A stretch of 58,491 nucleotides of DNA, counting the filler, from Sphacelaria rigidula (Eukaryota): NCBI GenBank assembly GCA_964200075.2. It is 5 parts of 5 records of this genome, joined end to end, with 100 filler letters (N's around TTAATTAATTAA, not from the genome) between each part and the next. Parts side by side here need not be neighbours in the genome. Positions count along the whole stretch, not along the records: positions 35,159 to 46,775 come from CAXNAA020004698.1; 4 more parts are not named here. One strand, 5' to 3'. Position numbers and translations under genes: made by a program. The notes below the pieces were generated by a model that did no database searches, was not told the DNA's origin, and saw only the letters and a program-made list of their open reading frames with translations. Shown one piece after another: positions 1 through 58,491 of this stretch; positions within the stretch are counted from its first letter, which is position 1; the number at the start of each line of letters is the position of its first letter.

Positions 1-84
1 CTATTAGGAGTAGGAACGGTACTCCGTCTCCAAAGGCATGCGTGGTCAGTGGTCAAACGACCAAGGCAAGCAAAAAATGAGTAC
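1..84 (+). mobile_element. Poly(C)-abutting short repeat, subfamily M1 (copy 1, at contig start)
   Basis: GTACTCCGTCTCCAAAGGCATGCGTGGTCAGTGGTCAAACGACCAAGGCAAGCAAAAAATGAGTAC followed by a C-run at 87-96; homologous to the copies at 11796, 15556, 46457, 46709 and 56902. Confidence 0.8.
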
Positions 85-129
85 TTCCCCCCCCCCTCCT
101 TCACCCACGGGGTTGGCGTCGGTTGCCCC

Positions 130-2520
130 GCCCGCCTACGGCGGCGGAATGTATGAGACTAAAACGCACTTGTACCACCCGACCAACATCTAGTTGGGAA
201 AGTCTCCAAACATTCTGACAGCATGTTCGCAATGCTCGTTCCGAGAAACGCCGCTCCACGGTGTTCTCCGGAGCATCGGGTACTGCTTATGTGTTCAGCC
301 TAAAACTCCGTGTTTTTGTACGACGATGAAAGTGTATGCCTTTCTGTTGGTATGAGCCGACGGTTACTCCCGCAAAGTGTTTGGTTTTCGAGCACGTGAG
401 GGTCAGACTCGGATACAAGGCCGCGAACCGTTCAACAGCCGATGTACGTAGCTACCAAGATACACCCCTACATTTTGCGTCATCTGCTTGTGACGAAATA
501 CGAGCGGAAACCTTCACTGCTTTCGTTCCCCCGGGATACCCAAGGCGCCATCTTGCTGGTGAACAACCTGATCAGGTGACTAAACATAGCGGCGACATGG
601 GAAAGCCGTAGATAACGCCTTGCTAGAAAAGGAAAAGTCGCGATTCCAGACGCCCCCTCCCGCCTCTCAGGAGGAGAAACAACGCACCGCGATATACGTT
701 TGGGTTTCGACACGGGTCTAATGTGATGGACGGCGACAAAGTAGGAATGTCGGCGGAAGACATTGGCAATTGTCGTCGTCGAACGTTGACGACGGCGGTC
801 CAGAGGTCAATGTCACATTCTCACCACTCCTGACGTGGAGGAGTGCAACACGCCACCTATCAGTTACCTTCCTATTTTACACAAATAAAAACGCGAGATA
901 GCTTCCAGCGCACATCGTCAGGATTCGGTCTCACGAGGTTGGTGGATGCCGCAGTGCTACCGGTATTCACGTGTACCGCAGTAATCATCTTTTGCACAGC
1001 TACTGAGCAACATCTCAAGCCCCTGTTCTGTAGTATTCTGACTGGTGCGTGTAGTGGAACTTGGTCTCCCCCCCGGTATGTGCCCCGGATGGTGGGCTGT
1101 ACTGTAACGACCCCGCTGATGTACTGAAACACGTCCAACGAAAACAACGCCAACCGTAAGTGATATAGTGGTGAGTGTCCGAAGGCTTGCGAGCGTCTCC
1201 GCGCGCCCTTTGCTCGGAACTCCTGCTGCAGGAGTAGTCGTACCAAAAGACATCACGTCAATAAAACGGGGTACTCCACTCTACCTGCGAACGCCGAAAT
1301 GCCGAACACGAGGCTCTGCACCCGATGTACCCCCTGCTAGATAGCCAGACCTACGCCGTCATCGCCTGGACCGAGTTCCCAGTACACGGTCGCAGACGTA
1401 CCCTGTTGAAGCTCGGGTTTTATCCCAATACGCTCGCTCCCCATCTGTCGTGCAGAGAAGTACCGAAATTGACGCATCGGCAAAGTGGAGTTGATCAAGA
1501 CAAACCTTTAAAACTCATCTGACTCAGGTCTTCGAGGACAGTATCGCTTTGTTTCGTGTTGTGGGTTGACAGCCGGGAATGGAGGCTTCGCTTTAGTCGT
1601 CGCCGTGGCGAAGCTCTGCTCCATTTGGGCCGACTCACACCACCACCGAGCCCCGCTTGACATGTAACCGCACAAGTGTTGCGCGAATTCGGTTCAGGGT
1701 TCGATCGGGTGGAGACACGCGACGTTTACCGACGCGCCCTTCGCTGAAACACGACGAGCAACCATGGAGCTTGGTCTAGGCACGAAGGAGCAAGTACAGC
1801 CCAAGACGTGGAACATGTAATGCAAATTGGGCTGTGCCGGGAATAGGCACTGTCACAAATGTCAATGTGTCGTTCCCGCGATAGACTGCGAAAAACACAG
1901 GTGACGTTCGGCGCTCGACGTGACTCAGCTGTAAGCTGGCACCTCTATTCTCCCAGTTCGTGTCTACGCGATTTGCGTGCTTCTCTAGCGTGCGGGGCGG
2001 TGTATTTCTCTTGTTTTACTCTCCCATCACACCTTCTACCCCACTCCATCCTCGGGATTATCCCGGCATCTCAAGGGATCGGCACATCTCTCCCGTGGCA
2101 CACATCTCACGCTTTGGTATCGTAGATGGGATCGGCACCCCTCCACCGCGTACACTCTCGCCAACCACAATAACCTCTCTCGACCACTCACGCCATCATG
2201 CTCCAACGACATAATTCAGACTCTTCTCAGGGAAAAATCCAAGCGCAGCTGGCAAGATTCGAGCCAGCATTCATCTGATCCCATGGGGTTGAGCTCATCA
2301 TAAGATCAGCGGGGCAGGGCGATCGTAGGCATGGGAATTGGACTTGACTCGTCCATGATTCGCAGAGAAAATGCTCGTACTGAGTACTGTTGCCACGATG
2401 GTGGAACATCCGTTTCGGAAGTTTCCCACACTTTGTCCGAGTCTTGCTATCGACAAGCACCTATACGTACGCGAACGCGGCTACGACATATGGTTGCGGC
2501 CACGAACCACCGACTCCTGA
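130..2520 (-). mobile_element. Heavily degenerate Ty1/Copia-like internal region (gag-protease-integrase-RT relics)
   Basis: Frameshifted minus-strand fragments in Copia order: UBN2-gag-like KVWET..KRMFHHRGNSTQYE..IMDES..DELNPMG (about 2450-2270), protease-like HVPRLG (about 1820), integrase-like GIKPE (about 1420), RT-like remnants (about 700-400). Motif matches were made by eye only. Confidence 0.4.
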
Positions 2521-2732
2521 GTACATGACATTCCAGTTTATATGACGTACATGTGTGCTGCGTCTATGCAGCGGCATACGACCTCCCAAATGGTCGAGAA
2601 CCCACAACCTATGTGATCTGGTAGAGGCGGGAGATCTTCAGTAACAAGGAAGCGACCCGCAAGCTGAGACCGGAGAGTCGACAAACGCGTGTTTCGTGCC
2701 TGATATTAACGTGAGCCGAGGGGGGGGGGGGG

Positions 2733-2948
2733 TGTTGGGTTCGATACATTCGGAAGCTCCGCGCCAACATGAATCTGGAGTTTCAACATGTTGTATTGGA
2801 CCTCGAAACTACGGGCTCATTCGTCCATGCCAAACCCAAGTAGCCGATACGGGTCCCTGCCCCTCCCCCCCCACACACTTCACACCCCCTCCGGTCCCCC
2901 CTTTCCCTCCTGTTTTGGAGCTCCAGTCGTGACCTTCCGTTTTCAACA
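2733..2948 (+). mobile_element. Candidate LTR preceded by a polypurine tract
   Basis: GAG(G)n tract (about 2718-2732) directly before TGTTG; the segment ends CAACA at 2944-2948 (TG...CA with a 5-bp inverted repeat). No partner LTR in the contig. Confidence 0.4.
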
Positions 2949-4012
2949 GCACGTCTGACTCACGCCTGTGTGAAGCGTGAAATATGCTCTTCTGCTTTCC
3001 TTTTCGTTGTGGTACTCAGTTGACGCAACAATAAAGAAAATCCCGAGTTCTCCCATCTGAATCAAGAGCTGTCTGCGAAGTTGCCATGGGAACTTCGTTG
3101 TGTCTGGTCGTTTGGAGCTTGTACACGTTGTGCACAACATGCAAGGGGTTGCACTATCGTCGCGATGACAGGTGCTGCTACCGTGGTGATGCATGGCAGT
3201 ACCACCCTAGTATCATGGCATGGTAGCGGAGGTCTTCCAACTCATCTTCCTGAGCACGCCGTAAGAGTAACACGGTTGTACGAATAATCCCGTGATGCCT
3301 TCATGGAGGCACCACGACACTGTGATGGGAGTTCCATGAATGTTTTGTCGTGTGGCAGTTCTAAGGTAGTGTTGAGGACCTACCGCGGTGCTCTCACGCC
3401 ACTTCCATGGCCTACCTACGAGCTGGACCAGCTTAGAAGCGGCTAAAACTTGCTCACACCACAGCTTGCCCAGTTTACCTAATGAGCCCAAAGTGAATAT
3501 ATCATTGTGAGGTGAAGACCAACCTGGGTAACACACGGCACCGCCGCTGAAAGAAAAAAAGATGAAAACAAAAGTACCTCATAATATATGACCTCAACGA
3601 CGGACGAAAACAAAGAAAGAACCTGTCGAGATTCGACCTCATGATCTCCATCGTTGGAGTCTACCATCACTTGATTTATAGGGTGCAGCAGCGTCACGGA
3701 AAATATTGCACGCATGGCCCAATTCGACGACACTTGAGCTGAAATTTCAGGAAGGCCTTCTGCACCCAAGGAAATGATACTTCACGTGGCCAGGTTCAGA
3801 TTCTCCTTTTATCCCTGGACTTATGATATTATCTTGTTTTTGCTGAAAAGTCAAATGCCCATTACTTTTTTTCTTCACCGGTCAAGTGATCTTCTGTATT
3901 CCGATCATAAAAAGGTTCTGTCAAAATTCCAGCTTCCAACTCCTAATGTCGCGCCGTGCATCGCCTAAGCGGGAAAACCACCCATTGTTGGCTGGCCCCA
4001 GCTCGTACACCA

Positions 4013-4263
4013 GACACTTTCTACGATAGCCCCCCTCAAAATGTGCATGGTTTTGGGAGGCAAAATCTTCACGGATATTGAAATGGGAAAAGCCGAGCAC
4101 AACGAGAAGCTGGGAAGTCTCCCTCTTGGGTTCGTTCTAGCCAATGTCGCCAATATGTGGCGCTTCATGCAGCCTGAACCCGAACATCAGGCGCTGTATG
4201 GACATTTTTTTCGTGACACTTTTAGCTGGGGTTTTTTTGGGGGGGGCTATCGCAGAAAGTGTC
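4013..4263. mobile_element. MITE family A (about 250 bp, about 22-bp TIR, 4-bp TSD ACCA)
   Basis: TIRs GACACTTTCTACGATAGCCCCC / GGGGGCTATCGCAGAAAGTGTC; ACCA on both sides; internal sequence homologous to 47805-48052 and 40960-41217. Confidence 0.9.
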
Positions 4264-4419
4264 ACCATTGTTTGAGTGTCCTGAAAGGAAATGCCATCGC
4301 GATCAATCAAAGCAGATTCCAACAACACGTCGTCGGTCGTCAATACTCCACGAGAAAATACGTGCGTCTCTTCAACGCCGTGTAACACTGTTGCGATTGT
4401 GTCGGTCGTCCAGAACACT

Positions 4420-4930
4420 ATCTCGCGTTCCCGCAGTCAGCGGCTACTGTTCGTCGAGAGTGAGCATGTGGATGACTGCATTTGCCGACGTGAGGACTGG
4501 GCCTAACAGCCGCGTTTGGCGCTTTTCCCAGCTCGAGGTGTCGTGAATGCGAGTCGTGTTTGGTACTTTGATTGTTCGACCAACCGTGGCACATACCTTG
4601 AGCCCTGCGTCTTAGGTGACGAAGCATGTACCCTGGGCGACCAACTTATCAAGCTCGATTTTATCGGGATCCATGACCCCGCACCTTCCCTCGGAGGTGC
4701 CCCTTATCCGACTATCCCGACGACATGTTCTTGATGTCACGACCGTCGGCGACCTGGCCATTGCCATGTGCGACGACATGGAGATAGGTAACAACATCAC
4801 TTGGGGGCGTGTAACGCGTATCCTACGGCAGCATAGCCATATACCGGCATGTTTCATGGTGCCTACATGCAGGGCCTTCGCTTCCGCGGGTAGCAAGATG
4901 GATCTTGGAGGGCACACAACTCATGAGTGC
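4420..4930 (-). mobile_element. Possible second Copia-like protease-region relic
   Basis: Weak motifs VAHGNGQV and KIELDKLVAQG resemble the Copia protease region; multiple stops and frameshifts. Confidence 0.2.
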
Positions 4931-5388
4931 AAAACATGACAGAGTAATTTTCCCTTTAGAAAATGGCCCGGTGTGCCACTAAAGCCTTCAACGACCGGTG
5001 TCTTCTTAGACGTACCTGAACGTGGAGCAGGTCGAGTAGCAGATGTTGTTTCTCAGTTGGCGGCCCGCCACGTGTGCGTGTCTGTTCGCAGGTTGCATGC
5101 GGACCGTGGGGGTTCTACGTGACCCCTTCTACAGGCACCCGGTCGTACCCATTGGTCAGTAGAGACACATTAGTATCAGCATGGCCCATCAAAACGGGAG
5201 ATGACGAGCCGGATGCGCTCGTCTCTGCTGCAGGCTGTTATTACATTTTGCCCCGGCGGTCTGCTGCGCCACCAGAATCCGCGTGCGCCTTTCCCCTTGG
5301 CGAGCCCTGACCGAGACGTGATGCGAAACTCCATGCGCCCCTCAGCCAACAATGCCCGCAATGTCTTGCGTCATTGTACAACCTCCGT

Positions 5389-5692
5389 CTGGGATGTGGA
5401 CATCCCAGGTAGACGTACATCTGATGTATTCGTCTCGGGTATCAGGTCCGTCTGGGATATCTATCCGCCATCTGTATATTCCGCTGTGAGGTGTCCATCC
5501 GGGATGTGGGCATCCATCTGAGGCATTGGCATCCATCTGAGGCATTGGCATCCATAGATATGGGCATCCCAGATGGACACTCGAGGTGGGCGTCCCAGAC
5601 ACAGTAAATATCCATGTTTCAGATGGACGTCCATATCCCGATGGATCTGACACCCTAGGTGGACATCCCAGACCGATATTGGCATCCCAGAT
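5389..5692. repeat. Degenerate array of short palindromic GGATG/CATCC units
   Basis: For example CTGGGATGT-GG-ACATCCCAG and tandem CATCCATCTGAGGCATTGG; a related array lies at 42165-42400. Confidence 0.8.
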
Positions 5693-6016
5693 AGAGGTTG
5701 CAAGGCTCTATAATGCTTGCATACGTGCACACAACCGGTTCGCACTGCACGAGATAATCAAGAAAAACCACGGAGGTTTACATAACCATTTGTATGTTGC
5801 ACGACAGCTCGTGCATAGAGCACACCGCGGTCGCTGATGTTGCCTCCACCGCTTGTGAAGCGCAAAGCTGCTACCACCCATCGTACAGCAACAGGCTTGG
5901 GTTCACCCTGTAATGCGTGAGAGGACCGCGTGCTCAGAGGACCGCGCTGTAGTTCAAAACACCTCAGGGTCGACGTTTTTCGAAACCAATCGGGGCAGTC
6001 CCTGCAGGTACCACGC

Positions 6017-6064
6017 CCCTGACCATAACCCCAACCCCAACACTAACCCGAACCCCAACCCTAA
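6017..6064 (+). repeat. Interstitial degenerate telomere-like (CCCTAA)8
   Basis: CCCTGA CCATAA CCCCAA CCCCAA CACTAA CCCGAA CCCCAA CCCTAA. Confidence 0.75.
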
Positions 6065-6699
6065 CCATTGGGATGTTCAAATTCCGATGCGATACTCTAA
6101 GCACGCGATCCTCTCACGCATTACACACCTATCATTGGAAATGAGCTGCGCCTGTCAATCGTTGTCAACGAGACATGTTCCGGACAGTAGTGCGAGAAAA
6201 TGTCGGGGGTTGTTGGCCGTAATGTTTGTCGTTCGGATGCTGCAGTACAGAGACGGGGTTTTCCCCCCCCGAACGTCCTCCTTTCTTACGGACTCATCGT
6301 TTCCCAGTCGCGTGTAATGCGCGGTTGAGTGATTGCAACATCAGTCGTGCTGCTATTTGTTGTTTTCTCATGACTCTCGCTGTTACCCATTGACGACCAG
6401 CCCCAGAACAGGGTTTTTCGGGTGGGAAACCTGGAATTGCCACAAACAAGAAAGAGATGTATCAGTAGTCGTGTGGCGGAGGAGGTAGATGCACAGAACT
6501 GCCCTTGTGGCAGAGCAATAGAAAGGAGAACTTGTATAACAAAATCGGATGATCTGAAATCACACTAAACCGTCACGCGCCCGTGTTGTTCACGTACGCA
6601 CAATACGCATGACCCCATTGTTTCAAGTACTATAGTACGACTCGAGAAAACCGAAGATGTAGGCCTTGGGAGACTAGTTTATCAAGTCAAAATGATGAT

Positions 6700-8400
6700 G
6701 CCGCTTCAATGGATAACCCACCCCTCGTCCAACGCCTGTGTAAAGCGCATACATACAGCGGTGAAACATATTGTGGATAGCATATTGTGGATAAAACAGG
6801 TTCAACAGGCGACCCGCCCTACGGTGAAAGAGGCGATCCAAGTTGGAGTGGACAATTATGTGGATATCTATGCGGGAGAGTTGGAGGAATATGCTCGAGT
6901 GTGGGACATGAAGGGATGGTACAGGCATCTCAAAGGACGGTAGCAACTGTCTGGACGACCAGTCGAGAGTGAGCAGTTCATTCGAGATGAGGACAGGAAT
7001 ATACTGTGGGACAGAGGTTTAATCAGTGAGAGATGGGAATCGTACTCTTCCACGTTGCTGAACGCCATATTGGTAACTATCGCCCGAACGATCATCGAGA
7101 AGATTGCTCAGTGGCCGATAGCGCTATCAATAGAAGACCCGCCAAGCTCAAGTGAAAGTGACGAGGCTCTGAGAGCTTTGTCGAACGGCAAATCGACGGG
7201 TTTCACGACGGCGTGCGAGCTCGAGTACAGCTGGATGGCGGCGAGCTATCAGCGTCGTCTCGCGTCTACCGGGGACGCAGACAAGGTTACATGTAGTCCC
7301 CGCTGTTGCTCATCATCTTTGTCGCAGCCTTGGTCGTCGTGATCGTTCAGCGGCTCACGGCGGACCCAGTGATCATCTCAGACTTGGTTTTTCCAGATGA
7401 TGCGCTAAAAGGTGACGGTGAACACCTGGAAGAGACGCCGCTGGAAAAGGTGCGGTACGCGGTGTGGGCAATGCTTCTTGCGGATGACGCCGGCATAGTC
7501 TCGAGGGCCTCAGACGGTCTTGCTCGAGTGATGGGCGTGGTAGTGGTGACCGGTCAGGAATTCGGTCTCGCGGTCTCGGAGAGCAAGACAGAGTCCATGC
7601 GCCTGTGGTCAGTACGCAGCCCCACGGAGGCCGCCCTGCACATCAAAGCTGGCGGTCAACGGTGGATAAGCAGGCGTGGAAGTTCGTCTTCCTGGGTGGT
7701 GCTATCAGCGCGGATGCGAAAATGTCTATCGAAACCAACCGCCGCATCAGCGCAACGTGAGCGCATATCCAAACGTTTGGCTCCCAACTCTGCGATCGGC
7801 CCAAAGCCCAGCTATCCCTGAAAGTCCGGCTGATTAAGGCGGAGGTGGTAGAAGCTGTGTGGTACGGATGTGCCGCACGGGCGTTACGCTCTGAGGACTT
7901 TGACAGTCTGCGCACTCCCCATCTCAAGCTTTTGCTGCGAGTGGCTGGATTCCGCAGAAAGGGTCGAAAATGTCCACAACACACTTTCGTACAGAGCGGT
8001 GCTCGAGATGACCACTGGGAGCGTATTGAGACGACTATCCGCAAAAGTCATCTCTGGTTCGTGTGAGCCCTTGTCCGCCAAAAGGAAGCACATCTTCCTA
8101 AGTGCATCATGAACGGAAGGTTAGCCGCACTAGGGCCCAGGGACGCTGGCCGCCGCCCCGAACGATGGGAGGAAAACCTCCAGGAGAACCTACGTGCACT
8201 AGGGGCTATTCCGCACAAACGAGCGCGATGAAAATGATTCGTTCACGGTGTAGAGGTTAACGATGCATACGAAGGGATCACCGCGGCGAAGAATAAGGGT
8301 AAATGGCATATTGGAGTCGAAAAAGGAGCAGAATCGTTTGAGGACACGCGGCGACAGGAGGATAAACGAGAATCGGCTCGCCGTCGCAAGAGGCTGCTGC
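6700..8400 (+). mobile_element. Degenerate non-LTR retrotransposon (RTE-like LINE) RT region
   Basis: EQFIRDEDRNILWDRGLISERW, ALRALSNGKSTG, AVWAMLLADDAGIVSR (YADD-type motif), FGLAVSESKTESM, LKVRLIKAEVVEAVWYGC. Frameshifts are present, with an internal deletion of early RT subdomains near 7200-7280. Probable 3' UTR extends to about 8840. Confidence 0.85.
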
Positions 8401-8571
8401 ATCGAGAGCCGTCGATCGAATAATCCCGTCTGCTCATTTGTTGATTGTGTCCTTGGTCGGTGCCTCTGCGATGCCCCCTGGTGTGTGTCTGTATCTGCTC
8501 TGCTGCCCTGAATTCTTTGGGCTCCCCCACGTCCGTAGTCTCCTTCTTCTCTGCTCTCCCTTTCCCCCATC

Positions 8572-8573
8572 TT

Positions 8574-8612
<39 letters not shown>
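8572..8612. repeat. (CT)n(TA)n microsatellite
   Basis: Direct inspection. Confidence 0.9.
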
Positions 8613-8624
<12 letters not shown>

Positions 8625-9126
8625 TTCCCTGCCGGTGTATGTCAGAGCAGTGTGGTACCTCGCTTCATTGTGTTTGTCCATGGATGAGAGGATCCATACC
8701 CCAAAGAGTGCGGTCGTAGTAGATGAGCCGCAATCGTTTCCTTCCTTTCCCACGACCTTTGGTTTTCTACGACTAGGTATGCGTGTGATTCCGCGCAACA
8801 CCTTTTCCGCCGAAGCCATGTGGCAGGGGGCGGCCATCTCTTGTTTCTTTTTGTTATTTACTCTTCTCTTTTTCTTTTTCTGTCTTAGTCTACTCTGTTG
8901 TTCTGTTCTCATTGTTTCTGCAGCGGGTGTTTCAGTTTTGTTGTGTCTCGGGTACGCCCATCATGTTACCACGGCCGGATCCCTGTGGGGTCGGTCAAAG
9001 TGCGACAATCACTCAACACATCAAATCAAAAGTGGGGCAATCCGAGTGCTCACCCATGCAGGATGGGGCAAATGTATTTTTTCGACTTTGTCATGTGACA
9101 GATACTCCAATGCGCACGTATAATTG

Positions 9127-9890
9127 AAAACGGTACATATTCAAAGGGTGTGTTGAGTTGGCATGTTCTTTTTGTCGTTTGATTTTGCGGATAAGGTGAA
9201 GACATCGGTGCACAATAGAAGGGTCTGTTCTGTTGGGATGTGTTTTTCATGTTTATCTTGTTTTGGGGAGTTTTGGACAAGGTGAAGACAGCGGTATACG
9301 ATAAAAGGGTCTGTTCGGTTGGGTATATATATATATATTTGTTGTCTTGGCTTTTCTTCGACAAAGGGAAGACAGCGGTGTGCAATAAAAAGGAAGGTCG
9401 TTTCTCTTCGTTTTCTGTTGTTTTTCGTATATCTGGACAGGGGGGAGAAAATGGCATACATTCAAGGGGTATGTTGGGTTGGGATGGTGTTTTGCTGTCT
9501 TTCTTTTTTTGTTGGGGGGAGACCATGGCATACATTCAAGGGGAATGTTGGGTTGGGGCGGTTTTCTTGTTTTTCTCTTGTTTTGGGTTTTTGAAGAAGA
9601 GGAGGGCAACGGTAAACAATATAAGGGTCTGATGGGTTGGGATATCGCCTCTTCGTTGTTTTTTCGCTGTTCAGGGTTTGGGGGGGCAAGGGGAAGGCAT
9701 CGGTATACAATCAACGGGGAGTTGAGTCGGCATGTGGTTTGTTTCCTATGTTTTCTTGTTTTGTTTTGTTTTTGGACAACATGGGGAAGACGGCGGGATA
9801 CGATGAAGGGGCGTGTTGGCCCGGAGTGGGTTCCTCGATGCTTTTTCGTTCGTTAGATTATCCTTCGAAAGAGGGATGGCGATATAATGT
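9127..9890 (+). repeat. Degenerate tandem array of about 10 units (72-93 bp)
   Basis: Recurring core AAGACNNCGGTAYACNATNNAAGGGTCTGTTNNGTTGGG followed by a variable T-rich tract; units start near 9127, 9199, 9284, 9369, 9446, 9520, 9603, 9694, 9787 and 9870. Confidence 0.8.
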
Positions 9891-11364
9891 CCCTCGCAAA
9901 CTGCGGGTGCTGCGGCCGAGAAATGGCCCCAGTTTGTTTCTGTTCTCTGTGTCCCCACCTTCACCACTAGAGAGGGTTGAGAGGGCACGAAGTCCTCCTG
10001 CAACAGCCGCGGAGACAATACCCCACCATGCATGAAGAAGCCAATCAGGGGTGCACTTCATGGTTCAAACCTTGTCCGAGGCTTGTCTGAGGCTTGTCTG
10101 AGGTTGCACACTAAAGCCCAGATATTTGTCATCGAGAGGCTCCTATAACGAAGAGTCTCACAACAAAGGAGTGCGCTCCTACCGTGGCATTTGCTCAATA
10201 CGATGCCGTGTTTCTATCCTCCGTCAACTGGAACAACGCGTGCCGCTTGTTGGCCCCGACATAAGGCAGGTCCGGCCTTTTATGGGGGGAGCCTGGTGAC
10301 ATAACACGGCGATTCATTTGATATAAGGCCGAATCGACCTTCAATCGGTCGCAGGCCGTGTTCGACGACAGGCCGCCTCATTCCGCATGGATCACCCCGG
10401 CCTTATAATATAGGGTCCCGTACGGTTGTATACCGGAAAACAGGGAAAATGGATGGGATAACATGACCTCGTTCGAATCCCAAGACATCGACCGACCACA
10501 GCCTCTTGGCGGCTGTAGTGGAGAGCTGTTCCGTGCCGTGCCCATGATCGCACCACCCGTAGGCTCAGGAATAACCTATTGATGGTCACGTTAAGGTTGC
10601 GCCCCCATGACCGCGGGTCTGGGCGGAACAGTTTGTTGAGCCTGTGTGAGATTCATACAGTAGGATTTACGTTACAGTAGTTTCGCCGCACGTCCTTCGA
10701 TCCTTGCGGCCCAACGCATCATTGCCACGTACCACTGCGTATCCCACCACCACAGACAGTGCGTGGAAGATTCCGTAGTACTGCACAGGGTAACGGGCAT
10801 CGCTCTATTCTAGAGCAAGCCACCGTGCAGTTGCATGTTGATAACATGGCGCAAACACCGTCGAATAAACGCAGTAACGTACATCACTCGGATCTTCATG
10901 GCATCTCTGTGAGTGCGACACGTTTGAAGTGCTTGCCGTCTACAAATTCTTTTTAAAAGAAAGCGGTGCAGGATATCGGCTGGGTGCCGCGACAGCAAGC
11001 AGCTTTGCCTGAAGTATAGCTCAGCGCCGCTGACTGCAGGCGGTGACGATCCTTCGGCTTCATTTCTCCCAAAAAGATCAAGGTGCGTGCACAAGATTGA
11101 TCGACACGCACGTCTCTTATTTATACGGTACGGAAGTACTCGTGACTCCTCACTGTGCTGCAGGTGGAGGTCCTGGGACAGTCCGATCGTCCTGTTCGTG
11201 CTCCTATGTCAACACATACACTCCGCTCATGTTTTCGTCCAGCGCCTGCTGTGGATGAGCCCTGATCCTTTGAATCCACGACCGGGATTCGAGAGGGCAC
11301 GCTGCGAACATTTCGCGACCTGTTCGCGAAGGTGATGCCTCGAGCGAAAGCGGCTCGCGACGCA

Positions 11365-11620
11365 GACATGGTACGAGCTGGGCGAGCCTAGAGGCTGCAT
11401 GAAAGTTTGCAGGCGGATGCGCCGGGCAATACTTGGAGTTAGACCCTGAAATTCGGTATGGATAATGCACAGGGCATAATAAAAAATCGGGAAGAAGCAC
11501 ATGAAGGTTTTTTGTTTGTTTTTCGTGAGTTAAGGGCGTTTCGCTGAAACTTGAAAACTGATTATTGCCCTTAGACCCATTTTCATGGCAAGCACGAATC
11601 TTGATTTTTTCAAAATTGGG
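11365..11620 (+). repeat. Unit of the degenerate AT-rich repeat family also found at 35520-37345
   Basis: Shares ACGAGCTGGGC..GCC and AGGGCATAATAAAA blocks with 35535 and 35940. Confidence 0.5.
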
Positions 11621-11720
11621 NNNNNNNNNNNNNNNNNNNNNNNNNNNNNNNNNNNNNNNNNNNNTTAATTAATTAANNNNNNNNNNNNNNNNNNNNNNNN
11701 NNNNNNNNNNNNNNNNNNNN
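11621..11720. other. Artificial contig linker (44N + TTAATTAATTAA + 44N)
   Basis: Exact 100-nt pattern with stops in all six frames; the same linker recurs about every 11.7 kb. Confidence 0.98.
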
Positions 11721-11777
11721 GGGTCCGCCCCTACAAAGCCGGGACGGAGCACGCCGGGCTCTCGCCGGACCAGGCAT
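11721..11777 (-). mobile_element. Poly(C)-abutting repeat, subfamily M2 (partial, at contig start)
   Basis: CCTACAAAGCCGGGACGGAGCACGCCGGGCTCTCGCCGGA is nearly identical to 35019-35058; bounded by the G-run at 11778-11796. Confidence 0.75.
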
Positions 11778-11795
11778 GGGGGGGGGGGGAGGGGG

Positions 11796-11915
11796 GTACT
11801 CATTTGTTGCTTGCCGTATTAATTTGACCATTGACCACGCATCCTTTTCGAGACGATGCTCTGTTTCTACTCCTAAAAGAGACACCCCCGACATTTGGGC
11901 GCTCAGTACATTTCT
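11796..11915 (-). mobile_element. Poly(C)-abutting repeat, subfamily M1 (copy 2)
   Basis: GTACTCATTTGTTGCTTGCC...GACCATTGACCACGCATCC directly after the G-run; longest M1 copy in the window. Confidence 0.85.
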
Positions 11916-12049
11916 TCCATACAAAAGAAAAAGTGGTTAACAAAAGAAAAAGTGGTTAGCTCCGTTGTTCCACGTCCATGTCCGGGCTGTGGTCAGGTAA
12001 TGCAGGGAAGAAAATGGTTAGCTTCGTTATTTCATGGCTATATCCGGTC

Positions 12050-12412
12050 CGTGTGTTTGTTGTGCTGTGCTGTGTCGTCATCCCCTCTTTTCTGGACGCC
12101 AGTCTATACGTTTCGGGGTATGTGGGCGGATCAGCCGAGGTATACGGGAGGAAGGCCAGCACTGGATTTTTTTTCATCAGTACCCCACCTTCCTTCTGTG
12201 GTGCTTGCCATATTTCTTCATCGCGAGAGGGGTTCAGTAGTCTCTTTCCCTCGTCGACCGTGAAGTCGAGTTACGTACACCCACGACATAGTCGCTCTCC
12301 ACTGTTAGGCATTGCGTGAGAAAAAAATCCAGATCGTGTGACTGCGCTGAGATTCGAACCCACGACCCAACCATCAGAGGGTTTTGAGGTTACCAACTGA
12401 GCCACGGGGGCG
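12050..12412 (-). mobile_element. tRNA-derived SINE, family 1 (full length)
   Basis: Minus-strand head CGCCCCCGTGGCTCAGTTGG (A box) ... GGTTCGAATC (B box, 12351-12360); the body is homologous to 26635-26875; CA-rich tail. Confidence 0.8.
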
Positions 12413-13194
12413 TTCTTGTTTCGGTAATGCAAATAAAAAATATTTCAGGTTGTTTATTTCATATGGCCATGTCCGTGAAAAAAAGGTCAGGAGGGTAGAG
12501 GGAGAAGCAAAAAAAAAAAAAAACGATAACAAGAAAAATAGTGTGCACAGATACATAACACAACTCATGAGTCCACATGTACCCATCAATGCCAGAAATT
12601 GTGGCCTGATCTGACTTCTGAATCCTAAATCCTGAATTTTGAAATCTAAAATCACCAACCAAAAACCAAAAACCAAAAGGAACATCAGAGGTCACGCCAT
12701 TTTTGACTGCTACAAACAAACATCTCGTATCGCCGCCATGTGTCGACAAGAAAAGCAAGAGAGATAACGTCCCGTTCTTTTTCCCCACCTACAACTCATG
12801 TTTTCAAAATATCCGATGTATACTCAGGCTTTTGTCACATCCGACTGTTTTTGAAACAGACTTATCAATGGCATGTATCATGGGCACTCCGCGTTCTCAG
12901 TGTGTCATGAATGTCTAGTTTTTAATGGGATATATGGGTATTATGGCTTCAAAATGTCATCATTTATTCTTGTACAATCTATGCTCATCGTGTGCGTTTC
13001 TTCGGTAATACGGTAATATCATAACATATGGATGATTTTAGACGTACACGGCGGGCAACCAACCGCACGATATTTGGCATTTGGTCTTACTTTTTTTTTC
13101 AATCATACACTATTTATACACATAACAATCCTGTGTGCTTCTGTCATGAATGGGAGGTCTACAAAAAATGAGTCAGCTACAAAGCACTTCGGAT

Positions 13195-13635
13195 TGCACT
13201 GTATTGTATTATTTTGTCTTGTCTTGCCTTGTGTGTATTACTGTATTGTATTGCTTTGTATTGTATTGTATTTATTACATTGTCTTTCCCTTGTCCAAAA
13301 AATAAAATCCAACCATCCATCCTCAAACAATAAATTAAGCTAGTCTTATATATATATATATATGTGTGTATTGTCTCCCCCTTTCCAAAAAATAAAATCC
13401 AACCAACGTCCACCCTTCAATCATTGTCTTTCCCTTGTCCAAAAAATGAAATCCAATCATCCATCCTCAGACCATCCATCCTCAAACGATCTTTAATTCA
13501 TCAATTGTTATTTTATTATATTATATCTTATTTATTGCACTGCATTGCACTGCATTGAACTTTAGTGCAGTGTACCGTAGTGTACCGTAGTGTACTGTAT
13601 TGCACGGTACTGTGTCGTATGGTATTGTACTGTTG
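13195..13635. repeat. Pentamer microsatellites (TGTAT/TGTAC/TGCAC) with three copies of a 40-bp repeat
   Basis: ATTGTCTTTCCCTTGTCCAAAAAATAAAATCCAA-like units near 13279, 13370 and 13423. Confidence 0.8.
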
Positions 13636-13690
13636 TACCGACACAACGAACGACGTTACCGTGTCCCACTTGACTATCATCGCAGCTGAC

Positions 13691-13746
13691 CTGATCATGA
13701 ACGACCCCGTGACCAGGTACTCCCCCGAGGGCGCCGTCTTGCTGAC
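13691..13746 (-). CDS. NEMF: NEMF/Rqc2 (NFACT family) exon: VSKTAPSGEYLVTGSFMIR
   Basis: Matches the NEMF motif [21 protein letters not shown]; acceptor ttcag| and donor AG|gtcagc (phase 2). Confidence 0.92.
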
Positions 13747-14996
13747 CTGAACAGCCACAACAGCGCAGTCGTGGAGTCAAAGTCAGATCGGACCATATAC
13801 TCGTATATATTAACGATCTCTTAAACATGAATACTTCATTCCCATTTTTTCTCATTTTCTTCACGCCGTGATTGCTAATATATTTATATTTTGGGAGCTT
13901 TGCGACGGAAGCACTTGTGGGTACCAGGATTTTAGTGGGGGTTGGTCATTTTCCATTCCGTCACCGGGGTAAAACTACGTCATACTCCAAGCGATGAAAA
14001 TGGCAGCGCACCAGAGCCGCATCCATCCCCGCTCTCATCTATACCCCGTTTTCCTCCTCTACTCGACACATCAACGAGAACGAACGCACTGCCCACGATC
14101 TTCCTACTGTAGTGGTTGATTTTTCCTGACCCACGAGGTTGCTTAGCTTCTCCGTTGGACTCGAGGGTCACCAACTTCGCATTTGCTCGTCGAAATCAAG
14201 TAAAGCACACTCGTCCGCTTGTTTGTTCATTGGTTTCACTCTTTCCTCTCGGGATATTTCGGTACAAAAACGGGAAATTTTCGTGATTTTTTTGTCTCTG
14301 GTCGCTACCCGCGCACCCTGGGAAAAAAATGTGTGTATATATACATTTATGCAAACACACACCTACGTACCTGTACATTCGCAAAGCGTGAAAAATGGAG
14401 AAGAAAAAAAAAAGAAAAAAATGACCGTCCGCCAGAGCAGAACACCATGTCGTGAATAATTTGGAAACGTGATTTTCAGGCAAGAGAAAAAGGCCGACCC
14501 AATCTGCTATGATTTAATGACTGATTGATTGTTGTGCATTACCTATACCTTTATATTTGACCTACAATACTTTTGTCTGTTCTACTTTTTTGTTTCCTTC
14601 ATTTTTTTCAGCGGGTGTTTCCATTTCGTTTCCATCTCATGTACGTCAAATACGTGACCACGGCTGGATCATGACTCCCAGGGGATCAGGGGTGCGAAAT
14701 TAAGTAAATAAATCAATCAAATCAAGTCATCTTCCAGGGACCCAGCTGTGGTCATTGTCCACAAGATGGTCGTACCCAGGGTGAGGCAAAACGGTATCAC
14801 TCGCCGAAAAAAAAAAACGAGCAAAAAAACAAGAATACAAAACAAGCAAACAACGAACGAAGTGAACCGAAAATAAAAAAAAACGCAGGTTATACATCTT
14901 ACACCATATTTTCATCTTTCAACCATAGTTTCATGTGCACGTTTCATAAACCCTAGTTTAGCTACAGTCAGCAGAGCCATCACACGCGTTCCTTGC

Positions 14997-15122
14997 CTGG
15001 TCAGCGTAGACCCACCAAGCCGAAGTGACCATCTTCGCTCCCCACGCTGAGCTCCGACAGACGGTCATGCATCCGGCCTCCTCGAGGGCCAGCGGGGACA
15101 CCGCCCGCTTACCCGACGGGTC
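14997..15122 (-). CDS. NEMF: NEMF/Rqc2 exon: DPSGKRAVSPLALEEAGCMTVCRSSAWGAKMVTSAWWVYADQ
   Basis: NFACT-R region (L.EAG...CxS.AW.AK..TSAWWV); acceptor gaag|, non-canonical donor CAG|GCAAGG; in frame with both neighbouring exons. Confidence 0.9.
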
Positions 15123-15555
15123 CTTCAATGGCAACAACAGAATAAGAAAAAAAACAGACACAAGGAACGTTCGTACATACATCCAGAGGGCAGAGAAGGG
15201 CACCCCATGATAGTAGTATACAAATGCGGGGCGATCAGGTATTGGTGTAGTACGATACGTTGTTGGCGATAATCAACCATTCGTGAAATCAGGCGTCACC
15301 AACAGTAGGACCGAGGATGGCGCCTTCTCAATAACGTTCTTCCTGTTCCGTGTGGTTTGGCGAAACAACATCTACATCTTCCCCAAGGGATCCAGAAATC
15401 GGCAGTATATCACAGAGATACAGACGTAACGGAACAAAATGCCGATAACAGTGGATAGAAGAAAACTCGAGGAATGGGAAAGACGAACACGAAGATACAG
15501 TAAGAATAGAGAACAAAGAAAACTGTGAAACAGGGAGGGGGGGGGGGGGGAAAGG

Positions 15556-15653
15556 GTACTCATTTGTTGCTTGCCTCAGTCTTTCACCATTGACTACGCG
15601 TGCCTTTCGACACGGAGCACCGTTTCCTACGCCTAATAGGGACACCTCCAACA
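15556..15653 (-). mobile_element. Poly(C)-abutting repeat, subfamily M1 (copy 3)
   Basis: GTACTCATTTGTTGCTTGCC... next to the G-run at about 15533-15556, inside a NEMF intron. Confidence 0.85.
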
Positions 15654-15830
15654 TGGGTTCGATTCCCAATGCATTGGATATTTTCTTCCCAAGTGTGTGA
15701 TCTCCACCGTCGAAAGCGTGAGTACGTGAGTTTACCAAAAAAAAGTAGTTGACTGAGTTTGTTTGACGATAGTCATGACCCAATCTGCGACGCCAAAACG
15801 CAAGGCATGTACCGGGGAGAGATGGGTTTA
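15654..15830 (+). mobile_element. tRNA-derived SINE, family 2 (starts at the B box)
   Basis: GGTTCGATTCC B box; body CACCGTCGAAAGCGTG...GACCCAATCTGCGACGCCAAAA is homologous to the reverse complement of 35285-35499. Confidence 0.65.
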
Positions 15831-16683
15831 TCCCTCGAGACCACGAACCCGTCCCGAGGAGGGAGGGGGGTTCAAAGTGCGACGAAACAAAAAACAATAG
15901 TACCGATGACCGAAAAATCCGCCCGCCTGGTCGACGTGTGGATACCACCAACAAGATGCTGCCATACTCGCGCACAATATATACCTTCTCTGTCCCGTAA
16001 GTCTGCATGGTTACGGATGTTTCGTCGTTCGGGTAAAACGGTTGAAGTTACGATGTTACAGTCGGATTTTTAAGAGAGGTGCAAAGCGGATGATCCTATT
16101 ATAGTGCGACAAAAAAGAGAATACATGTACATGTATCATTTCACTTTTTTCACCACTTTTGCCGAGTTTCCTCAGGCGGTAAGGAAGCCTATCACACGCT
16201 TTCTTTTGCAGTGCACGAAGAACGTGCAGCGGCACATTACCTTTCAGGTTTGGGTGTCATCTGATACCCGTGGCGCGTGTTCTGGCCATCGAGAGTCGCC
16301 CGCACCGGCTCTTTTTCGCGGGGTGTCGATCCCGAACCACAAAAGCCTCTTCAAGATGACGGAAAACTTCAAACAGGAACCTAAACAACAAAAGCCCGTT
16401 CATGGCGGGGTATTTCTTTGCGTTCTCCTCAACTCGGGAGCACGAAGACAGCGGTTACCCAGCGAATGTCACGAGGGCATGAAAGCAAAGCAGCTGAAAA
16501 CAATTGAACATTGCCTTCGCCTTACCTTAGTCGCCAGCAAAAACAAGATCGTGCAATGGGCCGTTGGCGAGTTGAACGAGGCACACACGTGGGCAAACGT
16601 CCTCAGTGTGGGTCAGCTGTGCTGGACAAGCGCAGGGGGGTGACGAAATCCCTGTGATCATGAAACCCGTAAGAGAGAGTTCT

Positions 16684-18052
16684 CTCAAAGGATGCACCTG
16701 TGAAGTACAGGCGCAGGAATGTCCTTGTGACAGGGATGACAGAGATGTCCTTGTGACAAGGATGCATCCCTGCACAAGTACTTCACAGAGGGGGCCTAAA
16801 AAAATGTACCGTAAACAATGGTTATTCCTATGGAGATGCCACCAACCCTAACGCTAACCCTAACCCTAACATCGACCAAGGCATACCGAGAACTCTGGGG
16901 GCAAGGGGGGTGCAGTTTCTTAGGAAAAGTGTGCGTTGCGAGAGCTCAAATCGACGCCTTTGAGGCGATTTTGGACCAAAACCTGGTCCTACTGCTCACC
17001 ACTGCTCACCGGCGCGACCTATTTGCAGGTGGGGTATGCAAAAAAAGAGCGTACAGGTCGTGGATGCCTCCGGAACCAACCCACCATGAACCCAATTTCA
17101 AATCAAAATGCTGGGCACACGAAACGACGGTCAGTCGCACTTCACAGCAGTCCACAGCAGGCTGGCAGGGCAGTTAAGAAAGCATCTTATCGTAGGGCAG
17201 GAGACCCACACGCCTACGGCGATGACCTCTCTGCTCGATATTGACGAGCAAACAGTCGTCTTGTGTTCTTGGCCAGCCAAGCACCGCGCATGCTCGTTTG
17301 TATGGATGCTCTGACGACACGGACTATATGCAGTACCATCAGCTGCTTGCCATCGAGGATACCGCCATATCATACTGTTGTTGCACTGCTGTTGTACAAG
17401 ACACACCACGCTGTCTAAAAAATTGTTTCTGTGTACCGTGCAGTTTATCCAAGTGGCAGCACGAGTAGTGGGAGTATTCCTGTATCGCACCACTTGTCAA
17501 CTGTTCAGAGCATTATACAGACAGTATATGCGCCGCGCAGTCAGGCCCAAGACTTTCCTAAAACATGGCCACAAGCGATTTCGGGGAATGCCGTCCATGC
17601 GCCCTCAAATCGGCTATACAGCAGCCCAGACTTTGCGCACCACAGGCGAATGCATATATGCACGCGCAGATGTATGAACTTAAACATGTTGAGCGGCTGG
17701 ACGGCCGATGCGGTAGCAAACTGTCACCGGTCTGTACTATGGCCCTTTCTGGATCATGACCATCTGTAGTGTACCGATCGGCAAACAGTCTGTAGAGCTG
17801 CGCAATTCATGGCGCACAGCCCCAAGTCCGCTGCAGCCGCTGCGAGGCGCTGAAACATCGCTCATAGGCTGTTCAAACCACAGTCAACAGTTCCAAGTCG
17901 CTATATCTGGTGCTGTGCGCTGCACCAGTGCGCACTAGAGGGCAAAACGGTCAGATTTTGTTCCGAAAATAATGTTTTTTTTTCCTTTTCTCGCAACATT
18001 GACTTCACAGGAACATCTCTGCGCCGGTACTTCACAGGTTCATACCCGTGAG
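16684..18052. mobile_element. Non-autonomous TIR DNA element (about 1.37 kb) in a NEMF intron
   Basis: Left ATGCACCTGTGAAGTACAGGCGCAGGAATGTCCTTGTGA versus right TCACAGGAACATCTCTGCGCCGGTACTTCACAGGTTCAT (about 40-bp inverted repeat); internal CCCTAA repeats; TSD not resolved. Confidence 0.7.
16846..16869 (+). repeat. Interstitial telomere-like (CCCTAA)4
   Basis: CCCTAA CGCTAA CCCTAA CCCTAA. Confidence 0.75.
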
Positions 18053-19765
18053 TTAGCCCGCTTCTTCGGTAAGCATATACACAGCAGTGCAACTGTAAAG
18101 TGTAACTGTGCAGGATGTTTCTGGGGGCACTCAACAAGCATAGTCGCACACATGAACAATACAGTAGCTGGGATCAATACATCTGTGCTGTCTAATCAGT
18201 ACACAATATAGGGTGTGGTCCTATATGTATACGCCATGCTGTATACTACAGACACTATATTGCGTTCCCATGCAGCGGGCTTATATTGAAGCCGTCTAGA
18301 TATTGAGTTCCCATTTCTCAAAAAATAATATTCCACCCCCAACGTCGTACCAACCATCCAACCAATTGACCAATTATTCAACCAATTGCTATATTTAGTC
18401 AAGCATTTCACGTTAATTTATTCAAATATTTATTTCAATATCCCTTGAATCAGTTATTGAAATACTTATTGAATTACTCATTTCATTAGTTTATTACAGT
18501 AAAAAATGCAGGTATGTGATATAATAATTGAATTGCGGCCAAATGCGTGCATTCGGAGTCGTGACCTGTAACAACGTGAGATTGAGAGTAGAGCGCTGAT
18601 TGAGAGTGGCTTTGATCATTCGATCTAATTTGCCCATTTTTGTATTCCGTGTGTGCTTTTCTTTGCCTCCATCACTGGCGTGTGCTTACAGTTACACATC
18701 GCTACTCGGGGATATCAAGGGTCTCAGTGGCATGCTACTACAGAAAGCATATCGGACCTCGAGCAGGGATATTTCGGAACTGAAACGATCAACTCACTTC
18801 TCGACCGCTTGTCCTTCTCAACCGTATCCTCTACTCTCAATCTCACGAAAACATCGTTCTATGTGATTGGAGGCTCCCTCATCAGTTGTGCTTGTTTGTC
18901 CACGTCTCTTTATTTTTCGCGGAGGGCAACATGTACTTGCTCGATCGAAGCGGACAAAGCGATGACTCGCGCGCTTCTTCTCCCTTCATTCAACCCATGT
19001 ATATTATGTACATGTATCATTTCACATTTTCACCACTTTTGCTGTGTTTTCTCTGCCAGCAAGGCATTTTTTCCCACGCTCTCTTTTACAGCGCACTGAG
19101 AAGGCATACGAAGTATGTTTGATATTATCGACTTGCGTCACCCCCGGGAGGCCTGTACTAACCTCCCGAAGGGGAACCTTGTATATATATATATATATAT
19201 TTCTTTTCTTCTTTTCTTCTTTATTATTTATTCCTGTTTTGCTTGTATCGCGTTTCGTGGGTTCTAATCTGGGTCTATTTTGTTTTTTTTTGGTTTTGTT
19301 TGATTTCCTCATACGGTATTATAGGTAGCTAGCCTGTGACCACGGGAGGTGTCCGCATCAGATGCCTAGTGTGAATGAACCGCGCAGATATCGGAACGGT
19401 TTTTAATGTGAAGACAACAACAACGACGACGACGACAAAAACATATCGCTTCATGAAAAATTGTGAGTCAACATATACCCAATTTTTGCCCTTTGTTTGA
19501 TAATACTTTTGGAAAACGGGTTTCGAGAATTTGTCTCACGACTTTCTAGCAACAATATGCAGTGACGGTGAGGGCGTTTACCATCATCGCATGTTTTCGA
19601 CTTGCTTTTGCCCCTGGAAAAGGGACAACATACAAAGTACGGCTATTTTCGGGCAGACTGATTCTTTCGCGGTCGTTCAGGCGCGTGGGGGCAAGCGACA
19701 ACTGTTGAAAAAAAAGGTCTTGACAAAAACATTCCTGTAGCGTGCGAGAGAAACCAAAAGTTGTC

Positions 19766-19767
<2 letters not shown>

Positions 19768-19804
<37 letters not shown>

Positions 19805-19910
19805 AGCGGTTGGTACTACAAGTCGTTGTACAAACACAAATGGTTGGTACCACAAGTCGTTGTACAAACACAAATAGTTGGTACCACAAGTTGTTTTATG
19901 TATACAAACG
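19768..19910. repeat. (TA)n followed by a 34-bp minisatellite x3
   Basis: GTTGGTACYACAAGTCGTTGTACAAACACAAAT repeated three times. Confidence 0.85.
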
Positions 19911-19986
19911 GTCTGGTCCACACCACAACGGTTGATTACCGCAAGTTGTTCTCCAGAAACGTAGCGTATTCACGCAGAAGACCTAA

Positions 19987-19993
19987 AAGAGAG

Positions 19994-20041
<48 letters not shown>
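19987..20041. repeat. (AG)n microsatellite
   Basis: Direct inspection; lies just inside the intron after the NEMF exon. Confidence 0.95.
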
Positions 20042-20043
<2 letters not shown>

Positions 20044-20077
20044 CGGGCATGACAGAAAACTGAAGCTTCTCACACAC

Positions 20078-20260
20078 CTTGTTTCTGACCACGCAGGACG
20101 ATGCTCCGTGCAGGTCGGCGTGTACATAGATATCCCCCGGCCTGAGGTATTTCTTGACCACTACCTCGTTCTGCTGCGCATCTCGACCGCTCAGCACCAA
20201 GTAATTTTCGGAGGTGATGAACCAGTGAAACTTCTCGAACCAGTACGTTTTCCGAGCCAC
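20078..20260 (-). CDS. NEMF: NEMF/Rqc2 exon: [61 protein letters not shown]
   Basis: Hallmark NFACT-R motif [26 protein letters not shown]...[13 protein letters not shown]; acceptor ctccag|, donor AAG|gtgtgt. Confidence 0.96.
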
Positions 20261-20614
20261 CTGGAGACTGCGTTTGTGTTGCTACAATTTTGTTGTTGTC
20301 GTTGTCGGGTTTTTTTTTTTGCATATCGCACAATTCATACGAAGAAGGAAGATGGGGTGGGACAGGGTGGGGGTCATTCTGTGTTGCTTGATTGACAGAG
20401 TACGTTATTGCTGTACTGTTATCATAATTATGAATACTACTGTTTTACTATCATTGTTGTCAAAACCATTTACTATCATCATTATTAGTAGTACTAGTAG
20501 TAATATTACCATTTTCATCATCATCATTATCACTATCATTAGTACTATTTGTTCTCACTTTCGAACTCCCTCCCTTTCTCAGTAAGAGTCCCTACTACTA
20601 CTACTTCTCAGGGA

Positions 20615-20830
20615 TCAATCAACCCATATCTCCCCCGGTACGGGCGGTCACACGCCTCACATATTGGTACTGTGTCGCCGATTGGATCATGACTATCGGC
20701 ACTCCTGCACCACGTCGACTGTATTGGATCATGACTATCAACCCAACCTTGCAGTAAATAAGCAAAGCGCTGGAACGCCCGGCACGGATGTTGGCAGCCA
20801 CAGCTATATCGGCGCCTGGAGGCGTGAGCA
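20615..20830 (-). repeat. Interspersed repeat sharing its 3' block with SINE family 2
   Basis: Reverse complement contains GTGCAGGAGTGCCGATAGTCATGATCCAATCGGCGAC (also at 45403-45450) and GTACCGGGGGAGATATGGGTT (compare 15809-15828). Confidence 0.5.
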
Positions 20831-21198
20831 ATATATCCTTGGAAATCCGAACGGGTAAATCTTCTGCCCCAGCCGTTGTTGGGTCCGGTCGCGAAGTCTT
20901 GTTAATGTTTTTGTTGTTGGTTCCCTACGGGCTCGGATAGCGTACCTCGACCTAAAAATAAGGTTAAATGTTAACGCGCCCCAGCCACAGCATGCTAACA
21001 ACTATTGATCTCCTGGAGGATCAAGGAATATACATTCAAGTCAACCTTAGCGAAATTTTACGAGTAATCAACATGCCTCCCCCCCTCTGGCCTCCCCACC
21101 CCCGCGCCCAGGATGTTGACGGGTACTGGCGTACCTGGCGTTGCAGTGTCTTCTGCGCCTGCACTTCAGCTACCTTCAGCACTCTCTCCGAAGCCTGG

Positions 21199-21500
21199 AG
21201 CATCAAGCATCAAACATCAAGCATCAAACATCAAGCATCGAGCATCATAGGGATCACGCACCAAGCATTAAGCATCGAGCATCAAGCATCAAGCATCAAC
21301 CGTCCAGCATTAAGCATCGACCGTCGAGCATCAATCAAGCAAGCATCGAGCATCAAGCGTCGAGCATCAAGCATCGACTGTCCGGCACCAACTGTCCAGC
21401 ATCAAGCATCGACCGTCAAACATCAAGCATTGAGCATTGGGCGACAATCAGCAAGCATCGAGCATCGAGCATCAAGCATCAAGCATCGCAAACATCGATC
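21199..21500 (+). repeat. Heptamer tandem repeat (AAGCATC/GAGCATC)n
   Basis: About 40 degenerate units; explains the HQASSIK-type spurious ORFs. Confidence 0.9.
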
Positions 21501-23339
21501 AAAACGCACAAAAAGGCACGCGAATCGCCCTACAAGAAACAAATAAAGCAGAAAACGAGACATACCTAGGATGCCACCTCCAAGGATTTTCCGAGCATGA
21601 CAATCACCGGGGAAATTCATGACCAAGGATATGTGCATATATGTACCGGTATATATATGTATCGGAGATCGGCAATATCGGCATATATCGCAAAAATTAT
21701 CGGCATATATCGTCAAAATATTGGCGATCACAGGAATATGGCCGCCAGAGGCAGGACAATTGGGGGTATTTTCGCCTCATTTCTCGTATAAATTGGCCCA
21801 TAATATTTGACACCCCGTCCACCAAAGTGTGGGTCCGACTTTTTCGATGTTCAGTACATTTGATTTTGATTTGATTGATTGTCGCACTTTAACTGACATT
21901 ACATACCGTATACAGATTGCGCGATAGTATCACTTGCACTGGTGCCTATCTACAATCCTGGTGAGTACGACTACGAAGTAGAACAATGCCAGCAAATTTG
22001 TGACTACGAAGAATAGTACTCAGGCAAGGCATTGACGACTGTGGAGTATGACACCCAGGGTTGCATATCGGACCGAGTATGAAGTTCGATAGATATTCTT
22101 GGAATATCGAACCGCAACCGCCGATACCGATATTTTTGTCGATATTCAATGCGTTTCTTTTTTCTTCGGTACGTCTATCATGAGACCACCGCTGGGCCCC
22201 TGGGGGGTCAGTTAAAGTACGACAATCAATCAATCAAAAAAATCAAATCAATCGTTCCGAGAATGACACGATACGTATCGAGTACCGATATTCGATACGA
22301 TACGGCTGTTTCGGTATAGCCGCAGTGTACAATACCGAGCAGTGCACTTGCACACTGACACTCTCCCTCACTATTGTAGGTCGCTCAAGATACCACATCC
22401 CCTACACGGATTTTCAAAGCTCACTTACTCCCCACCAGAAGCGACACCAGGGCTGAACTGGGTGGCGTTGCAACCATCTCGTCGAGGTAAGTAATCGAGC
22501 TTTGAAAATCGTTCCTGAGGGTGTGGTATCTCAAGCACATCACGGTAGTTTTCAGGAGACAGCACTGGACACATGATGTACAGCAGCGGGTCGTGTGCAA
22601 ATTGACATCAGAGCAGCGGCGGCAGGCGATGATACAGCTGTCTTGCGAATATCTTTCGTCGCCGTGCAAGAGATCGTTGATGACAGCGAGCCGGGTGTGG
22701 TACTGGGTATACTGTTTTCATTCCTACGGTCACCATTCTGTGTGTTTCGATCGAATGAGCGCATACCTCGACTCTGCACATTCATTAGAAAAGGAAAAGG
22801 TGTCAAACCTCGAACGTGCACAAACTCAAATGCGAGGTCGTTTTTTTCAACGTTCTCCACTACCAATAACAGGAAACGTCGGCAGCATGCGTCAAGTTTT
22901 TAATTTTTGGCTTCCAAAAAATATATATTTGTATGTCACCAACCAATAAAAAATCCCCACTAAGCTTGCAACAATTAGAATGTTCAGACTCATGGATGGA
23001 GGGGAAAATAAATCCAACACTCGTCAGACACGAAGGAAAGGCAAAGCGACAGTACCATCTCCTCATACTCCAAAGGACAGCTGTTTACTAGTGTTATCTG
23101 CAGCTTTGCATTGATCGTGACCTCATATCTACTCCGCCACGCCAACCGTATGTTGCCGTTGGTAAACACCCCCGCTGAGTCATATCACCAAACCCACGAA
23201 GCACCAGCGGTGTGTGGTGTGTGAAGGGGACCTTGTAAAGTGAGGGATGGGGGGGGGGGGGGGGTTGAACATCAACTGGGGGTCTGCCGTTGGGGAAATA
23301 CCACCCCCCTGCGTTTCCTTTGACGACGGTTTCGGGAAA

Positions 23340-23439
23340 NNNNNNNNNNNNNNNNNNNNNNNNNNNNNNNNNNNNNNNNNNNNTTAATTAATTAANNNNN
23401 NNNNNNNNNNNNNNNNNNNNNNNNNNNNNNNNNNNNNNN
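23340..23439. other. Artificial contig linker
   Basis: Same 100-nt N/TTAATTAATTAA pattern. Confidence 0.98.
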
Positions 23440-24699
23440 CCCTCCCCCCCCCCCCCTTTTTTTTTTTTCTTCGTGAATGATTGGCGATTTTTTTTTTCCG
23501 TAACACTGTTCTGAAATGTCCCGCCGCCAATAACTCACAAAGGAAAAAAAAACACGGGAGGAACGAAGGGGTCTTCGCACCTACGTCTTGTACATCGTGT
23601 CAAAAGTTTGCCGAAAGCGACTCGAAACCGAGCTCGGGAATCGCATCATTCTCTCGAAATGGATTTGTCTTTTTCTACTTTCGGCTCAGAGGTCTTCGCG
23701 AACAGCTCGTTAGTTCGCACACTACTACCAGACGCCTTGGCGCGCTGGGGGCCCTCGTCTGCGTGCCATCTCAGAGACTGCGAGGCTAGTGCGACGTGTG
23801 TCGTTGTACAATCGCAGCTTGTGCGGCACTACGCGGCACAACCGACTGTAACCGAGAATCCAATTTCAACCGTGTTTTTTGGCTCATTCCGCCGCACGTG
23901 GTACCCTCAACTTTCTACACTTCGGCACTTGACTGCAGTTTGATATTTCGTTCGATGAGACCTTGTCGGATCACAAAGCTACATAGATTTGAAGACGCGC
24001 GTTGATATGCCGATTACCACGATGTGCCGTAGTAGCCACAACTCGCGATACACCGTCAGTTAGAACGGGCTGAAGGAAAGTGAGCTTCTTAGGCGGCCCA
24101 GCTTGTAGAGATACAACTTTTTACGTGGAACACGGTAAAACCAGGAGTTGATGTTGTGCGAGTTACGTGTGAGTAGCCGGGGGGAGAAGCGAAGCACCCC
24201 CGGGTTGGTGGGGGTTCGTTGTCCTGGGCATCCCTCGTGGCTCAATCACCGGGGGAAAGAGGTGATCGTGAAGGTCTACACACGTTGGTAGAGGTGAAGA
24301 AAGCCAGCCCAACTCACGCTTACACGCTGGTCAAATACAGACGCTTCAGGGAGAGTTTGCAGCCATCAAAGAAAGGCTGGCGGCTCACTTCGCCCTCGAA
24401 AGGAAATATGATGTGAAGCTTTGTGATGAACCTCCTGCTGGAGCCACCGCTCTGTGGCAACATCGTTCTTGGAGAGGTGGGAGTCGGTGCGTAGGATAAA
24501 CAAGAGACGAAGGAGCGATAACGAGAAGGTCCGATTGCGTACTGCCGCGAGAGCAAATACTGGAGGAGGGCATGAGAGAGGATGTATCCTGTTTTCATAT
24601 ATCGTCGTAGTCGCGGCTGCCAGTGTGCACCAACTGCAAACCACGAATACCCCACGACCATTGAAGAACTGCTCAGCGAAGACATGTACGTGAATACAT

Positions 24700-24865
24700 A
24701 CTGACCCTGCATCCACACGTACTTGACTTGGGCTCAAAACCGGGCAGGGGTTCTCCGAGTCTATTTTCGTATTCATGCCCAACATCCACATGTTCATGAA
24801 CAAAGGCGTTTCGTCTTTTGAAGAAGCTGCTGTTCTGAACCCGACATGTGGCATAGTCCATCTGA
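24700..24865. repeat. Dispersed repeat, homologous to 27735-27880
   Basis: Shared CCCAACATCCAC..GTTCATGAA...GCTGTT.TGAACCC....GCATAGTCCATCT blocks. Confidence 0.65.
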
Positions 24866-25779
24866 GTCCACGGGCGGTGGGTCCACTGGTCAGAGGCTCA
24901 AGAAGGATTCTTTAAATTTTGCCGTGAGATACTGGGGGTGGGCCCCGTTTCGGAACAAAGATATATCGAAACACAAATGGAGAGTACGACTTTACGGCTA
25001 GTATAGTTTAGAACTTTTATAGTTCGTGCGCAAGGCTTGAGGGACAAGAACGCATATTGTGGCGCCGAGGAAAAGGTACGCTTGGTGTAATCGATGGCGA
25101 CGTGGTACGTGAAGACTACAAAGTCTTTTTCTGGCCTAACTACATCATACTCTACTTGTCATGTCGATTCGAGACGTTCTGCACACCAGCGCGGACATGG
25201 CCAAAACTGGCATTTTGTCGTACAAGCAAAAGGAGCCGACAACACGTTGGGGTGGGTAGAGAGCAGGGTGATCTGCTGTGTGGCGTCAGGGCATACAAAC
25301 GTCGATTTCCTACGGGTGAAGAACAGTAGAGCATGATCAAAGCTATTATACACTTATTTTGTGATCGTATGATGAGTTGAAAAGAAAACGGCTCTTTATA
25401 TGGGAAAGTGACGAGGGTGACAGGAAGTAACCGGGTACTGATATTCTCTGTAGCTGTGAGTCAGGCAAAACGATACTAACAATATAAAATTCCCTTGATT
25501 TCATTTGAAATTTCGCGCGTGGTGGTGTTCATCCGTGATCAAACCCATGTCTGTGAGTTGAAACTTTTTTCCATGTACAGATAGCTTGATAAAGATTTGT
25601 TGTTGAATCGAATGCGCCTGTGTTGAGACTCTCCACAGGTGCTGGTGAGAGCAAAACAAATGAAAATCGCAAAATATCCGGGGACTCTTCCCAACCGGAG
25701 TGGAAATACTGGCACAAACGTCCGATGCAACCAATATTTCATCTCATACTACATGACGAGAGTTACTGGCTCAAACATG

Positions 25780-27150
25780 GGTGTACTTGGATCCCAGAAG
25801 AAGAGTACGTACTCAAGAGGTGGAGAGAAGAAGTATTAGTAAATATTTTCAAATAAGGAGACAAGGCTGACCCAGGCAGGTATAGAGGAATAACGCTACT
25901 AAGCACGCTAAGGAAAACACTCGTGAGAGTCTGAACGATAGGGTGGGAACGATGCAGGAGAGGGAAGAAAAAAACAGCAAGAGGCGAGAAGGGCTTCGGC
26001 GAAACCGTAGCTGCACAGATCATGTGTACACGTTAGGTAGAATCATTCAAGGTAGGAAAGACCCGGGCCTAACAACGTACCGTTTCTCTCTGGACGTACA
26101 GAAGGTTCACTACACAATATGGAGAAATGGGCCGTGGAAAAAGATGTGGGAAACTGGGATCAGAGGGAAAGTATGGGAGAATGGTGAAGAAGGTGACGGA
26201 ATGTGCGAGAAGAGCTATGATGCTCGAGGGGGAAATATCGAAATAAATATATATTTTTCAAGGAGTGGCACAAGGATGTAGGTCATCATCCACTTTATTC
26301 AAGGTGTTCATACATCACATGACAGTAGCAGTAGAAGTAGCAGGGCAAGGAGCCAGGGTGGGGGAAGATACGGCGTCGGGATTGGTATCCGCGGATGATT
26401 CCGTGAGGATATCCAAAACACCAGCAGGATCGCAGGATCAAATAGAGAATGCGCTAGAGTACTCTGGGAAATAGAGAGTGATAGCGAACGTAAACAAATG
26501 CGTGGCAATTGAATGTGTAACGGAGATGACGAGAATCCGGTACAGTTTCAATGGAAGTGAAGAGAAGAGGAATTGGCGATCGTAGGTCAGTATATACTTC
26601 GCGTACAGATCTAAAAAAACTGTTGTTGGGATGCGCGCATGTGTGTGTGTGTTGTCGTCCCATCTATTCTGGACGCCAGTCTACACCTTTCGGTATATGT
26701 GGGCGCACCAGCCGGGACCACACAGGAAGAAGGCCAACACAGGAGCTTTTTGTTTGTTTGTTTTAGTTCTCCACCTTCCTTCTGCAGTGCTTGCCTTTTA
26801 CTTTTGATCGCGAGAGGGGTTCAGCAGTCCCTTTCCCTCGTCGACCATTCAGTCGAATTTTGTGTACCCACGAAAATAGATGAGGCAACAGGAAAGGGTA
26901 AGGCACATAAAGGCAGGATGGACGCGATCCTGAGAGACTCGCACCTTGATACTAGGAATAATATATGCACGCTGTTGAAAATGATTGTACCGGAGCTAGA
27001 ATATGCAGGACAAATATGGGGAGGGAACGCGAAGTTGGTGAAGCAGCTGGAAACAGTAGAAGTGACTGCAGCTGGAAAAATACTTGGATGCTCCAAAACG
27101 ACGAGTAATACAGTATTGAGAGCAGAATTGGAAATATACCAACTTAATAC
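25780..27150 (+). mobile_element. Degenerate LINE reverse transcriptase, interrupted by a SINE
   Basis: RWREEVLVNIFK*GDKADPGRYRGITLLS, GLRRNRSCTDHVYTL, FSLDVQKVHYTIWR, GVAQGC..S.TLFKVFI, GLVSADD, PELEYAGQIW; several stops and frameshifts. Confidence 0.88.
26635..26875 (-). mobile_element. SINE family 1, 5'-truncated, nested in the LINE
   Basis: TCTGGACGCCAGTCTA...CCACCTTCCTTCTG...TCGCGAGAGGGGTTCAG...TTTCCCTCGTCGACC shared with 12050-12290; lacks the tRNA head. Confidence 0.8.
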
Positions 27151-27734
27151 TCAGACAGCGAGGGTCGCCTCAGAATAGTTTCAGCGGCTGACAGTCCAGG
27201 GACATCTGAGGTTTTCCAGGGGACGGGGGGGTGGTTTTTGACAGGGGATGGGAGCTTGCTTGCAGAACAGTCGAAAAATTTACCAAGTCAACCATGTGTG
27301 TATGAAAGTTTCCAGAGGAAAATTACAAGTCTAGGAGGCCCGAGAGGAGCGGAGTGACCATTCTCACCAATCACGGCCATCAAACTAGTCAGTTTGTTCC
27401 CCTACAGACGGACTACAGGTGTAGTACTACTTCGCTGTCTAGCCGTATTTCTCATTTTGATGATGACCATTCAACCATGGATGGCATGAACACAATCAAC
27501 GTGCTTTTACTCAGCTTGTGGTCTATGCCGCCTGCCTGACCCCTCATATGTTGCCAGCGTGGCTTCACACTGTTGTGTTGATGTGAGACACTAAGCCGAG
27601 GCAGTCACTAGCAACATGCATTAGACTTTGACCAGTGGATAGCAATGGGACACTGACCGTTTATTGCCGTTGACCGCTTATTGCCGTTGTGTCCGGCGAA
27701 GACGTCGAGCACACATACCGACTTTGCACGCAAT

Positions 27735-27880
27735 TGACTGCAAGGTCAAAGCCGGTTAGGGGTTCTTCGGGACTAATTCCCATAGAGATACCCAACATCC
27801 ACGGGTTCATGAAGAGGACGTTTTGCGCAGCGAAAAAAGAGCTGTTTTGAACCCCGAATATAGCATAGTCCATCTCAGGT
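27735..27880. repeat. Dispersed repeat, homologous to 24700-24865
   Basis: See partner copy. Confidence 0.65.
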
Positions 27881-28197
27881 AACTTTTGAGGGGTCGCTAT
27901 CCAAGGGTTGAAAATGATGGAGACATGAGAAACTTGGAACGGCAACATAACGTACGGCGCATGTCAAGGACGAGATTGTTAGCCATACTGGCCATCTATG
28001 TACCAGTCTAACCCCGGGAGCCCGGCGCGTACCGTTGTTACCAAGTATTCCTTCGAGGCTGCTATGCACTACCGGTGCCCAGTACACAGAACCTCCCCAA
28101 ATTGTATCACCACCCAACTGAACGAGACACGTGATCTTCCCTTTCCCCTCGTGTCATGCATCGAAACGCGCTAAAATATATGCATCATCGTGGATAG

Positions 28198-28401
28198 GAG
28201 GGCGATGACCCCGCGACAAGCACGATAGAGGGCACCGCAAGAGAAAGCCCCATAAGAATCGGGCAATCACAGGAACAGAGGGAGGAGGTGCGAGCCCTGC
28301 GTGCGCGGGGAAAAGAGCTAGAAGAACGCTTGACGGCGGCGCGGTCTGACCTAGCCTCCGCGCTCGAGAGGCGTGATTTCATGCAGGAAGAAGCGAAGCA
28401 G
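28198..28401 (+). CDS. CCDC93: CCDC93-like exon (coiled coil): EGDDPATS...EEVRALRARGKELEERLTAARSDLASALERRDFMQEEAKQ
   Basis: gatag| acceptor, CAG|gtggg donor, 204 nt open, heptad pattern, phase 0 with the next exon. Confidence 0.7.
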
Positions 28402-29156
28402 GTGGGCGGAGCTTTTTGCTTATTTTCTGGATAAAAAGTGCATACCTTCGACAATAAGGTGGTGTAACTCTTCTTTGTTTTTCTCAATTTTTTATTGATC
28501 GTCGCGCTCCAACTTCAATAGTTGCAATAGGGAAAAGTGTACCACGTAGAGTTGTTGAGCCTATTTGCCTCTTGAGCAAATACACAATGGGCTCGATACC
28601 TTACATGGTACATTTTTCGCAGTGCACTGTTCCCTTATTTCAACTGTTGCATCACCTATCGTGCAAGTTGTGGAAAAGCGCCGGGAAATATCGACGGAGG
28701 CACCAAATAGTGGAACACGATCCCGGGTACAACGAACAGGAGCCAGTCAAATTGCATCGGAAGAGTGGGATCATGAAAAATCCCGATCCTGACGCGAACT
28801 CACTCGTGTCGGATAAGGATATGTACAATACTGTGCTGATTGCAGCTCAAGGGAGTGGAAAGCACCGCGTGTATGTGCAGGCACGCTCACGTTTTTTTTT
28901 TTTTGCGTTACTCACGGGCGTCGTGCCTACAACATGTGCAAGGTGGGCAAGTGCGTGCAACATTTACAGGGTGCGCAAAGCATATGAAGCGCGCAGGAAT
29001 TTCGCATACAAACTTCAGATTAGCATGCATAGGACCTGGTCCTATGAGATCGAAATCCGAGGGAACAAGAGAGTTGCAGCAATTCGTGTGCGAGTCGCAT
29101 CGCAGCAGGCCCTCTCCTCTGTGCCCACAACGCCCTCGCCCCCCCCACCCCACCAG

Positions 29157-30068
29157 GCCCGGGAGTACAGCGGCAAGCTTGCGCAAGAGATGTCCCGCCT
29201 GGGACGTATAGAGCACGGGCTACTACCTGACCAAAGGTCCGCGCTCGAAACCCTACGCCGTCTCCTTGCCACCTCAACGGCTCTCGAGCGGCAGGAGCAG
29301 TCCACGTTGGAAGAGTTTCGCGCAAGGGAAGCGGCGCTGCGATCAGAGATCGATGACTATGTGAACAACGGCGGGACCCACCCGGGCGCCGGGGGGATGG
29401 ACATGGGCCCGGCAGCAAAAACAGCTGCGCCTGGTCGGCAAGATGGGATGAATGTTGTCGGCGTTGGGCAACGAGAGAGTCAACCGCGCAGTCAGTCGCC
29501 TGGCGCCGGCGATGCGGGCACAGGACCGCCGCATCGAAAAGATAGTGATCCATCGCTGCACCAAGAGCGGCTGCAGATACAGCAACATCAAGATCAAAGC
29601 CCTCTTGATGTCGTTGTATCCACCACCACTAGTAGTACTGGTATCGCCTCCAGCGCTATTGCCGCACCGCAAACGTCATTGGAGGGTAAAGCCCTGCTGG
29701 CGGAAGGACTACACCGGATCGAAGCGGCGCATTGGGCGGCGGCGGGCGAGAGAGAGATGTTGGCCACGCGGCTCTCGAGGTTACGCCTGGCGGTGGCGCG
29801 GCGGCAGAGAGAAGAAGACGCCGTCCCCGGCCACGCGGAGCTGCTGCAGTACTTGCTGAGGTTCGAGGAACTGGGGAAGCATGCGCGAGAGAGGGAGAGA
29901 CAGCTTCGAAAGTGCCAGGCGGAACGGTCGACGCTAGCGCTGACGAGGGAGATTTTGGCGGACCAGTCGAGGCTGTTGGAGACTGTTACGAGCGGTGTGG
30001 ACGATGCGGCGCACAAGCATAAGGCCGCGCGGGAGGCGTATATGCATCAGCTTGAGGGCATGATCAAG
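29157..30068 (+). CDS. CCDC93: CCDC93-like large exon (C-terminal coiled coil)
   Basis: LRLAVARRQREEDAVPGHAELLQYLLRFEEL...AAREAYMHQLEGMIK aligns with the CCDC93 motif R..D.VPSRAELIQYQKRFIEL...AARDQFLRQMEQIV; caccag| acceptor, AAG|gtgtgt donor. Confidence 0.88.
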
Positions 30069-30325
30069 GTGTGTATGTGTTGTTGTGAGCCATGATTCGC
30101 CGTGAACACAGTTGGAGCTCCATGCAATACGTGGCGCAGTAGCCTTTTCGCCAGTTCATTCGCGTCGTAAATGGTGTTGATTGCTTTGCCGAATACTATA
30201 TAGTGTCCACTTAGCTTTGTGGCTTTGAGCCGGGCTTCACCGAGTGCCATCAAGGAATTTGGGAAGTGATGCCATCGACTCGATGTGTTTCTTTCCGACC
30301 TTCTTGTCCACCGAATGACTGGAAG

Positions 30326-30517
30326 GGCGTAGAAGACTCTCTGTCCAATCAGAAGCGGTTGCTGGACTCCGCAAGCGATCGACGGCGGACAGCCGAGGAG
30401 ACGCGAGAAGCGTTGGACGAAGAGAAGAGGCGCTTCCTCAAGGCCATGCGGGACTTAACGGAGGCGTGCATGAAGCATGAGGGACTAAAGGCACACCTTT
30501 CTGTCATGCGTCGATAG
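30326..30517 (+). CDS. CCDC93: CCDC93-like terminal exon: GVEDSLSNQKRLL...EEKRRFLKAMRDLTEACMKHEGLKAHLSVMRR*
   Basis: Corresponds to the CCDC93 C-terminus (GIKQS...EKQRLYFKTVKEFKEE); aag| acceptor; TAG at 30515-30517. Confidence 0.82.
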   Translation, partial: GVEDSLSNQKRLLDSASDRRRTAEETREALDEEKRRFLKAMRDLTEACMKHEGLKAHLSVMRR

Positions 30518-31439
30518 CTGTTGTGGTGTGGATGTTGTGGAGCTAGGATGAAGTATTCTGGAAACTTGAATAAAGATCGGTTAGCTGTTCCTCCTTTCGA
30601 AGACGCAAGTGCTTTGAACTTGGAGCACGGTAGCATGTTGGCATGTTCTTGCGTGGAGTCAGTGTAGTGTAGTAGTTCCTGTCCTTCGCTTCTTGAAGCG
30701 AGCGCACTTACTCCTCTCCCAAATTTTGTTAGATCCGTTTATAGCCTTCGACTTCATGTGTTGTTGCTTCACCTGTGTTCCTACATGTGATGATGAACCT
30801 TGCTGTGTGCCTAGTTCGTTGCCAGCGTCAAGGCACGTCCTCTGCAACGATTCCCATCGTATCTGCCAGAAGATGATGGCTTGTGAAAGAGGAACTTGAT
30901 TTTTTTCACGTGAACAATGTGCAGCCAGAGAGCAACAATAGCTGAGATCGTGTGTGCAAGCATGGTCGTAAATACGAATGGAGTTTTGGGGTGATCTTTT
31001 GCTTCACGTCTCTTTTCCCACGAACTAACTCCAGTAACCCAAATCACGGCGATTATACAGCGCTCGTCGCGCCAGGCAACTCTGAAACCAAATCGCTTCC
31101 AAGAGGCCGCCACGCCCACCGTATTGCGTCTCCCCACTTGCCGCGGTGCTTGTCCGCGGTGCTTGTCTCTCTGGCGAGTGGGTGCCGAAAGCCGTACACA
31201 ATCTATCGTGAGTCTTCGAGGATGATGCCGGCCATAGCTTTGCGCCTCACGGTCACCTATCTTTTTCGCCAGAGAGTTCATGTCAAAGGCGGTTTTCTAA
31301 CGAAACGAGGGAAACGATGATCAGTTCGTAATAGTGATATTGACGTGACGCTTCACAACTTCATTATCACGAGAAATCACGCGCCGTTCTAATCGAGCTT
31401 GCTAGGGGGGGGAACAAGTGATACAGAGACGGTGAAACA

Positions 31440-32410
31440 GCACGCGAACAGACCAGCCTCTTCGAGAAGGGCGGCAATCACGCGCAAGGGGGTATGGGTA
31501 CTGTCGCAGATCGAAACGCGGACCGCCTTCCCCACGGGAAGGAGAAGAAGCAACAACAGCAGTATCAGCAGCATATTTACTGCCAGTAGATGTACGCGGC
31601 TGGGGGTGGGTCTAAATCAGCCGGTGCCGATACTGCTGGTGCTGGTGCTTCTGCTGCTGCTGCCCTTCTTCCTCATGGGAGAAACGGTCCGCGTTTCGAT
31701 CGTGCTACAACGCCCACGCACCTTGCACGTGATAGCCACCGTGCTGGAAGGCGCTGGTCCGTACTGCCCGTCGATGCGTCTATGCTTCCTCAAAAGGCAA
31801 AGTGCTGGGAGATATAACCGCGCGTATCTGTCCGCGCGAGCTGTGCACGTCGGGTGTGCCTCGCACGCGTGGCTGCTGCTGGTGATGGGAATGAACCCAG
31901 CGTCCAATACAGGGAAGAACAACTGATATGTACTCATACTGAAAAAGCTGTGGGGGTAACAACATGCAAACAGATAATAGTCTATTTCTAATTGGAGGGG
32001 GCAATAACGCGCCAGGTGCATGGATATTGTCGCACGTCGAAACGCGGACCGCCTCCCGCACGAGAAGCAGCAGCAGCAGCAGCAGCAGCAGCATCTTTAT
32101 TGCCAGTAAATGTGTATGGTTGGGGGTGGGTCTGAATCAGCCGGTGCCAATGCTGCTGCTACTCTTGATCGTAGACGGTCCGTGTTTCAACCGTGCGACA
32201 ACACCCACGCACCTTGCGATTGATAGCCACCGTGCTGGACAGCGCTGGCACATACTACCCGCCGATGGGCCCATGCCATGTCACTCGGCGAAGTTCTGGG
32301 AGATATAGCTGTGCGGATCTCTCTCTGGGAGCGTGCACGTGGAGTGTGTTTCCCACGCGTGGGTACTGCTGGTGATGGGATTGAAGCCAGCATCGCTACT
32401 GCTATAGTGA
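31440..32410. repeat. Two tandem units of about 530 bp, each a long imperfect inverted repeat (foldback)
   Basis: TCGAAACGCGGACCG..(CAG)n arm pairs with (CTG)n..CGGTCCGCGTTTCGA arm around a conserved loop of about 50 nt (TGGGGGTGGGTCTRAATCAGCCGGTGCC); the unit is repeated at about 31990-32400. Confidence 0.8.
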
Positions 32411-32734
32411 GGGGAAGCCAACCTTCAGTCCCATGAAGAGCCCAACAGCCCACGCCTTGCAACCATGTGACGTTGTTCTTCGCATTCTCACGCAAATGTC
32501 CATCCGCTCTCACAAAAATTGATTTTATGAGAGGTGAGAATGTGGCATCAAATCACAACCAATCGGAATCATGAAAAAAACAAGAATCCCCAACCGCCAC
32601 AATCACTATCACCATCACGTCGCGTTCCCACATTTTTGGACTCGAGAACACGGGCCCTAAGAATATTTTGGCCAGATTGAGAGTGTGCCTTTGGACTAAG
32701 AGTTCAGCTTGTTAGCCGTGTGTGGAATGAATTG

Positions 32735-33110
32735 ACATCATTTTCACTTGAAACGCTACTCCGTGAACCTGACTACTAACCCTGGCGGTGAAAGGCTCAA
32801 CTGTCCGAAAAATTAGTCGCTGGATATATTATCCGAAAGCAAACTAACGCCGATATACGATTCTTTGAGATCGCGACAGGTTAATACACTACGCTTGGGT
32901 TCAACGTATTAATAGGAAGAATATTTCTGGAATGAATGGTGTTGTGTGCGACGTGGAATCATAACCTGATCAATGTACAGTGGCGGAATAATGAGAGGAA
33001 TGTTTCGATGGTTGATGTGCTCATCCCCGCTACTTTTTTTGGTCATCTAAGAAAAATATATCGTTCCCTATCATTACTCGTGAAGCTAACGACTCTTAAT
33101 CTAAACGAGT
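32735..33110. repeat. Dispersed duplication, homologous to 34030-34625
   Basis: Shared TTTTCACTTGA, AACCCTGGCG, TTAGTCGCTGGATATAT.ATCCGAAA and TATCGTTCCCTAT..TACTCGT blocks; the second copy carries about 230 extra bp. Confidence 0.7.
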
Positions 33111-34029
33111 GCCGCGATGTCGTTCCAACTATTTTTTCTACCCCTAGGGTAGATGATACGTTGAATCGGCGTCACTTCACCTGACACGCAGATATGTCAG
33201 TGCTTAATGCATCAATGAAAATACATGCAAACACCGTGTTCCTATTAAAAGCTGACTCCCAATCATGAACTGCACTCTCGATCTCGCGAAAAAAATGTGG
33301 CATACATACTCTCTTCCAGGTACAACGACGAACACGCAGCCTCGTTCAGTGGCTTGCGCCTAGTAACGCACAAGATTAATGCCCCCTAGGGCCAAAGTTC
33401 ACAAGAGTAGGGCGGCGCGTGCACTGTGCCAAGTTGACAGGGGATTTCAGTGAGTTAGACCCCCACACTGGCCTTGAGCAAAGTTTCCGAACGCTCGAGG
33501 CGCCAAGTACACATGACTGCCGCGAGGCAGTTTAGCCGAGGCTCTCGGTAATCAGTACACGAACCCGCTTGCGGGTCAAGTGTTGGGTAAGATCTCCTCC
33601 TTCCTCTAAGGAGATACAAGAAAGACCAATGTCTACAAGCTTCGGGGGTGATACATTCACTCGGTGTCGGCGTAATCCAAACGCCCAGCTCTCTGCTGCT
33701 GCTCCCCGGCTGTCTAGATTAAAATGGTAGAACTGGCTCCACTTAGAGCGGAAGATTGTAATTTGGAACCCCGACAGATGCATGAGAACACTTCCGAGAT
33801 CTAGTTTCCACCAAATGATGACGCGTGAGAGTGACTAGCGAAATTGTTCGATTTGACAAAAGTCGTCGTGGTGCGGAAGTGCTAATGCAATCCGCGTGAA
33901 ACAACGCTTTCGATAGATTGAGAGTATATAGCGTTTGATTGAGAGTGAACTGGGGAAAAATAAGTGAGAACCATGCCAATTCCACAAACGGATAGTCAGC
34001 GCCGCAGGTGTCAGTTTGTGGAATCGGCA

Positions 34030-34625
34030 TAATTTTCACTTGAGAAGTTACTGTGTGACCCAGATTGTGAACCCTGGCGTTCAAAGGAATAACGTTCCGA
34101 AAGGTTAGTCGCTGGATATATAATCCGAAAACAAGTCAGCATAGAAAGGACGGTGGAGGGAAGATGTGCCCAGGTGCACCTAGATCCCACTTCTCCGGCG
34201 ATAGTGATGATGAGAAGGACTGTTCCGAAATTGTGGACATGTGTACTTGTCTTCGCCCAGTTTAAATACATGTTTTATTGGTGGGTTGTTGTCGATTATT
34301 GATGAGGTGTCGTCGTTTCCCCCCATCATACCGGCCTTGTGATCCTGACGCCGGCGTGAAAATAGGGTCGCCACCAACATATGATTCTTCAATGTTGCGA
34401 CGGGTTAATACCCTCGCATGCAACGTATGAATCAGAAGAACATTTTTGGAATGCATGCTATTATGTGCCACGTAAAATCGGCAGAACCTGCTTAATGTAC
34501 AGCGGCGCAATAATAAGATAAATGTTCCGGTGGTTAACATCCTCATTCCCGTTATTTCAATGTTAGTTCCACAAAAGTATCGTTCCCTATTAATACTCGT
34601 ACAGCTAACAACTCAAATCTACACG
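34030..34625. repeat. Dispersed duplication, homologous to 32735-33110
   Basis: See partner copy. Confidence 0.7.
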
Positions 34626-34968
34626 TATTCCTCAACGTGTTTGTGTGGGAACCACCACATAGCAGGGGAAAATCTTCATGAGCTCATTTTTTCACACTGG
34701 CGACACCATGTGATAGCTCGTACGTTTCACGAACAGAAGGTCCCGGATCCAAATCCCGGATTCCACCAAAACGGTGGGAGCCAAAAAAGAATGGTAGATA
34801 CGACCTGAAGCAGAGTTTAAAACTCACGGGAAATCTCCTGCGGTGATTATTGGTTGGATGGCCCAACACACGTAGAAGATATGTGAATTTAAAGGCAAGA
34901 CTACAACCGCTGGCTGGCGTAAAAGGTTGCTCCTACAAAACCTCAAGAGGTTCATGGAGGGGGAGGGT

Positions 34969-35058
34969 GTACTCATGATCATGCATGCCATAGTCATAAA
35001 GACCGTTGACCTTGCATCCCTACAAAGCCGGGACGGAGCATGCCGGGTTTTCGCCGGA
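34969..35058 (-). mobile_element. Poly(C)-abutting repeat, subfamily M2 (at contig end)
   Basis: G-rich run 34956-34967, then GTACTCATGATCATGCATGCCATAGTCATAAAGACCGTTGACCTTGCATCCC..., colinear with M1. Confidence 0.75.
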
Positions 35059-35158
35059 NNNNNNNNNNNNNNNNNNNNNNNNNNNNNNNNNNNNNNNNNN
35101 NNTTAATTAATTAANNNNNNNNNNNNNNNNNNNNNNNNNNNNNNNNNNNNNNNNNNNN
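35059..35158. other. Artificial contig linker
   Basis: Same 100-nt N/TTAATTAATTAA pattern. Confidence 0.98.
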
Positions 35159-35284
35159 CCGTAAATGTATTTAAAACGGGCGATAAGAGAACGAAATAAT
35201 TTGAAAAAGATCGGGATTTATCGTCTCATTTTTTTTTTTTTCATTTCATCACTATTTAAACCCCCCCCCCCTCCTCTGAACGAA

Positions 35285-35499
35285 TCCGTGTCCCCCCTAT
35301 GTACCTTCCATTTTGGTCTCGCGGATTGGGTCGGCACGATCGTCGAACGAAACCCCACTACGCTTTGTTTAGTCGCCTACCCACGCTTCCGACGGTGAAA
35401 ATCAGCTACTTCGAAGGGAAAAAGACAACACATCTGGAATCGAGCCCAAGTCCCTCCACCCTATAATGGTGACAGTCAGATTTTTGGACCACCGGGGCG
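35285..35499 (-). mobile_element. tRNA-derived SINE, family 2
   Basis: Minus-strand head CGCCCCGGTGGTCCAA... GGCTCGATTCC (B box); body homologous to 15654-15830. Confidence 0.6.
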
Positions 35500-35519
35500 C
35501 GGTGTGTGTTGAAATTTTG

Positions 35520-37345
35520 GTATGGAGTATCGCAACGAGCTGGGCCAGCCTCGGGCGCAGATTTTCAGGTTACCAGCCACTTCTCTGCTCAATTTCGAGC
35601 GTTGAATTTTCAACTTTGGTAAGGAGAGTCGCTAGGGCATGGCAAAAGAAGGATTTCTGGGTCATTGAGGTATGGCTTTTTTCATGAGTGAAGAGCAAAA
35701 ACAAGCTCCAGATTTCTAAGTCATGAAAAACACAAGGAAAACTCCCAATGCTCCAAATATTATTGTTTTTGTTCTGCCCTAGCGGTTCTCCGCACCAAAC
35801 TGGAAAGCGCCACTCTCAAATTGAAGCGACAATGGGCGATGTACAGCCTGGGCCGGTCGATGTGCGGAACTGTATATCGCAGGCCATATACCAGCTCAGT
35901 TTTGAAACTTGTGCTTCGACATTCTGCGAGGAGAATTGCTAGGGCATAATAAAAGTAGAATCAGGGCATGGAAATAATTAGTTTATGCTCATCAGTTGAG
36001 GACGTTTTAGGGTAGTAACGACCATTTTTTCACGAGAACGTCCTTGCCTAACGAAAACACTAGAGATCCACTTTTGTTTTCCGTATGCCCTTACAATCCT
36101 CCATACTAATTTTCATAGCATAATTCGAAGAACTGAGCTTAGGAGTAGAACCACGGACCAAAATAGGGCCCATTATTCACAAAAACGTTCTTGACTCATG
36201 ATCCATTTTGCCCTTGAAATACTCCATTCCAAATTTCAAAGCACAACTCCCTGAATTAAAGCGAGAATATTAGAACTACTGCAGGTAGAGCGTACGCTCG
36301 TAATATATGGAGTTTAGTATGAAATAGTATGTGCGCCATATCTCTAGATAGATAACGAAGTAGGTAAATATAAGGGTATCGATCGTTCCCCCTTGTTCCA
36401 GGAAATATTCACCCCAAAAATCGTCATCATCCGCTGTACACGTCGTTCGGCACTTCGTACAGACTTTAGTATGGAACTTATCTCTGTGCATGGCAGGATT
36501 TGCTCAAAATGGCGTTTAGTTAACGAGAGAAAATTGGCCCAGGCTTTTGAGCAGATCCGCACCTTCCTCTTGATCATAATATTATTGAGGTGTGCGTGCG
36601 GATTACGGCCCAATTCGTCTGCGTCGACGAGAAATGACTGCGAGAGCTTACATCCGTTTTGCTGCTGGCCCAGCTCGAAGGGTAAAATAGAAAATTACAT
36701 TCGACACATTGAGATTTCGTTTTCTTCACAGCTTTAGGGTCTTTTCATGAAAAAGTAAGTTATTTTTGCCCTCGAATCATTGCTCGGTAGATCTCGATTT
36801 CGCAGATCAGTTTTGAGAGTTGTGCTTCAAAAAGTAGGGAGAATCGCAGCGGCGTGATTGAAAAAAAATGTTTGTAGCTTGTTCTTTTTTTGGTAGTGAG
36901 CTGTACATGTTTTCGTGAGAAATGGTCCACTATACACAAGAACATCCTCACTTCATGAGAAAAAAAGAGGTCTTTGTGCCGTAGATTTTTGTTCAACCAT
37001 GCCCTTGCGATTCTCCACACTAAATTCCATGGCATCACTCTCAAAATTGAGCCGCTGATTGGCGCACAACACACAGTTCCGTTTCGAACTGGCCTAGTTT
37101 GTGAATCTGGATTTGGTAGCTCAGCTGTGGGAGTTGTGCTTTGAATTTTCGCGTGCAGGAAGGAACCTCGAGATTTTTCTCATTTCTGTGGATGAGGAAC
37201 GTTGTTGTTAAAGATAGATATCGTTTTTTCTCTTCAACTCTGTTAAATATGTGTCGAAGCGCCAATTTTTCCTCGATATTATTATACCCTAGCGATTCTT
37301 CACACCAAGATTCATGTTATAACTCTTGAAAATTAGCTGCCAAAC
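35520..37345. repeat. Degenerate AT-rich repeat region with direct and inverted units
   Basis: GCTAGGGCAT.. blocks at 35631 and 35938; reverse ATGCCCTT/ATACCCTAG blocks near 36086, 36999 and 37284. Confidence 0.55.
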
Positions 37346-40300
37346 TGTCTGCAACCTGCAGATCTATTCCTAGACTGACCTACCTCGTAGCTATCTGGTA
37401 CCCAACGAGACTCACTCTGTGGATGACCACCTATCTGGTTGTGCCGCACCCCCACACTACTCCCGCAAAGCCAGACTCAACAGCTACAGCACCGACACAG
37501 CGCTTGCGGTAGCCAGTCTCCCGTGGGAGCACAGCAAAGTTTTTGGGACCCAAGGCGTTTCTCGTACGTCTCGGTTGATTCTCAACTTGTTCGGAATCCA
37601 CTCTCGTTTTGCCTCACTTTACACCGTTTGATCTGCCTTACTTTCTTCATCTTCCCCCTTCGCGGAGTTTGGGTTATTGTAGTGAGTGTTTCCGTTTTGT
37701 ATTTAACTTCTTAGGCTCGTCTATCCTGTGACGACGGCTACATCCTTCGGGCATCAGTGAAGGTGCGGCAATCGAGTTGAATAAAACTCGGTTAGAACTG
37801 GGCCATCCCGACTTGACCTTGATGTCAGTAAACGTTGAGTTAGAGAAGATTCAGCCTCACTTAGACATTATATAACCTTTTTGGGCATTCGCGTTGATTT
37901 TTCGACTAAGGGGCACTATTCACGGGACTTTTTTCAAGACTTTGAAAACTTTTCCCCAAAACTTCGAGTTTTTTTTTTCTTTCCGAGTTGTCCAAACACA
38001 CAATTGCTGACAAACAATTCACGCGCTAGATTTTCGGAGTGATCTGTGGTCAGTCTTGAATCGATCTATCCCTTGACCTGGTTGAGAAATCTGATCTAAC
38101 ACCTTTGGGAACATAATTTGCTTTTTTTGTTCCCTGCCCAAAATCAAAGTTGGAGATGTCTGAAGAATAAGTCCGGTTAATGAAACCCGCAAGACTCTCA
38201 ACCGAAAAATAAGCAGATGTGATAACAAGAAAAGAGACATTTTTTTGTAAAGTCCGGATTGGTTTCATGCAGTGCCAACTGTGGGTGGAAATAGGTCACC
38301 AGCGGTGGCCACGAGCGTCCAACATGGGCCGCAAAACACCCCCACCCCCACAGCCACACCCCGCGGAAAACAAATCCAGAGGATAGCACGCCACATTTTT
38401 TCGCTGTGCCTTCAAATCTAGCCCTCGATGGATTCAGAGAATTGCAAGTGGGACGCTCTGAAACATATCCTCAACGGGTACACGAGGATTGAAGTGATGT
38501 TATCGAGCTGATGAGTTATTGACCTGCTCAGGTCTATCTGCACGTGACGCTTGAGTATACACAACGGGTAGTGCAGTTTCAAGTCTGACTTATCTATCTC
38601 ACGTGTGTGCTCCTACATGATCATGTTCAAGCTGTACAGTGGCAAGAAAAACGTCACTCTCAAGGCACTGTTTTTTTCTTTGATGGGGTGGAAATTCCGA
38701 CTTGTCAACTTATACCGAAGATCTCGTCGCGGGCTTTCCAACTCAGACGTTTCTGTTGGTGCACTCATAAGTGAAGGGCCCCAAAATATGTGAGAGCTTT
38801 TATCAAACAAAGGAAAGTTTGAGGGCTTCGCACCTTTCTCGGCACCAACTACGAATGCACACACACTACGGGCACCAGGTGTAAGTCTGTGAGCACATCT
38901 TTTTCTCCCGGAACTAACAGTCGAGGAGATAGCTAGTGGTACAACTTCTCCAAGACGATGTGTCGTTGGCGTCCACCTTTTTCAACCTCTAATTGACTTC
39001 CCTTCCGACCCGCTCATGTCGCTCGTCACGCTTGGTCTACAACACTATCATATTCTCAATACTACTTACTGCTAGGCACCCGGGATAAGCGGTTGCCTAG
39101 TCGGGTGGGGTACCAGGTTGGACATAATTCAGGTGGGGTTCGCGGTTTCCACGAACGCCGTATCCATCCAACTATTTCTGTTTCGGAACCTTCTCTCTGA
39201 ACTTCAGCCCTGAACCCCAATTATAGGGCTTGAATATGGAGCTACATAGCCGTTCTGGCTAGGCTGAGTCACACTGGCTATAATACTCACTCTCCAACTG
39301 AGTGATGCCGCGATACTGTAGCCTCTCCCAAACCAGCGCCATAACCGTCACGAACAAAATGGACACACAGAGGATGATAGCTCGTTTCACACTGCATCAA
39401 TCACCTCGTTTGGGCGATATTGGCGACAATGATCTCAAGCTTGCGAGTTCCAGGCTGCTTTGTGTGCCCGGCGTTTGTCATTCTGGTTCACATATAGACT
39501 TCGCCTCCTCAAAGCAGCCACTTTCCTGAGGGGGGCTAACGCGGCATCACTCAACCATTCCTTTTGGTACCTCGCCCTGAACCGTACTGGCTCCGGTTTC
39601 TGGACCGTACCTGCCGACGCCTTGTTCTGAACCGCGCTGACTCCTAGTGTACATTGTCGTGTAGAACATCTTACTTGGACAAGCTTTCGATCAATACCTC
39701 GCTCGTGCTGGGAATCGACGTCCCACACGGCCTTCAAAACCAAGCAAAATGCAGCCTTGGTTCTGCTCGGTCATCATCCATTCTCCCTTTCCTTTCCACA
39801 CAAATGTAATTTCTGCTGTATAGCCCGTACAGGGGTCTTGAAAGGCGTGTCAGGCAAAGGAATCTTAGCCCACCGCAGGTTGTAAGTATTAGTTATCGCA
39901 CATACACTGATCCTTGAGGGACCCAGCCGTGTTGGTTAGTCACAAGATAGGCGTACTCCATGTAAACGACACGGACCGCTCCCTGAGGCATGAACGAAAC
40001 AAATATAGAGCAAACGGAATGAACGGAAGGAAAACGAGACACAAAACAGAAATACCGAAGAAACAGAAAGTGGGGTAGAAAGGAAAGAGAAGGGAAGGGA
40101 AGGGAAATGGTTGTGGAATGTAGGCCGGTGACCAAAAATAAGATGTGATGGAATGATTGGCTCTCGCTCTCTATCGTGGGGTAAAAGACCACACCAACTT
40201 TTGAAGCTCTGTCACATCAATGACCACTGCGCGATCCGCAAAATGAAGCGTAATGATGGCTTCTCACTTTGGCCCGTGAAGGAGCTCACGTCGCCTGATT

Positions 40301-40524
40301 TCGTCGGGGTCCACTGCGACAAGCGTTTATCCTTGCGTGCTAGCGCTGGGCAGGCCGAGCTCGTTCCCGATGGGTCGCTCACCGCTTTGTGTAGCAGCTC
40401 GCATCAATCTCAGCTGGGCAGGCTTTCTCCAGAATCTGCGATGCGCACAGTCCCTTTTCTGCATGCACAAACCTCCTTTCGTGGGTGCCTACAAACTTTC
40501 TTTTTTCGCCGATACTGAATTCAG

Positions 40525-40650
40525 GTGGAGCTGACAGGGCTTCCCGGTCCTCGCTACATCGACGAGCAGAGCGTGGCGGTGAAGGGATCGGGATACTGCA
40601 CCATCCTGGATGTTTCGTTCTCCGAAGGTTCTGCCGTCGTGCCCGAACAA
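40525..40650 (+). CDS. DUF4140/DUF4139 protein exon: VELTGLPGPRYIDEQSVAVKGSGYCTILDVSFSEGSAVVPEQ
   Basis: DUF4140-type GLP..ID..SV.V.G.G..TILDV motif; ttcag| acceptor, CAA|gtgaga donor. Confidence 0.82.
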
Positions 40651-40959
40651 GTGAGACAGAGGAACACAAGACGCGGTCACGCTAGTTGACAGCACAAACG
40701 CGCCCGATATGCATAGTATAGTATCTACGAGGAGGTTCGAGAAGAAGCCATTCCGTTGGCTACACTACAACAAATGGTTGAGGCTATCCGCAGCACTGTT
40801 GTGCATTCGTTTGTACAGGATCTGTCGCTCACCCATCCACAACGGTGGTGATGGCCAGTAGCCAGGGGCCTGGCCTATGTTGTACGAAATGTTGTACGAA
40901 GTGTTTTATGGATGGATGGATTAATTATTTTATTGATCGGTTGATTGCTTTATTGAATG

Positions 40960-41217
40960 AACCCTTTATACGGTAGTCCCCCCCCCCCTCTCCCAAAAAA
41001 GTTGCTGGTTTGGGCAGGCAAAATTTGCACGTCAACTGAAATGAAGAAGCCGAGCACAACGACAGCTGGAAAACCTCACGCTCGGGTTCGTTTTTACCAA
41101 TGCCACCCACATGAGGTGCTTCATGCAGTCTGAAGCCAAACATTAGGCGTTCCATGACCGTGTTCATGACAGTTTTAGGCTGGTTTCTTGGGGGGGAGTA
41201 CGACCGTAGTAAGACTC
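40960..41217. mobile_element. MITE family A, diverged copy
   Basis: Internal homology to 4013-4263; ends AACCCTTTATACGGTAG / CGACCGTAGTAAGACTC; flanks AATG/ATTG (TSD with 1 mismatch). Confidence 0.75.
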
Positions 41218-42164
41218 ATTGGTTGATTGCGCACGTTGACTGAAGGCTGTGGAATATGTTCATACCAGTAGTCGCAAGATAGGCCGTAGTTATACCCAAC
41301 GTACAGCAGAACGAAATCACTCGCTAACGGAAACTCGAAAAACGATGAGACGAAGAAATGGAAATGCAAGCACGTTACGTGCGTGAGTACTTGGAAAACA
41401 GACCATCGGCCGAAACTCCAACCTTGTGAAGAATACCTCTGCTCAATAGTACACAGTTTACGTGAAGTGACTACTACAGCAGCTACTGAGGGGATAATCG
41501 ATCGCGAGTGAGGCACATACCATCTGTTCGCCACATAACGGGCAGCGCCCGGTGTCAGCCTGAAGAAAAACTGTTCCTGATTCTCAAAACCCGTGACCGT
41601 GCGATGAATTAAGGTATTGTGCAGAAAGTTATGCGTTAGGGTATCATCCACCTATACGGCCTGCTACGAAAGACTTAACGTGCTCTTCATAGTACTGTGC
41701 TGCTAGATATGGGCCACACCTCATACTCGTCCGCATCGGAATAGTGGCCTAAAGGGTAGACTTTGCACATTCTGCACAATGTAGGGACTCGGATGAAGGT
41801 AATCATCAACAGTGAATCGCCTACAATATGCAACAGATTCTCAGCATAGCCGGATACAGCACGTGCAGGTAATCCGGCAATTCTCCTGGTCATCTTAGAG
41901 GTAACCGGGTAGTGCTATCTTGTATTTTGTTTAGCAGTACAGGATGTGTACATAGACGACTCCCCGAATTTCCGGAGGTGCGTCGAGGGTGATGGTCGGA
42001 CAGCAGTTAGAATCTGGAGGGTGGGCACGCATGTTGCGATGAAGATCAGATAATATGTGAGACTCGTCATCGTGTTGCGAAGCAAGGGGATCGAAATTTT
42101 GTGGACCGGGGGAGGCTGGCATTATCGTCCAACATTCATGTAGAATATCCACCGGGAACTTCCG

Positions 42165-42400
42165 CTTGGGATATGGACATCCATCTGGGATATAGACATC
42201 CATTTGGGAGATTCATCAGGGGTATCCATATCCCCGGTGGATATCTCAGAACAGTATCCATATTCCGGGTGGATACCCCTGATGGATATGGTATCGTAGA
42301 TGGATATCCCCGATGAATGCCCATATCTCAGACAGCCACCCATCTGTCATGTGGTATCTCAGATGAGTATCCATCTGGGATATCTGCATCCCACACGGAT
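42165..42400. repeat. Palindromic GGATA/GGATG-CATCC array (related to 5389-5692)
   Basis: For example GGGATATGGACATCCATCTGGGATATAGACATCC. Confidence 0.75.
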
Positions 42401-42561
42401 GCTGCACGATGGTGCAAGAGCGTGTGGATTGAGCAGCCACGCGGTGATATTGCGTGGTCGACTCGCGGCGCGTCTTCCTTAGTTCTGCCACAGTACCACC
42501 ACGTACTACCACTGAACGCACCGATTGTTGGGTACTTTTTCCACGCTTGCTGCTCACACAG

Positions 42562-42684
42562 ACTGAAGAAGAGATAGAGAAAACGGTGGTCGAGATGGAA
42601 ATGTTTGAGAACGAGAGGCAGGCTCTGACCGTCAAGCACCAGGTGCTCACCGTGCAGCTTCAAAGGACCGAGCAAAAGCGGGAG
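42562..42684 (+). CDS. DUF4140/DUF4139 protein exon (coiled coil): TEEEIEKTVVEMEMFENERQALTVKHQVLTVQLQRTEQKRE
   Basis: cacag| and GAG|gtgaga; phase 0. Confidence 0.8.
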
Positions 42685-43044
42685 GTGAGACATTGACCAC
42701 CCACCACTAAAGTCATTGCTGTTGTATCAGAGTTGGCTAATGCCGAATAACAATGAGCACAACGGCGCGACGATGTCGAGAGGACACCTCCACAAGGAAA
42801 GGATGCCATGATGGCCCTTGAGTGTGCTCACTTTCCACGTGTCTTGTTGAGCCTATATATCGCCATGACAAAAATGGGCCGCACCATTGAGTGCCGGCCA
42901 TACATGCAGAGCTGGGCTCGGTAGTGATTCTGTCTTCTCTACACTACACGCCCCCCACCGTTTGCTTGTCGAACTCAACAACTTCTACGTGCATATGGTG
43001 TTTTCCCCCGTTGCTCCTGTTGTTACGTGCTGATGGCGTTCCAG

Positions 43045-43220
43045 CTCGTAGACACCTTTGCGCGACGCGCTACGACCGCGGTCCCGTCGAGCGGTAGTGA
43101 TGACAAGGGCGAACAGGGCTTGCTGGATGTGAAGGGTGTGAGCAAGGCCATCGAGTTTTGGGAGGAAAAAGCCGTGCAAACCGATGAGGAAATACTTCGT
43201 CTGAAGACGGAACAGCAAAG
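43045..43220 (+). CDS. DUF4140/DUF4139 protein exon: LVDTFARR...AIEFWEEKAVQTDEEILRLKTEQQ
   Basis: ttccag| and AG|gtttgg (phase 2); coiled-coil linker typical of the family. Confidence 0.8.
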
Positions 43221-43527
43221 GTTTGGCACAGTAAAAATAGATTTTCGGGGAATATAGCAAACTACAGAAATCGTCCTGTGTTGACCTGTCAGTCTCAAAA
43301 AGCGTGCGTGTTTGGTGACGGGGACTTTCGCACGGGCAGTAAGCATCTCGACCGTCCATTCAATCGAAATGTCTCACAATGAAATCATCCCCACTACCAC
43401 AGTCCATGGAATCAAGCCGCTTGCCCAGCACGCCGGTATGGCTTCTGCCCCATTTTGCGTTCCACTTGAGCAGCTGGACCCCTCGTCCTAGGACTGCCCG
43501 TGATTAACATACTCTGCATCTTGACAG

Positions 43528-43657
43528 GGTGAGGGATGAGCTTGGCAACTTGTCAGCCAAGAGCGTTTTCCCTGTCCAGCCACGTGCGGCGCCGCAGCAC
43601 CAAGCGAAGGTAGTCGTCAGCCTGAAGGTGGAGGAGACTGGCCCCATCGAACTGGAG
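43528..43657 (+). CDS. DUF4140/DUF4139 protein exon: VRDELGNLSAK...KVVVSLKVEETGPIELE
   Basis: gacag| completes the phase-2 codon; GAG|gtgtgg donor. Confidence 0.8.
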
Positions 43658-44124
43658 GTGTGGAAGTTGGTCGTCGCGTGATGTCGTATGTAACGGATTG
43701 ACACGGTGGCTAAGGGACTCAGCGCCTGGTGTAGTAGTACGTGAAACCACAGAGAGAGAGAGTGAAATACGTAGTCACAGGCAAGGAAATAGGCATGTTA
43801 GAATGTGCACGGATTGCGCCGGATGAACCAAGATGTGCTGAAGCGCTAAGTTTCGATATGGAGGAAAACGTACCATCGAAGGTCTGTCGGGTTTCTGTAG
43901 AATCTCCGACCGTCCACCCGTTGTATCGTATTACGACTCTCTCGACCTTTCACGATGTAGTGGATTTCGAATGAAGCTGACCAGTCTCCGATTGCATCCT
44001 ACCGTCGTCTCCGCAGTCCACACGTGCCTTCGTCCCTCCCGAAACACCGTACCAAGGCTCCCTCGGTGCGGGTGCAAATCTATACGTCACGCGATACGGG
44101 CGATGATTTCCCGTGACCGTGCAG

Positions 44125-44251
44125 GTGAAGTACATGATCCGCGGAGCATCGTGGTCGCCGGCGTACGACCTGAGGGTGGACACTCAAACCGACTCCATGT
44201 CGTGCACGTACTACGGGACGGTGTCTCAGAAAACTACAGAAGATTGGGAAG
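44125..44251 (+). CDS. DUF4139 domain exon: VKYMIRGASWSPAYDLRVDTQTDSMSCTYYGTVSQKTTEDWE
   Basis: Hallmark Y....ASW.P.YDLR...Y...V.Q.T.EDW motif; gtgcag| and G|gtaacg (phase 1). Confidence 0.92.
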
Positions 44252-44704
44252 GTAACGGCAACGCCCTCGCCTACAGTAGTAAGGGCTTTAATTCTGGTAC
44301 CACCCGCTGGTACGGGACAGCTAGTAGTACTGTAGAAGGGCTTCATCCCTTCTCTCTGAACTGCAGGTTGGAGTGGCGTTTAGATCTACGTCGTATGCGC
44401 ACTGCCACACATGCTATCGAAACTGTATATCATGACGTATCTAAGGTATTAGTGCTGAATTATTCGCAAAGAAGCTTCATGATGTCCCTACCATTTTCGC
44501 CAGGGTGTGCGATGCTCCAGTGGCTATCATGCACGTAAACATAGATGGTCCTAAGCGTGGACCAGGACAAACTTGAAAGCAGAAAACGCGTATACACGGA
44601 TCGCCCCCTTTGCCGAGACTCTCCTGAATCGAGATCTGCGTGTGAGTCATTTCCCCTGCTAACCCCGCGGAATATCTCTTCAACCCGTGATGCTGGTCCT
44701 ACAG

Positions 44705-44808
44705 GCGCGGCGCTGAGCCTGTCAACGGCCGAGCCTGGCGTCAAAGGAACGCCACCGATCCTAGGAACCAAGACAGTATTCCTGAAACCGGAAGACGACA
44801 TTAACGCG
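44705..44808 (+). CDS. DUF4139 domain exon: AALSLSTAEPGVKGTPPILGTKTVFLKPEDDINA
   Basis: L.LSTA.P motif follows EDW as in the family; ctacag| and GCG|gtacgt; no further exons were recognised before the contig ends. Confidence 0.88.
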
Positions 44809-46456
44809 GTACGTGCAGAATAAGGGCCTTGCTGGCTTTGTTGGTTTCGTCAACTGTGTTGGATGTGCAGGATTTGCTGACACTGTTGGAAGTTGTGGTT
44901 AACCCGTCCGATGAACTCCCTGCCAGCTCAGCCGTTGACCCCGTACTGGTATAGTTGGCGGCCTATGATGCTCCCGCATACCGTGCACAAGAAAACATGC
45001 AGTGGGGGTTGTTAGCCCAGGATGGGATGGTAGTTAAAAGATCGATACTAGTGGATTTCTCCCCATTGTGAAGTTGATGCATCCACCGGGTGCACCCTGG
45101 TGGGCTCTGCCCTCACTAATCGAGCGTCGCCACCAGACAAAAAATGGCCAACTCTTGCCGATTTTGTTGTGAGTTTGGCTTCACGAAATCTATATAGGTT
45201 CACCTCTTCACTTCTATACGCAGCCGTGACCTAGTGGCGAAGATATACGGTCCAATTTAAACCTGGCAGATGAGTAAGAGCGGAAGATTGCGGGTTCGAA
45301 GCCTGGGAGAGGCAGATGGGTCTGGATTGTTTTCTGAGAGATATCCGATTTCTGCCAGTGTAAGCGTGAGGTCGTGCATAGCAAAGAGAGTTCTTGTCAC
45401 GAGAGTCAACGAGGTGCAGGAGTGCTGATGGTCATGATCCAACCCGCGACAAGAAAACATGCGACGTGTACCAGGTGAAAGATGGGCTGCTCCCTTGAGA
45501 CCGCGGATCCGTCCCGCGAAAGGGAGGTGTAGTCATGATCTTGCATACCGTCGGCATAAGACCATTTACCTCACATCCTCACATAGCCGGAACAGAGTAC
45601 GCTAGATTTTCGCCGGACCAAGCTGGCACTCAATCACCAAGAGCGAAGACCCGTGATTGTTTGATGAGTCGTATGGAGGGAGAGCAACACCCTGGTAAGA
45701 ATGTTCGGCCCGAAGCGTACCGATTGTCTTGCATATGAATGACAATCTCGAATGAGTTGCTTCATATTCTCGTATCGTCACTTCCAGAGACAGTCACGAG
45801 TTACACACCGTGTCATAGGTGCCTCATCGCATTGAAACACTACGTAGTACGATTATTTCCCTTTGCGCGGAGTTTGGGTTCTCTATTCCCCGCGCAATAT
45901 GATCCAGCTCGACCATCATCATGTTTACCGCAATAGAAAACGCAAGCGAATAAAACCCGGCAATCTGGTTGCCTAGCTAACGCAGTAAGTGGCGTGTTTT
46001 ACAGCGTCGGTACCAACCGAAGCCAACCCTCAAAAGGGGGGAAGTGAGGGAGGAAGGAATGACAGTGTGACGAGTAGATATATGTACAAGGGACGCGGCG
46101 GCTTTCGCCGCACACTCTGTGGGTAGAACTCCAGGATACTTGAGCGCCGGTGCGTCGCGTAATTGCACACGACATAATTTTACGAAAAAGCCGTAGCTAC
46201 TCATCAGCTGATCACGTTATGAGTGACCTTGCACAGGTCTTTTTCGAATTCAATGAGAAACGGTGTTTCGTGAGGGACGCGCGCACAACACAGGCACGGA
46301 AAGGGTCAACACCCGTTCAAATAGTGCCGATTCAAATTTGTAAAAGGAGTAACCGTTGGTGTTTCTTGAAGCTTTCCCCACAGAGATTAGAGCCGTACGG
46401 AACAGAAGATCCGAGACGAGAATTTGAACCAGTTTTGAGAGCGGGCCACGAAGTGC

Positions 46457-46496
46457 ATACTCATTTGTTGCTTGCCTTGGTCATTCGACCATTGAC
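46457..46496 (-). mobile_element. M1 repeat fragment interrupted by MITE-B
   Basis: ATACTCATTTGTTGCTTGCCTTGGTCATTCGACCATTGAC followed immediately by the MITE-B terminus. Confidence 0.7.
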
Positions 46497-46775
46497 GAGC
46501 CATCCTACGGTAGGGGGGTATTTCGAAACGTTTTTCCACGAAAGCAGCAACGGTTGTTCAAACGCCCTTAATACCTATGAACGTCACTCGTTCATACTAC
46601 TTGACACGGTTTCCACCAAAATACAAGGGCACCGTGAGTGTGTTAGGTCGTCTGACACACCAATGAGCCTTTGAGCCTTTTTTCGTGGAATGATTCCCCC
46701 CCACCCCTGTGCTCCGTCTCGAAAGGGATGCGTGGTCAATGGTCAAACGACTAAGGCAAGCAACAAATGAGTACG
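46497..46775. mobile_element. MITE family B (right end lost at the contig break), containing an M1 copy at 46709-46775
   Basis: Starts GAGCCATCCTACGGTAGGGGGGTATTT; internal homology to 56667-56990. Confidence 0.8.
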
Positions 46776-46875
46776 NNNNNNNNNNNNNNNNNNNNNNNNN
46801 NNNNNNNNNNNNNNNNNNNTTAATTAATTAANNNNNNNNNNNNNNNNNNNNNNNNNNNNNNNNNNNNNNNNNNNN
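46776..46875. other. Artificial contig linker
   Basis: Same 100-nt N/TTAATTAATTAA pattern. Confidence 0.98.
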
Positions 46876-46943
46876 CGACGATCTGACTCGAAATTTCGAG
46901 CAACAAATGGCCCAAAATACCCCCCCCTATCGTAGGATGACTC
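46876..46943. mobile_element. MITE family B terminal fragment (at contig start)
   Basis: AAATGGCCCAAAATACCCCCCCCTATCGTAGGATGACTC matches the reverse complement of the 56667 terminus. Confidence 0.8.
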
Positions 46944-47804
46944 AAAAAAAGGTTGTTGATTGCTTGCGAACAGTCCGATATTAGGAAACCGCACTCCGCG
47001 TGCAATGTGCGCGGTTCAGATGTGTCTTTCATGTCACGGTCCTACTATATCTGGTGCCGCGGTACCTACCCATGTTAGCCAGGTACGTGTTCGCATGGTG
47101 TTTGCACTGTGTTAGCCAGGTACGTGATCGCACTGTCTTTGCATTTCAATGCTACGGTAGGGGTTGCACTTTTTGTTTCTAGGTCTCGTTTTTGTAGGAG
47201 CCCAAATATATGAGGCTTACTCTGCAACCCAAATCTCCGGGGACAGGACATGGAGATGCACACAGGGGCGTTTTGGTGAATCGGCATCATTTTCAGTCTT
47301 TCTCAAGTAAAAATGATGCCGATTCTCAAAATGATCCGTGCAACACCCCGAGAAACATTTTCGCTCAAAAAGTGCAATCCTACCGTAGCATCTCTCTGCA
47401 CTGCAGTGTCTTTGCACTGTCTGCAATTTCGTACCAAAGAACCCTGAGCGCACAAACAGGACTGCTCGAGCAGTTGTTCGGCTCATTCTGTGTGAGTCCG
47501 AATGAATTTATGACCAACATACGGGGCATCTATGCTGGAGTCATCCTGGCGGCGAAAAATCTTCAAAACATCTTCAACGCCCGACAAATGACGAATGGCC
47601 CCTAGTATGATTGATTGATGTGCGGCATTGTGAAAAGTCATTGCGCGGGTTATGTCGTTTGGATGCGCTTCCGCTCCCCGCCACAACATATCGCCACTAC
47701 ATTGGGATCTTCTCATCGGCCTACCTTTCGACACATCATATCGTCATTTCACTACATGGGACCGTCACTACACTGCAGGGGACTGTCACTACACTTCAGA
47801 GGAC

Positions 47805-48052
47805 GACACTTTCTACGATAGCCCCCCCCGAGAAAGTGCATGGTGTTGGGAGGCAAAATCTTCACGTAAATCGAAATGAGAAAAGCCGAGCACAACGAGA
47901 AGCTGGGAATTCCCATGCTTGGGTTCGTTCTAGCCGATGTCGCCAACATGAGGCGCTTCACGCAACCTGAACTTGAACATCAAGCGCTGTATGGCCATTT
48001 GTTTCGTGACACTTTTAGCTGGTTTTGGGAGCGAGCTATCGTAGAAAGTGTC
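47805..48052. mobile_element. MITE family A inserted in a 21-bp tandem repeat
   Basis: TIRs GACACTTTCTACGATAGC / GCTATCGTAGAAAGTGTC; flanks GGAC/GAAC split a GGACTGTCACTACA unit of the repeat at 47758-47804. Confidence 0.9.
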
Positions 48053-48784
48053 GAACTGTCACTACATGAGTTTCTTCACGTCGGGAAATTGGGGGCAACC
48101 AGTGCCGTTGCTCGGCAGCAGTAGATACACCGATTGCATAAGTGATTATATGCGGGGCTCACGCCTTGATTTTGTATTGTCCACCCTTTGACTACTGTAG
48201 TGTTTCGTCGCGTTCGGTTCTTCCCTTCGCAGTGACCTATGGCTCTATTTTAGTTATATGTTTTCTATTTTCGTTTTGTTGAGGTTTGGGGGGGGGAATA
48301 ATTTTTTGTATCTCATTTGTTTTGGCACAACGGCCCTTATTTACTTGATTGATGGGATATTTGATTCGTTACGCCAGGTTATATTTTTCCAATTTTTTCC
48401 CCGCTACTGTCACACGGGTGTCTCATATCTCTGTGTGCCTTCTTTTCCGCTGTAGTCCTTTCGAAAGCAGCCACTTCCATGCGGCATATAAGCATCATAT
48501 GATCTCACACTAACAATACGTTCCCCCGTCCGCCCCTGCCGCTTTCGCTGTTCGATTTTGCTCGTCCCGTACGCACCTGCGCAATGCTACGACTCATATC
48601 ATGGTCGTCGGTGTCGCACCATACCGTTTCGATGACCGGGACCTCCTCCCTTATCGCCATCTCGCATGTGCGAACACCAATGCGTGTTTTTTCACCATTC
48701 TTACTATGACTTTTCCCGCACAACTTACTCATGTTTCGCTACCTCCGCCCGTTATCGCGTGCCGCTTTTCGACGATTGATAGAG

Positions 48785-51000
48785 ATGCCTGCTACCAACA
48801 GCCACTACGATAACCACGGTAGCAGCACCAACGCCGCCTCTGCAAACAATCCGCAGGGCAGCGACCCCCACCGCTCATCAGCAGGTCGAGCAGGTGATGT
48901 AGGGGCTGTTGCGCCCCGTCACCCCCATCACCTACGCAGCAGCGTGCCCCCCGACATCCAGGGGAGCGGCAGTGGCGGTGGTACTGCCGGGGATCTCAAC
49001 CCCCGGGCGCCCCCCTCCCCAGCACTGTGCACCACAGAAGCCACGAGGATCTCGTCCGTCGCTCCTCACCGACGCACCACAGGCAAGACAACGGGGATAC
49101 CAGACTCTCGACTTCCCGCTCTCCGAGCCGCCACCGCTCTCGCTCCCGTTCACGGGCAGAGCGCCGTTCTCGCTCTCACCCCCGCCGCCACCGCTCCCGC
49201 TCCCGCTCCCGCTCCCGCTCTCGCCGCCGTCGATACCGCCGAAACTCTCGCTGGCCCTCCCGCAGCAGGCGTCAACACTATGCCATTATGTGGGGATCCC
49301 GGGAACGTCGCCACCACCGGGAGGAGCATAGGGCGCACCAGCAGCAGGCGGATGCCGGTTGGCTAAGGCGCTGGGATTGTGATGCACCAGGAGCAGCAGC
49401 TCGAGCTGCGGTCCAAGGTCTGGAATCTAACCAGCTGGCGAAGGTGAGCGAGCGGGTACTTAGGCGTATTACGCGTAGTCGACCATGCCCAGTGTACGCA
49501 GGACCAAGTGCGGGGGAACTATCGGTTGTCGACAGCGCTGTTGTGCTGCAATACCAGATATGGTCGACGCTGCGTGCAATGGACCAGGGAGATTTGAAAA
49601 TGCCGGAAGATGAATACGTCAACGGTAAGTGGGTAACACAGACAGATCAGTACTCCGCCCGCCAACGCGACCTCCTGATCGAGTTGCTGGCAGAAACCAG
49701 CGGTATGTTTATGTCTCTAACCGCAGTGGATTCAGTAGACGTTTATCGTATCACGGGCGAAACCGACACCGTCCCACATAAATCCGTTACTATGACCGAC
49801 TGGCTACGGATCCTCGTCCGTGAAGAAGTGATGACGAACGGGGCTACTAAATTATGCACGCTGCACTAGACGCCATCACCTTAGGTCCCAACGAGTCGTG
49901 GAGTACGGAGGCGCAACGGGTGTTGCTAGCATTTCCCGCGAGTTTAGCTAACCCAGACCGACCATACAGTACCGAAGCTACGTATTTCTGGCGATTTATC
50001 ACCGCCCGGCAGCTAAGCGAGCTTTACGACCGTATTATCCGAGTCATTCTGCCTAACCCGGTTGATAGGCTAGGTCTACAGTCCATCCTCCACGAAAAGA
50101 CACACGCAATCTGGGCCAGGCTGCAGCCTCTGAAGAGCGAGTGGCACAATCCTATAGGGATAGCAATGCAAAGAAGGGGGGGTGTAGCCAAGAGTCTTTA
50201 CGAGGATTTCATACGTATCGTGTGCACCCGCAACGTGGTATATAGCGACGACAGTCACGCCCGCCCCCAACCGCGTACTAGCAACCGCGGCGCGGGACCT
50301 GACAGATTATTTTTACTTGAGGAATTAAGGAACCGTGCTACAGTCGCCCCCGGAGTTCGCCGCGATGCTCCAGCAAACTAATCCGGGGTCACCTCTCTTC
50401 CCCGAAGTGCCGCCCGCCGTGCCAGCCCCTCCTGCGTCCTCTAATCCTCAGGTGTTAGCCGGCCACCACTCGGCAGCACCTTCCGTCGCGGCGTTCAACA
50501 ACCACCTGGCGGTCTCACCGGGCTCATACGGCGTGCCCTTCATGCAGCAAAGTTCGACACCCATCAACCCCAGTCCTCGCGCCACGACTCCGGGTCATGC
50601 CGTCGCACCCCGCGCGGCAGATTTGCAGCACAAACCCCCGGCACCGCCGTTCGGGCCCGCTTCGCTGCCACCGACACCCGCCACATCCGCCCAGCCAGTC
50701 GGTCCGGCCTCGACTACCGACCTATCCGTACCGCCGATTTCGGCAGGACGGGGCGCAGTGATTACCTTCTTACGTGATCGTGAAATCTGCTTCGGTTACG
50801 CATTCACCGGCTCGTACCGTCACCGGGGCAACACCCCCTGTCCCTGGGCGCACGGTATCACCCCCGCCGCACACTACAGCGGCCTGCCGACCCGCCGCAA
50901 GACGGCCATTCCCCAACGCCGGCTAGCCGTGCTTACGGAGGCACAATACTTGGCGGCAATCGACCTGGGTTTCATCGGCGAAGGCGACGACGACGGTGGC
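48785..51000 (+). pseudogene. Gypsy gag-like ORF (frameshifted): RS-rich N-terminal region, Pro-rich linker, CCCH-type finger
   Basis: Joined from ORFs 48731, 49027, 49854 and 50335; (RS)n tract at 49110-49270; C-x8-Y-x7-C-x3-H at 50788-50853. The gag call rests on position upstream of PR. Confidence 0.65.
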
Positions 51001-52418
51001 GATGATATGCTGAGCGCATCCGTAAGCGAGGGCGCCGCTGACGACACTCGAGCCGACGTGTGGAGACGCGCCCCAGGTGCAATTGAACTGGGGAACCTTC
51101 GCCGACACAGCGTCACCACAATATCCCAGCGTCGAGGAAGCCAACTTTGGGTGACGGGCGAGATCTGGCACCGACGGCGTCTCCGTCGACCGTGGCCGAT
51201 AGAAATCTTGTTGGACACGGGAGCGGGAGGTGGCAACTATATGTCAGGAGCGTAATGGCGCAGCTTACACAAGGCCAACATCCTGGACGATACGCTAAAC
51301 CCTGAGGCGGTAGATGTTCTCTGTGCAGCTAACCCATCCTAGAGTAAGGTTCCCCCAATGCGCATAATCGGTTCCGTAACTGTGCCCTTGCTTTTGACCT
51401 TCGACTCACGGGTCCGTAATGTACCAGTGCGAATAGTGGAGTTCCTGCCGTACGGTTTCATTTTAGGTGCAGATTATTTTCGGTACAATAACAGTATAGA
51501 TTTGGCCCCAGGAAAAGGGTTCCGCCCCGCGCCAGCGGCACCGTGTATCCCGTTCCTGACGAGCGAAAAGCCTACCTACCACATTCAAGGTATATTAGTA
51601 GCTCTGTACACCGCGACCGAAACCACCGCCTCCCTAGCTGCGCCCGCTTGTCCGTCCATCCACAACGACTCCAGCTACCGTGACATAGCTTGGGAAGACG
51701 ACAGCACCCTAGAGTGGAAGCTGCGCTTGGTCGCACAAACGATCACGCTCAGCGGCTTCGTCAGCGCCGCGGTAGAAACAGCCGTGATCGATCCTCAACC
51801 TCAGGATAGGCAGCTTGTGCTTGTACTCCCACAAGCAAAGTTCGACCTGGACAAGGGGGCAGAGGTGGGGATCGCGAAGGGAGTATCGTGGTGGCAGCCA
51901 GGCTCGCCGGTGTGCTGCAAACTTGTAAATAGAAGTAAGGAGAAGGTAGCGGTGGAGCCTACTGACACGGTCACGCGTATGATAGCACTGAACGTACGCG
52001 ATCCCGCCAGGTTTCACTCACTATTTGACCCCCATCCGTCTACGACAGACCCCCCGTGGATCCCCCACCCCGCGCCCCACGTTCAGACAGTAGTTGCTCG
52101 GCCCAACCAAATCCTAAGGTCAACGTGAAGGACGCCAACATGGGCCAGCTTGGAGCGGCGGAAAAGAGAGAGCTGGTAGACACGCTGCTGAGCTTTATCG
52201 AAGCTGGGTTGTTTCCCACAAACCCCAAGCGGGTTCCCGCTTGTATCAGCGATGAGCTCGAACTCCCCCTAACTAACGAGTCATGTTCGCCATTTACAGC
52301 TAAGCAAAGTTGATTTTCTCCGGAGGAACGTCACATGATCCGCGAAGAGATACACAAGCTTCTTGATCGCGGGATCATTTGACCCTCAACCTCCCCGCGG
52401 GCAGCCCAATGCCTATGC

Positions 52419-54167
52419 GTGAAGAAAAAAGACGGCACCTTACGCTTGTGCATTGATTGGCGTGAACTGAACAATCTCTTCGTGTCGGACAGCGGGGGTC
52501 TCGGGGATATGCAATCCATTTTCGACGGCCTCAAAGGTAAGCGTTACTTCACCCAACTCGATCTGGCCTCCGGTTTCCACCAAATCAAGATCGTCGAGAA
52601 AGATCGCTTCAAAACGGCGTTCCGAGATGCAGATGGCCTCTTATACGAGTTTACACGAGCAGGCTTTGGTCTAACAGTCCTACACACCCCGTTCACTCGT
52701 CGGGGAAAAGGTACGATAGGACAGTTGGATGGAGTGTTCACTTGGCTTGACGATATTCTTGTCGCGACCACATCCTGGGACGAGCATGTAGCCCTACTCG
52801 TTATCGTGTTCCAACGCTTGTTGGTCGCGGGATTCTCGGTGAACTTCGCCAAGTGCATTTTTGCATCGGCGTCGCAAGAGTTTCTGGGCATGCTGGTAGA
52901 TAGCAGCGGTCTTCAACCCGCGCCATCCAAGCTCGCCGCCATCGCCGAGATGCCCAGACCATTCACCGTAGAGGAATTACGTACTTTCCTCGGCCTCACA
53001 GGGTACCTGCGCCAGTTTACTGAGAAATACAGCCTAGTGGCCGCCCCACTAACCGATCTGCTCCGCAACAAAGATTTCGCATCCAAGCGTGCACGAAAGC
53101 TGTCCATACCATGGAATACCGAGCAGGAAGAGGCGTTCCAAGCCCTCAAAGCGGCCTTGTCCTCGCCGAAGGTACTAGCCTTCCCCGATCCCAACAACTC
53201 GTTTATACCGCAGACGGACACGAGCGAGGTGGGGGCTGGGGCGGTGCTGCTGCAGCCGGTGGGGTGCGAAACACGTATCGTATCATTCGGCAGCCATCGA
53301 CTCTCTCGTAACGACTCGCGCAGAGCACCCACAGCACGAGAGTGCATGGCTGTCTTGTGGACTGTCCAACACTATAGACCATACTTGGCTGGAAGAAGGT
53401 TTACGTTGATCACGGACTGTTCGGCACTCATATGGTTGTTCCGTAGCCGCGATCTCTGCCCCAAGTTACACAGGTGGGCCTTGCGGCTAATGGAATATGA
53501 CATCGACCTCCAGTGGCGGGGGGGGTCCGAACATGTGCTGCCAGATGCATTGTCCCGTTTCCCACACGCGAATGAGCCACAGCCCGACATTGATGACTCC
53601 TTTTCGGACGATTTCACGTCGGACTCGTCGACAGAATTTGTAGGCCCACAGGGACCACAACTCGCGGGACAACGACTGTCGGAACTACAACCAGAAGGAG
53701 CGGGTACGTCAGTGAGTGCAGACACAGGTATGCACTCATCGTCGAATGCCAACAACCCACCGGACATCGCCGCCCTGAGTCTACTCCCTTTCTCAGAATG
53801 CGCAGTCATCAACGATAACCAACACCTGCGCCGTTCAACTCGTGTTCGCAGACCGTCAGTACGCCTGCAACCCCCCGATGCTGCGTATACAACAACTCTG
53901 CCCTTCACTCCTCAAGTAGTCGACTCGAATCCGCCCGCAGAGCCAACGCCGATTAAAGTACCGCTACAGGTGCCGACACCGATCATTCCGCCGACAACCG
54001 GTGAAAGGGTAGAAGTGGGTGAAGTGCTCCTGGCCGAGGGAGAAATGCCTACGGGGTTAACGGATCTGGACTTGACGGACACAACGGCGGTCGATCGTGC
54101 ACTACGGATACTCACCAACGTGAGCAATCTCCGGCACCACCAACAAAGAGATTCATTTCTCAAATAG
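52419..54167 (+). pseudogene. Gypsy reverse transcriptase-RNase H segment
   Basis: Longest open stretch (582 aa) with canonical RT/RH motifs, then a low-complexity linker of about 200 aa. Confidence 0.93.
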
Positions 54168-54294
54168 GTGCAGTCAGATCTTGCAGGCGGCGAAACACCA
54201 GAGGCGGTGAGTGAGAGACGGTCAGATTAAAAAGTAGACAAGTAAGGTATCCTGTGGTACCGAGCAGTCAACGATAAGGAGCTAGCTGCTAGCT

Positions 54295-55889
54295 GTGCCA
54301 AAAACGATGGTAGCTGACCTGTTGGCACTCATGCATACACTCCACGGACATGTCGGAGTAGGCGCCACCCTTGCTCTGATACACGATCGCTTCCACTGGC
54401 CTACTATAACACGTGATACCAGACAGTACGTGCTATCGTGCAGCTGTAGACGACGCAAGAAGGCAAGCAGCCGTCAAATGGTGATGAGACTGGGGCGCAC
54501 TTTACACCCATGGGCCAAGTTGGAAATCGACTTACTAACCATTGATGTGATGTCGCACTTGCGCAACAACTACATTCTGCTGGTACTTGACCCCGCCTCC
54601 CTATTCAAGTTCGAGTTTCCTCTGCCATCAAAGAAAGCGGACTAGATCGCACGCATCCTAGCAGACTTATGCCTGACTTTTGGTGTCCCACGAATGACCC
54701 GCTGCGACAGGGGCAAAGAGTTCAGGGCCGATGTCGTCACGCATCTGTGCAGGTGGTTAAAGACAGACACCGCCTTTGGGCCGTCGGACCACCCACGCGG
54801 TCAGGGAGCGGTCGAGCGACTTGGGGGATGGCTGTTGGACATGCTATCGGAACTATGTAGGCTGTGGCCCCAGAGGTGGGATAAGTGGATCAAGCGCACA
54901 TTGCCCGACACATCGCTCCCCTCTAACATGTCCTCTTTTGAGTTGCTGTTCGGCCGCAAACCACGCTAGACTCGCTCGTGCCCCTCTCACAAGAAGCAGA
55001 ACCGAGCAAGGGACTAGATGCCTTTGTTGAACAGCGCAGGCAGAATCTTCGTGAGGTAAGGATGGCGATGGACAAAAGGCAGGGGGCAAAAGTAGCGTCG
55101 CGGGAGAAGGACAATGCAGCCATCTCGAGACCATCAGCAGGCGTGTCGGTCACGGAAGGGGATCTGGTAATGGTGAGGGAGAGTGAAAACTTCACGTATC
55201 AAGATGGCAGGGGCAGTAAGCTGCAGCACGATAGGTATACGGGACCTTGGACAGTGAAAAAAGTACTGATGGTCGGACAGAGTCTCGAGGTAGTAATACA
55301 AGGACGAAAACTACGTACTCGCACAGTAGCCCCGTCTGATGTCAAATCGTACCATGTTCGGCCGCCGCACTTGAGACACTCCATTGCCGACGAGTTCGTC
55401 CAGTTTGCATGGGGATCGGACTTCAAGATATCGTCTTCGCCTAACTCCACACCCCGCCTCCTTACCCTAGTGAACCGCCGCGAGTGCAAATCGGGGAAAG
55501 GAAGTGCAGGTTGGGAGTATCAAGGAAGGACGCAGGAGGGGGCGACGTCAGATTGGCTTCCGGAGAGCAAAGTCCTGGAAAGCTTCACACGTCTGCAACT
55601 GGATGGCTTCCACGCACTGTGGTGTCTTTACCACCCGGCCAAGACACCAAGTACGCCATCTCGCCCGAGCATCCGCCAGACCCCCCTGTCACGCAGTGAC
55701 GCCCTGAACTTGATCCCCGTAGGTTTGGAAGAATTTCGGTGGGTCAAGCAGAGAGGACAAGTGTTCGACTACGGCAAGCGTTTCTGGAGAGTGCGATACG
55801 ACAACGGGGACTGGGAAGAGTTGTCACAGAGAGAACTCCAACAGCTAGCGCAGTCGAGCGAGACAGCAACATCGCCAGTCACGAGCTAG
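54295..55889 (+). pseudogene. Gypsy integrase with GPY/F region, chromo-like and Tudor-like C-terminal domains
   Basis: HHCC finger, DDE core broken by stops; LVNRR..GWEYQGRTQEGATSDWLPESKVL (chromo-like) and GQVFDYGKRFWRVRYDNGDWEELSQRELQQL (Tudor-like). Confidence 0.85.
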
Positions 55890-56666
55890 GAAGCGGCGCA
55901 ATTGGAAAAAAAAAAAAGAAGAAAAAAAAATGAAGGCACTAGATGGTGGGACAAAGCGTAGAGTAGCAACCCTTCAGCACGGTACCTTGCGGGTGTGCAG
56001 TCTATATCCTGTTGTCTCCGGTTTTTCTTTCTTTTTCCTTTCATATGTATATAGTTGAGGAAGGCAAGTACGAGTTTTTCTTGAGTTTTTCTTTTTCTCT
56101 TCCTTTTTTCGTGCCTTTTTCCTTTCTTTTTTCTGACATATATATTCTGGCGAACGGAGCTCGTTGTATTAGCCGTTTTTTTACTTTCTACGTCTCCCCT
56201 GGGTTCCATAGCTGCTTTGCTTGTTTTTTATAGCCCTTTCTGGTCCTACAGCGCCTTCGCGGCTCCTCTGTTTCTTGGTTTTCTTGTCCCGACTGGATGC
56301 GGAGTTGCGGTACCCTTTTCCTCGCTGTGTACTATTGCTTTATTTATTTATTTATTTATTTTTGTTTTCCTTTTTGTTCCCTCTATGGTTAGTCCTAGTT
56401 CCGCTTCATGTTGTTTTTTTTTGTCTCCGTGAATGCGGATACGACTTTAGGGTGCCCCACTCTTTCATAGGGAAAAAAAACATGTAGAATTAGCATTGTA
56501 CAAGAAGGGTGGGCACCGAATACCTGCCTGGACACTGTATCATGACAGAACTCTTGGTATAACATATTAGAGCCCCCGGTGTCCAGTAGGTCGGCGGTTA
56601 CTGATCGACGGGAGAAAGCCTACGCACTCCCATCAGCCAGCAAACGTGTTGGGTATTTTTAGTGGG

Positions 56667-56990
56667 GAGTCATCCTACAATAGGGGGGGGGGGTATTTTG
56701 GGCCATTTCTTGCATGAAGTTCCAAGTCAAATCGGCCTCGAAAGGAGCAACGGTTGCTCGAACGAGCTTGTTCTAGATATATAACGCTCGTTCATACCGA
56801 TTGACACCGTTTTGAACCAAATACAAGCGCACCGCGAGTGTGGTAGACCGTCTGACACATTTTCGAGCCTCTTTTTTCGTGCAATCAAATACCCCCCTCC
56901 CCTCCGTCTCGAAAGGGATGCGTGGTCAATGGTCAAACGAGTAAGGCAAGCAACAAATGAGTACGCCCCCCCCCTATCGTGGGATGACTT
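56667..56990. mobile_element. MITE family B (4-bp TSD TGGG), containing an M1 copy at about 56902-56965
   Basis: TIRs GAGTCATCCTACAATAGGGGG / CCCCCTATCGTGGGATGACTT; TGGG at 56663-56666 and 56991-56994. Confidence 0.88.
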
Positions 56991-58491
56991 TGGGTCAGCT
57001 TTTTGCGAGTCTCACACTACCCAGGATCGATCTAATCGATCACGGGTGTCTAAGCGCCGTTACCACCTGAGGATAGTTTAAGACTTTTTTCAGTGGTTTC
57101 TGTTTCCAGTGTTACTGGGATCCCGGGACGACATAGCACATGCGAAAGCACTCGCTATGATCCGAAAGGGCGTGAGAGTTTTTTTCCTCAAACGATGAGG
57201 ATTTTTCCCTGAACACCAGGTTTGGCCCATCTTTTGATTCTATGACGAGTTTTTCCCGTGGTCATCGCTAGCCCTGAAATTCCGCGGTTTTCTCGTCGAT
57301 TTAAGGCTGATGGCATGTATTTGAGTGGATCTTTTTTGGTATGAAATGAGTCGTGACATTCCCTACTTTGCATTACAGCGCACACAAAGCAAGAGAGGGG
57401 ATACTGTGACGGCGGATATCAGTCGCTTATATAGAAGGCGTTCTCGATGTGCGTGATATGGGCGATAGGTCGTTCTCCAGCTGTACGTTTGTCGCGTTAT
57501 ATTCCAGTCGGGTTCTGCAGTATCACCCCAGGCTGGTCAGTCGTGTTTAGCAACCAAGCGACCCTAATAACAAAAGCTATCAGCCACACTTGGAGAAATC
57601 CTCCTTGCAAGCAAGTCAAAAGCACCTCTTCTGGACGTGAAAGTGAGTCCCTGCTTGGCCTTATGATGCAGTGCTGGTCGGACTCAAGGGTTTGTTACTC
57701 ACGAGTTCAAGGGTGATTCCTCTCGACTGCAATCATTCACTCTGGCCAGCCGCTGACCTCGGGTCACCCCTGGCCGGGTATGTTCTGTGAGAGTGACGCC
57801 AGTAGCACCTCGTGATCAGCCCACGACAGATACTGCAACAACGCCACAACACGGACGGGGATAAAGCGCATGAAGCGCGCATCATCCGCGCTCAAAAACC
57901 TCAAAGAGGGGCTCAGAAACAAAAACACGCTCACGAAAAGAAATTCGAACTCAATCTCAAGAAAATAACGCGCATACGGAACTCAAGCATTCCAATTTTC
58001 AAATTGGTTGTTGTCTCAGGCTATTCCAGATCCGGTATTGGATTTCTGTGACAGAAAAACGAGCAGAACGTTTTGAGAACTTTTCAAAAACAGACAGAAC
58101 TTTTCAAGAACCGCTCAAAATATGACCCCATTATCTGGAGTACAAGGTGGTACACTCAGAACAAGACAACTCTGCAGTGCTATATGAAGTGCAGAGTACT
58201 ACCCTGAACACCAGATAACACGGCAGTTCTGCAGTGTTTTCTAGTTTCAGAACCTGAAGACGGACTGTATACAGTATAACACCGTTACTACTGTACTCTC
58301 TGTGCTTGCAGAGTACAGCCTGTACTCGGACAGTGGAGGTGGTACCCGGACAGGGGAGGTGGACAGCACGCTATCACTTGTGGATAGATACACTGCAATA
58401 GCTGGGTATGCTTTGTTATTTTTTTCAAGGCTCCTCTCGTGAACGATTTGTCACTTCGGGAACGTTCCGTACGGGAACCAGCCACCACGGT

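Follow-up and report, generated by a model that had tools for sequence, protein, structure and literature searches.

Composition of the locus and copies of the repeat module

The window analysed here is a 58,491-nt stretch of DNA from the brown alga Sphacelaria rigidula, consisting of five separate 11,619-nt contigs set end to end, with N runs flanking a TTAATTAATTAA linker at each join (11621-11720, 23340-23439, 35059-35158 and 46776-46875). Because of this construction, apparent 'end' features, including that of the focal copy described below, correspond to contig cuts, and distances across the joins carry no meaning. Eukaryotic marks in the window comprise microsatellites, a CCDC93 open frame, and gypsy-type reverse transcriptase (RT), RNase H and integrase sequences. 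The interior of a gypsy-type LTR retrotransposon spans 48710-55889 (+), with RT and RNase H domains at 52383-54167 and an integrase zinc domain at 54286-54645; a PTM/DIR17-like Tudor match, under the Pfam cut-off, lies at 54942-55889. Also present are two tandem arrays, one of ~85-nt units (9119-9811) and one of short, 7-nt-based units resembling CATCAAG (21174-21506).

Dispersed across these contigs are copies of a 66-nt module, the terminal 18-mer of which occurs eight times in the window when up to three mismatches are allowed, against 0.02 occurrences expected. Blast and covariance-model searches agreed on six copies of the type designated M1 (19-85, 11795-11863, 15555-15622, 46456-46523, 46707-46775 and 56897-56965), as well as on one copy of a second type, M2 (34968-35043; 23.4 bits, E 1.3e-4). 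Two further M2 pieces were recognised by eye and by pattern (45529-45602, and 11721-11755, which is cut). Applied to the window, covariance model R1 yielded no additional copies and missed the decayed M2 at 45529; one covariance-model match, at 34380-34435 (E 0.026), was rejected as a copy on inspection. The features of the module and of the elements carrying it are collected in Table 1.

Table 1. Module copies, related LINE fragments and predicted helices of the focal module, in window coordinates
Feature	Position	Strand	Description
Focal module, LINE-derived	46709-46774	+	tblastn match to aa 1235-1253 at 46711-46767, 94.7% identity
P1 helix	46709-46714 with 46769-46774	+	3′ strand overlaps two stop-codon bases
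P2 hairpin	46715-46720 with 46725-46730	+	6 bp including two G-U pairs; GAAA loop 46721-46724
P3 hairpin	46740-46744 with 46749-46753	+	loop 46745-46748; nested in 3-bp helix 46735-46737 with 46755-46757
Module copy	19-84	+	aa 1229-1253; LINE part cut by contig start; followed by TT and 10 C (87-96)
5′-truncated LINE copy, ~125 nt	11796-11922	-	module 11796-11861; aa 1214-1253, 72.5% identity
5′-truncated copy	15556-15653	-	module 15556-15620; double change in P2; 1-nt deletion in P3 loop
Non-coding 'body B' element	56668-56995	+	module 56899-56964; 244 nt at 78% to 46536-46775
Second 'body B' element	46457-46775	+	left end, inverted variant module 46457-46520 (-); right end, focal module
M2 module	34969-35042	-	9-nt P2 loop, 5-nt P3 loop; outside LINE frame; upstream part cut by contig end
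Decayed M2 element	45529-45699	-	module 45529-45602 plus ~100 nt of M2 body homologous to M2 of contig L120
M2 module, 5′ part (P1 5′ strand and P2)	11721-11755	-	cut by contig start
Related LINE fragment, RT region	25785-27151	+	aa 608-984 of the L043 frame, 48-68% identity, frame breaks
Short LINE fragment	6386-6538	+	aa 1097-1148, 57.7% identity

The bodies of the body-B and M2 elements are non-coding and unrelated to one another, the module being the sole part that they have in common with the LINE described below. For M2, homology between the window copy and contig L120 extends over ~146 nt. The possibility that M2 forms the end of a second LINE was considered and dropped, since none of the 12 open reading frames scanned on the minus strand of L120, the M2 strand, had a Pfam match; on the same basis M2 is treated here as non-coding. 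Individual copies also differ in their surroundings. The truncated copy at 11796-11922 has a C-rich tail at 11778-11795 and adjoins an M2 element at 11721-11770, and the C-rich tail of the copy at 15556-15653 occupies 15534-15555. In the body-B element at 56668-56995, C takes the place of the three leading bases of the P1 5′ strand, the module is followed by a 9-C run and a short terminal motif, and the ends of the element form an inverted repeat of ~25 nt.

The core of body B in the second element (46620-46667) is itself highly repeated and has no Rfam match. Its summed depth is ~12-fold higher in sequencing run X2, the kind of which is guessed to be RNA, than in run X1; module depth shows the opposite pattern, being lower in X2 than in X1. 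The body-B core may be a separately expressed or separately amplified unit. Another motif lies after a C run at 46915-46943, 56668-56693 (minus strand) and 56966-56994, and comprises a 4-bp hairpin, CCTA-NNN-TAGG, followed by GGATGACTC. This motif ends three elements at the same base and, in the copy at 46457-46520, continues into the full module. The elements bearing it look like a subfamily in which P2 has been swapped for a different small hairpin.

Coding evidence for a LINE 3′ terminus

Searches outside the window recovered three module-bearing contigs of related algae, one from a marine metagenome (L043) and two from bacterial metagenome-assembled genomes (MAGs; L120 and L121). A metagenome scan with a loose pattern gave 118 loci including a single true module copy, that of L043, and prokaryote genome contigs gave three exact matches, corresponding to the algal contigs L120 and L121 and to a chance 19-mer (L119). 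Both L120 and L121 carry the algal LINE and represent host contamination of bacterial bins, one titled Sulfitobacter sp. and one uncultured bacterium; a search of the two MAGs that hold them added one weak module copy (L124). The module had no matches among viral contigs, and none was found in 400 further genomes of the family of genome G001.

On the minus strand of L043, positions 694-4455 form a 1253-aa open frame that runs through the module and ends in NGAPSRKGCVVNGQMTKASNK immediately before the stop codon. Pfam identified two domains in this frame: Exo_endo_phos, an AP-type endonuclease (aa 64-285, E 3.1e-11), and RVT_1, a reverse transcriptase (aa 634-883, E 7.7e-33). The best PDB relatives of the RT are R2 and L1 ORF2p. 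A second contig, L121, carries a 1382-aa open frame with the same end and 95% identity over the last 500 aa of the L043 frame. Translation of the LINE stops at the TGA contained in the terminal ATGAGTAC, after which come only GTAC and a run of Cs; in the LINE, then, the module holds the final 20 codons with their stop codon, plus a 3′ UTR of 4 nt.

The LINE material of the window itself consists of fragments only, with intact frames located on the contigs of relatives. C-terminal residues of the LINE were found by tblastn on four window copies (3-77, 11803-11922, 46711-46767 and 56904-56957). The focal copy contains the last 19 LINE-matching codons, followed by TGA at 46768-46770 and GTAC at 46771-46774, and is cut one base after GTAC, the contig ending at 46775 and the N run beginning at 46776. 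Conservation of the encoded C-terminus extends to more distant relatives: in three diverged LINE proteins, one of them labelled Ectocarpus sp., the C-terminal 20 aa have 20/20, 19/20 and 17/20 matches, compared with 11-18/20 in each of the three preceding 20-aa windows. One homologue of the LINE protein, labelled Ectocarpus sp., has 71% identity over the last 354 aa.

Taken together, these findings leave little doubt about the nature of the 66-nt module: it forms the 3′ terminus of a brown-algal non-LTR retrotransposon (LINE) of autonomous type. The repeats that a first-pass annotation of this DNA had designated 'M1' are, judged by their sequence, 5′-truncated LINE copies with differing start points. 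That annotation had overlooked the coding character of most of the module, which in the LINE spans the final 20 codons plus the stop codon; this provides an alternative reason for the conservation of the module. In reading the module as an RNA-level end signal of a retroelement, the annotation was correct as to type. Its suggestion that the module might serve as an RT recognition signal fits with a position at the extreme 3′ end of both an endonuclease- and RT-encoding LINE and the non-coding elements that share the module, and we regard such a role as plausible. The element is otherwise ordinary, comprising a LINE 3′ end, truncated copies and dependants, and represents no new class of RNA. 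A diverged, inverted, module-like stretch was also observed ~500 nt upstream of the LINE frame of L121 (~4730-4805, or 455-530 in the minus-strand view).

Truncation, C tails and abundance

Copies of the module keep a constant 3′ end and vary in where the LINE sequence begins (aa 1214, 1229 or 1235/1236). The same asymmetry is seen in contigs of the sequencing runs, which break at 46696-46712 on one side and have a fixed end at 46772-46775 on the other. A C-rich run of 9-22 nt follows four of the five uncut M1-type window copies, and such a run also follows the module in L043, L121 and L120. Contigs matching window positions 46300-46775 numbered 2987, 2128, 48604 and 224 in four runs, with nearly all of the summed depth in these runs falling within 46700-46775. 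For run X1, summed depth reaches ~1.5 million on 46700-46775 versus ~16 in the unique flank, which shows the module to be a very high repeat, summed depth being no measure of copy number. Loose contig ends lying before 46709 run mostly into LINE coding sequence. Poly-C is frequent at the loose ends before 46710-46712, i.e. many copies, that at 56899 among them, have no P1 5′ strand; behind 46773/46774 the loose ends run into poly-C of more than 20 nt in all four runs. The C runs are a likely reason why contigs break at the module.

Many contigs return 61-79 nt across short C-rich inserts, and modules are therefore arranged head to tail. Many copies are also recent, since 687 of the 2987 X1 contigs are at least 99% alike. 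Among the variants listed, a C-to-T change at 46748, in the P3 loop, is the only one within the module. Coverage by contigs of the RNA library X18 is limited to the module and to the inverted arm of the second body-B element, and does not constitute proof of transcription at the focal locus. In a comparison of the 3′ flank of L121 with the 1 kb upstream of its frame as a potential target-site duplication, no common 9-mer was found; the other copies are cut or abut repeats. For annotation, these results imply that thousands of short module matches ought to be treated as ends of LINE or SINE-like elements and masked accordingly.

The inverted arm just mentioned raises the question of whether the module is instead a long inverted repeat at the termini of a MITE or other cut-and-paste DNA transposon, its stems being a by-product of that arrangement or a signal read by a transposase on DNA. 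The 3′ 48 nt of the module are indeed present in inverted orientation in the second body-B element (46458-46505 with 46726-46773, 220 nt apart and 88% complementary), and the homologous element at 56668-56995 also has inverted ends. However, just one of the six M1-type window copies has an inverted partner, and the inverted arm (46460-46491) has a summed depth of ~3800 in X1, ~400-fold below that of the module, which indicates that the inverted-pair form is a minor derivative. A cut-and-paste element is also contradicted by the endonuclease and RT open frame that ends in the module, and would be difficult to reconcile with 5′-truncated copies that have a constant 3′ end and a homopolymer tail, or with the lack of a transposase domain in Pfam scans of 67 of the 105 listed window open reading frames of at least 110 aa. 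We consider a transposon origin extremely improbable. A tRNA-derived SINE, which would have a tRNA-like head with polymerase III boxes, was also rejected, ARAGORN detecting no tRNA-like genes in the window and Rfam giving no match; a T-arm-like stretch noted by eye in antisense upstream of the 15555 copy received no support from either ARAGORN or Rfam.

Predicted three-helix fold and its conservation

The first-pass annotation had proposed that the module folds as an RNA into helices P1, P2 and P3, the last nested in further pairs. These helices are present at the positions given for them, and they form the minimum free energy (MFE) structure of the isolated focal 67-mer (-19.0 kcal/mol; z -2.39, a value reached by 5 of 200 shuffles). 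Folded alone, the module from the intact LINE on L043 also adopts the proposed structure (-19 kcal/mol; z -2.41). The choice of strand was likewise correct, in that the LINE open frame lies on the same strand. The antisense of the focal 67-mer folds poorly (z +1.23). Overall, a full fold of the P1+P2+P3 type is the minimum for 4 of 11 isolated sense copies, namely the focal copy, 19-85, 15555 and L043, with z values from about -2.2 to -2.6; for copy 19-85, the antisense folds equally well (z -2.33). In 150 nt of context, P1 and P2 are replaced or lost (z -0.34).

The sequence variants on which the proposal drew are real. In the 15555 copy, P2 has one pair changed on both sides and one U-to-C change, and a P2 loop of 9 nt is found in the M2 copies at 34969 and 11721, with a 5-nt P3 loop also confirmed in M2. 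What these changes say about selection is a separate matter, and the compensatory changes offered as support for the fold do not exceed chance among the copies compared. Seven M1-type rows contain a single pair altered in both strands of the helix, a score that 318 of 500 shuffles reach. A model-fitted alignment of 12 rows gave a contrasting 0 of 500, which we attribute to an artefact arising from the spurious row 34380-34435 and the forced fit of the variant copy 46456-46523; with those two rows removed, the 10 distinct rows contain one double change, matched by 1065 of 2000 shuffles. RNAalifold, applied to seven copies as the earlier proposal had recommended, predicts the same architecture with an unfavourable covariation term (+1.13). 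The alignment from which covariation and column counts were taken comprises the copies other than 45529, 11721 and L124. Covariation above chance, and with it selection for pairing, is thus not confirmed. Dead copies are poor material for a test of this kind, for which lineage-level sequences are needed.

The further claim that loops diverge while stems are kept depends on the copies compared. Between M2 and M1, stems are kept and length changes are located in the unpaired 3′ stretch and in two loops, which differ by 4 versus 9 nt and 4 versus 5 nt. Within M1, by contrast, differences affect 22 of 280 positions in paired columns versus 10 of 182 in unpaired columns, and only on adding M2 and the variant copy do paired columns vary less (40/400 versus 41/260). 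The best conserved stretch of the module is the predicted single-stranded 3′ segment, and in the M1 copy of L120, three of the six P2 pairs are broken.

These results bear directly on the principal alternative, in which the module is the same LINE 3′ end and its fold is incidental, with conservation arising from the youth of the copies, the coded C-terminal 20 residues, and a protein or priming step that reads primary sequence and the C tail instead of structure. Such an account is consistent with covariation no higher than in shuffles and the unfavourable RNAalifold term, with M1 stems that are as variable as loops and an unpaired 3′ segment that varies least, with the loss of the fold in 150-nt context and in 7 of 11 isolated copies, with the number of near-identical X1 contigs, and with the coding nature of the module in the intact LINE. 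It accounts less readily for the frame-broken M2 and variant modules, which keep the stem sequence and have most of their length changes in loops. Since the M2 length changes together break the reading frame, coding cannot explain stem retention in M2. The 15555 copy retains P2 through non-synonymous changes on both sides of the helix. In three diverged relatives, conservation is higher over the last 20 aa than over the preceding 60, which would also be unexpected, if possible, for a short unstructured tail. On balance, we give an incidental fold somewhat less than an even chance. The three-helix fold, as modelled, is plausible and as yet unproven, with chances that are about even, and we hold it to be a toss-up whether the fold itself matters to the LINE through template recognition.

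The first-pass annotation had also raised the possibility of a ribozyme, and a compact junction of three helices that has a GNRA loop and lies where a transcript ends might suggest a self-cleaving or RNA-processing element that trims the 3′ end of the retroelement transcript. Ribozymes are known in other retroelements: hammerheads occur in Penelope-like elements, and the known LINE ribozymes are located at the 5′ end. The latter include the HDV-like ribozymes described at LINE 5′ ends (PMC3383444). The module matches none of 4227 Rfam families, either at gathering scores across the whole window or at E values of up to 10 over 46440-46775, and known ribozymes are excluded on this basis; a new ribozyme is without positive evidence. 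Furthermore, the module shows no evident conserved unpaired core besides coding sequence, and the loops that would form such a core differ between M1 and M2. A processing role of this kind is accordingly very unlikely.

Comparison with known LINEs and a possible model for template recognition

A possible role of the module in template recognition can be assessed against the 'stringent-type' LINE tails, recognised by the element's own protein, of the L2-clade elements ZfL2-1, ZfL2-2 and UnaL2, and against the SINEs that carry such tails. As in those systems, the module is a conserved 3′ element, some tens of nucleotides long, with a simple-repeat tail behind it, is common to an autonomous LINE and to short non-coding elements with unrelated bodies, and contains predicted hairpins. 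The module differs from them in three respects: it takes in the final 20 codons together with the stop codon, which lies 4 nt from the tail, rather than occupying a 3′ UTR; its tail is a C run, unlike the short tandem repeat or A-rich sequence that is usual for LINEs; and three nested helices are proposed, versus one stem-loop. By analogy, we infer that the module could work like a stringent-type LINE tail. In zebrafish, the proteins of stringent LINEs bind the cognate 3′ stem-loop (PMC4176376).

With respect to lineage, a single endonuclease and RT frame and a very short 3′ UTR are traits of RTE-like LINEs, and the LINE described here resembles RTE by architecture alone (single endonuclease and RT frame, 4-nt 3′ UTR). 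Members of that group are prominent in the same host group, the brown algae: RTE-X, RTE and CRE LINEs, together with their non-autonomous partners, are reported as the most abundant transposable element families of Ectocarpus, and the partners (e.g. RTEX-N1_Ec32) are described as conserved with the autonomous LINE only at the 3′ end (PMC12477816). Structured 3′ RNAs that are bound by the encoded protein to start reverse transcription are also described for R2 and for SART1/R1 (PMC11194090). The RT of R2 is the best solved relative of that of the present LINE; however, R2 and SART1/R1 are site-specific elements with long non-coding 3′ UTRs, whereas the module is 66 nt, mostly coding, and dispersed as a very high repeat. 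A literature search for C tails found nothing relevant, and we make no claim of novelty in this regard.

A possible course of events can be outlined for the 3′ end of the LINE RNA, in which the last 20 codons and UGA are followed by GUAC and the C run. The LINE protein would pick up its template at the module and start target-primed reverse transcription there, with the C run annealing to a nicked target rich in G. Recognition by the protein might rest in part on the P2 and P3 hairpins and the P1 helix that closes them, in the manner of stringent-type LINEs. Non-coding RNAs bearing the module, such as those of M2 and body B, would then be copied in trans, and tandem arrays might arise through insertion into older C tails. 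Considered jointly, this would describe a brown-algal LINE lineage that carries a template-recognition RNA structure within its last 20 codons, with a stop codon that falls within the closing helix and, four bases on, a homopolymeric tail of C, so that the end of translation would be physically coupled to template pick-up, and in which C-tail priming would drive both self-targeted tandem arrays and the spread of unrelated short elements. As a complete account this conjunction is speculative and, we estimate, rather improbable.

Identification of the module provides an explanation for a very abundant repeat in a newly sequenced brown alga. Two of its features are mildly unusual, namely the C tail and the overlap between the end of the coding sequence and a candidate recognition structure, and the family offers a convenient case in which to study template recognition by RTE-like LINEs with almost no 3′ UTR.

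Runs of C or G are frequent elsewhere in the window. There are 26 such runs of at least 7 bases in the 58 kb, several of them beside the ends of other repeats, which suggests that several element families in the window possess C tails. Examples of homopolymer runs lie at 2720-2732, 23249-23264, 35261-35271, 40978-40988, 41190-41196 and 48288-48296, and variants resembling the last bases of the module are found beside C or G runs at 41190-41230 and 48288-48320. Another dispersed repeat family (4030-4229, 47823-48022 and 41064-41156), with 88% identity over 200 nt between two contigs, likewise ends beside a run of eight C or G.
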